Below, piece by piece: positions 1 through 64,000 of a stretch of DNA of 64,000 nucleotides. How positions within the stretch are numbered: position 1 is the first letter of the stretch; every line of letters begins with the position of its first letter. The DNA is from Saprospiraceae bacterium. GTDB taxonomy: Bacteria > Bacteroidota > Bacteroidia > Chitinophagales > Saprospiraceae. Made by a program: the position numbers and the translations under genes. Where the stretch lies: assembly GCA_041392765.1 (NCBI GenBank), contig JAWKLL010000021.1, positions 4,542 through 68,541 on the forward strand, in the 5' to 3' direction. The notes beneath the pieces are model-generated. The model had not been told where the DNA came from and searched no databases. It was given only the letters and a program-made list of their open reading frames with translations.

Positions 1-120
1 TACGCAACGATCTAACGTTTACGAAGCCTACCAAAGACCTTACGTGTGTACACATCTCGTCAATCTGTTGGTTAACAAAGATGTGTCATTCATATCCCCA
101 TGAAGTCTTGAGTCTGTTGC

Positions 121-162
121 AAAAAGGCAGCGACGAATTTGTTTTTCATCGCTACCTTTTTT
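121..162. terminator. Bidirectional rho-independent terminator-like hairpin
   Basis: An A5 run, then stem ggcagcga (126-133) paired with tcgctacc (149-156, one G-U pair), then a T6 run. It lies directly 3' of the minus-strand gene that ends at 184. Confidence 0.5.
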
Positions 163-183
163 ATCCATCATTCAAGCCATCTT

Positions 184-1161
184 TTACAAGCGCTGTATCG
201 CTCCTGTATATGGTGTTTGTCCCGGCAATGTATAGATAAAGAAATACAAACCGCTACTCCATGCCGTTACATCAATAGTCTGTAACGCTGTATTTGACAC
301 CATGCTTGTATAAACCACGCTCCCAAGGGAATTACGCACGACCAAGTTGCCACCTAAAGCATTTGCTGGAAGTGGTATTGTGCATTGGTTAGTGGCTGGA
401 TTAGGATAGGCTGACAATATTCGCGCTTCTTGGTTTCTATCATCAGTCGGAGTCAAGTCAACGGTGGTGAAGTTATCCATGCAGAAATAGGCAGGTGTAT
501 TCATTCCAAAGGCACCATTATCGGATGAGGTAAGGTAAAAATTTAAGCCATCAAGCCCTGTTCCTAAGGGTGTCAAGTCCACATACGTCCATTCGGAGAG
601 GAGATAATCCTGTGTGTTGTCGGCAAAACGGTAATCAGCTAGATAAATTTCCACCATAGAAGCCGTTTCCACCGCATCCGTGAAACCTTTAATCGTGAGA
701 AGAAAAAAATCTGGATCGTCACCTGTTTCTCCTCCGAATTGCTTAGCAAAAGCATCTCCATTGAGCATCGAGCGGTAAGCGTAGGTACTGTTGGTGACAT
801 AAAACCCCGTTGCTCCTGTCGCGTGATTGGTAAAAAGCAATTGAGAAGAAGGCGAAGCGTATGTGACGGCATAATTTGGCGACCCCTCTACCCCACTACC
901 GACAATGCTGGCATACTGATTAGTAAAACCCGGTGTTTCTGTATCAGTGGCAGCAGAAATTGCCCACCCCGTCCAATAATCAAAAGCGGCATCATAAGTG
1001 TTGGGCAACGAAATATTGCCAGCATCAAAGCTGCCCCAAGGCGCATTATTCAAGTAAATATCGGGCGAAATGATATTGAAATTTTCAAAATCTGCCTGCG
1101 TTTGACTAGCGAGTGAATTGAAGAGATTCACCATCAATAGCAATAGTAACGTGTTTTTCAT
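184..1161 (-). CDS. Secreted DUF4465-like protein with a type A T9SS C-terminal sorting domain
   Basis: Intact 325-aa ORF. Signal peptide MKNTLLLLLMVNLFNSLASQ. The N-terminal pattern ADFENF...YWTGWAIS is typical of DUF4465 proteins found next to btuB genes in Bacteroidota. The C-terminus (YPNPATNQ...GLYFFIYTL) is a Por/T9SS tail. Confidence 0.7.
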   Translation of the reverse strand: MKNTLLLLLMVNLFNSLASQTQADFENFNIISPDIYLNNAPWGSFDAGNISLPNTYDAAFDYWTGWAISAATDTETPGFTNQYASIVGSGVEGSPNYAVTYASPSSQLLFTNHATGATGFYVTNSTYAYRSMLNGDAFAKQFGGETGDDPDFFLLTIKGFTDAVETASMVEIYLADYRFADNTQDYLLSEWTYVDLTPLGTGLDGLNFYLTSSDNGAFGMNTPAYFCMDNFTTVDLTPTDDRNQEARILSAYPNPATNQCTIPLPANALGGNLVVRNSLGSVVYTSMVSNTALQTIDVTAWSSGLYFFIYTLPGQTPYTGAIQRL

Positions 1162-1168
1162 ATTGATT

Positions 1169-3052
1169 TTATTGTTGAGGAAATTTTATCTGAGTAAAAT
1201 AAAAAAATAAATTAATTTGATAGCTTCTACCGGGCATGGGGCGACGCTCCACCACGCGGTAAGAAGTATTCCAAATATTGTCGGCGGTAGCTTGCAGTGT
1301 TAAGGAGTGTTGCCTCAGCGGAATAGACCAAGCCAAAGCCAAGGTAGCTAGTTGCCAGTCCGCTAAAGATTCATTGATGCCTTCCACGGCTCCGCTATAT
1401 CGGTGAGTGTAGCGACATTGCCACTGTTTTCGACGATAAGCGACACTAGCATTAGCCAACCATTCGGGCGTGTACAACAACTGCGCACCTTTGGGAAAAT
1501 ATGGCCGCCGTATTTCCTGTTGATAGGTAGCTATGGTATGGTTTGCCATCATCGAAGCAGACACCACCGCCTTCGAAACCTGCCAATTCCATTTCACCTG
1601 AAGCGTGGCTCCCCTGCTCCGCACCTGACCCACGTTGGTGGCGGAAAAGAAATTCTGCCCTTCTAATTGCGCCCACTGAATCCAATGATTAGTTTGGCGA
1701 TTGAATACAGCGATATTCCAGTGCCAATTCATACGCTTGTAAGCAGTTTGGCGAGAGATACCAGCTTGCTGCGACCAAGCTGTTTCTGGCCTCAAATCCG
1801 GATTGCCACCCGGTATCCAGTAGAGGTCGTTTAGGCCGGGGATTCTGAAATCATGACCAGCACGCAAGGTTATGTGCCAACTACCCGCCATTTTAGTGAA
1901 CTGCCAATGAAATGCGGGAATCCATCCCGTCCCTACTAAATGGGTAACTCTGGCTCCCAACACCATATCACCTATACGCATCCGGCGGGTATAGTCCGAA
2001 AATATGCCAGCTTGCCACTGCACTTGAGGAGCGGAATAGTTCGTAGTTTCAGCCGTAGCGCGAGTCACCTGCCCTCCTGTCATCCAACTCCATTTAGACG
2101 TAACACGCCGACGTATCGCTTGCCCGAACAACTGACTAAAGCGGCTCGGTGCATCAATTCCTGCCAAAGAATCGGCGTAGTGTATTTGGTCTTGAATGTG
2201 TGCTAAACGGGTATCCCAAACAGCCTTGTTACCTGTTTTACGCCAGTGTAAGACGTGGCGAAAACCCTTGTCGTTCTGCTCCGCTACACTCCGCTGTTGG
2301 GTGGTGAGCGGTGGAATTTGCCGGTTGGCCCATTGCTGCCAGCCATGAAAGGATAAACGATGAATACCTTTTTGTGAAAAATAAGATTGCCGTATAGATG
2401 TGAGTTGTATAGCAGCATTCGATTGCTGGCGCTCTGGCAGGTCTTCTCGAATACGATAAGGGAAGTCGTTGTCGGCTGCAAGGTGCTGCATGCTCAGGCT
2501 CGCGCCGTGTTGTTCGTTAGCCCAAGATGCCTCGGCTTGCTGCTGCTGATGCCCAAAAGAGCCGACAGATGTTCCCAATCGAGTATGCCACCCAACTTCT
2601 GGCGGATCACTGTCTAAACTGATACTACCCGAAACCGCTCCACTACCATGTGTAACGCTATTGCCTACCTGTTCAAGTGCCAGCGTGGATGCTCCGTGCA
2701 AAGGAAGCAGTGCCAAATCAGTAAGCCCCAACATAGCGTTCTGGATTGGTATGCCATTCCACAAGACAGCCGTCTGGGATGCACTTCCCCCATTTATCGA
2801 AGGGGTGGCCAAGGTACCAGGGCCATACTGCTTGATGTAAACACCACCACGCTCAGCCAATAGCGCACCTACATTCAAAGGCACAGGCGACAAGTTGTCT
2901 TTCAGCGGCCATGTTGTTTCAAAAGGCGACGGCGTAGCGTGTGTTGTGTCTATCACAACGACGGTTTCTAACCGTAGCATAGCAAGACTGTCCTGTTGCA
3001 GATATGCAACAAGCGGCCTAAAAAACAAGCAAATTAGTGTTAATATTCGCAA
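1169..3052 (-). CDS. btuB: TonB-dependent receptor, BtuB-like (cobalamin-riboswitch controlled)
   Basis: Intact 627-aa ORF. Plug-domain motifs are present (GGVYIKQYGPG..ATPSINGGSASQTAVLWNGIPI). The C-terminus has a beta-barrel character and ends in an aromatic-rich segment. A B12 riboswitch lies about 175 nt upstream. Confidence 0.85.
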   Translation of the reverse strand: MRILTLICLFFRPLVAYLQQDSLAMLRLETVVVIDTTHATPSPFETTWPLKDNLSPVPLNVGALLAERGGVYIKQYGPGTLATPSINGGSASQTAVLWNGIPIQNAMLGLTDLALLPLHGASTLALEQVGNSVTHGSGAVSGSISLDSDPPEVGWHTRLGTSVGSFGHQQQQAEASWANEQHGASLSMQHLAADNDFPYRIREDLPERQQSNAAIQLTSIRQSYFSQKGIHRLSFHGWQQWANRQIPPLTTQQRSVAEQNDKGFRHVLHWRKTGNKAVWDTRLAHIQDQIHYADSLAGIDAPSRFSQLFGQAIRRRVTSKWSWMTGGQVTRATAETTNYSAPQVQWQAGIFSDYTRRMRIGDMVLGARVTHLVGTGWIPAFHWQFTKMAGSWHITLRAGHDFRIPGLNDLYWIPGGNPDLRPETAWSQQAGISRQTAYKRMNWHWNIAVFNRQTNHWIQWAQLEGQNFFSATNVGQVRSRGATLQVKWNWQVSKAVVSASMMANHTIATYQQEIRRPYFPKGAQLLYTPEWLANASVAYRRKQWQCRYTHRYSGAVEGINESLADWQLATLALAWSIPLRQHSLTLQATADNIWNTSYRVVERRPMPGRSYQINLFFYFTQIKFPQQ

Positions 3053-3224
3053 TAAATGGACATTTCAACAGCAGTGTTGGGCAAAATGTCCACAGCTCCT
3101 TTACTCTAACGGCACGGAACAATAAGAATGCTTTCTAGGAAGAAAGCAAAACAGTGGGACATTTCACGACTTTTCCGCCGAAAGAGTGAAACAAACAACT
3201 TCTAGCTATTAGGTTACAACTATT

Positions 3225-3385
3225 AGAAGTGTGCCAAAGGCAGATATTCTGGCTTACTCAGGAGTGTGTTGTCATCGCCTTCCCATCGATAAGATAGTGG
3301 CTTTTGATGACATACTGAGTTTACAACAGCGGGGACTGCTCGGTTTTACACCGGATTCCCTTTTAAAGAAATAATGGAACATTGC
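3225..3385 (-). promoter_or_regulatory. Cobalamin (B12) riboswitch
   Basis: The minus strand reads AAAAGGGAATCCGGTGTAAAACCGAGCAGTCCCCGCTGTTGTAA ... GCCACTATCTTATCGATGGGAAGGC ... GTAAGCCAGAATATCTGCC. These match the conserved core, the GCCACT/GGGAAGGC pairing and the B12 box of the cobalamin riboswitch family. It lies 5' of the TBDR gene. Confidence 0.85.
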
Positions 3386-3458
3386 TTATTTGAAAGGCTT
3401 CTCTGGTGGAGTGGGATTCTTTCAATCTCAATTTCCCAAAATTTCTACCTTATAGCAA

Positions 3459-3603
3459 AGTAATTTGACGGAAATAACCAGTCCCATTTTTTCTGAAGGC
3501 TTGTCTTTATGCACACGCTTTGTGCAAGTATTCCTACGCTTAGTGCATAAAGACAAGCCAAAAATGGGATCACTTATTTTTTTCCCGTCCCTTAGCAAAG
3601 GTA
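3459..3603. repeat. Palindromic interspersed repeat, family D (copy D1)
   Basis: Termini are gtaatttgacggaaataa ... ttatttttttcccgtccctta. The interior forms a long perfect hairpin (cccattttttctgaaggcttgtctttatgcac / gtgcataaagacaagcc..aaaaatggg). It abuts the tamB-like stop codon at 3605. Confidence 0.7.
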
Positions 3604-3604
3604 C

Positions 3605-6600
3605 TCAGTTCTTTTTAAGACTATCCCAAAATTCGTGAAAAGAATTGTACTCCTTCCGCCAATTGAGACCTGTACCCACTTGGCGACGACGCCCCCCACC
3701 TAAGTCTTGATCGAGGCGTTCGTAGAAACGTATTTTGATATCGCGGTTAGGGCTGATGGCGTATTCCACAATGATTTCTTCCCCGAAGAAGGTGCCGCTT
3801 TGGGTGGCTTCTCCAAAAGCAAAATTGCCGCCAAGGTCAACCGATAGGCGTTCATTGAGAAAACCAGATTTGAGGGAAATTTCCAAAGCATCTCCTTGTG
3901 TGAGGGGGTCTTGGCTTGTGACATCAGCGGTATTGATACGGTTGTAAACCACTTCAAAATTAAGGCTGGAAAGCGTTTTACCATCTCCTATCAGTTCACC
4001 TAGCAATTCTGTTACCAAGAGGCTTAACTGATTGCTAAAATACTCGCTCAATGTATTGGTAATGGCTCCATTTCCGCTAAAAGACAGATCCGCTGGCAGG
4101 AACTGCCCCAGCACAATTAAACCAAAAACCTGTCGGTTCATTTCATTGGGGTCACGCCGTAACAATTGCAGTTTATTATCTGCTAGATTCTGCAACTGCC
4201 CCCTCAGATTAGGGAAAGCTAGATCAAAGGTGATATCAGGTTTGAATAAATCCCCCTGTAGTTCTAGAATTAAGTCCACATCCGTAGGTTGTTGGGCCAA
4301 ATTGCGCTCCGCATCCGATGCCGTCAGCAGATATTCTGGCATAAAGGAAGTCAGTGGTGTGCGCAAGTCCTTGTATTCCGCATCAATATCTATGATAGCA
4401 CGCAACGGATCTCCCGACCATGTGATAGTTCCTCCGGGGCGAATGACAAAGTCTTTATTAAAAATATCCTTGAGTGTGAATAAATAATTCCCCTGCGTAA
4501 CCGCCACACTGCCATACATTTGGAACGATTCAGCGCGAGGCATCAAAATGCGCAAATCTCCCCTACCCTGCCCACGAAGGATATCGCCTGCCTTTTCATC
4601 AAAAATCAGCTCTAGGTCAGCTACTTCAGTTACATGGATGTCCATTTCTAAATTTAACCCTAATACTTTCGTATTCACGCTGCTATTAGTCTTCTGGCTT
4701 TGTTGGTGCTTATTGACAAACCGAACAAAATCTAAATCTCGGGTTTCCACCTGATCCGTCACGGGAATTACAATAAACGTACTATCCTGTACCGTAGCGT
4801 TTACATATATATTGGGGCGCTGAAAATCGCCTGTAAAAAGTACCTCGCCCTCGCCTAGAGCACGCCCATAAAAGAGTTCGTTATCGCCCGGTTTTAGATC
4901 CATCCCCAAAAAACGGCGGGTACGCAAACGGGCATTCATACCCAAGTTTTTAATCCGATTATGGGTAATACCGCCCTCCATGATAGCTGTATTCCCATAC
5001 TTATCATAGAGAACAGTACCTGTCAGGTCAAAAAAGTCTTTGCTGGCCTGAAGGGTGCAATTATCAAAGGTATAATGCGTTTGTAGCGGGTCAATCGTAA
5101 AACCGCCATTTCGAAGATCTAAATACCCCCCAATATCCAAATTAGATGTAAGCCCGTTTATCGACAAATCAGCATCGAATCGGCCTGTTGTGGAAGAAAG
5201 ACCAGATTGCAGCCAATACGTGATGATATCAATAGGAAAACTGCTGACTTTAATACCTAAACCGAGGTAATCCTTGGTTTTTTCTATAGGTCTTCTATTG
5301 CGAAGGAAACCCTTAGTGCCAATATCTGCGAGATTATAAACAGCTTCTGCTTCTAATTGCATGGAGTCCTTACCAATTCGTAAAATAGCATTGGCATCCG
5401 TGGCAAGATCGGGCAAATAGGCATCTAATCGAAAAATACCAAAGGGATCTTTATTGATAAAAAACTCCTCGGCATTGATGTTCATATTGATGCCTTTCAT
5501 AGCAAAAACATCATCGATCTGGAGCAGCATATCAAAGTTGCCTGAGAAATTTAGTTGCGCATAATCCCAAACTTCATCGATAATGCCAAAATCAAAATTC
5601 ACAAACTGTAGGCGCAGTCCACGTGATCCGTTGTTCAACAACTGAATACCGTATTGCCGGTTCGTGAGGTAGAAATTGTCGATCTCCAAAGCACCCGGAT
5701 GAATCTTGATTTGGTTGTCTTGATTGATACTCCAAGGTAAATTTGCTAAATTTAGATTAGAATTTTTAAACCGAAGGTTGTACCCAGTTGAATCAATCAT
5801 AGCTAATGACCCACCGAGGTTCAACTTATCAAATACGCCTGGCGAATCCGTACTGATATTCATCCCAAATCGCATACTGTCACTCGCTAGGGTGCTAAGA
5901 AACGTAAAACGATCTAAACGCTTTTTGCCGTTCAGGTAGGTGGAATTGATAACAAAATCTAAGTCTCCCTCTGATTTCTCTAAATCGAGTATAAAATAAA
6001 CATCCTCAAGCTGCACTTTGCCATAAGTAAAAGAAGGAGTCTCTAAGATAATCTGTAATGAATCATACGTACCATTGTAACGCCCCATCAAATCAAAGTC
6101 TTTGAGGTGCTGCAACTTTGGGTCGATGAGGTAGTTGATACCTTTGGAATCGGCAATGTGGAAATCAAAATAGAAATGGTTGATATTAGGTTCTTTTTTG
6201 GCTGGTTTGATTTTGAGTCGTCGGGCCAACTCGGGGTAATTTTTCAAGGCAAACTGCTTGAACGTCGCTGGCAGTTCGTTGATGTCAAATGCACCTCTTA
6301 TTTCGCCTTTGGCTATCTCGGAATCCAACCGAAAGACCTTCTCACCCGTAATATCGTAGAATGAAAAAGCCTTAATATTGCCTACATCAAAACATTCATC
6401 CTTATCTTTTGTCAATTGGAGGTCTTTAATGGAGACATCCCCTTGCATATCGGCAAAACGAATACTAGAAAGATTGAGGTCTATCTTGCCAGAAAGTGCC
6501 ATATCCTGCTTTGATAAGTTGAGCGGTAGCATATCCAATTTGCGAATGTCCGCTTCAAAGTCGAAAAGAGGAACGGTGTCTCGGAAATCAACTTCTCCTT

Positions 6601-8442
6601 TGAAAGTAAAGTCAATGTTGTCGTCATGTATCACGAAATCTCCACCAAAAAAGCTTTTGTTCAATTGCCCCGTAACTACTGCATTTCGATAAGTGTAATC
6701 CCTAAAGGTGAAACGCTCCACATCAGCCGTCAAATCAGCAGAAGCTAGATCAGCGGTAAGTCCAAAACCATTTTTCACACTTGACGAACAATCGACTTTT
6801 CCAAAATCAGGGTTTCCTGTCCATTTCCCAATATCAAAATCCCTAAGTGCCAAATTTCCTGCATATTTAGCTCTTTCCGCTCCTTGCTTCAGTACCATTT
6901 GCATATCCATATTGGCCTGCCCGAGATCTGTAACCAAAGTACCATCGGCCACAAAATCTACGAAAAAGCCAATAAAACTACCACGGAAATCAATCCGTCC
7001 CAATTTGTCAAAGTTTTTAGGAGGATTAAACCTAGGGATTAACTGCCGTAAAGTGCCCATACGTGTAGAGAGACGACGCAAATCTAGCATTAGGAATTCC
7101 TCCTGTTTTACGGCTAAATTTTGGCTGGTGAATTTACCTTCTAAGCGGGTACCATCGGCCAATTGTATATTGAGATCGTCGCCACGCAGGTTGTTTATAT
7201 TGCCTTTTACACGTCCATCAATTTGCAAATTGGTAAGCCTATTATCAGCAAAAAAGCGGTTATTGTTTAAATTAGGAACAAAGGCAATAATGTCTTGTAA
7301 TGTAACATCCGCATCGTGAAAACGAACATCCATCTTCACCTTGTCGGTAAAATAAGCCCAATCCTCAAAGCTTTTATAACGAAAGACCAATGTATCTCCC
7401 AAGCTACTCGTTGGCGTAATAATAGATAATCCATTGAACATCAATTTTTTATCAGACACTTCTGCCTCGTTGGCCGATAAACGCTTCAAATGAAAACCAC
7501 TGGCATCTTTAGCCGCAATCCAGTTCACTCGTCCCGACCAAACTTTTTCTGCTAAGCTCAAACTGTCAATTTCTACTTGAATCTCCGACAAATCGAGGTG
7601 TTTGAGGTCTAGTTGGTCATCTGGCCATACTCGCTCAGGCGATTTCCTGAAATTGTCGAGTTGAAAACGCCCATCTGTAAGGAGAATCTCTCCAATAGCT
7701 AATGAAAAGGTAGTCGTATCAGTAGCCGTTTTTTCAATCACAGGCAATAAACCCGTGCCTATCCAATTGTTAATAGCAACGACTGGTTCTCGAAAATTAA
7801 CCGCCCTTATATTTAGCTTTTTTTGAGGTAAATCCATCTCATTTACATACACCTGACCAAAGGGTATCCAAGCATCCAAGCTACTCCCCTTTAAACTATC
7901 AGACTGAGTAAAATGCACATTTTCCAAAATTAATTCGCGCAAATTGAAAGGAATGGGTTTGTTTTGCCCTTCTTTTTTGGAAAAAGCCTTGCAATAGCAT
8001 AAGCAATGTTCGATAAACTATCGGTAGGTGCTCTTCTAATATGAACTTGCGTTCCATTGAGCGTCAGTGCCTCAACTTCTATCCCTCGCTGGTAGATAGC
8101 CCAAGGAGACAGATTGAAATCCGCAATGATATTACCGCTGGCAATCATTGTATCGCCACGCGTATCCTCTACATAAAGACCTACCAAATTTAATTCATCC
8201 AACCAACTGACTCTCAAGCGCTTCAATGTAACTTTGCTTCCTAAAGCATCTTGTAATAGGACGACAGCGCGTTGTGCCAATTCTTGCTGTACGGGCGGCA
8301 ATTGTAGCACTAAAAACATCAACAACAATACATAACCACTCCAGCGCAGTATTCGCCACAACCAACGCCAATACCTTCTCCTCTTCCGAGGGGACAAGCC
8401 TTCTGGTGGCACAGGTGGAGTAGTTAATTCGTTCATCGACAA
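3605..8442 (-). pseudogene. tamB: TamB-like translocation/assembly module protein (AsmA-like, about 1610 aa) with one frameshift
   Basis: The 170-aa N-terminal ORF (7930-8442) has a TM anchor (WSGYVLLLMFLVLQL). The 1445-aa ORF (3605-7942) continues the same protein. The frames rejoin in the T6 run at 7973-7978 (..FPKKEGQNKPIPFNLRELILENVHF). The C-terminus resembles the TamB/DUF490 region. Confidence 0.75.
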
Positions 8443-8462
8443 TTTGAATGTGCAAATATAGC

Positions 8463-8470
8463 AAGATTAA
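8463..8470 (-). promoter_or_regulatory. Bacteroidota sigma-A -7 box (TAnnTTTG) for the tamB-like gene
   Basis: The minus strand reads TATATTTG, ending 20 nt upstream of the ATG at 8442. Confidence 0.5.
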
Positions 8471-8490
8471 CTATCTGAAAACTTGCATTT

Positions 8491-8652
8491 GAGGTTATGT
8501 AGGAGAATTTTTATACGCTTCTAATATCTTTTATACCATGCTCCGTCAAAGATTTTTTTACTTAGCCACGCGGCTAAGCAAAAGAACCATTCCATTGCCT
8601 AACATAAAAAATCTTATTTAAATCCCTCTACAAATACCCCGTACATAACCTC
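8491..8652. repeat. Interspersed repeat, family A (copy A1, long form)
   Basis: Terminal inverted repeats are gaggttatgtaggagaatttt / aaataccccgtacataacctc, with an internal hairpin cttagccacgcggctaag. It is homologous along its whole length to 59660-59818. The termini alone recur at 29315-29368. Confidence 0.8.
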
Positions 8653-8867
8653 ATTTTTTTGCCGTAAATTATACGTATGGCATCCTATTAAGTTTTATTT
8701 AGCATTCGGCATGAATTTATCCTTTTCTTTATTATCAACTACCTTTTTCGAAGGATGTCATACCACATAAACAATCTAATATCCGCAAGTATTAATAATA
8801 AAATTTTTAATTACCTTTACCTCTTAACCACACTACTTTGTTTACCTTTTATACCAAACTCCAAATT

Positions 8868-10400
8868 ATGATTCGCAATTATCTATCTTTATCACTTATT
8901 GCATTATTGGCACTTACATGTTCCCGACAATCGTTAGAAGAAGCCAGCGTTCCGAATCCACTTCCGGAACGAATGAGCAAAGAAGCCATTAATGATTTTG
9001 TCATGGGAAAACTCCAACAGGAAGGTCTTTTCAAATGGGATATGGCTAATGCTGAGTTGGTCTGGAGTGCTATGTCGCATAGCGGCGAGCAGGCCGTTAT
9101 TGGCTACCAACCCGTTGGCTTTACCAACATCAAAGAGAAAATGCACGAAATCGATATTACCCAATCCGAATGGCGGCAAGTTCGTGCAGATATTGTTGAC
9201 TTCGTAACGACTGAAACGCAGCAATACTTCCCTGAAGAAAACATCACTGCCGACAAGCTTTTGATGGGCTATCCGTTAGAAACAACGCTTCCAACTTTCA
9301 ATATCCTTATCAAGCATCCAGCTATTGTGGAAGCACTCAGGAATAGGATGGACGTTCGCTACGTAGAACCCAGCAACTACAGCATGGAAGAAGTTGCCAA
9401 TTATAGTGATTCCGGATGTGGTGTTACGCCAGCTTCCAATATTCCTAGCGCCGATTATACCACAACCAGCCCGAGTGCTAAAATTCCTTGGAACTTCCAT
9501 TTGGTAAACATCCCAACTGCGTGGAACACTAGCCAAGGCGACAATATTGGAGTTGCTTTGATAGACACGGGTACTTCACCCAACCAACCTAAGGTAGGTA
9601 GTGCTTACGCTTCGGGGCAATCAACAGGTCGTTACATACAGCGTTATGGCACCTACGTGAGTTCCTGGTGGTGGTGGGCTTCACCCGACGGCCCCAATGA
9701 TGACTGCGGACATGGTACGCAAATGGCTGGTTTGATTGCCGCTCCCAAGGCTTCCGGTGGTTCATCTGTGGGAGCAGCCTGGAAAGCAGACCTAATTGCT
9801 TACCGCGCTACTGGCGATGTTGTCATCAATAGCTCTAGCGAGAAAAATGGCGTAAGAGATGCCCTTGTAGCCGTTGCCAATCGCTCAGATATCAAAATCA
9901 TTAGCATGTCAATCGGAGATGTCTTTTGGAGCAGCACCGTAGCCGATGGCATTTACTATGCCTATAACCGTGGAAAACTTATGTTTGCCGCAGCCGGCAC
10001 TTCTCTTAGTTGGACAAGCTGGTGGGGTGTGATTTTCCCCGCCAACATGGCTGAAACCGTAGCCGTTACGGGGGTTAAAGAAGGTTACCCTCTCGAACGT
10101 TGTAATACCTGCCACGATGGTTCTGAGGTAGATTTCATTGTCCCTATGCAGCGCCGCAACGATAACAGCCGCACTTCATTGACGTTAGCCATGAGTGGTA
10201 ATGTGCCTGCTTATGTAGGAGGCTCAAGCGCTGCAACTGCTACTACTGCAGGAATTGCTGCTTTGGTTTGGGCTACTAACCCATCCCAAAATCGCACACA
10301 AGTCCTCAATCGGATGAAAAATGCCGCATCCATCTACCCATCACGAGATGGCAACTTTGGATGGGGTATGGTAGATGCCGCTTACGCAGTTACCCATTAA
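8868..10400 (+). CDS. Subtilisin-family (S8) serine protease, lipoprotein
   Basis: Intact ORF. The ATG at 8868 gives the signal/lipobox MIRNYLSLSLIALLALTCS. Catalytic motifs are LIDTGTS (Asp), CGHGTQMAG (His) and GGSSAATATTAGIAAL (Ser). Confidence 0.85.
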   Translation: MIRNYLSLSLIALLALTCSRQSLEEASVPNPLPERMSKEAINDFVMGKLQQEGLFKWDMANAELVWSAMSHSGEQAVIGYQPVGFTNIKEKMHEIDITQSEWRQVRADIVDFVTTETQQYFPEENITADKLLMGYPLETTLPTFNILIKHPAIVEALRNRMDVRYVEPSNYSMEEVANYSDSGCGVTPASNIPSADYTTTSPSAKIPWNFHLVNIPTAWNTSQGDNIGVALIDTGTSPNQPKVGSAYASGQSTGRYIQRYGTYVSSWWWWASPDGPNDDCGHGTQMAGLIAAPKASGGSSVGAAWKADLIAYRATGDVVINSSSEKNGVRDALVAVANRSDIKIISMSIGDVFWSSTVADGIYYAYNRGKLMFAAAGTSLSWTSWWGVIFPANMAETVAVTGVKEGYPLERCNTCHDGSEVDFIVPMQRRNDNSRTSLTLAMSGNVPAYVGGSSAATATTAGIAALVWATNPSQNRTQVLNRMKNAASIYPSRDGNFGWGMVDAAYAVTH

Positions 10401-10426
10401 TTTCGGGAGGAAATATTGATAACAAA

Positions 10427-10462
10427 AGCCCCGACACGAGCAGATTGTGTCGGGGCTTTTTC
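10427..10462. terminator. Bidirectional rho-independent terminator
   Basis: agccccgacac (10427-10437) pairs with gtgtcggggct (10447-10457), followed by TTTTT. It lies between the convergent S8 protease and pruA genes. Confidence 0.8.
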
Positions 10463-10480
10463 TTTATAACGCAGCCTAAA

Positions 10481-12108
10481 TTACTCTCCTAAGAAAGGAT
10501 AGCGATAATCGTGTGGCGGAACGAAGTTCTCCTTGATCGTGCGTGGACTGATCCAGCGATAAAGATTCAAAACTGAACCCGCTTTATCATTCGTACCCGA
10601 CCCTCTGGCACCCCCAAAAGGCTGTTGACCAACCACTGCACCTGTTGGCTTGTCATTGATGTAGAAATTACCCGCTGCGTGTTTTAACTTCTCCGTCATT
10701 TGGTTAATGACCGTCCGCTCGCGGGCAAAAATAGCACCCGTCAAAGCGTATTGGGAAGTGCTGTCCACCAAATCCAGCATGGCATCAAAATCTGCATCCT
10801 CATAAACGTAAATGGAAAGCACGGGTCCAAAGATTTCTTCTTCCATCGTTCTATAATGAGGATCTTTGACTAGCAACACGGTAGGCTCAACAAAATACCC
10901 CTTCGTTTTATCGCAATGCCCGCCAGCCAGGACTTCCACCTCAGGGGATTTTTTCGCTTCTGCGATGTAGTTGCTGATTTTATCAAAAGACCGTTCGTCA
11001 ATGACAGCGTTGATAAAGTTAGAAAAATCATCTACTGCTCCCATCTTGAAAGTAGCAATATCGGCTAGTAGTTTCTCTTTGATAGCAGGCCAAAGGCTTT
11101 TCGGAAGGTAAGCGCGAGAAGCAGCGGAGCATTTCTGCCCTTGGTATTCAAAAGCGCCTCGGCTCAAGGCAACCGCTACCTCAATCGGGTTGGAAGAAGG
11201 GTGCGCCACCACAAAATCTTTGCCACCTGTTTCGCCTACGATGCGGGGATAGGTTCGGTATTTTGCAATATTGCGACCAATGGTAGCCCAAAGCGTTTGA
11301 AACACCTTTGTACTGCCTGTGAAGTGAAGTCCTGCAAAATCTTTGTGGGCAAACACAATATCTCCGGCAGCAGGGCCATCGGCATATACTAAATTGATGA
11401 CTCCCGCAGGAAGACCTGCTTCATGGAAAATCTCCATCACCAACCGAGCTGCGAAAATCTGGGTTTCTGCGGGTTTCCACACCACCACATTGCCCATCAT
11501 CGCGGGAGAGGCAGGCAAGTTGCCAGCAATAGCTGTGAAATTAAAAGGTGTAATTGCAAAAATGAACCCTTCGAGTGGTCGGTACTCCATGCGGTTCCAC
11601 GTTAGTGGCGAGCTGTTGGGTTGTTCCGAATATATCTGGGTCATATATTGCACGTTGAACCGCAGGAAATCTGCCAATTCTGCTACCGCATCTATCTCAG
11701 CCTGAGTAAACATTTTTACTTTGCCCCAGCATAGTAGCGGCATTTACGCGAGCGCGATAGTACGCTGATTAAGTCGGCAGCTTTAAGAAAGATTGCCGCC
11801 CGATCTTGCCAAGGCATGGCTTCCCAAGCAGGCTGAGCCGCTAGTGCAGCTGAAATGGCTGCGTTTACGTGATGGGCATTGCCTTTGTGAAAATACCCAA
11901 GCGTATGCGCTATTTCATGGGGAGGATGTACGGCTACCTTCTCACCCGTGGTCACCCATTCTCCGTTGATGTACATCGGTAAATCCCATTCTTGAGATTT
12001 GTAATGAGCAATGGCCGCCTTTAGGGCTTCGCGTTCCGATGAACCGGGTGCATAATTGAGTACGGGTTCATTTTTAGGTTCAGGTACGCGGTAATATGCA
12101 TTTGACAT
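10481..12108 (-). pseudogene. pruA: L-glutamate gamma-semialdehyde (1-pyrroline-5-carboxylate) dehydrogenase with at least 2 frameshifts
   Basis: The N-terminal ORF 11716-12108 (MSNAYYRVPEPKNEPVLNYAPGS...) and the aldehyde dehydrogenase body 10481-11743 (..FTQAEIDA..VVWKP..EYQGQKCSA..) belong to one gene. The connecting peptide YYRARVNAATMLGQSKNV lies in the third frame around 11712-11755. Confidence 0.8.
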
Positions 12109-12180
12109 GATCCTTATTTTATGGTTAGGAAACTAATTTACTACAAAAAACAAGCCTGCTGGTTGTAAGTTGTCACCAAA

Positions 12181-12900
12181 CTACCGAGGCTTTTGCTTCT
12201 TCAATTCCATCATAGAAAGCAGGTAACGTTTAGCTAAAGGGATGATTTCTACTCGACTACTGCTTACGTCATCCGTCCATTTGACTGGCAATTCAAACAA
12301 TCGCTTATGCTGCCATTCAGCTACTGTTAGCAACTCTGTGCTAAAAAACCAGCCGTCATTCGTAGCACCTCCCTCCATCAAATCGGACAAGATTTCTCTG
12401 CGCAAGAATTTAAACCCACACATCCCATCGGAAAACCGAACACCAAGGTATATTTTTAATAAAAAATTAAAAACCCGGGAAGCAACCTCTCGCTTAAAGG
12501 TGCGGTTCAACACTTGTGCCTGTGGATGTAAACGCGTTGCATAGACTAAATCGTAGTTTTCTTGGGCTAAGGCTTGATAAGCCCTGAGAAAATGAGGCAA
12601 ATCCGTTGCTAAATCTAAATCCATGTACCCCACAATATCCGCTTGCGACTGCCCCCAAGAAGTTTTCAGCGCTAGCCCCACCCCTTTGCGTGGTACACTC
12701 ACCCAATGTACTTCTTCAAAATCTTGACTCAGTGATGCAGCAATCGTCCGCGTATTATCAGTAGAACCATTATCTGCAATAACGATTCGCCACTGCCCTG
12801 GTTGAGGAAAGTTATCTTTCAAAAACCGATGCAAAACGCCTACATTATCAGCCAAAGTAAGCGCTTCGTTTAAGACAGGAATGGTTACATCGAAAGTCAT
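12181..12900 (-). CDS. GT2 polyprenyl-phosphate glycosyltransferase (GtrB/CsbB/ALG5-like)
   Basis: The likely start is the ATG at 12900 (MTFDVTIPVLNE..). Motifs include IADNGSTDNT, a DLD motif (YMDLDLATD) and CGFKFLRRE. Size and motifs fit the dolichyl/undecaprenyl-phosphate sugar synthase type. Confidence 0.75.
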   Translation of the reverse strand: MTFDVTIPVLNEALTLADNVGVLHRFLKDNFPQPGQWRIVIADNGSTDNTRTIAASLSQDFEEVHWVSVPRKGVGLALKTSWGQSQADIVGYMDLDLATDLPHFLRAYQALAQENYDLVYATRLHPQAQVLNRTFKREVASRVFNFLLKIYLGVRFSDGMCGFKFLRREILSDLMEGGATNDGWFFSTELLTVAEWQHKRLFELPVKWTDDVSSSRVEIIPLAKRYLLSMMELKKQKPR

Positions 12901-13052
12901 TATCGTAATAATTTGCCAAATTACTGCGCGAAGATAACAGGGATTCAGGTTTTGTGAGGAAGATTTACTTACTTTGTCTTCAATTCGGGGATATTTGTCT
13001 ATTGATAGCAACTTTCCCTATCTTTTAAGCATTCATTTTCGAGCATAGTGTT

Positions 13053-13721
13053 ATGTTAAAAAGTCTAAAATCAATTTTCATTGTTGAGGAGGAAAGCCCC
13101 AAAAAGCCTACTCCACAAAGTGCATCCCCTGCAAAAAGCAGCCCTAAGACAACTGAAAAAGTACAACAACCGGCCACAGCTCCCAAGCCCACTACTGCGT
13201 CAGATGGCAAAGTAACGCCCAAGTTTACCGACATTCTACTAGGGGCAATGGAAAAGGTTAATTTGGATGGTTTTGACTATTTGGAGTACAAAAAATCGCT
13301 CCAATCGCTGCTAAAAATGAATGCTGGGATGGATGAAGCAACGGCTTTCAAGTCGGCCTATGCTATGGCTCAAACAATGGGTGCGTCCCCTACCCTCTTG
13401 GTGAATACTGCCGAGCACTACATGCAAGCCCTCAAAACGGAAGAAGAAAAGTTCCGTTTGGCATTGGCGAACCAGCAAGAAAGCAAGGTCGGCAACAAAC
13501 AAAAGGAAAAACAGCAACTTCAGGCTGGCATCAAAGATAAGCAGGAACGCATTTTGCACCACAAAAGAAATTGAAGCCGACCAGCAAAAACTCAGTAAAT
13601 TGGACGAAGAAATCTCCTCAGCTGTCTCCGTGATAGAAGGCACCAAAAATGACTTCTTCGCCTCTTACCAGCATATCATTGGCAAATCCAAGACGATATT
13701 GCCAAAATGAAGGAGTACTAA
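13053..13721 (+). pseudogene. Hypothetical protein with an N-terminal amphipathic peptide, a P/T/S/A-rich linker and a coiled coil; at least 2 frameshifts
   Basis: ORF 13053-13574 continues in other frames as ..TKEIEADQQKLSKLDEEISSAVSVIEGTKNDFFASYQHIIGQIQDDIAKMKEY*, with the stop at 13719-13721. I recognise no family. Confidence 0.5.
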
Positions 13722-13743
13722 ATAATCGACAACAACACAATCA

Positions 13744-14759
13744 ATGGATACGAATACAAAGACCAAATCTTTTTGGCAACGCCCCGAAGGCATTACAGGG
13801 CTTATTTTTTTGGCCGCTATCGTAGCAGCGGGTGGCTACCTACTCACAGCTATCAACTGGGCTGCCATCATGGCCAACACCCTGTACTTGGCGGGCACCT
13901 AGCTGTATTAGGTGTTGTTACCTACATGGTTCTTGACCCAAAGATGAGGGCGCTAGTAGGCTATGCTTACAAAAGCATTATGCGTTGGGTTACGGGGTTG
14001 TTTGTACAGATTGACCCCATTGGCATCCTCAAGTCCTACGTAGAGGAATTGCAGGAAAACCTCCGCAAAATGAACAAGCAAATCAGCCAGTTACGGGCAC
14101 AAATGCACAAACTCAAGGAGATTATCGTCAACAATGAACGAGAGATCAAAAGTAATCTGGAATTGGCCAGCAAAGCAAAGGCTACCCAGAAAACCAATGT
14201 AATGATCCTCAAATCGCGCAAAGCAGGCCGATTGAGCGAATCCAATGTCAAGTTGGAAGACCTCTACAAGCGGATGGAAGTGCTGTACCGTGTGCTCACC
14301 AAAATGTACGAAAACAGCCAGATTCTTTCCGAAGACATCAAAGACCAAGTGGCGGTCAAAGAGCAAGAGCGCAAGGCTATCCATGCCTCTCACTCAGCTA
14401 TGAAATCAGCGATGAGCATCATCTCCGGCGACCCCGACAAACGTGCCATGTTCGATATGGCTATGGAAGCCGTCACCGAAGATGTCGCCAGCAAAGTAGG
14501 CGAAATGGAACGATTCATGGAAGTATCTGCTAATTTCATGAACTCCATCGACCTTCAGCAGGGCGTTTTTGAGGAAGATGGTCTTAAAATGCTTGAAAAA
14601 TGGGAAAAGGAAAGTACCTCGTTTATATTAGGTGAAGAGAAGTCAACATTGCTATTAGAGGCGGAAGATGACAGCAATGTCCTCGACCTCAACGCCCCTA
14701 TTCCTGAAAAGGTTAGAGATGGTGGCCACAGGAATCAATACGATGCGTTTTTTGATTAG
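13744..14759 (+). pseudogene. Membrane-anchored PspA/IM30-like coiled-coil protein with one frameshift
   Basis: The ATG at 13744 gives MDTNTKTKSFWQRPEGITGLIFLAAIVAAGGYLLTAI.. (TM1). After a frame change near 13895 it continues LAVLGVVTYMVL (TM2), then a long helical region. PIGILKSYVEELQENLRKMNKQISQLRAQ.. resembles the start of PspA helix 1. Confidence 0.5.
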
Positions 14760-14821
14760 AGTATGTTTAAATTTCCCACAAACAATTACTTCTCCTTCTC
14801 AATTAGGCTAACCTAACAGTT

Positions 14822-17295
14822 ATGCGTATCAACACATCGGCCATTGTGCCTCATATCGCAGCCATTGTCATATTCTTGTGGCTGCCGCTTTTTGCTTTTT
14901 CTCCCCAGTTTTCCGGTAAGGTTGTTGGCCAATCGGATATTATCAGCTATCGGGGTATGTCGCAGGAGTTACGTGAGTACAAAGCGCGTACAGGCCAAGA
15001 TGCACTATGGACAAATTCCATGTTCGGCGGTATGCCTTCCTATCAAATCAATACCGTTACGGAAGGAAACTATGTAAAAGTCGGAAAAAGCAGTCCGCTT
15101 ATTCATGAAGCCACCAGCAGGGCAATTCATCGCTGCCATGATCAGCTTTTTATTTGCTGATGGTGCTATTAGGCGTTAACACTTGGTTGAGTGTAATCGG
15201 TGCGTTAGCGTTTGGTTTTGCCACTAATAATCTAGTACTCTACGAAGCAGGGCACCTCACCAAATTGCAAGCTATTTCGTACTTACCATTGGTAGCCAGT
15301 GGCATGCTGTTGGCTTTCCGCAAAATATATACTAGGAGGACTTTTGTTCGGAATCGGTTTAGGTTGGATTTGGGTGCCAACCACATTCAAATGACTTATT
15401 ACTTTTTTCTAACTGTTTTGATTTGGGGTATAGCTGAATTAGTGAAAAACCTACGGGAAGGTAACTTGGTACATTTTGGAAAAAGCCGCTGGCGTGCTGA
15501 TTATCGGTGGTTTATTGGCAGTAGGCAGTGCGGCATCCAACCTTATGGTGACGTAGAATACGCACAAGACACGATGAGAGGAAAGCCCATCTTAGAAAAA
15601 TCAGCCGCAGCAGACGCAGGCTCCAGCAGCGCGGTAGAAGGATTAGCTTGGGATTATGCTATGCAATGGAGCAATAATACGCTTGATCTATTTGCTTCTT
15701 ACATTCCTGGCATGAGTAGAGTGGAGGTTCGTCCCAGCCTACTACAAACGATTCCGCTTTTGGCAAAGCACTCAACAAATTGGGTGCACGCATGCCATCG
15801 GAGTTCGATGCTCCTCTTTACTGGGGCGGGTTGCCTTTCACCAGTGGCCCTATTTATTTCGGTGCTATTATGGTGTTTCTTTTCTTCGTGGGGTTGGTAT
15901 TAGTCAAAGGCCCTGTCAAATGGTGGTTGGGCTTAGGTACATTGCTGACGTTGATGCTATCGATGGGCAAGAATTTAGAAGGTTTCAATCACTTGTTTTT
16001 TGATTATTTCCTCTTTACAACAAATTCAGAACGCCCAATTCCGTGCTCAGCGTTACTTCTTTCTTAGTACCCGCTTTAGCTGTGTTGGCGCTTAATGAGT
16101 TATTGAACAGCAAAATAGATAAGCCCCGCGCCATACGTTCTTTAGCCATTGGTGGTGGTATCTCATTAGCTATTGCATTGTTTTTTGCTTTGCTAGGGCC
16201 TTCTATGTTCACCCTCACCATGATGCAGATGCGGCTACCTCAACCGAATGTTTGGCGGCCAACTGACACCAGACATGCTCAGTGCCGTGCTCAATGGGCT
16301 GGCCGATACTGAGCTGATTTGATGCAGACTGATGCGCTGCGTACCTTCGCTTTAGTTGGGCTGTCGGCTGTTGCTATACTTTTCTTGCAGGGCAAAATAC
16401 AATCAACCGTTATGCTAGCCGTCATTGGTGTACTGACGGTGGTGGACTTGTTTGGTATCGGTATGCGTTATCTTACCAAGGAAGATTTTCAACGCCCGGC
16501 CAGCGTCAATCAAGTATTTGAACCACGCGATGTCGATAAGCAGATACTAGCAGACAAAGATCCCTACTATCGGGTCTTCGACGCTACCATCAATGCTTTC
16601 AACTCTTCCATCCCCTCTTACCACCACAAAATGGTGGGAGGATACCACGCTGCCAAGTTGCAACGCTACCAGGATTTGATAGACTATCATCTTTCTCAAA
16701 GCAACCAGCAGGTATTCAATATGTTGAATACCAAATACTTTATTATTCCAGGACAGGATGGGCAGCCTGTTGTGCAACAAACCCAGGTGCCCAAGGCAAT
16801 GGATGGTTTGTGGATAGTATTGTCATGGTTTCCACACCCAATGCAGAAATTGAAGCGCTGAAAGGCTTGGAATTAAACCACGTAGCCGTAGTTCATCAAG
16901 AATTTGCCGATTATGTAAAAGGGCTAAATATGGATGCATCAGGCTCCATCACCCTGACTGCGTATGCACCCGATAAACTGACCTATAATGTTGAAACGGC
17001 TAAGGATGCACTCGCTGTGTTATCGGAAATATGGTACTACTCCGACAAAGGCTGGCAAGCCTATTTAGATGGACAACCCGTAGCTCATATTCGTGCTAAC
17101 TACGTGTTGCGTGCGTTGAAAATCCCCGCAGGCAAACACCAATTAGAAATGGTTTTCGAGCCGAGAACGTATCAATTGGGCAGCACACTATCCACGGTGT
17201 TTTCACTGTTACTAATCGTTGGGTTGATCGCTCACGTTGCTATGCAAGCCAGAAAAATCAACCCGCCGTGTAATTTTGACAAAAATACCGCCTAG
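14822..17295 (+). pseudogene. YfhO-family GT-C membrane glycosyltransferase (about 820 aa) split into at least 6 frames
   Basis: Consecutive same-strand fragments at 14822-15160, 15154-15903, 15780-16067, 16043-16312, 16319-16861 and 16810-17295. The N-terminus ..ISYRGMSQELREYKARTGQDALWTNSMFGGMPSYQI and many TM segments fit YfhO. The C-terminal TM is TVFSLLLIVGLIAHV. Confidence 0.75.
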
Positions 17296-17298
17296 TAG

Positions 17299-17425
17299 GC
17301 TAACGAAATAAACTGTACAATTTTTCTAAAAATTCGCTAATATTTCCTAAACAATTCACTTACAGTCAATGGTTTAGGAAATAGATTGTAAATCAAAAAT
17401 TGTACAATTTTTTCCCACCCCATAT
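17299..17425. repeat. Palindromic interspersed repeat, family D (copy D2)
   Basis: acgaaataaactgtacaattttt ... aaaaattgtacaattttttccc. It is homologous to 21226-21375 and lies immediately 3' of the YfhO stop. Confidence 0.7.
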
Positions 17426-17545
17426 ACAAACTTGCCATCGAGATCGCACATTTCGCACTCCCAATAGCTTATAGGGATCACTCATATACACATTTTCCAC
17501 ATATACACTTTTTGCACTTTTCGCACCCCCAATAGCTATCGAGAT
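17426..17545. repeat. Tandem array of family C units (about 20-nt palindrome plus about 35-nt linker)
   Basis: Degenerate palindromes are gccatcgagatcgc, ctcccaatagcttatagggatc and cccccaatagctatcgagatc. They are separated by catatacacattttccacatatacac-type linkers. A reverse-oriented relative lies at 58570-58690. Confidence 0.65.
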
Positions 17546-18875
17546 CACACAACAATCCCATCTAAAATAGCAGCGACTCTTTGCGTGAGTTTCTGAATGT
17601 TATAAGCTTCAATTTCACTAGCGACGGGCAGATGTAGTTCACCTGATTCAAGAGAGGCCATCCATGTTTCCAAGGCGGTTTTGATACCTGCTTTATCATC
17701 GTAGGCTACGCATATACCTGCCTTTGTTTCTTGAAGAATTTTGGCTACATCACTCTCCACGGGACCCAAGGCAAGAATGGGACGACGGGCTGCTAAATAT
17801 TCAAATAATTTGCCAGACTACGGCCAGCCGCATTGTCTTGCTGGTTCAACAGGAGTAGTAAAATGGGGCTATTCAATGCTATTTTCAAGGCCTCATCTCT
17901 CGGAATGGAGGCCGTTAACTGGACGTTTTCCGTTAATTGCAAAGATTCATAGGTTTCAACTACCGAAAAATCAACCTGCCCTACAAAATGAAAGCGCAAG
18001 AGGTTGCTTCAATGAGGATGGGTGTGCTTCCAGTCGGCCACCACCTCAACAAAGCTTTCGGCAGGCGGTCATACCCCATAATACCTAAGTGTGTAAGGGA
18101 AAGGTGATCCGCTTGTATAGCCGAAGGTGTAGGGAAGTCATCAGGATCAAATCCCCAAGGAATAACGGATACATGATGAGCACCAATCTGCTCCAACTCA
18201 TTTTTCCATGTGGGGCTTACAATGGAAATCGCGGCAGCTTGACGGAAGGCTTCCTGCTCCATACGACGATGCTTGCGGTCGCCCCAGGGGGTAAGCGACA
18301 GCAGTTGGTAATAATCTACTTGTGTCCAAGGGTCTTGAAAATCGGCCAACCAGGGAATGCCCGTCTTTTGGCTGACGATCGTGGCAATCCGCGTATTGGA
18401 ATGAGGTGCACGTCCGAAAAGATGGCATCTACAGGGTGTTTTTCAAGGTAGTCCAACAGGTATTTCACAGAGGGTTTTATCCAAGCCGCTCGAGCATCGG
18501 GAATGAAAAAATTGCTTCGAATCCAAACCGACAATCGGCAATAAGCCAGGTTGTTCATCTTTGACGTAGAAAACGTTGTTCACATTGGCATCTTTGGCTT
18601 GCCCTGTCAGTTTTTATAAATGGCATAAGGTTCCCAAATAGGTTGCCGGAGAATGGTGATGCCCTCGGGTACGTCCTTACTATTAGATTCATCGATGAAC
18701 GGATAATGGGCATTATCCGCAGTAAACACGATAGGCTCCTAACCGAATTGGCGCAAATATTTTGCTATTTTCAGACACCTTAACACAGTTATTCCCCGGC
18801 AGGTGGCCAATAATACGTAATGATAAGCACCTTTCTTTTGGGAGCGGCAAGGTCGTTATGTTCAGCAATTGGCAT
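17545..18875 (-). pseudogene. GT4 (group 1) glycosyltransferase with multiple frameshifts
   Basis: The reconstructed N-terminus from the ATG at 18875 is MPIAEHNDLAAPKRKVLIITYYWPPAGG.. ..FGWEPIVFTADNAHYP. Fragments lie at 18316-18558, 17981-18349, 17793-17999 and 17545-17769. Confidence 0.65.
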
Positions 18876-19023
18876 ATCCAGCAAATTTTGACCCGATTTA
18901 TTTTTGCAACAGGGCTGTGTAAATAATACCTACGCGCTTGGCGGTTTTGCGAAAGAATCTATAAGCCAGTTTTCAATGTAGTAATCCTTTTTCAAAAGGA
19001 GTTTACACCCATTACGAACCGCA

Positions 19024-19796
19024 TCAAAGCATGGTAAGTCCAAGGCGACCCAAAAAACCAAAAAAGATAAGGGCGTTTAGATGCAGATCCGCTATTACTT
19101 TATCGCGTCCCGCTAAAGAGACGTAAAAAACCAATCCACCGAAAGATATTCTTTTTACCACGTGATATATTACCATTTGGGGTTCATATCCTATGGCATG
19201 GCCGTCTTTGCGAATCAGTTTTTGTAACTCCGTTTCTTCTCCATACCCTGCCTGTTGACCCTTCATTCCTATATCAACATTAAACCCGCCGTAATGCTTC
19301 AGCAAGTGTTTGTTCACACAAAAACACCACCTGTAACATAACAAATGATTAGGCAACTAGTCAACTGGCGATAGTGTAGCACATTGCTTGCATAAGTATC
19401 TTTATACCAGTGAGGTTTGCCATAAAGGTACCAAGGGTAAAAAACGCCTCCGAAAATCTGATAATCCGATTTTTGGATAACATCCAAGGTTTTCTCAACC
19501 AAATCCTCTTTCGCTTTAGCATCATCATCGAGGTAAAGAATCCAGTCTGTGCTCGCCTCGTGCATGGCTCTGTTTCTGGCATAACTCAACCCTTGGTTCG
19601 TTTCCAAAATCACCCTAAAATGGGTAAAGTTCTCCGCAAAAGATTGCGCACAAGCCTGCGTTTGATCTGGCGAGTTGTTATCAATTACCAATAACTCGAA
19701 CACATCGGATGAGACTGTTTGCCGCGTCAAAGCAGCTAACGCGTGCTTTAAAAGTTCAGCCCTGTTGTATGTACATATTGCAATAGTCAACTTCAT
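19024..19796 (-). pseudogene. GT2 glycosyltransferase with a frameshift near 19314-19356
   Basis: MKLTIAICTYNRAELLKHAL..LVIDNNSPDQT..YLDDDA gives GT2 signatures. The C-terminal part is in ORF 19024-19356. Confidence 0.75.
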
Positions 19797-19884
19797 GATA
19801 CCGCCCTCCTCTTTCAATAATAATCGTTTTATGGAATAAGCTCACAATATTCACTATTTTTATAGAAAGCAAAAAACTAAATAT

Positions 19885-21216
19885 TCACTCTTCTTCCCGT
19901 TTGACGGAGGAAGGGAGTTCCTTCGATGTTCTAGCGCCTAATTTTCTCAACTTCTCGGCTCTACCTACGAGTGTTTGGCTATATCGCTTTCCATCGGAGA
20001 GTTTATACATGGCATCTTCATAGGCGGTATGGGCACTGTCGAGGCGCTGCCCGACCAAACGGAGGTCTTCTACAAAAGCTACAAATTTGTCGTATAATCT
20101 GCCACTTTCGCGGGCAATTTCCAGTACGCTGTGTTGTTGTTTTTCTTGTTTCCACAAGTAAGATACCGTTCGCATGGTTGCCAGCAAGGTAGAGTTGGTA
20201 ACTAAGACGATGTTTTGCTCCAAAGCCTCCAAAAATAACCGATTATCGGCTTGGGTAGCCAATGCAAAAGCAGGCTCTATGGGGATAAAGAGCAATAGGT
20301 AGTCTGGTGTATGAATTTGGTAAAGTTGCTGGTACTTCTTTCCTGCCAGCCCTTTGATATGCGCACGAAGGCTTTCTATATGATTTTTGAGCGCAGCTTG
20401 CCGTTCCTTTTCGTCTGAGGCGGAACAAAAACGGTCGTAAGCTGCCAAAGAAACCTTGCTGTCAATAATCAAGTGCTTGTCGCCGGGGAGGTGAATGATT
20501 AAGTCGGGGCGTTTGAGTTGGCCATCTTCATCTCGAAATGTCGCTTGGGTAGTATAATGAACTTCCTTTTGAAGACCCGCTTTTTCCAGCAGCATTTCCA
20601 ATTGTAGCTCCCCCCAGTCTCCTTGGATTTTGTTATCGCCCTTCAGTGCTGATGTCAGATTGCTGGCATCTAAGCTCAATTGCTGATTAAGTTCGCGCAA
20701 TTGTTCAATTTCCTTTTTCAGGCTGACACGGTCGCGGGTTTCTTCCATATAGCGCCGCTCGATATTGTCTTCAAAAGTCTTGATTTTTTCGCGCAAGGGA
20801 GACAGTATTTCCTGTAGTTGTTCCTGATTTTGAAGGGCGAATTTTTTGCCTTTATCTTCCAGCAAGCGATTCGCCATGTTTTCAAAGGCTACTTGGTTTT
20901 GTTGTTGCAATTGCGCTACTTGGTTGATATGCTCTTTGAGCTGTAATTGCAGGTGTTCCAAGCGAGTTTTCTCGGCAGCTAAAGCGGCAGACAAATCCCG
21001 TTCGATATCTGTTTTTTCATGAAGGTTAGCTTGCAATACGTCCGCCTGTTCGCGTAGCGATTCAAAAACAGCTCTTGGCACATATAGCGTGTCAATTTGT
21101 TGCTTCGGCAGGAGCTGCTCCCCTACCCTCATACGCCCCCTCCATAGCCCCAGTACATATCCTAATACCAAGCCAATGAGAAGAAACAACAATCCCGATA
21201 ACAAAGGGTCTATCAT
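19885..21216 (-). CDS. rmuC: DNA recombination protein RmuC
   Basis: Intact 443-aa ORF with an N-terminal TM, a long coiled coil, and the RmuC nuclease-like C-terminal region (..RPDLIIHLPGDKHLIIDSKVSL..). Confidence 0.85.
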   Translation of the reverse strand: MIDPLLSGLLFLLIGLVLGYVLGLWRGRMRVGEQLLPKQQIDTLYVPRAVFESLREQADVLQANLHEKTDIERDLSAALAAEKTRLEHLQLQLKEHINQVAQLQQQNQVAFENMANRLLEDKGKKFALQNQEQLQEILSPLREKIKTFEDNIERRYMEETRDRVSLKKEIEQLRELNQQLSLDASNLTSALKGDNKIQGDWGELQLEMLLEKAGLQKEVHYTTQATFRDEDGQLKRPDLIIHLPGDKHLIIDSKVSLAAYDRFCSASDEKERQAALKNHIESLRAHIKGLAGKKYQQLYQIHTPDYLLLFIPIEPAFALATQADNRLFLEALEQNIVLVTNSTLLATMRTVSYLWKQEKQQHSVLEIARESGRLYDKFVAFVEDLRLVGQRLDSAHTAYEDAMYKLSDGKRYSQTLVGRAEKLRKLGARTSKELPSSVKREEE

Positions 21217-21225
21217 TATGCCTTA

Positions 21226-21400
21226 GTAATTTGACGGAAATAAACTGTTCAATTTTTTTTAGGCGATTCGCAAATATTTTCACATAATTTCTCCCGATAA
21301 CTATCGGGATCAATTATTTAGAAAATTTTTCCGAATCAAAAATTGAACAATTCATTTTTATCCCGTCCCTTAGTAATTTGACGGAAATAAATCCAGCATT
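21226..21400. repeat. Palindromic interspersed repeat, family D (copy D3 plus the start of a second copy), with an embedded family C palindrome
   Basis: ttagtaatttgacggaaataaactgttcaattttt ... aaaaattgaacaattcatttttatcccgtccctta, followed again by gtaatttgacggaaataa. The centre carries tctcccgataactatcgggatc. Confidence 0.75.
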
Positions 21401-21499
21401 TTAGTGGAAGTAAAAAATAGTTATCGGACAACTCGCAGTTGCCCGACAGCTACGGGCGACAAGATATAAATTGTTTTTAATTTTTTATATAAAAACATT

Positions 21500-21650
21500 T
21501 ACAAAAGCGTAATGTGTGCGTGCGCGCCACAAAGTGGCAAGCACGGGGCGCGGAGCGACCAAGGGCAAGTGACAGGAGCGGATACCGGCATTAGCCGGGA
21601 TGGAGCGGATGGCACGGTACCGGCGTCAGCACGGTATGCCCCCAAATAAA
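21500..21650. other. GC-rich, hairpin-dense non-coding island of unknown function
   Basis: There is no ORF of 60 aa or more. The composition is visibly more GC-rich than the AT-rich flanks. Local hairpins include gccacaaagtggc, ccggcattagccgg and accg..cggt. It is preceded at 21423-21436 by gttatcggacaact, which matches the terminal repeat of the element at 56951-57175. Confidence 0.4.
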
Positions 21651-21690
21651 AAGCAAGACCAACCGATCACCGTTTGGCCTTGCTTTTAGA
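21651..21690. terminator. Rho-independent terminator downstream of the thiolase gene
   Basis: aaaaagcaagaccaa..ttggccttgctttt, a stem with one mismatch flanked by A and T runs. It lies 20 nt 3' of the stop at 21711. Confidence 0.6.
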
Positions 21691-21710
21691 ACTTGTATAT
21701 CAATATATTG

Positions 21711-22883
21711 CTACTTGAGTCGCTCAATAACACCAGCGATGCCCTGCCCGCCACCTACGCAGGCGGTAACGATGCCATAGCGTTGGTTGCGGCGGCGCAT
21801 TTCGTTGATGAGCTGGATAGACAGTTTGGCACCAGTGCAACCCAGCGGATGCCCCAAAGCGATAGCTCCACCGTTGACGTTGACAGCCGCAGGATTTAGT
21901 CCTGCAACAGCGATAACGGCCAATGCTTGGGCGGCAAAAGCTTCGTTGAGTTCGACGAGGTCGATGTCATTGAGGCTAAGCCCAGCTTGTGTCAATGCCT
22001 TGGGTATGGCAGCACAGGGGCCGATGCCCATATACAATGGGTCAACGCCTGCTACTGAACAACTGGCTAAACGCGCTACGGGTTCCAAGCCCAACTGCTT
22101 CACCATGGTTTCGCTCATCACTAAGGTGAAGGCCGCTCCATCGCTGGTTTGAGAAGCATTACCCGCAGTGACCACGCCGCCATTGGCAAAAACAGGTCGC
22201 AAGGCCGCTAAACCTTCCACAGTAGTGGTGCGCCTCACGCCTTCGTCCATAGCCACCTCGTGCGAAGACGTTACCCTTTTACCATTCTTCACGACTACAT
22301 CGGGCACTGTAACAGGCACAATTTCATCGGTAAAGTAGCCTGCATCGATAGCAGCAGCAGCTTTTTTATGAGATTGGTAGGCAAACTCGTCAGCGGCTTC
22401 GCGGGAAATATTGTACTTTCGGGCAACAGCCTCGGCGGTAAGCCCCATGCTGACTAAATAATCGGGTGTATCGGCGGCTACTTGGTAACTGGGGGCCAGC
22501 TTATAGCCTGTCATGGGAATGCTGCTCATGCTTTCGGCACCACCCGCTAAGAAAATATGCCCCATGCCAGCGCGAATCTTGGCTGTAGCAATGGCGATAG
22601 CCTCCAAGCCGGAAGCACAGTAACGATTGACGGTAACCCCTGGTACTTCCTTGCCCAAAGCACGCATAGAAATTTGGCGGCCGATCTGCAAACCTTGCTC
22701 ACCTTCGGGGTTGGCGCAGCCTACAATAACGTCATCCACTAAGGTAGGGTCTAGCTCGGGCGTATCTGCCAGTAGTTTTTTGATGACCTCGACTGCCAAA
22801 TCGTCGGAGCGGTAGGCCGCAAAACCACCTTTGCCAGCCTTGCCCACTGCCGAGCGGTATCCCTTTACAATATATGCATCCAT
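21711..22883 (-). CDS. fadA: Acetyl-CoA C-acyltransferase (thiolase)
   Basis: Intact 390-aa ORF. The active-site contexts are VNRYCASGLEAI, NEAFAAQ and GHPLGCTGA..ACVGGGQG. Confidence 0.9.
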   Translation of the reverse strand: MDAYIVKGYRSAVGKAGKGGFAAYRSDDLAVEVIKKLLADTPELDPTLVDDVIVGCANPEGEQGLQIGRQISMRALGKEVPGVTVNRYCASGLEAIAIATAKIRAGMGHIFLAGGAESMSSIPMTGYKLAPSYQVAADTPDYLVSMGLTAEAVARKYNISREAADEFAYQSHKKAAAAIDAGYFTDEIVPVTVPDVVVKNGKRVTSSHEVAMDEGVRRTTTVEGLAALRPVFANGGVVTAGNASQTSDGAAFTLVMSETMVKQLGLEPVARLASCSVAGVDPLYMGIGPCAAIPKALTQAGLSLNDIDLVELNEAFAAQALAVIAVAGLNPAAVNVNGGAIALGHPLGCTGAKLSIQLINEMRRRNQRYGIVTACVGGGQGIAGVIERLK

Positions 22884-22943
22884 CTGAATGTATTTTTTTG
22901 GCCTTTCGGGTAAGCAACCCAGAAAGGGGAATTTTTGAAAGAA

Positions 22944-25332
22944 TTAGTTTCTCAACGGCTTATTGGTTTGCAACATGTGCTGGATGCGTTCCAGCGTTTT
23001 CTGCTCTCCGCAAAGGCTGAGAAAAGCTTCGCGCTCGATGTCCAATAAGTATTGTTCAGATACCTGCTGCGTACCCGTGAGGTCTCCACCGCAAAGCACC
23101 CAAGCTACTTTTTTGGCAATCTTAATATCGTGCTCAGATGCATAGCGACCTAATTTTAGCTCATTGGCAGCCGCATACAAGGCCGCCAAGCCGCCCCGAC
23201 CCAACACGGTTATATCTTCGCGCTGTATGGGTTGGGTGTAGTTGCGTGCCAAATCGAGTACTTTGTGCTTGGCCAAGGCGATATTTCTATCCTTGTTCAA
23301 AACGACTTCGTCGCGATGCTTTTGGGCGTACCCGAAATGAAATGCTTCGTTGGCCGAGGTTGCCACAGAAGCCATAGCAATGGTCTTGAACTTTTCGATG
23401 AGCGTAGGAATTTGTACATCACCGGGGAAGAACGAATCGCTGGCGCGCAAAGCGAACTCTTTGGTGCCGCCGCCGCCTGGTATAAGTCCTACACCTACTT
23501 CAACAAGGCCGATATAAGACTCTGCCGCTATGACAGCACCATCGCAGTGCATGAGGGTTTCACAACCTCCTCCAAAAACGTAGCCTTGTGTAGCCGCCAC
23601 CACGGGAATAGCACTGTAACGGCATCGCATGGTGGTTTGCTGGAAGAGATTGACCGCCATATTCAACTGGTCGAACTCTTGCTGATAGGCCAACATAGCA
23701 ATCATCATGAGGTTGGCCCCCACGGAGAAATTGGTAGCATTGTTGCCAATGACCAAGCCTTTCCAATCGCCATCTTCGGCTATCTGAATGGCTTCATTGA
23801 TACCGCGCAGCACTCCTTCGCCTATGGAATTGTGAGGGCTGGTAAACTCAAGGTTTAATACACCATCGCCGATGTCGTGTAGGGTGACTTCGCTGTTTTT
23901 ATAAACAGGAGCTTTATCGCGGTAGCTATCTAATAGGATGAAGGACTCGGTCTAAGGCTTGACTTGGTAACTCTTAGAAGCAATATCGTAATACTTCAAC
24001 TGGCCGCCTTCCCTTTTGTAGAAAGTAGTGTGACCTGCGGCTAGCATATCGTGCACCCATGGCGCAACGGACTGCCCTTCCGCCTCTGCCAATGCTACGC
24101 CACGTTCTAAGGTGACGGCATCCCAATATTCAAAGTACTATATCCCAAGCGTATCCAGCTTTCATGGCATCATCGATGCTGTAAAGGTGGTCGGCTATTT
24201 CGGGTATTCGGTTGGATGCGTAGGCGAATAAGCCGCCCAAGCTACGCTTAATCAAGGTAGCACCGAGATCGTCGGCAGCGACGATGGCCGCGATGCGTTT
24301 ATTCAGGTCTTCGATTTGTTTACCCAGCTTCAGGCAAGGAATATCGAGTTTTTCAGCAGCTTGGTATTCCAGCGTTTCTAAATTGAGTTCTAAGATAGCA
24401 GTGCTGCCATCCGCTGCTTTGGTCTTTTTGTAAAAACCTTGGCCTCCTGTTTTATTGCCGAGGAAGCCGTTATCCACCAAAAACTTCAGGTAAGTGGGTA
24501 TCTCGAAAGTGGCAGCCTGTTCGTCATGCGGACAGTTGTGCTTGATGCCATTGATGACATTGAGGCTGGTATCGTGACCCACCAAATCACCGAGGCGATA
24601 GACCCCTGTCTTGGGACGACCGATGAAAGGCCCTGTCAGTTTGTCCACCGTGCTAATAGGCAACCCTAAATCGGTGGTAAGTTGATACAATTTAGCCATT
24701 GCATAAACGCCTACCCTATTGCCGATGAAAGCGGGGGTGTCCTTGGCTAATACCGTTTGCTTACCCAAATATACGTCGCCATAGTGCATGAGGAAATCGA
24801 CCACTTCTTGCTTGGTGCTATCGGTGGGTATCACTTCAAACAGCCTAAGATAACGAGGTGGATTGAAGAAGTGGGTACCGCAAAAATGCGCCACAAAGTC
24901 CTCGCTTCTACCTTCCGTCATCTGGTGGATAGAGATACCAGAAGTGTTGGAAGTGACTAATGAACCGGGCTTTCTATATTGGTCAACTTTGGCAAACACC
25001 AGTTGCTTGATATCCAAACGCTCTACAACCACCTCTATGACCCAATCACAATCGCTAATTTTTTGAAAATCATCATCAAAATTACCCGTAGTGATGCGAG
25101 AAGCAAAAGCTTTGTCGTAGAGAGCTGCCGGTTTGTTTTTTACAGCATTAGCCAAGGCGGTATTCACGATGCGGTTGCGGGCAGCGGGGTTGTTCTTATC
25201 GGCTTCACTTAAATCGCGAGGGACGATATCCAGCAGTAAAACCTGCAAGCCCACGTTGGCAAAATGGCAAGCAATGCCCGAACCCATTACGCCGGAGCCT
25301 AACACTGCCACTTTTCTAATTCTTCTGCTCAT
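22944..25332 (-). pseudogene. Bifunctional 3-hydroxyacyl-CoA dehydrogenase / enoyl-CoA hydratase (about 795 aa) with at least 2 disruptions
   Basis: The N-terminal NAD-binding part is at 24130-25332 (VAVLGSGVMGSGIA). The C-terminal crotonase part is at 22944-23813. The 23814-24129 link contains a stop and frame changes. Confidence 0.8.
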
Positions 25333-25582
25333 GAAGGTTTGTTTTTTTTATTCCAATGCCCCTTATCTGATGAAGACGCACGGTTTGGTTCTAAAAGCGA
25401 TGCAAGTTAGCGAATTTTCGCTAAAGTAACTAATTCAGTGTGATTTTGTTCGCTCCTGCTATTCATTTTCTTCATTGTGCAGGAATTAAACAAAGGATTA
25501 AAATCTGATAATCAATCCATTGTGAAAAAATTACAACACCCCCCTCCTGTAGTATGAAAAAAAAACACTACTCATTGAAAAG

Positions 25583-25617
25583 CCCTCCACATTGGTTGAA
25601 CATGGAGGCTTTAGCTA
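25583..25617 (-). terminator. Possible terminator hairpin 3' of the reprolysin-like gene
   Basis: cctcca / tggagg stem with a 13-nt loop, followed on the minus strand by a T-rich tract. Confidence 0.35.
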
Positions 25618-25643
25618 AACGTAAGTCTCTACTAACAACACCG

Positions 25644-28600
25644 CTATTGTGCAGCTTTAATAATTTTCAAAGCCGACTCACCTACTTGTAGCAGATACAC
25701 ACCCGCTGGCATAGCTGCCATATCCAATTCAAAACGGTTAGTGCCTTGCGCTAATATGTCCGTTTTCAGTAGTTGACCTTGCAAATTAAACAACTTCAGT
25801 GACTGTTGTGCTGTCAGGGGTGTTTCCCAGTGGAGGATCGCTTTTCATTGATAGGGTTGGGGAAAACGCTGAAATAGCCATCCGTCTGAACCTCCGTAGC
25901 ATTGACTACGCAAGTAGGATCCTACAATCTCAAAGAGGGTGACGGGGACAAAGCCACCCGTGCCATCTTGTACGATGAAAGCGAATTGGTCGGATGTTAC
26001 GTTCTCATCTGTATGGGTATAAACTACATTGCCCGCGTCGATGGAAGACTGGCGGAATACATCACCTACACCCAATGTATTGCCCAAGAAACTCAATGTG
26101 CCACCCTGTGGCAAACTGACCACCGTGTACTCCAAGTCGAAAGGAGACTGGGTTGCATCCGTGACTTGTAGCAATTGGTTATTCAATTGAGCGCTCTCGA
26201 GAGGGCGAACACATAATGGTTCATTGCGGCTTACCACTGGCACCGTAGGTGAAGCAGCGGCACAAAACTCGATCGACCAGTCATCAACACGGCCAGGACT
26301 TCCGAAGCCGCTTTGCAGTACTCTCGTTTTCAGTTGCCAAACACCCTGCGTACCTTGGTTTTCAAACGCAGCAAGCGGGTTGGCGGGCTGGTAAACAGTC
26401 TGCATGGTAGGTGGGCATTGAATAGTTTGTGGCGCATCATCATCGAAACCAATATTTACCAAATCCGTGGTAAAGCAATTTCTATCGTACAGAATCACCT
26501 CCGTCCCTATTGGGCTGATAAGGGAAATCTGAAAGTTTTGGATAGGTTGGTAGCGCACGTTTACATAAGGTATGTTAATATCACTAATCGTCCCCTGAAA
26601 GTCCACATTGATGCTAGAGGTAATAGTAGGCAGTGGTACTACCTTATGGGATAGTAATGGGGGTATCGGTAGAAACAGAAAGATTCACACACCGAATTTT
26701 CAGTATGGAAAGTAAATGGAAGCGACCATCCGCCGGCTACCACTCGTTGATGGGTCTCACCCTCCAGAAGAAAGGGTATTAGCATCCAACAGCACGGTGG
26801 GTGTGTAACTGACTTCATCCAAATTAGAGACTTCGTCGATTAGGTTATTAAAGGCAGGGTCTGTTGCTAACTGAAAATCATAGCGCTGTGCATTAGGCAA
26901 GGCCGTGGAAAAATCTGCACTTAGTACAATGCCTGTGGTACCCGCTTCGGGAGTCAATAAGGCAAAATTGCTGAAATTATTGTTGTACACCTCCACCTCA
27001 AACACTCGGTAAGTGGTGTCCATATCCGCCGTAATAGCCTGCACTTCTACTTCCAACAAGCCATCAAACATAGAACCCGAAAAATCCAAACTCAGGCTAT
27101 TTACATCTCCTGTAGTAATGGACGGAGCGGCAAAATTGGCTTCCACGCCTTCTGGTAGTTCCGAAGTGATGGCAAAGTTAATCGTAGTGCTGTAGTCCAG
27201 CACAGCACCCGTTGGAAAATCAACGACTACTTGGTTATCCGGCACACAAATTTCCTGATAAACAGGGCCGTATTCCAAGATATAGCCGGGTTCTTGTGCA
27301 GGTTGGATGGCGAAATTCCGATTAGAAATATCGAAGAAGATATTGTCAGCGGCTTCTACGCGTATGCGTACTGTATTGCCCACTTCATCAGGAACAGTCA
27401 CAAAAGCACTGCCATCGTTAGGCGTATTTTCTAAAAGGGTAATGGGGTAAGTGAACCCTCCATCCGTAGAAAGTTTAATATTCACCCGCTGACAGTTCAC
27501 TGGCGACAACTGTGTGTTGGCCACATCCCATGTTACCTCCGTATAGTCGCCAACATACCACACATCCGTGGCTGTGTTAGGGTGGGTTACCAAGAAAGGC
27601 CCTGCATCTTGCGTAGCAAAAAACTGTACTTCCCTCCAATCAACACCGCCACTGGTGGGGTGATTATCGCGAACGGTACAACGGAAAGTGAGTGTGCGGC
27701 TGTATGTGGGCAAAAGCTCATCCACCGCATTGGTGACGTTATTGACAATCTTATTAATGGCAGGAAAAATCCGAGTAGGAGAAACTACGGGGTCGAAAGT
27801 ACGGAAGATAGGAGAATTACCCACAGGTTGTCCTAAAAAGGGGCCGTAATCATTGTCATTGTATGGGTATCCCGAATTGGCATCACGCTGTTCCCAGCAG
27901 TAAGTCAGATCGTCATTTTCCATGTCCGTCGCGGAAGCTGACAGCTCGAAAGGTGTCCGAACGGGGATGTAAAAGCCATTGGTATATTCATGGGACACCT
28001 CTGGTGCTGTATTCCCTTCATCGATATGCTGGGCGCACAAATCACCATCATCCATACGGGTGTAATTAATCATCTGCTGGAGAGAAGTGCTGTTATAGTA
28101 GTCATCAGAATTGGTTTGGATATTGTAGCCAGAAGGGCAAATACCAGCGTATCCCATGATAGTTGTGCCGCCGCCCGGTTCAACCGATGTAGCGGGTTCT
28201 ACGTTTTGGCAACCACTCATGATGTGGGTAGCACTAAACTGGTGCCCCATTTCATGGCAAAGGATATTGATAACAAAAGGATCCCCCTGTGGAGACTGGC
28301 GAGTAGAAGTAGCGCGTCCTTTGGTCTGTGCCCTACAAACGCCCGCCAGAGATGCCACACCCTGCCCAACGCTGGGACCTGTACTGATAACATGGCCAAT
28401 ATCGTAGGCGGCATTCCCTACTTGCTGGTTCAGTACACCAGGGTTATCATTCAACATTTCATCTGTTTCATTGACATAAGGGTCGGTGTCTTTGTCTAAG
28501 AAAACCAGCAGATCATTATTAGCAATGAGTTCCAATTGAACGGCAAATTCGCGACCAAAGACCTCATTTACCCGGTTGACGATGGTGACGATTGCAGACA

Positions 28601-29285
28601 TAGCTGACTCGACAGTACCGCCATGAAAGTCAGAAAACTCTCCCGTACACGCCATAGCCAAGCGGTATTTGCGCTGTTGAATAGACACTCCCATCGTGGT
28701 TTTATCCTGCTGCTGTAAAACGCTGGCGGGCGTGTATATTTCATCCATATCCAGACCATTGTGTCCTGTTACACCACATTCGAATCCAGCCTGCAAGTCG
28801 GGACGTAGATTATCTTCTAAACGATAAGTGACGTAATAGCGCGTGTCGTTGAGGATGTAAGGATCAACGTAATAAGTGCCATCTGTTGTGCGCAATGTAG
28901 CATGAAATCCTTGATAAGTCCAACCAGCGCGCCCCCCTAAAATTCGCTTGCCTTCCGGTAAAATAGTATAAGTTTGAATACCGGGGTATCGGGCAGCCAA
29001 ATCTGGGTGCATTACGCCCACAGGGACGAGTGTAACACGAATATCGTTGCCGTCAGGAAGCGGAATCTCAATCTGACGTTGTTGTTTATGTGTAGCTAAT
29101 AATTCATCACGCAAAGCATCCGATTCAAGGGAAACGAGGCGATAATCATAGGCATATTCGTGCAGAGTGGCCGTAGAAGACACCACGATGGACGTTTCCG
29201 CACGGGTGTGCCAAGAGGGAGTGGTTTGTTGTCCAAACAAAAAGTTAACTGCTAAAAACAGCAACAAGGGTAACAATCGTTTCAT
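25644..29285 (-). pseudogene. Reprolysin-like (M12B-type) zinc metalloprotease with a proprotein-convertase P-domain and a T9SS type A tail; at least 2 frameshifts
   Basis: ORF 26757-29285 has a signal peptide and HEMGHQFSATH (HExxHxxxxxH). ORF 25845-26606 has a P-domain-like segment (..ISLISPIGTEVILYD..). The tail ..LFNLQGQLLKTD..PAGVYLLQVGESALKIIKAAQ* ends at 25644 in a further frame. Confidence 0.7.
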
Positions 29286-29314
29286 GAAACAGTGTTTTCT
29301 ATTAGTAGTAATTA

Positions 29315-29368
29315 GAGGTTATATAGGAGAATTTTGTACAGGGATTCAAATTCCCCGTACATAACCTC
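29315..29368. repeat. Interspersed repeat, family A (copy A2, short form with termini only)
   Basis: gaggttatataggagaattttgtacagggattcaaattccccgtacataacctc. It lies 30 nt upstream of the metalloprotease ATG. Confidence 0.75.
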
Positions 29369-29457
29369 TATTGCAAATTGCCCTGAAAGGTAAGAACTTC
29401 CTTGCAGGTAGCAAATAAAAACCCCAGAATTGTAAGTTGATTAGCCAATATCGTATC

Positions 29458-29829
29458 TTATCGCTTGATAAATCGAATAGACAAAGAATTCACACAATGC
29501 CGTGTATTTTTTGCCGTGAAGCGTTCGCCTTTAAACACATGGCCTAAATGTCCTCCACAATTTGCGCAGACGATTTCAGTACGTCGGCCATCTTTATCGG
29601 GTACTTGCTTTACCGTATCAGGCAGTGTATCATCAAAACTAGGCCATCCGCAACCGGAATTAAACTTAGCAGTCGCATCATATAAAGGTGCCTCGCAACG
29701 ACGGCATACAAAGATACCATCGCCTTTGAAATCATTATACTCGCCAGTAAATGGCCGCTCTGTGCCTTTGTTTTCAATCACATAAGCTTCTTCGGGTGTC
29801 AATGGATTCCAATCGTTGGGAGATTTCAT
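29458..29829 (-). CDS. msrB: Peptide-methionine (R)-S-oxide reductase
   Basis: The start is the ATG at 29829 (MKSPNDWNPLTPEEAYV..). Two CxxC zinc motifs (CRRCEAPLY, CANCGGHLGHVF) and the catalytic RHCVNS are present. Confidence 0.9.
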   Translation of the reverse strand: MKSPNDWNPLTPEEAYVIENKGTERPFTGEYNDFKGDGIFVCRRCEAPLYDATAKFNSGCGWPSFDDTLPDTVKQVPDKDGRRTEIVCANCGGHLGHVFKGERFTAKNTRHCVNSLSIRFIKR

Positions 29830-29898
29830 AGTTTGATTTTTTGGTAAAAACAGCTGAAGCAATCTTCAAGTTCAAACAATGGTTTAAGAGTTTGTTTC

Positions 29899-30040
29899 CT
29901 ATATTCGTTCAAAATATCGCTTTCGCTCCCAATCAGTAACTACTCTATCGAAAGATTGCTGTTCCATGGTAAAATGATGAATATAATGGTTCAAAACATC
30001 CTCTCCAAAGGCTCTTTTTGCGAAAGTACTGGGTGCCATC
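29899..30040 (-). pseudogene. Relic of the last approximately 46 codons of a glutamine synthetase-family gene
   Basis: ..APSTFAKRAFGEDVLNHYIHHFTMEQQSFDRVVTDWERKRYFERI* matches the conserved C-terminal end of GS/PuuA-like enzymes (..V[TS]DWE..RY..). The rest of the gene is absent, because the sigma-factor gene occupies the position. Confidence 0.5.
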
Positions 30041-30099
30041 AAACAAAAATAAATTATCTTGCCCTCGAAATTAGTATTTCCGGCAAGGAATTCAAACCG

Positions 30100-30687
30100 A
30101 TGTATGCTTCGTTTCCTACGCACCCATTCCAAAGATGTCTCCGATGCAGTCCTGCTGGAGCGGTTCTCCCAAAAGGGGAGGCGGATGCGTTGGCGCACCT
30201 TTTTGAACGGTATGTAGCGTTGGTTTATGGTATATGCTTACACTACCTGCCCACTGAAATGGATGCAGAAGATGCCGTTATGAACATTTACATAGAACTT
30301 CAGCAGAAGCTACCACAGCATGAGGTGCAAAACTTCAAGAGTTGGTTGCATACGTTTTCCCGTAACCATTGTTTGATGTTTCTCAGAAAGCACAACAAAA
30401 CAAAAGTATCCGCTTTGGAAAGTGATTTTATGCAATCTGAAGTATTTGCGCATCTAGAAGAGGAAAGCGAGTTTTCAGAACGGGTATCGCATCTTGAAAA
30501 ATGTTTAGCCACGCTACAAGCCATGCAACAAAAGTGCATACGACTGTTCTACTTGGATGGGCAAAGCTATAAGGAGATAGCAGCGCGCGAACAAGAGGAT
30601 ATAGGTCGGGTGCGTTCGTGGATACAAAACGGCAGACGAAACTTGAAAATTTGTATTGAACAGCAGCAAGAAAAAGAGTTTGAATAA
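30100..30687 (+). CDS. ECF-type RNA polymerase sigma-70 factor, probably with an N-terminal frameshift
   Basis: Region 2 is ..LFERYVALVYGICLHYL.. and region 4 is LFYLDGQSYKEIAAREQEDIGRVRSWIQNGRRNLK. The alternative frame from the ATG at 30104 gives MLRFLRTHSKDVSDAVLLERFSQKG, which joins at the aaaagggg run (30171-30178). Confidence 0.8.
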   Translation: MYASFPTHPFQRCLRCSPAGAVLPKGEADALAHLFERYVALVYGICLHYLPTEMDAEDAVMNIYIELQQKLPQHEVQNFKSWLHTFSRNHCLMFLRKHNKTKVSALESDFMQSEVFAHLEEESEFSERVSHLEKCLATLQAMQQKCIRLFYLDGQSYKEIAAREQEDIGRVRSWIQNGRRNLKICIEQQQEKEFE

Positions 30688-32116
30688 AGAAGAAGCACAT
30701 ATCAACGAGTTGCTGAAACGATGGATTTCAGGCGACGTAACGGCTGCAGAAGAAGCAGAACTGTTCCGTATGGCTCAATCACGCCCTGAATTGGCAGATG
30801 CCATGGCAGGGTACAGCCAGTATATCGCCACGGATCATGCCCCTGCTTTAGCGCGACTCCGGTTAAAAATCAACCCCAAATCATCTCGGCCTTACGGGTG
30901 GTTGCGCGTAGCAGCCGCTGTATTACTGCTCTTGACTTTGGCTTGGTGGTTACTTCCCCTGACTCCCGAGTCATCCTCTTCTGTGGCGGAAACCATTGAA
31001 ACGCCTCAACGTGTTGACGTTCAAACGGAACCATTGCCTGAAGAAATAAGTCATACAACAGCACCCGAAGTTGCCACTACCGAAGCTGAAACACCAATCG
31101 CCTCAGCCCCTACTCAAACGACCCAATCTCCGCTACCGAAACCATCGGTTATTGCACCCGCTGAACCGTCATCGGGTACCACTTCCACTGAAGAAGCATA
31201 CTCGCAAACCAGCACAACCCTCACTAAACAAGTACCCGTTACCGCTCCTGTGGAAACGATCGAAGAAAGTGACTATGCCGCCAGTTACCCTAGTTCAACT
31301 ACGCAACCCCTCGCACCTGCAACAGATGCGATGGCTCGTCAAAAACCAACTGCTACATCTGCTTACGATCCTACCCTGATATCTAACAACGGCGTACCCA
31401 CAGCAGCGGCAGGCTACCAGCTCGTTGAAGGCCGTGTAACGGACAGCACAGGAGAACCACTCATTGGCGTAAGTATTGCCGTAGCAGGGACACCTATCGG
31501 CACCGTGACCGATGTGGAAGGAAATTTCTTAGTTTCTATACCCGAAAAAGGGGCTACTTTGACAATCAGTTACACAGGTTTTGAAACCACCTCCCTACTA
31601 GTTGACCAAAATGAGGAATGGATTGATATTCAATTGAACGAGGGCATGGCATTAGAGGAAGTTGTTGTAACCGGGTTAGGTGTCAAAAAGAAGCAACAAT
31701 CAACTGCCTCTGCCGTTCGTTCATTGGCGAAAGCTGAACCCATAGACGGAGAAAAAGCCTTCAAAAAATACATTGCAGATAATATCCCTCAAATAAATCA
31801 AAAAGAGCGATTTGAACTCAAATTTTTCATAGACACCGAAGGCAGACCTACCCGCATTCAAGTTGTATCGTCCAGCAACAATGACTTGAATACAAAAATA
31901 ATTGACCTATTGCAAAATTACCACGCTGGCAAATCACGCAAGGCAGCCCTGCTCATCCTATACAATATACACTGGTTATCAAGTAGCGCAAAAAGTTATT
32001 TTTTTAACACAGGCAACCAATCGGGTGGCTCATTCGTTCTTTACACCGATGCGCCAGCGAAATTTCGCATTTTCTGCATTTCGGACGCAACCCCAATAAA
32101 AAAACTTCCAAATTGA
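30656..32116 (+). CDS. Anti-sigma-like membrane protein with CarboxypepD_reg-like and TonB-C-like domains; true stop probably at 31986
   Basis: The N-terminal anti-sigma-type helix region is followed by a TM (WLRVAAAVLLLLTLAWWLL), then a P/T/S/A-rich linker. Next come GRVTDSTGEPLIGVSIAVAGTP.GTVTDVEGNF and a TonB_C-like end. A frame change near 31920 gives ..LLQNYPRWQITQGSPAHPIQYTLVIK*. Confidence 0.65.
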   Translation: MNSSKKKSLNKEEAHINELLKRWISGDVTAAEEAELFRMAQSRPELADAMAGYSQYIATDHAPALARLRLKINPKSSRPYGWLRVAAAVLLLLTLAWWLLPLTPESSSSVAETIETPQRVDVQTEPLPEEISHTTAPEVATTEAETPIASAPTQTTQSPLPKPSVIAPAEPSSGTTSTEEAYSQTSTTLTKQVPVTAPVETIEESDYAASYPSSTTQPLAPATDAMARQKPTATSAYDPTLISNNGVPTAAAGYQLVEGRVTDSTGEPLIGVSIAVAGTPIGTVTDVEGNFLVSIPEKGATLTISYTGFETTSLLVDQNEEWIDIQLNEGMALEEVVVTGLGVKKKQQSTASAVRSLAKAEPIDGEKAFKKYIADNIPQINQKERFELKFFIDTEGRPTRIQVVSSSNNDLNTKIIDLLQNYHAGKSRKAALLILYNIHWLSSSAKSYFFNTGNQSGGSFVLYTDAPAKFRIFCISDATPIKKLPN

Positions 32117-32123
32117 TCTCAAA

Positions 32124-32387
32124 ATGACCATGAAAAACTCGGCCTTGGCCAACCAAAAGCACCTGATTGAACACGAAGTGGTAAATACCATCAGCCATAC
32201 TTTGCATATTCCAAGCAGGAGATTGTTGCCCTACACTCATTTCGTTGATGACCTTCATTTAGATGAAATGGACTTCGTGCTGCTTATTGCCCGGTTGGAA
32301 AGCCAATTAGATCGCTATCTCACTTCCGAACAAGTGGCTGGCATCCAAACTATATCTGATGTGACACGCTGCTTTTCAGATAATTAA
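32124..32387 (+). CDS. Acyl-carrier-protein-like protein lacking the phosphopantetheine serine
   Basis: 87 aa. FVDDLHLDEMDFVLLIARLE aligns with the ACP motif F.EDLG.DSLD.VELVMALE but has Glu where the Ser should be. The stop codon TAA (32385-32387) abuts the IS terminal repeat. Confidence 0.6.
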   Translation: MTMKNSALANQKHLIEHEVVNTISHTLHIPSRRLLPYTHFVDDLHLDEMDFVLLIARLESQLDRYLTSEQVAGIQTISDVTRCFSDN

Positions 32388-33716
32388 CTGACCTTTCGCA
32401 AGCGAAAGGTTTGGATTTTTGATAAAAAAATAGGATGCATTATCTTCGTGTTCAAAGGAATTCGAGATGAAAGATCCAAAATTACTCGATCTGTACTCAG
32501 ACTATTTGTTGTCGTCGTTTCGCATGGTGACGGCCACAGGGATGTCGGAGTTATTAGATCATGGCATTAGCCACGACAAGATTAGTCGGTTTTTAGGACA
32601 AGAGGCCTTTGATTCTAAAGACTACTGGCGTTGTATTAAACGACTGGTGCGCCAAGTGGAGCATCCTGATGCAGTTCTCAAAATTGATGACACCATTGAG
32701 GAGAAGCCCCACTCTACGGAAAATGAAGTTATCACTTGGCACTGGGATCACTCCAAAAAGCCAAAGGCGGGTCATGTTAAGGGTATCAACATCCTCAACT
32801 TCCTTTATCAAAGTCCACTGGGTATAGAAATTCCGGTAAGCTTTGAAATTGTGCGTAAAAGCGAGGAGTATCTTGATACCAAAAGCGGCAAGGTTAAGAA
32901 ACGCAGCCCTAAAACAAAGAATGAGATGCTGCGAGACCAACTCTTCGTGCTGGTGAAGTACAATCGTGTTCCCTTCCGCTACGTGGTGTGGGACACTTGG
33001 TTTTCCGCTCAGGAAAACTTTAATTTCGTACACTACCAGTTGGAAAAGTACTTTATTGGTGCCATAAAGAGCAACCGTAAGGTGGCTCTGAGTATGGAAG
33101 ACAAGCTGCAAGGCCGATTTCACCGAGTCGATAGGCTAGACTTACAAGCAGACCAAGCCATCACCGTTTATGTACAAGGACTTGACTTTCCCGTTCAACT
33201 ACTTAAACGGGTCTTTATAAACAAAGACGGTTCTTCTGGAGACTTGTATCTGGTAACTAACGACCTAAAAATGGAGCCTCAAGCCATCTGCACGACCTAC
33301 GATAAACGCTGGGGAGTGGAGGTATTCCACAAATCACTCAAGCAAAATGTGGGTTTAGAAAAATCACCCACTAAGCATGAGACCTCCCAATGTAATCATG
33401 TGTTTGCCGCCATGATTGCTTGTAACAAAGTTAGAGTTGCTCTCCATCAAAGAGCAGACTAACCATTTCGCCCTAAAATCCAAACTGTATGTCAAAGCAC
33501 TGCAGGCAGCTTGGCAGGAGGTACAACTTCTCAAAGTACATAACCTGCAACTAGAAGCCCAGCAGTCGTCTATTCCTCTTTTGGGATAGACATAATTTAC
33601 ACATGCGAACCAACTAATCCTGTGCAGGGCACGGGCTGTCTAGGCTATGCCTCGTTCACTGTGTACTGTTATTTTTCTCATTTTTCAAAACCTTTCGCTT
33701 GCGAAAGGTCAGTTAT
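32386..33716 (+). mobile_element. Insertion sequence (IS4/IS701-like), about 1.33 kb
   Basis: Perfect terminal inverted repeats of about 27 bp: AACTGACCTTTCGCAAGCGAAAGGTTT (32386-32412) and its complement (33690-33716). They enclose a single DDE transposase gene. Confidence 0.85.
32467..33589 (+). pseudogene. DDE transposase (IS4/IS701-like) with a frameshift near 33430
   Basis: ..VLKIDDTIEEKPHS.. is a DDE-type motif and ..YDKRWGVEVFHKSLKQ.. is a Y-R-E-K-type motif. The C-terminus continues in another frame (..NHFALKSKLYVKALQAAWQEVQLLK..) to the TAG at 33587-33589. Confidence 0.75.
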
Positions 33717-33794
33717 TAATAATTTTCACACAACATTGTGAATTGTAGTGTAAAAAGGCAGACTTTTGTGGTTCATCAATCTGTGAAGTATCGC

Positions 33795-34574
33795 ATGTAC
33801 AGGTGCTTATTTTTCATTACCGTTATATCGCTGTTGTTAATGTCTTCTTTATCAGCACAATCGCCAGCAGTATTAAATGCCTTTGGGGCAAAAATGTTCA
33901 CCACTAGTACGAGTTTCAATTTACCCTACCGTATATGGGAACCTACCCTGAAAGAGGGAGAAAAACTTCCACTCCTTCTTTTTTTGCACGGTGCTGGTGA
34001 ACGTGGCAATGATAATATAGCACAAATGACGCACGGGGCAGCTATGCTACTGCAAAAAAGTGCCGACTTCCCCGCTTGGATCGTGATGCCTCAATGCGCT
34101 CAGGATGACTATTGGGCACAAATGGAAAAAGACAGCCTGAACAATCGTGTCTTTAATTTCAACCAACGCCCCAATCCTTCCCTTGCAGCCGTCATGGAAC
34201 TACTAGACAGCCTTTTAGCTACAGGCCTAGTTGACACCAACCGGGTTTACCTTATGGGATTGAGTATGGGCGGCATGGGTACGTTCGAATTATTAGCGCG
34301 TCGCCCAGATACCTTCGCAGCTGCTGCCCCTATATGCGGAGGCACCAATCCTGCCTTGCTCCCGCTTTATGCCCATAAAGTACCATTATGGATTTTCCAC
34401 GGGGCAGAAGATCAGGTGGTGTTCCCCTCCTACTCTCGAGCCGTAGTCCAGCAAATGCAGGCGTTGGGCGTCCCCGTGAAATACACGGAATACCTTGGTG
34501 TCAACCACAATAGCTGGGATAACGCATTTGCCGAACCTGAGCTAATGGAATGGATGTTTAGCCACTCCAAATAG
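33795..34574 (+). CDS. Secreted alpha/beta-hydrolase (carboxylesterase / phospholipase-type)
   Basis: The ATG at 33795 gives a signal peptide (MYRCLFFITVISLLLMSSLSAQS). Motifs are LLLFLHGAGERGNDN, the nucleophile elbow GLSMGG, and a late HG..D..V. Confidence 0.75.
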   Translation: MYRCLFFITVISLLLMSSLSAQSPAVLNAFGAKMFTTSTSFNLPYRIWEPTLKEGEKLPLLLFLHGAGERGNDNIAQMTHGAAMLLQKSADFPAWIVMPQCAQDDYWAQMEKDSLNNRVFNFNQRPNPSLAAVMELLDSLLATGLVDTNRVYLMGLSMGGMGTFELLARRPDTFAAAAPICGGTNPALLPLYAHKVPLWIFHGAEDQVVFPSYSRAVVQQMQALGVPVKYTEYLGVNHNSWDNAFAEPELMEWMFSHSK

Positions 34575-34579
34575 TGGTA

Positions 34580-35179
34580 CTAACGGATAAAATCCAATTC
34601 GTCCATATCATCGAGTTGAACCATGATGGTAGGGCGAGCCTCCACTGTTTCTTTGGGCCGATAGCGGGAAACATAGTCAACTGCTTCGATGATGTCCGAG
34701 CGAACTCTTCCGAAATGATTAGGCCAAGGGGCGCCCTTGAAGTGAGCTAATGCCACTGCCAATGGGCGGTTCAGATGAGCGATTAGATCCCGGCAGTACA
34801 AGTCATGCACGATACGCACTGCTACACGTCCATCTGGTGTACAAACAGAAAGTGGTAGCGAATCAGTTGGTTCGGTAACAACGGTAAGGGGGCGTTTGTG
34901 GTAATGGAGGAGGGTTTCAAAACGCGGATGCAAGCGAGGGAAATAGTGCTTGAGCATCTCCAGGGAATCAAAAAGCACTTCAAAAGGGGTGTGCAGTGTG
35001 GGCTGCTTAATCCTTTTGAGTCTTTCTAATGCCACAGGATCATCGGCAGCACAAGCAATATACCAGAGCGCATCGGCTTGCAGCAGTACCAGTCCTTCTT
35101 GATCGAGCATGGCCGCAGCACCTTCCAGATCGTAGCGTTGAATCATAAAACCTGCAGCTTGAGTAGTTGTCATGAGCAT
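34580..35179 (-). CDS. YrdC/Sua5-family L-threonylcarbamoyladenylate synthase-like protein
   Basis: YrdC-domain pattern: ..LVLLQADALWYIACAADDPVALERLKRIK.. and ..RIVHD... The start is uncertain and could be the Met at 35179, 35173 or 35146. Confidence 0.65.
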   Translation of the reverse strand: MLMTTTQAAGFMIQRYDLEGAAAMLDQEGLVLLQADALWYIACAADDPVALERLKRIKQPTLHTPFEVLFDSLEMLKHYFPRLHPRFETLLHYHKRPLTVVTEPTDSLPLSVCTPDGRVAVRIVHDLYCRDLIAHLNRPLAVALAHFKGAPWPNHFGRVRSDIIEAVDYVSRYRPKETVEARPTIMVQLDDMDELDFIR

Positions 35180-35357
35180 AAGTAGTGTAGTTTGAAACCG
35201 GATTTCCCGGCTCGAATAACCATTGAGCAAGCCCCAGCCAAGCCTACCTGCGACAAGCTGACAATAACTGGGGTAATCTTAATAACCTACCAAAACGTTA
35301 CATTTTGGCAAAATCTTGTGATCCACAAACATTGGTTTACCCAACGTTGTAGATAAC

Positions 35358-35533
35358 TTAGAGTATGTCTAAAATTCCCTCAATTAGCTGTCCGATAGCT
35401 ATCGGGAGACAATTTTTCCTGCTCTGCGTTGGAAATGCTCGCCGATGCTTTCGGCATCGACTGCGCTTTCCGCCTTGATCAGAACAAAATTTGCTCGCTT
35501 TCACTCAATCAGAGAACTTTAGACATACTCTTA
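35358..35533. repeat. MITE-like interspersed repeat, family B (copy B1)
   Basis: Imperfect 28-bp terminal inverted repeats (ttagagtatgtctaaaattccctcaatt / ..tcaatcagagaactttagacatactctta). The core aaatgctcgccgatgctttcggcatcgact is shared with 48762-48914. It carries an inserted family C palindrome, tccgatagctatcggga. Confidence 0.8.
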
Positions 35534-35729
35534 AAATGTCGCTTTGTTTTACGAACCTGAAAAACGAACCCTACCGTTTACAATTAACCACTATATTAGT
35601 GCGCTATTAGGGCTAACGGTACGTTGTGTCTTTGGGATGGGAACTGGCTTCCAACCAGCCTACGCGAGATTGATTTGGTTATATGAACATTCTTTAGCGC
35701 GTATGTATTGTTTTGTTAACTTTAAAAAA

Positions 35730-38000
35730 ATGGATCGCTTGAAAAATATAAATCGCACCGCTATCTTGGTCTTATTCAAAATGCTGCTCTTACTCGTCCT
35801 GCCAGAGATGGGAAAGGCAGCTCACCTCATTGGGGGTGAGGTGACTTATGAGTGTATGGGGTATAATGATGCTACCAACAGTAATGACTACGTGTTCACC
35901 TTTAACATCTACCGAGATTGCCAAAGCGGTGGTTCTCAATTTGACAACCCCAACTTCTCCGTTCAAATGTTAGTCACAATTTACCAAGGCAGTAGTTTTT
36001 ATGACGGATACAACTTGGGGTTTCCTGTCATAACTCCTATCGACTTGGAAGAAAACATTAACAACCCTTGTATCAATATTCCCGACAACATTTGTGTAGA
36101 ACAAGGACGATATACTTTAGCGGTATCCCTACCTGTATCAACCAATCCTATCACATTGTCTATCAACGCTGCTGTAGAAACAATACCATCACCAACATTC
36201 TGAACCCGCAATCGGCAGGTAATACTTACACCATCGAAGTAACCCCGCAGGCACAACAACTGTGTAATAGCAGCCCCAATTTCGATGCCTACCCTTCCAG
36301 TGTCATCTGTGCAGGAGAAACATTTAACTATGATTTTTCGGCTGTTGATGCCGATGGCGACCAGATCGTGTATGAATTGTGTGCTCCTTTCTTGGGTGGT
36401 GGCAATACAGGTTCTCAAGGCGCACCCGATGGTGTAGCTCCCAATCCAGACCTACCTCCGCCTTATGATGAAGTAATTTTCCTGAAAGTATAATTACACA
36501 GCCAGTTCCCCATTGGGCAGTAATGCCAATTTTTCTATTGACCCACAAACTGGTATCATGTCAGGTACCCCTCATTTTGGGGCAATTTGTAGTAGGGGTC
36601 TGTGTTTCTGAATATAGAAACGGGGTATTATTGAGTACCATCAGGCAGGACTTCCAGTTTAATGTAACGACTTGCGAAATTACTTTTGCCGATGTACAAC
36701 ATGACGAAGTGGCACCTTCTGGGCAATTGGTGTTGAATACCTGTGGCAACACCGCCATTACTATCAATAATCTTTCAGAAGACGAAGCAGATATTGACGG
36801 CTACTATTGGGAATTTAATGTTGACGGCGCAACGGTTACCGCCAATACCCGCGATTTCACCTTTGCTTTTCCATGGCACGGGTGTTTATGACGGACGTAT
36901 GATTATCAACCCCAATTCGGCAGGATGCACGGATACGGCTTTGCTGCAAGTCAATATTTTCAGAATTGTACAGTGATTTCAGCTTTGCGTACGACACCTG
37001 CGTAGCGAAGTACCATCTTTTGAAGAACTAGCGACCACCGAAGCAGGCCAGCAAATTACTGCTTATAGTTGGGATTTTGGAGACGGGGATATTTCCGCTG
37101 AAAGCAATCCGCTGCACTTATTCTCCTCGCCGGGAAACTACACCGTTCAGCTTACCATTACCGACGAAAACGGATGCGAAGACACCCATCCTTTTACCTC
37201 CCCTATTTTCCCGTGCCCTCGCTCATTGTCGTTTCACCTGATGCCTTCCAAGGATGCGCTCCTGCTGATATATTTTTCAACAACCGCAGCACCCCTATCA
37301 ATGAATCCTATACGTTTGAGTGGCGATTTGGTGATGGTGGCACAGGTGATGCCCTCAGCCCCACTCACACCTACACAAATATAGGTGTTTATGATGTTTA
37401 TCTTTCCATTACCAGCCCTATTGGTTGCATGACGGATACCACTTTTTTGGCATTAATAGAAATAGAGCCTGCTCCCATAGCTGGTTTTACTACCTCCCCG
37501 ATATGCTTGACAACTTCCAGCCTACGGTACAGGTAACAGACGAATCCATTGATGCGGCTTTCACTTATTACACTTTCAACAACGAAGCCACCAGCACTGT
37601 CAGAAATCCTACTTATTCGTTCAGGGATACGGGGCTGGTGTTCATTACCAAATTGCCGTTCATGCCAGTGGTTGTATCGATAGCCTCACCCGTTATATAG
37701 ATATCGTCCCTACCATCACGCTTTTTTTCCTAACATACCTTCACGCCCAACGGGGATGGTATTAATGACCTGTTTAAACCCAAAGGCTACCTTGAAGGTT
37801 ATAGCGATTATCAAATCAAAGTCTGGAATCGGTGGGGCGAACCCGTCTATACAGGCAACGACATTTTAGATGGCTGGAATGGCCAAAAAAATAATAATGG
37901 ACAAAATCAGCCGTCAGGTGTTTACTTATACGAAGCCAGCATTATCGAACCACGTGGCGAAGTGCGTTTGTTAAAAGGACAAATCATGCTGATCAGGTAA
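35730..38000 (+). pseudogene. PKD-repeat surface protein with a type B T9SS (gliding-motility-associated) C-terminal domain; at least 6 frame changes
   Basis: The ATG at 35730 gives a signal peptide, then AAHLIGGEVTYECMG..FNIYRDC. PKD units are present (WDFGDGDIS.., WRFGDGGTGDALSPTHTYTNIGVYDVYL). The end is ..FTPNGDGINDLFKPKG..KVWNRWGEPVY..GVYLYEASI..LLKGQIMLIR*, with the stop at 37998-38000. Confidence 0.7.
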
Positions 38001-38010
38001 TCTTTATACT

Positions 38011-40254
38011 ATGCGATTTTACATCCTCATCCCTTTGATATTTTTTTAACAGCACCTACCTTGCTTTCCGCAAGACACATCGTAGGTGGTACTATGTCGT
38101 ACCGATGCTTAGGCAACGACAACTACGATTTACCCTCCGGGTATATCGTGATTGCAACTGTACAGGGTGTGCCGAGTTCGACCCATTAGCAGAAATTGGC
38201 GTGTATCGGTGCAATTCGTCAGGCAATTGCTTGGGGCAGTCCCAAAATCAGCCATTCAGAGAGGTAAGCGTACCTCTCTTGTCCTCGTTATCCATCGAAG
38301 AACCAGACTACCCGTGCCTCGTTCCACCTGATGTATGCGGGGAAGAAGGGCTTTATATTTTTACCATGAATTTTGCCTCCGATCGCAGGATAGTTATTTC
38401 GTTTCTTACCAACGATGCTGCCGCAATGAAACCATCGACAACCTCATCAATCCCGATGATGTAGGTGCCACTTATAGCGTAGAGATTACCCCAGTCGCTC
38501 AATCGCTATGTAATAGCAGTCCTTCTTTTGACACTTACCCACCTATCATTATTTGCAATAACGAACCCCTCCTATACGACCATTCTGCTTCCGACCCCGA
38601 TGGCGACCAGTTGGTCTATGAATTTTGCCCCATCATCATTGGAGGCGACAACAATTTGGATTTACTCATCTACAATACCTGCGATGGTGACTATCCTTCT
38701 CCTGCTTGCCCACCTGTATGGGAATGCATTTTTCAAGCCCCCAACTACACCGCTACCGCTCCTATGGGTGGCGACCCCCTCATACAGATAGACCTAATAC
38801 GGGCATTATTACGGGGCGGCCTATTCTGCAAGGTCAGTTTGTAGTAGGGGTTTGTGTTTCAGAATAAGAAATGGGCTACTACTAAGTCGGATATACCGAG
38901 ATTTTCAGTTCAATGTAGCCAACTGTGACCCAACCGTTGTAGCAGATGTGGCAGAAGACGTGCAAGTAAGCGCACAGAATTCATCATCAATTCTTGTGGC
39001 AATCTCACTATTGACTTCGTCAACCAAAGCTACCAGCAAAACTTTATCGAAAACTATCGCTGGACATTCGATATGGGAAATGGACAAACCCGACGGTAAA
39101 CGAATGGTCGCCCAGCATCACCTTTATAGGGGTTGGCACCTACGAAGGTCAATTGGTGCTTAACGAAAACACCAATTGCGGAGATACGGCCACCATAATC
39201 GTCAATCTGTATCCGGAAATTGAGGCGGATTTTTCGTTTGTCTATGATACCTGTGTGGCCGATGTAGTCACCTTCACAGATTTATCCCAGACGGGTGCCT
39301 GTTGCCTAACCGGATGGGATTGGGCGTTTGGGGATGGTCAACAAAGCACCCAACAAAATCCCATTCATTTATACAACATTCCGGGAAGTTTGCCTGTCAC
39401 GCTTACCGTTAGAGATACTAATCAATGCGAGGATCAGATCACCCGGCTACTTGATTATTTCCCCGTGCCAGCGCTTATCGTCATCGCGCCCAGTGAAGTG
39501 CTTGCTTGCGAACCCGCCTCCATATTCTTCGACAACCTTTCCTTTCCCATCGATAGTACCTACGATATTATTTGGACATTCGGCGATGGCGCAAGTAGTA
39601 CCGTCATTAGCCCTACACACATTTACGATACGCCGGGCACCTACACCGTGCAGGTGGCTATTACCTCACCCATAGGCTGCAAGAAACCGATACCACGTTC
39701 AACGATCTTGTGACTATCTTACCATCACCGGACGCGGGGTTCACATATTTACCAGAAAAACCAAGTAATTTATTGCCAGAAGTTCAATTTACAGATGCCT
39801 CTTCAGGTGCTATCCGCTGGAATTGGGATTTTGGCACTACGGCTACCAGTAACTTCCCCAGCCCTACCTAACTTTTCCTGATACAGGGTTGTACTTAGTG
39901 CAACAGATCGTATTCCACCCTAGTGGCTGCACCGATACCGCTACTGCCTTAATTGACATCTTCCCCGATATACGGTATTTTATTCCCAACGCCTTTACGC
40001 CCAACGGAGACGGGAGTAATGATTTTTTTGTGGGTAAAGGAATTGTCAGTGGTATTCAGGACTTCCATTTCCGTATATGGAATCGTTGGGGAGAACCCGT
40101 TTTTGAAACAGAAGACCCTTTCAGCGGTTGGAATGGAAGAAAAAACAACACCGGGCAAGAAATGCCTGCCGGGGTTTATTTAGTGGTTGTCACTTTCCGA
40201 GACCCAAGGGGCGAACCTTATGAAATCAAAGGTTTTGCTACGCTCGTTAGATAA
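38011..40254 (+). pseudogene. Tandem paralog of the PKD/type-B-CTD surface protein; at least 6 frame changes
   Basis: The ATG at 38011 is followed by ..RHIVGGTMSYRCLGNDNYDFTLRVYRDC. PKD units are present (WDWAFGDGQQS.., WTFGDGASSTVISPTHIYDTPGTYTV). The intact C-terminal ORF reads ..FTPNGDGSNDFFVGKG..RIWNRWGEPVF..GVYLVVVTF..FATLVR*. Confidence 0.7.
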
Positions 40255-40291
40255 TTTTTCACAAAAAAGTTTTTTTTCCAACAAAAAACTT

Positions 40292-40299
40292 TACCTTTG
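40292..40299 (+). promoter_or_regulatory. Bacteroidota -7 box (TAccTTTG) upstream of rplS
   Basis: Matches TAnnTTTG and ends 23 nt before the rplS ATG. Confidence 0.5.
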
Positions 40300-40322
40300 C
40301 ACCGCTAAAAAAAGGACAAGCA

Positions 40323-40674
40323 ATGGATGCCATTAAATTTGTACACGAACAGTTGACTCCTTCCCGCGGCCTACCTAAGTTCCGCGCTGGAGACAATGTA
40401 ATTGTGAGTTATAAAATCATCGAGGGTGACAAGGAACGCGTTCAGGATTTCCGTGGAGACGTGATCCAGATCAAAGGCGAGGGAGCGACCCGCACATTCA
40501 CCGTTCGTAAAATCTCCAATGGAGTGGGTGTAGAACGTATTTTCCCGTTCTCTTCCCCCAATATTGTTGAGGTTAAAGTTACCAAATCAGGTAAAGTACG
40601 CCAGTGCGCGTTTGTTTTACTTACGCGAGCGTGTGGGCAAGAAAGCACGTATCAAAGAGCGTCGTACGCTGTAA
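40323..40674 (+). pseudogene. rplS: 50S ribosomal protein L19 with a single-nucleotide frameshift near 40596
   Basis: MDAIKFVHEQL..FRAGDNV.V..KI.EG.KERVQ.F.G.VI.. is canonical L19. After ..KSGKVR the correct continuation ARLFYLRERVGKKARIKERRTL* is in the +1 frame, with the stop at 40672-40674. Confidence 0.9.
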
Positions 40675-40696
40675 TATTGCGACTGCGATAGATATT

Positions 40697-40738
40697 AAAT
40701 CCCGAATCTTGTTAGTTCCAAGGTTCGGGATTTTTTTA
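40697..40738 (+). terminator. Rho-independent terminator of rplS
   Basis: aaatcccgaa(tc)ttg .. caaggttcgggat followed by T7. Confidence 0.8.
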
Positions 40739-40828
40739 TGTACATTTCTTCAGAAGGCTTGTTTTCAGTGCTTTCAAGTTTTTTTTTGTTAAAATGCACA
40801 CTTTTTCTCACATTCTAAGTTATTCAAT

Positions 40829-40836
40829 TATATTTG
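40829..40836 (+). promoter_or_regulatory. Bacteroidota -7 box (TAtaTTTG) upstream of the repeat-containing lipoprotein gene
   Basis: An exact TAnnTTTG, 52 nt before the ATG at 40889. Confidence 0.45.
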
Positions 40837-40888
40837 CAAGGTAAATGCTTTCTTTTCTCTCAATTTTTTAACTCTCAAATTTTTAATT

Positions 40889-41069
40889 ATGAAAAAGCTT
40901 TCTTTTCTTTTCTTTTCTTTTCTTTTCTTTTCTTTTCTTTTCTTTTCTAACATTTTCTTGTGAAAAAGAAGAAGTTTCGGGTAATCAACCTGATGTTTCA
41001 GAGGACTTTCAGGTATTCTTGGGGAAAACAGATATAAATCTGTCAATTCATCCATTAATGCCAATATAG
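40889..41069 (+). pseudogene. Small putative lipoprotein gene, out of frame as sequenced (candidate phase-variable)
   Basis: The ATG frame gives MKKLSFLFFSFLFFSFLFFSNIFL*. The +1 frame continues ..LTFSCEKEEVSGNQPDVSEDFQVFLGKTDINLSIHPLMPI*, with a lipobox-like FSC. One extra 5-nt unit would fuse the two. Confidence 0.5.
40898..40948 (+). repeat. Pentanucleotide microsatellite (CTTTT)9 with partial flanking units
   Basis: C residues fall at 40898, 40902, 40907 ... 40947, spaced exactly 5 nt apart from 40902 to 40947. The tract lies inside the signal-peptide coding region that starts at the ATG at 40889. Confidence 0.95.
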
Positions 41070-41230
41070 AAGACGGAATTTTATCGTTCAAAGACGTTTC
41101 TGATTAATGGTCATTTTGTAGCACACTTAACTAAGACAAGGTTTTCATTGGCGAGTTTAACGCATAAACTACTATTTAGTCAATGCGTTTTGTGATATGC
41201 CTATTATTAATATATTGACAATAACAATAT

Positions 41231-42177
41231 ATGCAAACAAGGTTCATTGCTTATATAATCGCACTGTTTATCCTAACTATTAGTTGTGATAACCGCGAGT
41301 CGTTGTTATTAGTAAATGTACCAGCCGAAGCCCCCTACTTTTTGTAGAAGCTTTCATATCGGATGGTACAAAACCCACCATCAAACTACAGAAAACACGC
41401 CCTGTCAATGGTGAATTTATAGCCCCCACTGAAGTAGATGTCACAGATGCGCAAATCACCCTCTTTCAAGATGGTCAGCCTTTTGTTAACTTTTTCTTTC
41501 AAAGTGACACCACAAAAGCGTATGAAACAGTAACCGATTTTTTGGGTCATATTGATACAACTAAAATATTAGAAAGCGTAAAAAACTATTATACAACCGA
41601 TACTCCTCTATCGTTACAAAAAAATGCCCTTTACCACATAGAGATAACAGCTAATGGCTATCCCCGTGTCATTAGTGAAGACATCCTTTTTTTAGATGAA
41701 ATCGCTATTGAGGATGCTCAGGTTGATAGATTAGGATATATTGCAGAGAGTACTTATTTGCTATCCTCCGTTTCATTTTTACTGAGAAAGGAGGGGCGTG
41801 CGACGAGGCAACAAAGCCTGTTTTCTATTTATCCGTGGTATAAATCACCTGAACTCCAAGAAGAAACCAGAAAACTCATAAGACGTTCATTTGGTCAAAA
41901 TATCCCTCCTTTGGAGAATGCGGTTATCCGAGTTAACTATCAAAACATCTATTTACATGATGTGTATGATAGTTCAGGTCTTGCATTTCCCCATGAGGGG
42001 GCTTGCGTACTGGTAGAAACACTGAAAGAGGAGGCATTGGAATACAATGAAGCATTACTTGAAAACTCGGGATATATAGGAGGATTTTTTCCACCCAATC
42101 CGTACTTCCCCCATAACGTACAGGGTGGATATGGGATTTTTTCCATTGTAGAAAGAGATAGTATCAGGTTATATTGA
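41231..42177 (+). pseudogene. DUF4249-like lipoprotein (TBDR partner) with a frameshift near 41340
   Basis: The ATG at 41231 gives MQTRFIAYIIALFILTISCDN (lipobox). After a frame change it continues ..VEAFISDGTKPTIKLQKTRPVNG.. into ORF 41542-42177. A CarboxypepD_reg-type TBDR lies immediately downstream. Confidence 0.6.
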
Positions 42178-42251
42178 AAAAGAATCTGACTATCTTTCAC
42201 AAATTAGTTCTCGTATCGCAGTAAAATCAATTAACGCTCTAATAAACAACG

Positions 42252-44576
42252 ATGAAAAAGGCTGCCATCCCCCTGCTCTTATTTGTATCTTTTGTGGAAA
42301 TACTTGCTGCACAGCGTTTCACTTGCCAAGGCTATATCCGCAATGTATTGACAGATGCACCTTTATCTTTTGCCATGATCAGCAATGGAGAAGAAGCCGT
42401 TTATGCCGATGAAATGGGGCATTATCAGTTTTCCTTTTTCTCAATGGAAAGGGATACATTATCATATACGATGCTGGGTTTTTCTCCCATGCAGTTGATA
42501 TGGCCGTATGACAGCCTCCAGATGTCGCTTGTACATTTGACACCAAATGTTGAATTACCTGCCATTATTGTACGCGCACCTGCTTCAGTAGCACCAGGAG
42601 GAAGTATCATGGCAGTAGATATTGCTACAATAAAACGCCTCCCTACGCTCGGAGGTGAAATTGATTATATCAAGGGTTTAACGCTGCTACCAGGTATAAG
42701 CGCAGGTGTGGAAGGAACGGCCAACCTTAATATCCGTGGCGGAGAGCCTGAACAGACGCAGTTGCTCATCGATGGTAGTCCTGTGTACAATGCCAATCAT
42801 TTGGGAGGCTTCCTTTCCGCTATTCCTCCGGGTGCGGTAAAACAGATTACGGCTTACAAAGGAGGTGTTCCAGCCCGCTTAGGCGGCAGGTTGAGTGGTG
42901 TTATTGATGTACAATTAAAGGAGAGCATACCAGAAAAAGCCGCCACTGACCTATTAATCGGCACTGGCACTGCAGGTATCACTTTTCATACCCCTGTGAA
43001 TAAAAATATTTCAATACTGGCTTCGGGTAGGTTTGCATACCCTTCTCTGCTCATAGACCTTCTCAATGCAAGTACATTTGAAAAAGGTGTTAGTGGAGAT
43101 AAAACAAACGTTTATGTGAACGATGTTATAATCAAAATTGTAAATCGCCCATCGGAACGCTTAACAACCTCTTTTACATGGTTTCAAAGTAGCGATAAAG
43201 GTTACATACAGGAATCATCAGGAAATGTTATACAGGAGAATTTTGACAAAAAAAACCAAACAGCTTCATTTAGGATGGGATACAGCCTTAGCAATGCTTG
43301 GCATCTAAAAGCTAATGCCTATTTCTCGAACTTCAAGTATCATTATCAGCGAGAAGAGGATATTGTTTACCGTAGGGATTCAATTGTTCATTATAGTAGA
43401 GAGGCTACCCATTCCCGCATTAGGGACTTTGGACTTCGGGTTGCTTTGCAACGCCAGTTTAGCAACACATTCTTCTTTGAAACTGGAACAGATTACGTTT
43501 ATCACTCATTTAGTGCTTCCAACCAAGGGTCGGCTGCTTTTTCTAATGAATTATTCAATCAGTTCAGCAATGACAATAACGCTTTGGAACACGCCTATTT
43601 CGCTTCTTTGCAAGCTCAAATACTACAAAACAAATTTGTCGTGCATGGAGGTATGCGCCTAAGCACCTTGGGTACAGGAAAAGCGACACCTTGGTACGCG
43701 GAACCGAGATTGCGTTTGGAATACAAATTTTCAGGAGGGTTGAGCATCAATGCCAATGTAGAACGACACACGCAATACCTGCATCGGCTTCAGGCCAACG
43801 GCAGTTTATTCCCAAATGAGGTATGGGTTTTAGCCAACAGCAAAGCTATACCGTCAACATCCGATCAATGGTCATTAGGGATAAGTCAACGATCCAATAA
43901 AGTGGAATGGTATGTGGAACTCTTCCACAAACAGCTTCGCAACTTGATCCAGCTTCAATTTGAAGCGGGGAACATCTACGGTTTTGAACGAGACTGGACT
44001 GATCTGATTTATCGAGATGGAAAAGGAAGTGCCAAAGGTGCTGAGTTCTTTTTCACTGGAAGCTTTAAAAAGTGGAAGCCTTCACTGGCCTACACACTAA
44101 TGTCTTCTACCCGCAGATTTGCAGATATTAACAATGGCAATGAGTTCCCTTTCATTTTCGACCGCAGGCACGACATCAATGCGAGCCTAACCTTTACTCC
44201 AAGCTCTAAATGGGAATATAGCGTATTATTTGTTTATCAGACTGGAAATGCCGCCACTATCCCCATTGCCATTGGTAATGGCGTACTCCTATACAATGAT
44301 ATCAATGGGTTTAGAATGCCATCTTATCAGCGCTTAGATACAGGTATTACCAGAAACTGGGAGAAAAATGAAAAAAGAAAAGTCGGTAAATTTCTTAGAT
44401 TGTCCATTTACAATACGCTAAACAGGCTAAATGCACAGGAATTATCAGTACGTCCTGTAAGGAGAGAAGTCAAGAATCCAATTACTATGGTAGAGGAAAC
44501 TGAAACTTCTTGGCAATTGTATCAAGTTGGCTTCTTCCCTATCATCCCTGGTTTGACGTTCGGTATGAATTTTTAG
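42252..44576 (+). CDS. TonB-dependent receptor with an N-terminal CarboxypepD_reg-like domain
   Basis: Intact 774-aa ORF with a signal peptide. The plug motifs are LPGISAGVEGTANLNIRGGEPEQTQLLIDGSPVYN. The barrel has a terminal aromatic (..LTFGMNF*). Confidence 0.85.
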   Translation: MKKAAIPLLLFVSFVEILAAQRFTCQGYIRNVLTDAPLSFAMISNGEEAVYADEMGHYQFSFFSMERDTLSYTMLGFSPMQLIWPYDSLQMSLVHLTPNVELPAIIVRAPASVAPGGSIMAVDIATIKRLPTLGGEIDYIKGLTLLPGISAGVEGTANLNIRGGEPEQTQLLIDGSPVYNANHLGGFLSAIPPGAVKQITAYKGGVPARLGGRLSGVIDVQLKESIPEKAATDLLIGTGTAGITFHTPVNKNISILASGRFAYPSLLIDLLNASTFEKGVSGDKTNVYVNDVIIKIVNRPSERLTTSFTWFQSSDKGYIQESSGNVIQENFDKKNQTASFRMGYSLSNAWHLKANAYFSNFKYHYQREEDIVYRRDSIVHYSREATHSRIRDFGLRVALQRQFSNTFFFETGTDYVYHSFSASNQGSAAFSNELFNQFSNDNNALEHAYFASLQAQILQNKFVVHGGMRLSTLGTGKATPWYAEPRLRLEYKFSGGLSINANVERHTQYLHRLQANGSLFPNEVWVLANSKAIPSTSDQWSLGISQRSNKVEWYVELFHKQLRNLIQLQFEAGNIYGFERDWTDLIYRDGKGSAKGAEFFFTGSFKKWKPSLAYTLMSSTRRFADINNGNEFPFIFDRRHDINASLTFTPSSKWEYSVLFVYQTGNAATIPIAIGNGVLLYNDINGFRMPSYQRLDTGITRNWEKNEKRKVGKFLRLSIYNTLNRLNAQELSVRPVRREVKNPITMVEETETSWQLYQVGFFPIIPGLTFGMNF

Positions 44577-44889
44577 AAAGATGCTAATATAAGTAATTTG
44601 ACGGAAACAAAGTATTCTGCTACAACCAAACAGTGACACATATTTCAGACCAATAATGGCATAGATAGCTGCGAAACATCCTTTGCCCATACGCTCCGAG
44701 GTCTCTTCAACAAGACCCTGCTAATCAGGATTCAATAGTGGTAAAATTGAAGCTCATTACCCTATTTTTCAAAGAACTAAGTAAATAGTGGGCGATTATT
44801 GCTTAAAAGTGTAAAAAAACCTTATTTTTCTGCAAAATATTCCTTGAGTTCGTTTTATATTCAACACTTGGGCAGCTAAAATATATGTT

Positions 44890-47800
44890 ATGAAGTCAAT
44901 CCACCACCTGTTTGCTACAGTTTCCCTCCTTGTGTTCATAAGCGTGACACACCTGTTTTCGCAGTCATGCAACACCTATATCGCCGACAACAAAATAGTT
45001 GGTGGCATGCACTTGCTCAAATCAACCAATACCACCTTGGTAGTGAGGGGCAATTATTCTTATGCCATCACGCTATCATCGGATGACAAAGGGATAACAG
45101 CTGCATTAGAATCCATAGGTGGAGAAGAATTCAATCAAGACGATGAAGTTATTTTCATGGATGCCAATCAAACGCGCCGGAGCTATCGCTTTGTAGGTAT
45201 GGGAGAAATACGGCAACAGGGTGGTATTCCTGTTTATACCAACGTTCTCCAATTAGATATGACGGCGCTTCAATGGTTTGCACAAAACAGTATCAACACC
45301 TTCTACCTCAAAAACAACCTCAGCAACCAGATGCGAAAATTCACTTTGCAGGATAATCGTCTGGCTGACTTTAGCAATATGTCTCGTTGTTTTTATGAGG
45401 TACTCGATCCCAACAAAGTGATTGACAAAGGAGAGGCGGGGCTATTAATTCCTTCAGCATCCGCAACAACGCGTACCACTTCTGCATCCGAAGCCAATAC
45501 CTCATTGTCGGTACCGCGCACCCAGTCCGCCCAGCCTACGACCGATCAGGAATTAGTTGATTTGCGCAAAGAATTAGCCGACACCAAAGCGCGTTTGCGG
45601 GCGGAAATTGAGGCGGAACGCAAACGGGCCGACCAAATCAAGAGCAACATTCAGGCCGAAGTAACAGCCGCACAAGAACAAGCAGCCAAGCAGAAGCAAG
45701 CAATCGCAGATGAAGTTTTACAGGCTCGCCAGCAGGCACAAGAAGTAGTAGCTGCCACCCAACAAGAATCTGCCACCGAAGTACAAGCCGCCCGTGAAAG
45801 AGCACAATCCGAAATTGCCAGCATCCAAGGGGATGTGCAACAAGCACGAGAGCGTGCGAACGCTGCCGTACAGCAGGCGCAGTTGGAATCAGCTGAAGCC
45901 GTGAAAAATGCACGGGATAATGCCGCTCGCGAGTTGGAGCAAATCCGCACCAAGTTGGAAGAAGCTAAGACTACATACGCGGATGAAGTAGCCAGCGCAA
46001 GGGAAACCTCCAACGCGGAGTTGTCGCGCATACGGGAAGAAACCGCCCGTACCATTCAGCAAGCGCGGGAACAAGCCAAGACTGAACAAAACCGCACCGT
46101 AGAAGAAGTTGTCACCCAAAAGCAGACCGCCAGCCAACAAATTCTACAGATACAAGAGCAAACTGCCGAAGAAGTGGCTCAAATACGGGAAAATGCCGTA
46201 TTAGAAAAAGAGAAAATCGCTTTTGAAGTGGCAGAAGCGCGACGTAAAGCCGCTGAACAAAAGGCCTTGGTTGAACAGGAAAACGCCAATGAAATAGCCG
46301 CGCTGCGCGAAACCGTAGCGAAAGAAAAAGAAGTGGCAGCCGTAGCAGTAGCGGCCACTAAAGAACGGGCGGCTGAAGAAATTGGCGCGATACAGGAAGG
46401 CGTGGCGCAAGAAAAAGACAGGGCATCCGATGCCGTAGCCGCTTCCCGAGAAGCAAGTGCTAATGCCATTGCTGCCGATCAGGCAAAAGCCGCCGAAGAA
46501 CAACAACGCGCCGCTGCATCGGTGCAATCAGCAAGGGAAAAAGCCCAACAAACGATTTCGCAAATCAATGAGGAAGAAGCCAATAAAGTGGCCGAAGCAC
46601 GTAGCCATGCTGCCGCTGAAAAAAGCAAAATAGCGGAAGAAGTTCAAGCAGCTCGGCAGCGTGCCGCCGAAGAAATGCAGCGGATTCAGCAAGAAACCCA
46701 GCAGCAAGTAGCAGTAGCTAAATCTAAACAAGAAGAAATATTGCAAGCTGCTGCCGCCGAAGTAGAAGCGGCTCGTAAACGGGCTGAAGCGGAAATACAA
46801 GCCGCGCGAGAAGCTGCTCAACAACAAGTAGCCAGCACACAGGAACAAGCGGGTGCCGCCAAAGCCGCTTATGCAGAGGAGGTAGCCGCCGCTAAAGCCC
46901 AAGCAGAAACGAGGAGAAAGGAAATTGAGGCTGCTGCTGCAGCAGCTATTCAGGATGCTAAAGAAAAAGAAGCAGCGACCCTCAATAGCTCTGCTGCCGA
47001 GATTCAACAGGCAAGGGAAAAAGCAGCACAACAACTCACTGCCGAGCGCGAAAAAGTAGCGCAGGAAATCGCCGCAGCTCGCCAAAAAGCTTCGCAAGAG
47101 CAGGAACTCGCAGCTACCTCCGTGGCAGAAGCCCGCCGCTCGAGTGCTGAACAGATAGCCACTATTCGCCAACAAGAAGCCGAACAAGTACGCACCACTG
47201 CTGAAAATGCCGCTAACGAAAGACAGCGCATAGCCAGCGAGCTTGCCAACGAGCGGCAGCGCGTTGAGCAAGAAAAAGCAAGCATAAGGGAGCAACTTGT
47301 CAACGAGGTAAAAGAAGCTCGCGAAAACGCCGCCCGCGAAAAAGAAAAACTAGCCGTGGAGGTACTCAATGCGCGGCAGCAAGCCAGTCAAAATGTGCAG
47401 CAGGCACGGGAAAATGAAGCCCAAGCCATAGCCACGGCGCAAAGGGAAGCCAACGCCCGCATTTCAACCGCTAAAACAGCAGCCGATGAAGCTGAAGCAA
47501 CGTCTGCCGAGCGTATCACTACGGCACGAACCAGAGCCGACAAGGAAATGGAAGTACTCCGCGATCGGGTGCGGCAAGAGTTAGAGACGAGCCGCAAAGA
47601 AACCACCGAGAAAAAAGCGGCTTATAACGCCGAGGCAGAAGCTGAACGGCTGAGATTGCAGGAGGAATTGGCCACTGCTCGCCAAGAATCATCCGATGCG
47701 GTGTATGAAGCACGCCGACAGGCCAATGAACAAATCACGCAAATAAAAGCAGACAATGCCGCCAGCATAGCCGAAGAAAAAGCCAAAGCCGATGCCGCTA

Positions 47801-47928
47801 AGCAAAAGCTACAGGAAGAAACTACCTCCGCACAGCAACGCCTTAGTGAGCTTCAAACTCAAATCCGAGCTGCAGAAGAGAAACTAAAGCAGTTACAGCA
47901 ACAAACCGGAAAGGATAATAAAGATTAA
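44890..47928 (+). CDS. Secreted protein with an approximately 230-aa N-terminal domain plus approximately 780 aa of A/E/Q/R-rich repetitive coiled coil
   Basis: Intact 1012-aa ORF. The signal peptide is MKSIHHLFATVSLLVFISVTHLFSQ. From about residue 230 onward it is an uninterrupted helical low-complexity region with a recurring x-E-[VI]-x-x-A-R-x-x-A-x motif. Confidence 0.8.
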   Translation: MKSIHHLFATVSLLVFISVTHLFSQSCNTYIADNKIVGGMHLLKSTNTTLVVRGNYSYAITLSSDDKGITAALESIGGEEFNQDDEVIFMDANQTRRSYRFVGMGEIRQQGGIPVYTNVLQLDMTALQWFAQNSINTFYLKNNLSNQMRKFTLQDNRLADFSNMSRCFYEVLDPNKVIDKGEAGLLIPSASATTRTTSASEANTSLSVPRTQSAQPTTDQELVDLRKELADTKARLRAEIEAERKRADQIKSNIQAEVTAAQEQAAKQKQAIADEVLQARQQAQEVVAATQQESATEVQAARERAQSEIASIQGDVQQARERANAAVQQAQLESAEAVKNARDNAARELEQIRTKLEEAKTTYADEVASARETSNAELSRIREETARTIQQAREQAKTEQNRTVEEVVTQKQTASQQILQIQEQTAEEVAQIRENAVLEKEKIAFEVAEARRKAAEQKALVEQENANEIAALRETVAKEKEVAAVAVAATKERAAEEIGAIQEGVAQEKDRASDAVAASREASANAIAADQAKAAEEQQRAAASVQSAREKAQQTISQINEEEANKVAEARSHAAAEKSKIAEEVQAARQRAAEEMQRIQQETQQQVAVAKSKQEEILQAAAAEVEAARKRAEAEIQAAREAAQQQVASTQEQAGAAKAAYAEEVAAAKAQAETRRKEIEAAAAAAIQDAKEKEAATLNSSAAEIQQAREKAAQQLTAEREKVAQEIAAARQKASQEQELAATSVAEARRSSAEQIATIRQQEAEQVRTTAENAANERQRIASELANERQRVEQEKASIREQLVNEVKEARENAAREKEKLAVEVLNARQQASQNVQQARENEAQAIATAQREANARISTAKTAADEAEATSAERITTARTRADKEMEVLRDRVRQELETSRKETTEKKAAYNAEAEAERLRLQEELATARQESSDAVYEARRQANEQITQIKADNAASIAEEKAKADAAKQKLQEETTSAQQRLSELQTQIRAAEEKLKQLQQQTGKDNKD

Positions 47929-48665
47929 TAAGCCAACATCCGCTCCGCCAGTGTCAAATCTTCGGGTGTATCTATGCCAATGGAAGAAAAAGGGGTCTCC
48001 CCTACCCGTATCCTGTAGCCTGCTTCTAACCAACGTAGCTGTTCTAGGGATTCTGCTTGCTCCCATTTGCCGAGTGGCAAACGCGTAATCGCGTCTAATA
48101 CTTCCCGTCGGTAGGCGTATAAACCTAGATGTTGGTAGTGCAATCCCTGCTCCAACCAGTTGGCGGGTTCTATACCGCGAAGGTATGGAATGGGATTTCG
48201 ACTAAAATATAGTGCTTTGCCGTCGCTGGCAAAGACGGCCTTTACTACATGGGGGCTAAAAAGGCTTTCTTCTTTTACAATAGGTGTCACCAATGTTGCT
48301 ATATCCGTGGATGCGTTATCGAATAAATCGCATAGCTGTTCAATCTGTTCGCTGCGCACAAAAGGCTCATCACCCTGAATATTTACTATAATATCTATAT
48401 CCGACAGCCACTGAGCCGCTTCCGCCAATCTATCGGTGCCGCTGGGATGATCTGGGCTTGTCATAACTACTTCGCCACCAAAATCCACCACAGCTGTACG
48501 GATACGCTCATCATCGGTTGCTACTAATACCCTTGTGAGTTTTTCGCAACTGCTGGCTCGCTCATACACATGTTGGATCATAGGCTTGCCGCTAAGCAAG
48601 GCCAAAGGTTTACCCGGAAATCGGGTGGACGCATACCGCGCTGGTATGATGGCTGCGATTTTCAT
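47925..48665 (-). CDS. kdsB: 3-deoxy-manno-octulosonate cytidylyltransferase (CMP-Kdo synthetase)
   Basis: MKIAAIIPARYASTRFPGKPLA...NIQGDEP.. matches the KdsB pattern. The ORF is intact. An alternative start lies at 48677. Confidence 0.9.
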   Translation of the reverse strand: MKIAAIIPARYASTRFPGKPLALLSGKPMIQHVYERASSCEKLTRVLVATDDERIRTAVVDFGGEVVMTSPDHPSGTDRLAEAAQWLSDIDIIVNIQGDEPFVRSEQIEQLCDLFDNASTDIATLVTPIVKEESLFSPHVVKAVFASDGKALYFSRNPIPYLRGIEPANWLEQGLHYQHLGLYAYRREVLDAITRLPLGKWEQAESLEQLRWLEAGYRIRVGETPFSSIGIDTPEDLTLAERMLAY

Positions 48666-48761
48666 GGTTTCTTTCATCTCATAAAAGTAAAGATACTTCT
48701 ACAATTCCGAATTGTTTTTTGTCACTGCTTGTCATTCAATAACAATAATCCAATTTATACA

Positions 48762-48914
48762 GAGTATGTCTAAAATTACCTCAATTGGCTGCAAGCGTTC
48801 AGTTTTGTTTTGTTTATAAATGCTCGCCGATGCTTCCGGCATCGACTGGCTTTTCGCCTTGAACAAACAAAAACTTATTCGCTTTCGCTCAATCAGGAAA
48901 ATTTAGACATACTT
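48762..48914. repeat. MITE-like interspersed repeat, family B (copy B2)
   Basis: gagtatgtctaaaattacctcaattggctg ... aaatgctcgccgatgcttccggcatcgact ... ctcaatcaggaaaatttagacatact. It is homologous to 35358-35533. Confidence 0.8.
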
Positions 48915-48969
48915 AATCTTCAATTGTTAAAGTGTTTACTTTGTAGTTCGTCACAACATTCTATGCAGT

Positions 48970-51222
48970 ATGCGGTTTTCCAACCTTCTTTTATACATTG
49001 TATTGCTAGCATATACAAGCATCTATGCGTAATCTATCCAATTCACACCTGATTTTCCTGCTGTTACGCAATACAGCCAAACCGCTTTATATGGTTTCGC
49101 TGGCGGGTTGAACAGCCCACAGTTTTCAGCCGTTGATTTTAATAATGATGGCTTGCAGGATGTCTTTGTCTTCGATCGTGTGGGCGATGTACCGCTTGCT
49201 ATGGTACGGCAGGCTGATGGTTCACTTGTGCTCGACCTTTCTATGCTTTCTGGCTTTCCTCCCCTGCAAGATTGGGTACTGCTACGTGATTACAACCAAG
49301 ATGGCATTCAAGATATTTTCACCTACAACCGTGATTTTGTTTCGGGTATCCGTGTTTTCAAAGGTAGTTATGAAAACAATAAGCTAGTGTTTTCGCCTTT
49401 CCCTTTTGGAGTTACACCCAATATCATCATGGTTTCTACGCCAAGCGGCACTACCCAACTCTATGTTAGCGATATTGACTACCCCGATATTTCCGATTTG
49501 GATTGCGATGGCGACCTTGATATCCTTACGTTCAACCTAAGTGGCGGATACATTGAGTACTACAAAAACCTAAGCATTGAAAACGGCTTCGGCACGGATA
49601 GCCTGCGCTTTACCTTAGCGGAAAATTGCTATGGTGGCATCTATGAAAGTGGCATTACTGCTATGCTTGATTTAGCATCTGCACCGGGGGAATGTGCACA
49701 GGGGATCATCAGTGGCGAGGTGGTTACGCCACGGCACGTTGGCTCTACCCTACTCTGTTTTGATAATGACGGTGACGGCGACAAAGACCTCCTGCTGGGT
49801 GACCTGTCCTTCCCAAATCTCAACATGGCTACCAACGGAGGTAATTGCAACGATGCTTGGATGAATGCACAGGATGCTAGCTTTCCAAGCTATGACCAAC
49901 CCGTTGATCTTCCCATTTTCCCTGCTGCTTTTTTCATGGACGTGGATTTGGATGGCCGACGTGACCTTGTCGCAGCCCCTAACTTAGACCAAAATGGTAT
50001 TGACCACGAAAATGTCTGGTTATACCTCAATGATGGCACCGACTCAGACCCGTCATTTAACTTCCAACAAACCGACTGGTTGGTAAGAGACATGATAGAC
50101 CTCGGCACACGTTCTCATCCGGCAGCTATTGATTACAACGCGGATGGATTAATGGATTTGGTAGTCAGCAATTTTTCCTATTTCGAGCTTTTTGGCGCAA
50201 AAAACACTCGCTTGCTGCTGTACGAAAACACAGGAACGCTCAATCAACCTGCCTTCACCCTCGTGGATGAAGATTTTCTGAATATGAACCAATTCAGTGC
50301 AGACCAAACCGGGCAAGGTACTTTTGACTTGGCGCCAACCTTCGGCGACCTCGATGGCGATGGTGATTGGGATGCTTTGGTAGGAGAAGTTTCCGGCAAT
50401 CTTTTCTTTGTTGAAAATACTGCTGGCCCAGGAGAACCCGCACAGTTTGCTGCGCCTGCTTTTGGCTATATGGATATCGACCCCGGCCAGTCAGTTATTC
50501 CGCAAATCGTAGATTTGAACCGCGATGGATTAGCTGACATCATCCTTGGTGAAAAAAACGGCAACATAAACTATTACCAAAACACAGGTACCGTCGGTGC
50601 CCCCCAGTTTGACAGTGATGAGACCGCCTTGCCTAATGTGCGCAATCTGGGCCAGGTAGATGCCCGCATCCCCGGATATTCAACGGGTTATTCCGCTCCC
50701 ACTTTTGTGGATTTTGACGGCGAATGGTGGCTTTTCATGGGTACCCAATTTGGACAAATTGAGGTTTACAATAACATTAACAACCAATTGGCGGGAGAAG
50801 CTTTCACCCTCCTTAGCGAACAGATCGCCCAGCTTAGCGCAGGAGAGCATCTCCACTTAGCTACGCACGACTGGAATGCCGATGGTTTCTTAGATTTTAT
50901 TGTTGGCAATGAAAGAGGTGGACTCAATTTTTACCATTCGAATATTTCATTATCTGGTGTCGTACCTGTACAAACAACAACGACTGCCCCTTTATTAGCG
51001 ACTGTATCACCCAATCCGGGAAGCACGGCGTTTCAAGTAGAAATATTGCAGCCGACCCCTGCTACCATTACCATTTGGAATACTGCCGGGCAAAGGATAC
51101 ACGATAGTAAATCACAAGAAAAAATACACTTCTTTGATGCTAACGAATGGCCGGCAGGGATGTATATTATTCGCGTGCAGTCGGATAGACAACAGCAATT
51201 GCTCAAGTGGATGAAGATATGA
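48970..51222 (+). pseudogene. FG-GAP/VCBS-repeat protein with a T9SS type A tail; in-frame TAA after the signal peptide
   Basis: The ATG at 48970 gives MRFSNLLLYIVLLAYTSIYA. A TAA at 49030-49032 follows, and the same frame then continues SIQFTPDF..GLNSPQFSAVDFNNDGLQDVF.. through the 704-aa ORF. There are multiple FG-GAP units (D.D.DGD.D). The tail is ..VSPNPGS..GMYIIRVQS... Confidence 0.75.
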
Positions 51223-51253
51223 GCGTATGCCTAAGAGTATATGTAGGAGAACC

Positions 51254-51787
51254 TTACCACTGGCGCATTTTGCGAAAAACGTCCCATACGACGATACCCA
51301 TTGAAACAGCTACGTTCAAGGAGTGCTTAGTGCCAAATTGGGGAATTTCAATGGCGCCATCCGACAAAGCCATAGCTACCTCGCTGACACCCTCTACTTC
51401 GTTGCCAAAAATCAAAGCGACAGGTTGCCCATCTGTTGGTTGAAAATCTTGTAACCAACATCGGCCAATGGCTTGTTCCACCGCCCATATAGCGTACCCT
51501 TCGGAGCGCAAGGCAGCTATCGCCTCGGCTACCTCCTCATGGTAAGACCAACGTACAGATTCCGTTGCACCTAATGCCGTTTTCAGAATTTCGCGGTGAG
51601 GAGGTTGTGCCGTGATACCACACAATACCACTTCGGATAAAGCAAAAGCATCTGCTGTCCGAAATGCAGACCCCACATTGTGGGCCGAACGTACATTATC
51701 TAATACCAACACCAACGGAGTTTTGGGCTGCTCTCGAAAAGCTTCCACCCCTACCCGCTCCAATTCTTCCATTTTCACTTTGCGCAT
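51254..51787 (-). CDS. SpoU/TrmH-family RNA 2'-O-methyltransferase
   Basis: ..LVLDNVRSAHNVGSAFRTADAF.. and ..LIFGNEVEGVS..IPQFGTKHSLNVAVSMGIVVW.. are SPOUT motifs. The start is uncertain (51787 or 51772). Confidence 0.8.
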   Translation of the reverse strand: MRKVKMEELERVGVEAFREQPKTPLVLVLDNVRSAHNVGSAFRTADAFALSEVVLCGITAQPPHREILKTALGATESVRWSYHEEVAEAIAALRSEGYAIWAVEQAIGRCWLQDFQPTDGQPVALIFGNEVEGVSEVAMALSDGAIEIPQFGTKHSLNVAVSMGIVVWDVFRKMRQW

Positions 51788-51794
51788 GACCCAA

Positions 51795-52979
51795 TTATTT
51801 ATAAATCTGAACGGGTGCCAAACCATCCGAATATTCCCTTATTTCTAAAAAATTAGGGCGTGGCAGCCATATCAAGCGGCCAGTAGTATCGATAAAGGTC
51901 AACCCGGCATCGGTGGCTACCCGCGCTAATCCTTGTTGGAAAGGCCAAGCCAAAAAATATTGAGGGGCACTAATGATGCGTCCACTTGCATCCATGTACC
52001 CCCATAGTTCGCCATCGCGAAAACATGCAAACCCCTCGCTAAACGGGTGTATTTCCGATAAAGTCCGTGACAAAAGTGCGTCCCCTGTGGCTGTTAATAA
52101 ACTGTAGTTGCCACCAGCATCTGCAATCCAAAGATGGTGGCCTGCATAAAACAATTGGTCATAATCAGGGCGAATGCTCCATTGGCCGTTTAGCGATAAT
52201 AGCCCCCATTGTTCCCCTTCCATTGCCGCCACATAGTTGTCATCCATTTCGCCCAGTTGCAACCATTTAGGAGGCAACACCCATTTGCCACGGTAATCCG
52301 TTATTCCCCATTTATCTTCTTGCTTTACGCGCAATCTATCAGGAGTAGATAACCTTTTGATTTGCTTAAACCTGCACTCAATGAGGAATTTCCCTTGTTT
52401 ATCGATGAGGCCATATTTTCCATTGGATGCCACTATTGCAGCCCCCTCTATAAAGTCAGCAGCTTTTTCAAATTGAGGAGCTACCACCGTTGTGCCGTTT
52501 GTATCAATATACCCGTACAGGTCTCCTTCCCGAAAAAAAGCCATCCCTTCGGCCCAATCACCCAGTTCTTCATATCGAGGTGATAATGCCCATTCGCCTT
52601 TTCGATTGATATACCCAAATAGGCCATCATCTTGCTGGGCGCGCGCCCATTTGCCCTGAAATGGCCAAGCAGCACGAAATGTTGCAGTAAATGCTTGTTT
52701 GCCATCCGCTTGAATATATGCCCAGCGCCCGTTTCGCCTTACCAATGCCAACCCATCCTGAAAAGAACGGACTTCATCGAATTGGTCAACTACAACCAAA
52801 TTGCCAGCCCGGTTGATGAATCCCCATTGATAAGGATTCTCTTCGTAGTCGTGGTCGGGCAGAGGCGATTCAAGCTCATCTGTGGCAGTTGATGAGTCAT
52901 TCGGCGTGTCCTGCTTACAGCCTATTGCCAGAAAAACAACCATAATCGATACAAAACCATACAGCCACCTTTTCATCAT
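51795..52979 (-). CDS. WG-repeat (KWG-type) lipoprotein
   Basis: The signal/lipobox is ..VVFLAIGC. There are at least 9 repeats of the form [WFY]G[FYL]I[ND]..G..V[VIL].P.[FY].. Confidence 0.75.
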   Translation of the reverse strand: MMKRWLYGFVSIMVVFLAIGCKQDTPNDSSTATDELESPLPDHDYEENPYQWGFINRAGNLVVVDQFDEVRSFQDGLALVRRNGRWAYIQADGKQAFTATFRAAWPFQGKWARAQQDDGLFGYINRKGEWALSPRYEELGDWAEGMAFFREGDLYGYIDTNGTTVVAPQFEKAADFIEGAAIVASNGKYGLIDKQGKFLIECRFKQIKRLSTPDRLRVKQEDKWGITDYRGKWVLPPKWLQLGEMDDNYVAAMEGEQWGLLSLNGQWSIRPDYDQLFYAGHHLWIADAGGNYSLLTATGDALLSRTLSEIHPFSEGFACFRDGELWGYMDASGRIISAPQYFLAWPFQQGLARVATDAGLTFIDTTGRLIWLPRPNFLEIREYSDGLAPVQIYK

Positions 52980-53495
52980 TTATCCTCTTTTTGCCGCTAA
53001 ATAAGCTTCATAGCCCATACTTTCAATTGCCTCGTATTTATCGGCCACTTCCGCTGCCAGTTGCTGTTTATATACTATCATTCGATTGCGCAAAGCGTCA
53101 TCCTTATTGCCCAATATCTGAGCAGCTAATATACCTGCGTTTTTTGCTGCGTTGACAGCAACCGTAGCTACCGGCACCCCGTTGGGCATTTGTAAGATAG
53201 ACAACATAGAATCCCATCCATCAATGGAATTGGATGATTTTATAGGTACTCCTATCACGGGCAATGGACTGATGGCGGCCACCATACCCGGCAAGTGGGC
53301 GGCACCTCCAGCACCCGCAATAATCACATCCACCCCTCGCGTATGGGCTGCTTTTGCAAAAGCATACATCCTGTCGGGGGTTCGATGTGCTGAAACAATC
53401 GTCAACTCAAACGGCACGCCAAAATGTGCCAATATATCAGCTGCTTGCCGCATGATAGGCAAATCGGAGTCAGACCCCATGATGATACTTACCAT
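52980..53495 (-). CDS. purE: 5-(carboxyamino)imidazole ribonucleotide mutase
   Basis: The ATG at 53495 gives [34 protein letters not shown], which are canonical PurE motifs. Confidence 0.9.
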
Positions 53496-53499
53496 ATTT

Positions 53500-54678
53500 T
53501 TATATCTTTTTAGCTCCTTTACATTTGAGCGTTTCATTCACCCAATTGGCCTTCTCCCTCACCTCTTCCAAGCTACTGCCCATGATGGTCACATGCCCCA
53601 TCTTCCGGGAAGGGCGGGTTTCCGCCTTGCCGTACAAATGTACAAATACCTGCGGTGCTGCTAAGATTTCATCTAAGCCTTCATAACGAACTGCTCCCGT
53701 ATAACCCGCCTCTCCCAATATGTTTACCATGGCAGCCGATGCCAATAAACGAGTATCTCCTAGTGGCAGGTTGAGTACCCCACGAATGTGCTGCTCAAAC
53801 TGGCTAACTGGGCAACTTTCAATCGTATGGTGGCCACTGTTATGTGGGCGGGGTGCTACTTCGTTGACGAGTATCTCGCCTGCTGGTGTAAGGAACAACT
53901 CCACGGCCAATAACCCACATATATTATAAGCAATAGCTGTCCGCGTAGCAATTTCTACTGCCTTTGCAGCTATTTCTGGGCTAATCTGAGCGGGTGCAAA
54001 GAGGTAATTTACTAAGTTGGCTTCTGGATCAAATTCCATTTCAACTACGGGATAACATGCGATTTGGCCTCGCTCGTTACGCGCTACGATTACCGCTAAT
54101 TCTTTTTGAATAGGCACTAACTGCTCGAGCATCGAAGGCCCTTCTAACAGTTTTGTTGCCAAATCATCTTTGGTTCACTGCGAATGACGGCCACCCTCGG
54201 CCATCGTACCCACCAGGCGGCTTTCTGAACAAATGGCAAAGACCATTTTCCTGCCGCTGGTTGCTTTGATAGCTGTCACATCCGCAAACAATTCATAGGG
54301 CGCAGTAGGTAGATTATTTTGGGTATAAAAAGATTTCTGTAACCCCTTATCTTTGATAATATCCAAGATAGATGGATCGGGATGGACAACAACCCCTTCT
54401 GCTTTTAACCGATGTAATGCCCCTGTATGGACGTGTTCTATTTCGATGGTCAACACATCCACTTGGCGACCAAAAGCGAGTACATCTTCCTCTTGCTTAA
54501 AATCACCAGCAACAAAATGGGTACAATAGGAAGCCGCAGGCACACTTTTATCTTGGTCTAACACCCAAAAAGGCAATTGCCAATTGGCAGCAGGTATGGC
54601 CATCATCTTTCCCAATTGGCCTCCTCCTAACACCCCCAACTTGACTGCTCCATTGAAAACCGATGCAGTGGATTCCAT
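53500..54678 (-). pseudogene. purK: N5-carboxyaminoimidazole ribonucleotide synthase with about 4 frame changes within about 90 nt
   Basis: The N-terminus from the ATG at 54678 is ..KLGVLGGGQLGKMM. The ATP-grasp body lies at 53500-54162. Between 54165 and 54250 the peptide PFVQKA / GGYDGRG / VAVIRSE / KDDLATKLLEG is spread over three frames. Confidence 0.8.
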
Positions 54679-54897
54679 GCTCGTTGTTTTAGCGCAAAGA
54701 AACACAGAAATTTCGACTTGTCGATATGTTGCTTGCAAGAGTATGTCATAAACCCAGTAATCGGATGTCCCCCAATTATCATCCTATCGCCAACTAGATG
54801 AGATATAGAATTAAGTTAAACTTTAGTTAAAAACTCTTATCTCCAATCCACTTACCCGTAGCATAACTTATTTTTATAGCAACCAAATTCCTAACTT

Positions 54898-55881
54898 ATG
54901 CGCTACCTATTTACCTTGTCTTGCCTTTACATGCTATTCAGCGGATGTGTATCCTATCGTCCTTATCCAATGACGGAATCTAAGTTGACAGCATTGGACA
55001 TTCCTGCTAATGAGAACCCTGTTTCGCTATACATGATGGGGGAGACATTGCCAGAGAAAGACTACCTCCGTATAGCTCTGCTAAAAGAAAGTAGTGTAAA
55101 TGCGAATACAAACGACTTAATAGGGCGTTTATTAGGACGGGCAGCCACACTGGGTGCCGATGCCTTGTTAATACAAAATATCTCTGAAACCGAGGAGGTA
55201 CGCGAGCTATCCGAGTCTTCGTATTCAGTTCATAAAGAATCAGTATGGGGTCTCGCCATTAAATTCAAAGAAAACCTGACCTATCCTGGTCGGAAGCTAT
55301 CACACATAGAAGTACAGGGTATTGGAGGAAATGCCCAGTCTGAAGGAGGAAATATTTACCTTGCTGCAAACGGTGAGGCCACTCTGAGTAAAAGCACCAA
55401 ACTGACAAAAATAGCTTGGCAGTTTTCAATGGAATACTTGATGGAAAGCACGCATGGATGTTTTTTTAATAAGATTCCTTCGGGAGGAAGTAGTGATATT
55501 AGCCACTATCTATATCGGCAACACAGGAATTCTTCTTCCCTCACAACAACCCAGTTGAAAGCAAACCTCCTGCAAAATGGTCGTGTTAAAATGCTCCTGA
55601 TTACTATGTTAAACGGCAATAATACACGCATCAAATTGTACTTTGACTACAATGAGCAGAACCAATTGGTAAGTCGTTGGGGGGAAATAGCACCTGGTAT
55701 CAACTATAGGATCAATACGACCTACCACCCTGACGGCAGCATAGCTGGAGAAACCTATGAAAGCTGGACACAAGGACAAACCACCCCTTCCCCATTGTTG
55801 CAAACAACCTACTATTACCTATCAGAGGAAGATTGGCGGGAGCAAGTTGAGAAAGAACAATTTATCAGTAGTAATAATTAG
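54898..55881 (+). CDS. Hypothetical lipoprotein
   Basis: Intact 327-aa ORF with the lipobox ..MLFSGC. I recognise no family. The C-terminal part has YD/MORN-like short repeats (YFDYNEQNQLVSRWG.., TTYHPDGSIAGE). Confidence 0.5.
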   Translation: MRYLFTLSCLYMLFSGCVSYRPYPMTESKLTALDIPANENPVSLYMMGETLPEKDYLRIALLKESSVNANTNDLIGRLLGRAATLGADALLIQNISETEEVRELSESSYSVHKESVWGLAIKFKENLTYPGRKLSHIEVQGIGGNAQSEGGNIYLAANGEATLSKSTKLTKIAWQFSMEYLMESTHGCFFNKIPSGGSSDISHYLYRQHRNSSSLTTTQLKANLLQNGRVKMLLITMLNGNNTRIKLYFDYNEQNQLVSRWGEIAPGINYRINTTYHPDGSIAGETYESWTQGQTTPSPLLQTTYYYLSEEDWREQVEKEQFISSNN

Positions 55882-55884
55882 CAT

Positions 55885-56935
55885 TTACTCCTTTACGACA
55901 ATCGCTTCAAACCCCTTGGTCATGCGGGTTTGGAGCTGCCCTTGCTCATCGGCGTAAATGAAGCAAGCTTCAATTCCTTGAAGCGTGTCGATCATTTGGT
56001 ATGCCTTTTCCAAGCCAGCAACCATGCAGGCGGTAGCCAGCGCATCGGCAGTGGCACAGTCGGCAGCAAGGATTGATGTACTAAGAAGGTTGCTCCTTTC
56101 GGGGAAACCCGTTTTAGGATTAATCGTGTGGCTAAATTTTTGACCAACCGCTTCATAGAAGTTGCGGTAATTGCCGGAAGTAGCCACTGCGGCGTCCACT
56201 AATGAAACGGCAATTTGATAATCCGTAACAGCGGAAGTTTCCAAAGGCACGGCTACACCGATACGCCAAGGAGTTTCGCTGTTGCCTTTATTCCCTTTAG
56301 CCACCACTTCGCCACCAATATCTACTAAGTAGTTGTTGATACCCTTGTTCTGTAGGAAATCCGCTACTAAGTCCACACCGTAGCCCTTGGCAATGGCGGA
56401 GAAATCCAACTGTACAGATGGGTGCTGCTTGCGTAATGTATGCGAAACAGTGTCTAAAGCAATACACTCCATACCAACAAACTGCAAAATCGAGTCGATC
56501 TTGGCACTGTCAACCGTCGTCACGGGGCGTTTTTCCGTATAACCAAATCCCCAGTAATTGACCAACGGCATAACGGTGGGATTAAAATACTGCTGCGTCA
56601 ATGTTGCTATTTTCCAAGACAATCGTACGTTTTGGTAAAAATGGGGTGCTTGTTGTAGGGCGACTGCGTCCAACTCGGGTAGATCACCATAGTTAAATCG
56701 AGAAATAGTCGATGTAGGAATGTAGGTAGAAACTTCTTCGTTCAAAGCTACCAACAGGGAATCGATTTGATCTTTTAGCCCTGTAAGGTTATCTCCAGTA
56801 AAGCTGATGCGGTAATAAGTGCCCATTGTTTCCTTCAATACTTGGACAGGCATAAGCACAGGAGGCGTAGATCTTACGCAAGAAAATATCCCCCAAGCAA
56901 TGATGCTCGGTATAAAGAGAAATAAACGATCGCAT
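55885..56935 (-). pseudogene. apbE: FAD:protein FMN transferase (ApbE family) with a frameshift in the signal-peptide region
   Basis: The body is at 55885-56859 (..FSAIAKGYGVD..DIGGE..ATSGNY..HTINPKTG..ADALATA). The ATG at 56935 gives MRSFISL, and the frame change then continues FIPSIIAWGIFSC (lipobox). Confidence 0.75.
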
Positions 56936-56950
56936 AGTAATTGGTCTTCA

Positions 56951-57175
56951 GTTATCGGACGACTTAATAGTTGTGGTTCTTTGACACAAAGTGTGGCATT
57001 AATGGCTAGCTATCTCGGCAAAAGGCCGGGAGCAAGTTGTGCAACAGTGGCCGCGATAGCGGACAGACGCTTGCGACCGTAGGAAGCTGGCCGAGCGAAT
57101 AACCCGAGCTGGCGGAGACGTAGCGCCCGAAGGGCTGCCACAGGAATTGTCAAAGAACCATAGTTGTCCAATAAC
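56951..57175. repeat. MITE-like element with a GC-rich core (family E)
   Basis: The terminal inverted repeats are gttatcggac..agttgtggttctttgaca (56951-56986) and tgtcaaagaaccatagttgtccaataac (57148-57175). The core is GC-rich and hairpin-dense. The left terminus motif recurs at 21423-21436. Confidence 0.65.
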
Positions 57176-57199
57176 TGCGGTCATTATTCTTTCCGTCCC

Positions 57200-58565
57200 T
57201 TATGCTTTCATTTCCGTATAATAGTGGAAGTAGTAAGGGATCGTCTCAATGCCTTTGTAAAATTAAACAACCCGTAGTATTCGTGGGAGAGTGGATGGCA
57301 TCGCTGTCCAAGCCAAAACCCATGAGTACACTTTTCACCTAATACTTTTTCAAAAGAGGCTACAATAGGAATCGCTACGCCTTCCCTCTTGAGGATGAGT
57401 GCCTTATAGTAGCTTCCATTGCTTTATGTACGCTTGATATTCCGGCGTATCGGTTGGTGTCACTACTGGCTCGCCACCGTGGTGTGGGCGCACTTCTACT
57501 TTACTTCAGCAGGAGCGGCCTGCTCAAAGTAATTTTGAACAACTCAGTGATCTTATCTGGGTGTTGGTTGGGTACCAAACGCATACTGATTTTGGCAAAA
57601 GCTTTGGATGGCAATACCGTTTTAGAGCCTTCGCCTGTATATACTCCCCAAATACCGTTTACATCTAAGGTAGGGCGTATGCTGGTGCGTTCCAAGGTTG
57701 TAAAACCAGCTTCCCCTCTGACGGCATCAATACCTAAATCCTTTTGGTAATTGCCTAAATGGAAGGGAGCTTTGTTCATTTCCGCACGCTCTACATCGGA
57801 AACATCTTGCACATCATCATAAAAACCGGGAATGGTAATGTGCTTGTTTCATCCATCATACTCAATCATCTCGCAAAGCACGTTGATCGGGTTGCCAACG
57901 GCTCCTCCATATACGCCTGAGTGAGGAATAACGATTGACACATATACTTCCACTTCCACATAGCTAAGCCCCTTAACCCCGTAGTAATGCTGGGGGTATC
58001 ATTAGCAATAATAGAGAGGTGTCTGAAATCAAGATAACATCGCAGGCTAGTTTGTCCTTGTGCTCCACCAAAAACTTACCCAAATGAGCAGAACCTGTTT
58101 CTTCTTCTCCTTCGATCATGAACTTGATGTACAAGGAAGAGTATTTGTAGCCATCATAGCTTCAAAAGCCTTCACATTCATAACATCTGCCACTTTATCA
58201 TCGCAAGAACCACACGCGCAAAAATAGCTCCATCAGGGTGCAGCTCGGTCTTTTTAATCACAGGCTCGAAGTACTATCTAATGACACAGGATCGGCAGGT
58301 TGCACATCGTAATGACCATAAACCATGATAGTTGTTAAGGTATCGGAGATTTTTTTCTCACCGAAGACGATGGGATGGCCTGCAATTGGGAACAATCTCT
58401 ACTGTGTCGGCACCTGCCTTGCGTAGATGATTAGCTACGCGCTTCATTGTGCGTTGAACATCCGCTTTGGCGGTCGGCTTTGACACTCCGGAATGCGCAA
58501 TAAATCAAAAAGTTCTTCTAAGAATGGTCTTTGTTGTCCTGTATATATTGTTGTGTGGCTTGCAT
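57200..58565 (-). pseudogene. M20-family dipeptidase, heavily frameshifted (at least 8 frame changes)
   Basis: The ATG at 58565 gives MQATQQYIQDNK..FLEELFDLLRIPSVS-like. The middle reads ..MVYGHYDVQPADP.. and ..IEGEEETGS... ORF 57501-57812 reads ..ERTSIRPTLDVNGIWGVYTGEGSKTVLPSKAFAKISMRLVPNQ... The end is ..YKGIETIPYYFHYYTEMKA*, with the stop at 57200-57202. Confidence 0.7.
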
Positions 58566-58569
58566 GATG

Positions 58570-58690
58570 TAAGGAATGTTGGATCCCGATAGCTATCGGG
58601 GTGAAATGTGGAAAATGTAGAATCCCGATAACTATCAGGGTGCTAAAGATGTATATGTGCCAAAAGTTGACATTTCGCACATATACACTT
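58570..58690. repeat. Tandem family C units (palindrome plus linker), reverse orientation relative to 17426-17545
   Basis: gatcccgatagctatcggggtgaaatgtggaaaatgtagaatcccgataactatcagggtg..catttcgcacatatacac. Confidence 0.65.
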
Positions 58691-58697
58691 GCAACAT

Positions 58698-59618
58698 TTA
58701 TTTCAAGCTATCATAAACATCCATGACAGATTTGACAGCTTTGGAGGATGCATCCATCAGGGCTTGTTCGTCTGCATTGAGGTTTACGGTAATGAGTTGT
58801 TCGATACCGTTTTTACTATTTGACGGGTACACCTAAGTAAACATCTTGCTGGTTATACTCACCGTTTAGGAGTACGCAACAAGGAAAACACGCTTTTCAT
58901 TGCGCACGATAGACTCCACCATCATTAACGCAACGGCGCAAGGGAGCATACCAAGCGGAAGTGCCCATGAGCTTTACCTAATTCTCCACCACCAGATTTG
59001 GTGCGTTCTACGATAATTGAGGTTTCTTCGTCAATCATTTCAGTAACAGGAATGCCTGCCACCGTAGTAACGAGGCAGTGGCACCATCGGTAGTCGCCAT
59101 GACCGCCCAAAATAGCAAAGCTTGAATGTCCTTAGGAGAAACATCTAAAGCCGTAGCCAAAAATGCGCGATAACGGCGGTATCTAAGATACCGCACCATG
59201 CCAAATGCGGCTTCTGTCCATACCAGATGCTTCGTGGCGGCATAAGTCATCACATCCAATGGGTTTGAAACCACGATAATGATGGGGTTGGCGGGTGTTC
59301 CATAATTGATTTGGTGACACTCTGCAATCTTAGCGTTGGTAGTGATCAAATCATCGCGGCTCATGCCGGGTTTGCGGGGAATACCAGCTGTGACCACGAT
59401 ATCGGAGTTGGCGGTATCGGCATAATTATCAGTACCTACAACACGGGTGCTGTAATAATCGATGAGGGCTTGCTGCCCAAGTATCGAGTGCTTTACCGCG
59501 ATGCAAAATCACCCTGAATATCCAACAGAACGATTTCGTTGACTACATCCTTTGTGTGCCAATACATTGGCTACCGTAGCACCTACGTTGCCAGCACCAC
59601 AACTGTTACCTTGCTCAT
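58698..59618 (-). pseudogene. mdh: Malate dehydrogenase (LDH-like, NAD-dependent), heavily frameshifted
   Basis: The ATG at 59618 gives MSKVTVVGAGNVGAT-like after a frame correction. Fragments include ..GIPRKPGMSRDDL...N..I.. (ORF 59035-59397) and ..VVSNPLDVMTY... The end is ..KAVKSVMDVYDSLK*, with the stop at 58698-58700. Confidence 0.75.
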
Positions 59619-59659
59619 AATTTTAGTTTGGTTTTTGTCGGCTAAATAATCTATTATTA

Positions 59660-59818
59660 GAGGTTACTTGTAGGATAATTTTGTATGCGCTTCCAATGTC
59701 TTGCCATGCTGCGTCGAAGAACCATTTTCTTAGCTATGGCTAAGCGAAAGAACCTTTTCCTTGCCTAACGTAAAAATCTTATTGTGGAATCCCTATACAA
59801 ATTCCCCGTGCGTATCTC
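59660..59818. repeat. Interspersed repeat, family A (copy A3, long form)
   Basis: gaggttacttgtaggataatttt ... cttagctatggctaag ... aaattccccgtgcgtatctc. It is collinear with 8491-8652 and lies 42 nt upstream of the mdh ATG. Confidence 0.8.
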
Positions 59819-60044
59819 TATTGCTGAACCCGGAGAAACAAGGAAAGTTCATAGGCTACCGCTTGTTTAATCATTGCAAGCTCAATAAGGGAGCGAATAA
59901 TTTGTAGTTTGCGCGGCAAATGTAGCGATTTTTTCGGGTTTTGTTCAACTAAAGACCAAAGAATTACGGTTTTAAAACAGACCTTCACCTTATATTTTTG
60001 CTATTTTTGCCCACACTTTACTTTTAAGAAAACAAATTGCAGAC

Positions 60045-61566
60045 ATGCGTAAATTTTTAATGCTTTTTTCACTGATGATAGCAACAACGCTTCAAAGCAC
60101 AGACATTTTCATGTGTGTGGCACACACCCGCTAGCGAAGGCTTTGATGGACAGATGGACAGATTGTTGAGAGCATGGTACAAGCGCCAGCGGTGCCATGC
60201 CGAACGCAACACAATATACGTACCCATCAAATTCCATTTAGGTGCTAAAAACGACGGAAGCGGCAGGGTAACAGAAGGTAATGTTTTGGGTCGATTACAT
60301 TGCGATTGAACGAAGACTACCTCCCCTACGACATTCAATTCTTTTTAGCTGACAACGCTTTCAATTACATCAACAATACGACTTTTACGAAAACCATGGT
60401 ACTACTCAAAACGGCATTATGGCTATTGAAGGAAGGTGCTCGTGCGATGCGAACGTGTATATCGTAGAAAACATAAACCAAAGTGGAATTGGCGGTGGTT
60501 CTGCATTGATACTTGGCGTATTATAGCATTCCTCATGACTGGATTGTCATTACAAAACATATATACGCAAAAATGGCCACCCCACTTAGCCACGAAAGAT
60601 AGGTCACTTCTTTCTGCTCACACCTTCAACGGTTGGGGAGTCCGAAGCATTCAATACTGTAGATGTAAATGCCCCCGTTTCCGGCTTTACAGGCAGCATA
60701 CTGACGGAACGCCAAAACGGCACCAACTGCGAATCAGCAGGCGACATGATGCAATACACGCCTGACTACGGCAATGGTTTACGGAATTGCCAAACACTTG
60801 GTTGCGATTTCCATTGAATGTGCTAGACCCACAGGGTACACAAATCAACCCCGACGAACGTAATTATATGAGCTACTTCCTCAACTGCACGGATGATGAA
60901 TATTTTTCTCCGACCAGCAGTATTGCAGCCATATTATCGGATTGGAACTCCTTCCAACGCAACTACTTACGCTTAGATCATGTTCCTGCAATATTTGCCT
61001 ATCACCGAAGAAGCAGTTTCCCGTTTACCCCATTGAAGGTGAAAATATGGATACAACGCTGTCAATTTCAATTGGACTCCGTGCAAATGCGCACACTTAC
61101 CTGTTCAAATATCCGTGCCTCCACTTTTACCATCAACCCTATTCGAAGAATAGTGTATGGCAACAGCGTTGTGTTGGATGATTTGGAGGCCAACAGAACC
61201 TACTACTGGAGGGTACGCCCATTCAATGCTCATTTTACTTGTATCCCTATGAGTAGCACTACTTCCTTTACTACGGGAACTACTGTTGCAACTCAAGCTC
61301 CATCATTTGTAGAGTCTTTTAGGGTTTCCCCCAATCCCGTTCCCAGCAACAGCCAACTTTCTGTTGAATTGGTTACGGAACAAGCCTTTACCGCTAGTGT
61401 GCAATTACTGGATGTGACGGGCAAGGCTATTTCAACTTACCCTATGCAGGTTGGTATTGGACAACAGTACCTTACCATCCCTACTGGTGAACTGGCTAAA
61501 GGAGTCTATCTGTTGCGTTTGGTAACCGAAAAAGGCAGCATTACAGAAAAAGTAGTCGTCAACTGA
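60045..61566 (+). pseudogene. M43-like (pappalysin/ulilysin-type) zinc metalloprotease paralog with a T9SS tail; many frameshifts
   Basis: The ATG at 60045 gives the signal MRKFLMLFSLMIATTLQ. Fragments include VPIKFHLGAKNDGSGRVTEGNVL and a broken H-E-x-G-H-F-F-S-L-x-H-T-F site around 60590-60640. The intact C-terminal ORF 60787-61566 ends in the tail ..VSPNPVPS..GVYLLRLVT... Confidence 0.65.
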
Positions 61567-61642
61567 TTACGCCATCAATAATGAGATAAGGGTGGTAACA
61601 TTAAAGTTGCCACCCACCCCTTAATTTCAAGTGCATTCATTT

Positions 61643-63109
61643 ATGAAAAACCGTATTCTTCTTACCTATTTCGCGCTGCTGCTAATGGGGATTCATAGCC
61701 ATGCACAATCTGATGCGCCACTGCCTTGCGGCACCTCTATGGGAATTTCTCCGTGGCTACGTCATTTCCAACAGACCATCGAGGGGCGTCCAAGGAACTT
61801 TAGTATTAAATCCTTACCACTCCAAGTACATGTAGTAGGGACTGATGAAGGCGCAGGGTACATGCCGATTAATACGGTGCTTCGGTCATTTTGTACACTG
61901 AACAATGATTTTGCACAAGCTGACATCCAGTTTTATCAAGCAGGTCCTATTCATTACATCAATAATTCGGAGTACTACGAGCATGATTTCTGGGGAGGTA
62001 TTCAGATGATGAATGAACACAACGTACCGGGTGCTATCAATTGCTATATAGTAGAAGACGCGGCAGGCAACTGTGGCTATTACGTCCCCGGCGATGATGG
62101 AGTCGTACTTGCTAAAGGGTGTACGCAACCCAATGACCATACATGGGCACACGAAGTAGGCCACTTCCTATCGCTACCACACCCTTTCTTTGGTTGGGAA
62201 TGGGCGGATAGTCATAATTATAACAATCCCGCCCCAGCTGATTGGGACGGATGGCCTGTAGAAAAAGTAGATGGAAGTAATTGCCAAGAGGCCGGCGACG
62301 GTTTCTGTGATACAGCCCCAGATTATCTCAACTACCGCTGGAATTGCACCATTGACAACGTATCATCTGTTTTACAGACAGATCCAGATGGACAGACTTT
62401 TGTGTCTGATGGCACCCTCTTTATGTCTTATTCCAACCCTTTTTGTAAATCTCGTTTTTCAGCAGACCAAATAGCGGCCATGCACGCCAATGTGGAAGAA
62501 GAACGGCCTGATTTAATGGATAACATCCTTATACCCAGCACAATTGACATTGAACCGATTACCGATATTACTGTGATTTCGCCAGAACCTGACGTACCCA
62601 TCACAACCGCACAAGTGCTTTTAGAATGGGAACCTTTAGAGAATGCCACTCATTATGTGGTACAGGTGAATCCTTTCTCGCTATTCAGTATTGTTTTTAA
62701 TGAGTTTGTTGTGGATGAACCCCGCTTACTTTTCGATAACTTACAACCCAATCGAACCTTTTACTGGCGAATATTTCCTTTCAATAGCCACAATAGCTGT
62801 GTGGGTTTTTCAGTTGCGAGCACCTTTCAAACAGGTTTTATCACAGATGTAGATGACTTCAGTGATGAAGACGCAACGATTAAGATATTTCCCAACCCTG
62901 CCGATGGCATCAATGGTTGTACTTATTCGTGGCCTCATCTAACCACCGCGACCCTGCGACTGACGGATGTAAGTGGCAAAGAAGTAGGATACTACCCCGA
63001 AGTAAATACGCCTTTTCATGTACCAACTACTGCGCTAGCAGATGGAATGTACTTTCTGCAAATTGAACAAGGAAACAAAAAGTGGATTCGCAAATTGGTA
63101 ATCCACTAA
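61643..63109 (+). CDS. M43-like zinc metalloprotease with a T9SS type A tail (intact paralog)
   Basis: Signal peptide MKNRILLTYFALLLMGIHSHAQS. The zinc site is WAHEVGHFLSLPHPF (HExxHxxxxxH). A Cys-rich region is followed by the tail ..IFPNPADG..GMYFLQIEQ... Confidence 0.8.
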   Translation: MKNRILLTYFALLLMGIHSHAQSDAPLPCGTSMGISPWLRHFQQTIEGRPRNFSIKSLPLQVHVVGTDEGAGYMPINTVLRSFCTLNNDFAQADIQFYQAGPIHYINNSEYYEHDFWGGIQMMNEHNVPGAINCYIVEDAAGNCGYYVPGDDGVVLAKGCTQPNDHTWAHEVGHFLSLPHPFFGWEWADSHNYNNPAPADWDGWPVEKVDGSNCQEAGDGFCDTAPDYLNYRWNCTIDNVSSVLQTDPDGQTFVSDGTLFMSYSNPFCKSRFSADQIAAMHANVEEERPDLMDNILIPSTIDIEPITDITVISPEPDVPITTAQVLLEWEPLENATHYVVQVNPFSLFSIVFNEFVVDEPRLLFDNLQPNRTFYWRIFPFNSHNSCVGFSVASTFQTGFITDVDDFSDEDATIKIFPNPADGINGCTYSWPHLTTATLRLTDVSGKEVGYYPEVNTPFHVPTTALADGMYFLQIEQGNKKWIRKLVIH

Positions 63110-63145
63110 GTATGGCTATTAATTAAAGCACGCAAAAGCTATTTT

Positions 63146-64000
63146 TTACTCTTCTTCATCAGGAAAATCAATGACCAATTGAATACCTTCTGCTTCCTGC
63201 TCCCGCTCCAAATTGGAAACCGTGACCCCCAAAAGTCGTACGGCTCCCACTTCCGCAGCATGGTCATCGAGCAGGCTTTGCACAATATCTTGCAGCAACC
63301 CTAACTTCCTCACTTCCGATGAGAAAGAACGAGCGCGAGTGAATTGCTGGAAATCAGGTGTTTTCATCTTCACCGTCACTGTGCGCCCGAAGTTATGAGC
63401 TTTTGACATATATTCAAAAACTTTTCCAGCAACCAATTGGCGCGCTTCTTCATTTCAGCTAAATCGGAAATATCTTCGCTATACGTTCGCTCGGCATACG
63501 ATAGACTTGCGGATGCGCTGGGGGTTCACGGGGCTGATCATCCCACCCCTGACCATGCGGTAGTAATGTCGGCCTGCCTTGCCAAAACGCTTCACTAACT
63601 CAATTTCGGGCAAATCCTTGAGATCTGCTCCGGTACGCACCCATACGCTGGAGCTTTGAAGCCGTTACTTTCCCGATACCATAAAACTTACCGATGGGCA
63701 AGGCTTCTAAAAAAGCAGGTGCTTCATGGGGTAAAATGACTTTCATTCCATTGGGTTTATTAATATCAGATGCTATTTTGGCTAAAAACTTGCAATAGGA
63801 AACACCAGCGGAGGCCGTGAGGCCTGTGGCATCAAATATCTCTTGGCGGATAGCTTTCGCAATCAGGGTAGCAGACTTAGAGGTAGCCTTCGTGAAGCAT
63901 CTAAATCCTTCATCTAAGAGAGGGTTCCACCAATGAGGTATAGGACAAAAAAATTTCACGTATCTGATTGGACACTTGTTTGTAAACTTCAAATCGGTGG
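63146..64000 (-). pseudogene. dinB: DNA polymerase IV (Y-family), frameshifted; the 5' part runs off the window
   Basis: The C-terminal ORF 63146-63436 is the little-finger region (..VRLLGVTVSNL..). ORF 63600-63992 reads ..[23 protein letters not shown]...[13 protein letters not shown]... At least 2 frame changes occur between 63437 and 63600. Confidence 0.75.

Follow-up and report, generated by a model that had tools for sequence, protein, structure and literature searches.

The locus raises the question of whether a perfect pentanucleotide repeat, placed between the start codon and the lipobox of a putative surface lipoprotein gene, is a slipped-strand switch of expression and, if so, whether the copy at hand can still switch anything. 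The repeat, (TTTCT)10, occupies 50 nt of the window (the whole 64-kb stretch of DNA that was analyzed) and was found by TRF (10.0 copies of TTTCT, 100% matches, score of 100) and by direct scan. It is the sole array with ≥3 copies detected by TRF in the window, all others having <3. The preliminary description placed the repeat at 40898 to 40948, beginning 9 nt past the start codon. The perfect pentanucleotide repeat itself was borne out; the exact run is 40899 to 40948, begins 7 nt past the ATG at 40889 to 40891 and leaves the C at 40898 outside. In the CTTTT register, it comprises nine full units (40902 to 40946). Two properties of contingency loci are present: a long perfect SSR in the 5′ coding region and a unit that is not a multiple of three and shifts the frame of the gene body relative to the start. 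The coordinates of the features discussed are collected in Table 1.

Table 1. Features of the repeat tract and its flanks, in window coordinates
Feature	Coordinates	Strand	Basis
rplS gene for ribosomal protein L19, with a frameshift as sequenced (extra base near 40597)	40323..40674	+	Pfam L19, translations
Intrinsic-terminator-like hairpin and T run closing the rplS unit	40697..40733	+	15-pair stem with 6 GC pairs, then T run
TATATTTG, candidate Bacteroidota-type −7 box, 52 nt 5′ of the ATG	40829..40836	+	Position only
15-nt direct repeat in the leader, CTCTCAAATTTTTAA twice, right before the ATG	40857..40886	+	TRF, 93% matches
Start codon (ATG; MKK...) of the lipoprotein stub	40889..40891	+	N-terminal pattern M-[KR]-x-L as in orthologues (MRYLF, MKYLF, MRFLG)
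(TTTCT)10 perfect microsatellite, homopyrimidine strand, encoding the hydrophobic core of the signal peptide	40899..40948	+	TRF and direct scan
Lipobox L-T-F-S-C (Cys codon 40959-40961), +1 frame relative to the ATG, EKEE next	40947..40961	+	Translation; profile alignment positions 3-39
TGA of the ATG frame as sequenced (OFF state)	40961..40963	+	Translation
G4A4 run, second frame change of the stub	41021..41028	+	Comparison with orthologue QGNRNISLSNTVLEATIQDGMLSF
Final conserved family piece, NANIEDGILSFKDVSD (profile to position 68 of 380), then TAA (41105-41107)	41045..41107	+	tblastn, hmmsearch
Gene for a DUF4249-family lipoprotein, with a frameshift near 41335-41345 as sequenced	41231..42177	+	tblastn, Pfam
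TonB-dependent receptor (TBDR) gene, Plug domain, intact	42252..44576	+	Pfam, orthologues

The anatomy first proposed for the locus, i.e., a start codon, a hydrophobic core encoded by the repeat and a lipobox out of frame with the start, is exact in the translations. The ATG-frame peptide is MKKLSFLFFSFLFFSFLFFSNIFL, ending at the TGA at 40961 to 40963, and the +1 frame past the lipobox reads EKEEVSGNQPDVSEDFQVFLGK... (in full, ...FLTFSCEKEEVSGNQPDVSEDFQVFLGKTDINLSIHPLMPI) up to a TAG at 41067 to 41069. As the start and the Cys codon are 70 nt apart in the sequenced state, 5, 8, 11 or 14 units yield one continuous lipoprotein precursor, with signal peptides of 15, 20, 25 and 30 residues, respectively, and all other unit counts lead to a stop at 40948 to 40950 or 40961 to 40963. 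The stop of the ATG frame, the lipobox in the +1 frame and the recovery of the frame through gain of one unit or loss of two were therefore all correctly described from the outset. In the ON frame, the predicted product has the makeup of a Bacteroidota surface lipoprotein: MKK, a hydrophobic core (LSFLFF..), LTFS-C and EKEE. The longest ORF of the interval, an 87-aa ORF on the minus strand (40828 to 41091) that reads (EKKRK)n across the tract, was rejected because the homologous lipobox and the family match lie on the plus strand; it is judged to be a shadow ORF of the purine-rich complementary strand.

On homology, the window ORF is assigned as the N terminus of a family of 350- to 400-aa lipoproteins of Saprospiraceae-like Bacteroidota. 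Its SCEKEE... aligned to SCEKEQ, SCEKAD and SCSKED of relatives, and the frame-0 peptide NANIEDGILSFKDVSD (41045 to 41098) aligned by tblastn to orthologue ATVEDGMLSFADVD and ATIQDGMLSFEDVE. A family profile of 21 members and 380 positions (alignment A2), run against all six frames of the window by unfiltered hmmsearch, matched only at positions 3 to 39 in the lipobox frame and 42 to 68 in frame 0 (E values of 3e-4 and 1e-3; frame-0 match spanning 40994 to 41104), which is the N-terminal 18% of the family, and the rest of the profile was absent from the six frames of the 64-kb window. A 1-nt insertion at the G4A4 run restores ...FLGENRYKSVNSSINANIEDGILSFKDVSD, colinear with orthologue QGNRNISLSNTVLEATIQDGMLSF, and homology stops at the TAA at 41105 to 41107. 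No full-length family match, including the C-terminal D-I-T-V-G-C motif, was obtained for the window copy. An exhaustive profile search returned 102 family representatives, nearly all of 330 to 430 aa, which makes the window copy a 5′ stub with about 18% of the gene left. With the stub, a second frameshift and an early stop, toggling of the tract is unable to switch a full-length protein; the intact ON-frame ORF of a functional contingency locus is found in the orthologues and is lacking in the window copy.

Neither Pfam nor NCBIfam provides a name for the lipoprotein family, and five full-length members gave no significant Pfam match and none to an Opa family. The structural model of the family (alignment A2, P0121; pLDDT of 84, pTM of 0.83) predicts an N-terminal helical part and a long beta-sandwich. 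In the PDB, the model is matched best by the DUF4848 protein BT3222 (4lb8; Foldseek E value of 8.6e-8, probability of 1.0), with low TM-scores of 0.25 and 0.33; arrestin-like beta-sandwiches rank next, with weak scores. The surface-export signal of Bacteroidota lipoproteins is given as K-(D/E)2 following the lipobox Cys (PMC5080379). By sequence, the CEKEE of the stub fits this definition, and the lipoprotein family is therefore probably surface exposed.

Reading frames in this part of the window have to be interpreted with the quality of the assembly in mind. Frameshifts were counted from Pfam splits, translations and a maximum-ORF profile; a 3-periodic Markov frame scan was dropped as too noisy. 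The maximum-ORF profile revealed three patches without long ORFs (~15000 to 19300, ~35000 to 41400 and ~57000 to 61000), about 21 kb apart, separated by clean ORFs of 2.3 to 4.4 kb. Genes in the patches are broken solely by frame changes, and the peptides between the breaks are well conserved. The malate dehydrogenase gene (mdh; minus strand, 58.6 to 59.7 kb) has at least 8 frame switches in about 1 kb, a YfhO-like gene is split into six pieces, and a PKD/CHU_C gene is split into many. In rplS, Pfam L19 positions 5 to 103 lie in frame 0 and positions 87 to 111 in the +1-frame ORF 40564 to 40674, and the extra base, an A near 40597, marks the local level of indel error. This pattern looks like uneven consensus quality (polishing or gap-filling) rather than biology, and findings based on frameshifts inside the three patches are suspect. 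As the (TTTCT)10 tract sits in the middle patch, which is dense in indels, no trust can be placed in its exact number of units, in the OFF state or in the G4A4 frameshift. One A fewer in ATGAAAAAGC already gives an in-frame MKSFLFF...LTFSC precursor, and rplS, the DUF4249 gene and the PKD/CHU_C gene are frameshifted in the same patch. The OFF state that the preliminary description read from the sequence is thus not to be relied upon.

The same deficiencies might be taken to mean that the gene is intact, with a working ON/OFF switch of a full-length protein, and that the truncation and the extra frameshifts are assembly artifacts. The frameshifted rplS beside the tract, the frameshifted mdh in a similar patch, the location of the stub frameshift at a G4A4 homopolymer, a typical consensus-error site, and the full length of the orthologues are in keeping with such an intact gene. 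The patches, however, show frame changes of the 1-nt type only and no kilobase-scale losses, whereas ~310 codons (roughly 0.9 kb) are missing here, the stop at 41105 to 41107 is followed after 123 nt by the DUF4249 ATG (41231), and no further part of the family profile occurs anywhere in the 64 kb; an intact gene is accordingly considered quite unlikely. Truncation through misassembly in a poor-quality patch is conceivable in principle, but the 0.9-kb loss is probably real, because a lesion of this type is unlike any other in the patches. A blastn-short comparison of the spacer (41060 to 41300) with the intergenic regions of relatives returned chance words only and did not place the deletion junction.

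Upstream, the strong terminator hairpin of rplS implies that the lipoprotein stub requires its own promoter. The −7 box candidate, put forward earlier as an exact match 52 nt before the ATG, is indeed exact but is not distinctive, as TAnnTTTG is not enriched in the window (58 occurrences versus 58.6 expected). A single match is therefore weak alone and unusable as independent evidence, its position, shortly past the rplS hairpin, being its sole support. From this box to 42532, no further exact TAnnTTTG was found on the plus strand. A T9 run lies at 40779 to 40787, 42 nt 5′ of the −7-like box.

Both genes of the DUF4249-TBDR pair reported directly downstream were confirmed by Pfam and by comparison with orthologues. 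The DUF4249 gene is read in two frames (41237 to 41332 and 41338 to 42171; E value of 5e-53, tblastn to orthologues), with a weak Pfam DUF4249 match. The best matches of the TBDR are metagenome proteins of 41 to 49% identity, with the same position in loci L001 to L004 of the relatives; the TBDR of Neolewinella antarctica has 32% identity to that of the window, and L005 and L017 carry a syntenic TBDR gene after DUF4249. An exact-protein lookup of the window TBDR found no record, and a GTDB genome scan with it found no close relative. Contigs of relatives have a DUF4249-type lipoprotein gene before the TBDR gene and, in most, a 350- to 400-aa lipoprotein gene before DUF4249. Relatives therefore do carry a conserved ORF at the position of the stub, the absence of which had been named as an indication of a noncoding microsatellite. 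When metagenomes and genomes were scanned with the family alignment, only 5 loci emerged, of which 4 were copies of a single allele, and a word-indexed protein search with the 21-member alignment gave only 5 proteins.

Duplications and unusual composition were also seen around these genes. In L003, a second DUF4249 copy, in two fragments (5824 to 6123 and 6480 to 6791), is flanked by the lipoprotein gene on one side and the intact DUF4249 gene on the other; this copy is either a decayed duplicate or the result of assembly frameshifts. In N. antarctica, two DUF4249 genes occur in tandem, both of them intact. The window encodes, at 44890 to 47928 (plus strand), a 1,012-aa protein with a signal peptide and ~800 E/A/Q/R-rich, coiled-coil-like residues, without a Pfam match. 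AT skew reaches 0.48 across 46 to 48 kb of the window.

An effect of the tract on the DUF4249-TBDR pair by polarity is possible, as a speculation. It could take the form of a switch acting through the leader ORF: the state of the tract would set how far ribosomes travel (to the stop at 40948 to 40950 or 40961 to 40963 versus that at 41067 to 41069) and would tune Rho-dependent polarity or mRNA stability for the pair, the stub being retained for this purpose. The promoter-like box, the start codon and the tract are all kept in the stub, no second exact TAnnTTTG box precedes the DUF4249 ATG on the plus strand, the stretch from the stub to DUF4249 is free of terminator-like sites, and the order of the genes and the short distances between them in relatives suggest a single operon. 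Yet the translated distance varies by only about 100 nt, with >160 nt left untranslated whatever the state, the match to the −7 box is not distinctive statistically, and DUF4249 is itself frameshifted as sequenced. Control of the downstream genes by such a leader is thus regarded as very unlikely.

The orthologues provide the test of whether the tract belongs to the family rather than to one damaged copy. Repeats were surveyed in seven lineages with DNA, including the window, with thresholds of ≥8 nt for mononucleotide, ≥10 nt for dinucleotide and ≥15 nt for pentanucleotide repeats, etc. In 7/7 lineages, the Cys codon of the lipobox is preceded by a repeat that starts ≤130 nt from it, and five different motifs are involved. 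Besides (TTTCT)10 in the window, these are C8, located in the leader, in L001, L002 and L012; (TC)11.5 in L003, (TC)6.5 in L014 and (TC)5.5 in L017; (AC)10 in L005 and L006, (AC)7 in L008 and (AC)5.5-T-(AC)5 in L007, L009, L010 and L013; T8 in L011; and C9 in N. antarctica (L015 and L016). The N terminus of family protein P0131, MKTNNSLFFLFLFLFFFSC, is suggestive of a T/C repeat of this kind. The remainder of the same loci, about 133 kb, contains 21 other such repeats, mostly A/T8, or ~1 per 6 kb, and the 5′ ends of the neighboring DUF4249 and TBDR genes have a repeat in 3/16 cases (7/7 lineages versus 3/16; hypergeometric P of about 5e-4).

Further repeats were observed in these loci: C8 in L003 (7985 to 7992), 9 nt before the TBDR ATG; (AAATGA)3 at the DUF4249 start of L005 (7308 to 7326); T8 in the DUF4249 signal peptide of L004 (7049 to 7056); and C7 in L003 (~4416 to 4422) versus C6 in L014, upstream of the lipoprotein ATG. 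The entire lipoprotein-DUF4249-TBDR cluster may be rich in repeats.

In alignments of close relatives (93 to 97% mean column identity), all indels between the start codon and the lipobox fall inside repeat tracts. Tract lengths across orthologue alleles are 20, 14 and 22 nt for (AC), 23 and 17 nt for (TC) and C7 versus C6; the length differences between L003 and L014 and between L005 and L008 are multiples of 6 nt. The comparison of tract lengths advocated in the preliminary description therefore yields tract-confined polymorphism in orthologue lineages, while the window tract itself is without a close relative (nearest TBDR, 49%).

Frame analysis showed that the alleles of L001, L003, L014, L005 and L008 are in frame and that those of the window, L011 (a partial contig), N. 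antarctica L015 and L017 are out of frame with no usable in-frame start; in L007-type alleles, only the long form is out of frame. One unit fewer would restore a precursor in two of these, as T7 would give MTNLSKVYFFILLAFTGAIIFTSC in L011 and C8 would give MFTPPTRRIAFAALLLCSVFFSC in N. antarctica. The deposited N. antarctica model (JAATJH010000002.1; L015, 4946 to 5015) starts at a GTG within the signal peptide (MFFSC...), and upstream of it lies an ATG followed by C9, from which C8 would complete a lipoprotein precursor; a probable phase-OFF gene is concealed by the annotation. The out-of-frame alleles of four orthologue lineages have bodies of at least 350 codons that are otherwise intact. 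An alternative in-frame ATG is present in the AC and TC lineages (MILFLL and MHTRY), and some AC and TC tracts may therefore be leader sequence or tolerated in-frame insertions. Varied motifs at one position, polymorphism restricted to the tract and intact OFF alleles are predicted by reversible switching and not by simple decay.

A neutral origin of the repeats, with no switching anywhere, would attribute them to mutation bias in T-rich signal-peptide DNA and would make the OFF alleles of a dispensable gene ordinary pseudogenes in the making, of which the window copy would be a more advanced example. T-rich signal peptides are inherently of low complexity, 5′ repeats also occur in the 3/16 neighboring secreted-protein genes, L003 contains the fragmented second DUF4249 copy, and the window copy is truncated, all of which agree with neutrality. 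Neutral T-rich bias does not account for repeats of five motifs within the same ~130-nt interval in 7/7 lineages, as (AC)n and poly-C encode no hydrophobic residues, and incipient pseudogenes would not be expected to retain OFF-allele bodies of at least 350 codons without an additional lesion. The dN/dS ratios of 0.35 to 0.43 bear on both sides: they are fairly relaxed, but the one ON-OFF pair in the comparison, L005-L007, has a ratio of 0.42, much like the ON-ON value of 0.36. Neutrality throughout the family is hence deemed unlikely.

The favored explanation, with a probability of roughly 0.55, is that a contingency-type switch of the family has the tract as its slipped-strand module and that the window copy is a remnant, most likely without function at the protein level. 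The switch would be a trait of the surface lipoprotein gene standing first in the lipoprotein-DUF4249-TonB receptor cluster of Saprospiraceae-like Bacteroidota; in this gene, a short unstable repeat separates the start codon from the lipobox cysteine. Slipped-strand mispairing, presumably at high frequency and reversibly, would alter the number of units during replication; as the unit length is not divisible by three, each gain or loss would join or separate the start codon and the lipoprotein body, and ON cells would export the lipoprotein, probably to the surface. In the window, the switch would be attached to a remnant of about the first 68 of ~380 codons, followed by a stop, and would at best gate the translation of a leader peptide of 50 to 75 aa. 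The phase-variation switch first suggested for this locus thus appears to hold in its design as a trait of the family, a repeat being present in 7/7 lineages, and is not supported for the window copy, an 18% stub with a second frameshift and an early stop. That this reflects conserved switching under selection, i.e., selection for mutability of a lipoprotein heading its module in free-living Saprospiraceae-like Bacteroidota, with the tract motif repeatedly reinvented at the start-to-lipobox position, is judged to be evenly balanced.

Among known systems, the design is closest in mechanism to the opa genes of Neisseria gonorrhoeae and N. meningitidis, in which the copy number of CTCTT coding repeats decides the frame of the mature protein (PMC13183285). 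Both have a pyrimidine-rich pentanucleotide repeat in the 5′ signal-sequence coding region that itself encodes the hydrophobic leader (PMC13183285). The likeness is one of mechanism only, with no relationship of sequence or fold to the window lipoprotein family: Opa proteins are beta-barrel outer membrane proteins, whereas the family here consists of lipoproteins with a predicted DUF4848-like beta-sandwich. Furthermore, opa is a multilocus antigen family, while the gene here is a single-copy gene in an uptake cluster, its host is a free-living environmental Bacteroidota and the window copy is truncated. H-DNA has been reported for opa repeats, and the homopyrimidine tract of the window could likewise form H-DNA.

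A second parallel is the haemoglobin receptor hpuAB of Neisseria, a TonB-dependent receptor system that is switched by a poly-G tract within the reading frame (PMC3786947). What the two share is that the reading frame of such a receptor system contains a repeat (PMC3786947). The likeness is closest for the poly-C alleles (C9 in N. antarctica and C8 in L001). The lipoprotein partner in the hpuAB system is HpuA, whose gene precedes hpuB. The differences are that the protein families are others, that a DUF4249 gene here lies between lipoprotein and receptor and that the motif varies by lineage.

Within the same phylum, phase variation in Bacteroides proceeds through invertible promoters and recombinase-driven inversion (PMC11868660). 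The likeness lies in the stochastic ON/OFF expression of surface and nutrient acquisition genes (PMC11868660), but there a site-specific recombinase inverts DNA, whereas here the repeat would slip, with no invertase or inverted repeats. BT3222, the best structural match of the family model, is also a Bacteroidota lipoprotein; it differs in that the TM-scores are low, there is no sequence-level Pfam match and no phase variation has been described for it. A literature search for repeat-based switching found no such report for Saprospiraceae or for other free-living members of the Bacteroidota.

Contingency loci are a textbook feature of host-adapted pathogens (Neisseria, Haemophilus and Campylobacter). 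The Opa-like contingency design is probably new for free-living Bacteroidota, with the window copy as a probably defunct remnant, and, if true, would constitute an SSR-type phase-variable system in a phylum known mainly for phase variation based on inversion. The cultured type strain of N. antarctica (GCA_011927835.1), with its C9 tract in the OFF state, would then be a directly testable model. Genes switched by such repeats would be systematically misannotated, as exemplified by the spurious GTG start in N. antarctica, and are easily mistaken for assembly errors, as in the window. Unstable repeats that differ from lineage to lineage but share one position in all lineages examined, with several alleles out of frame, suggest that aquatic bacteria hedge their bets over a surface component of an uptake system, which could be driven by phage or grazer pressure or by fluctuating substrates.
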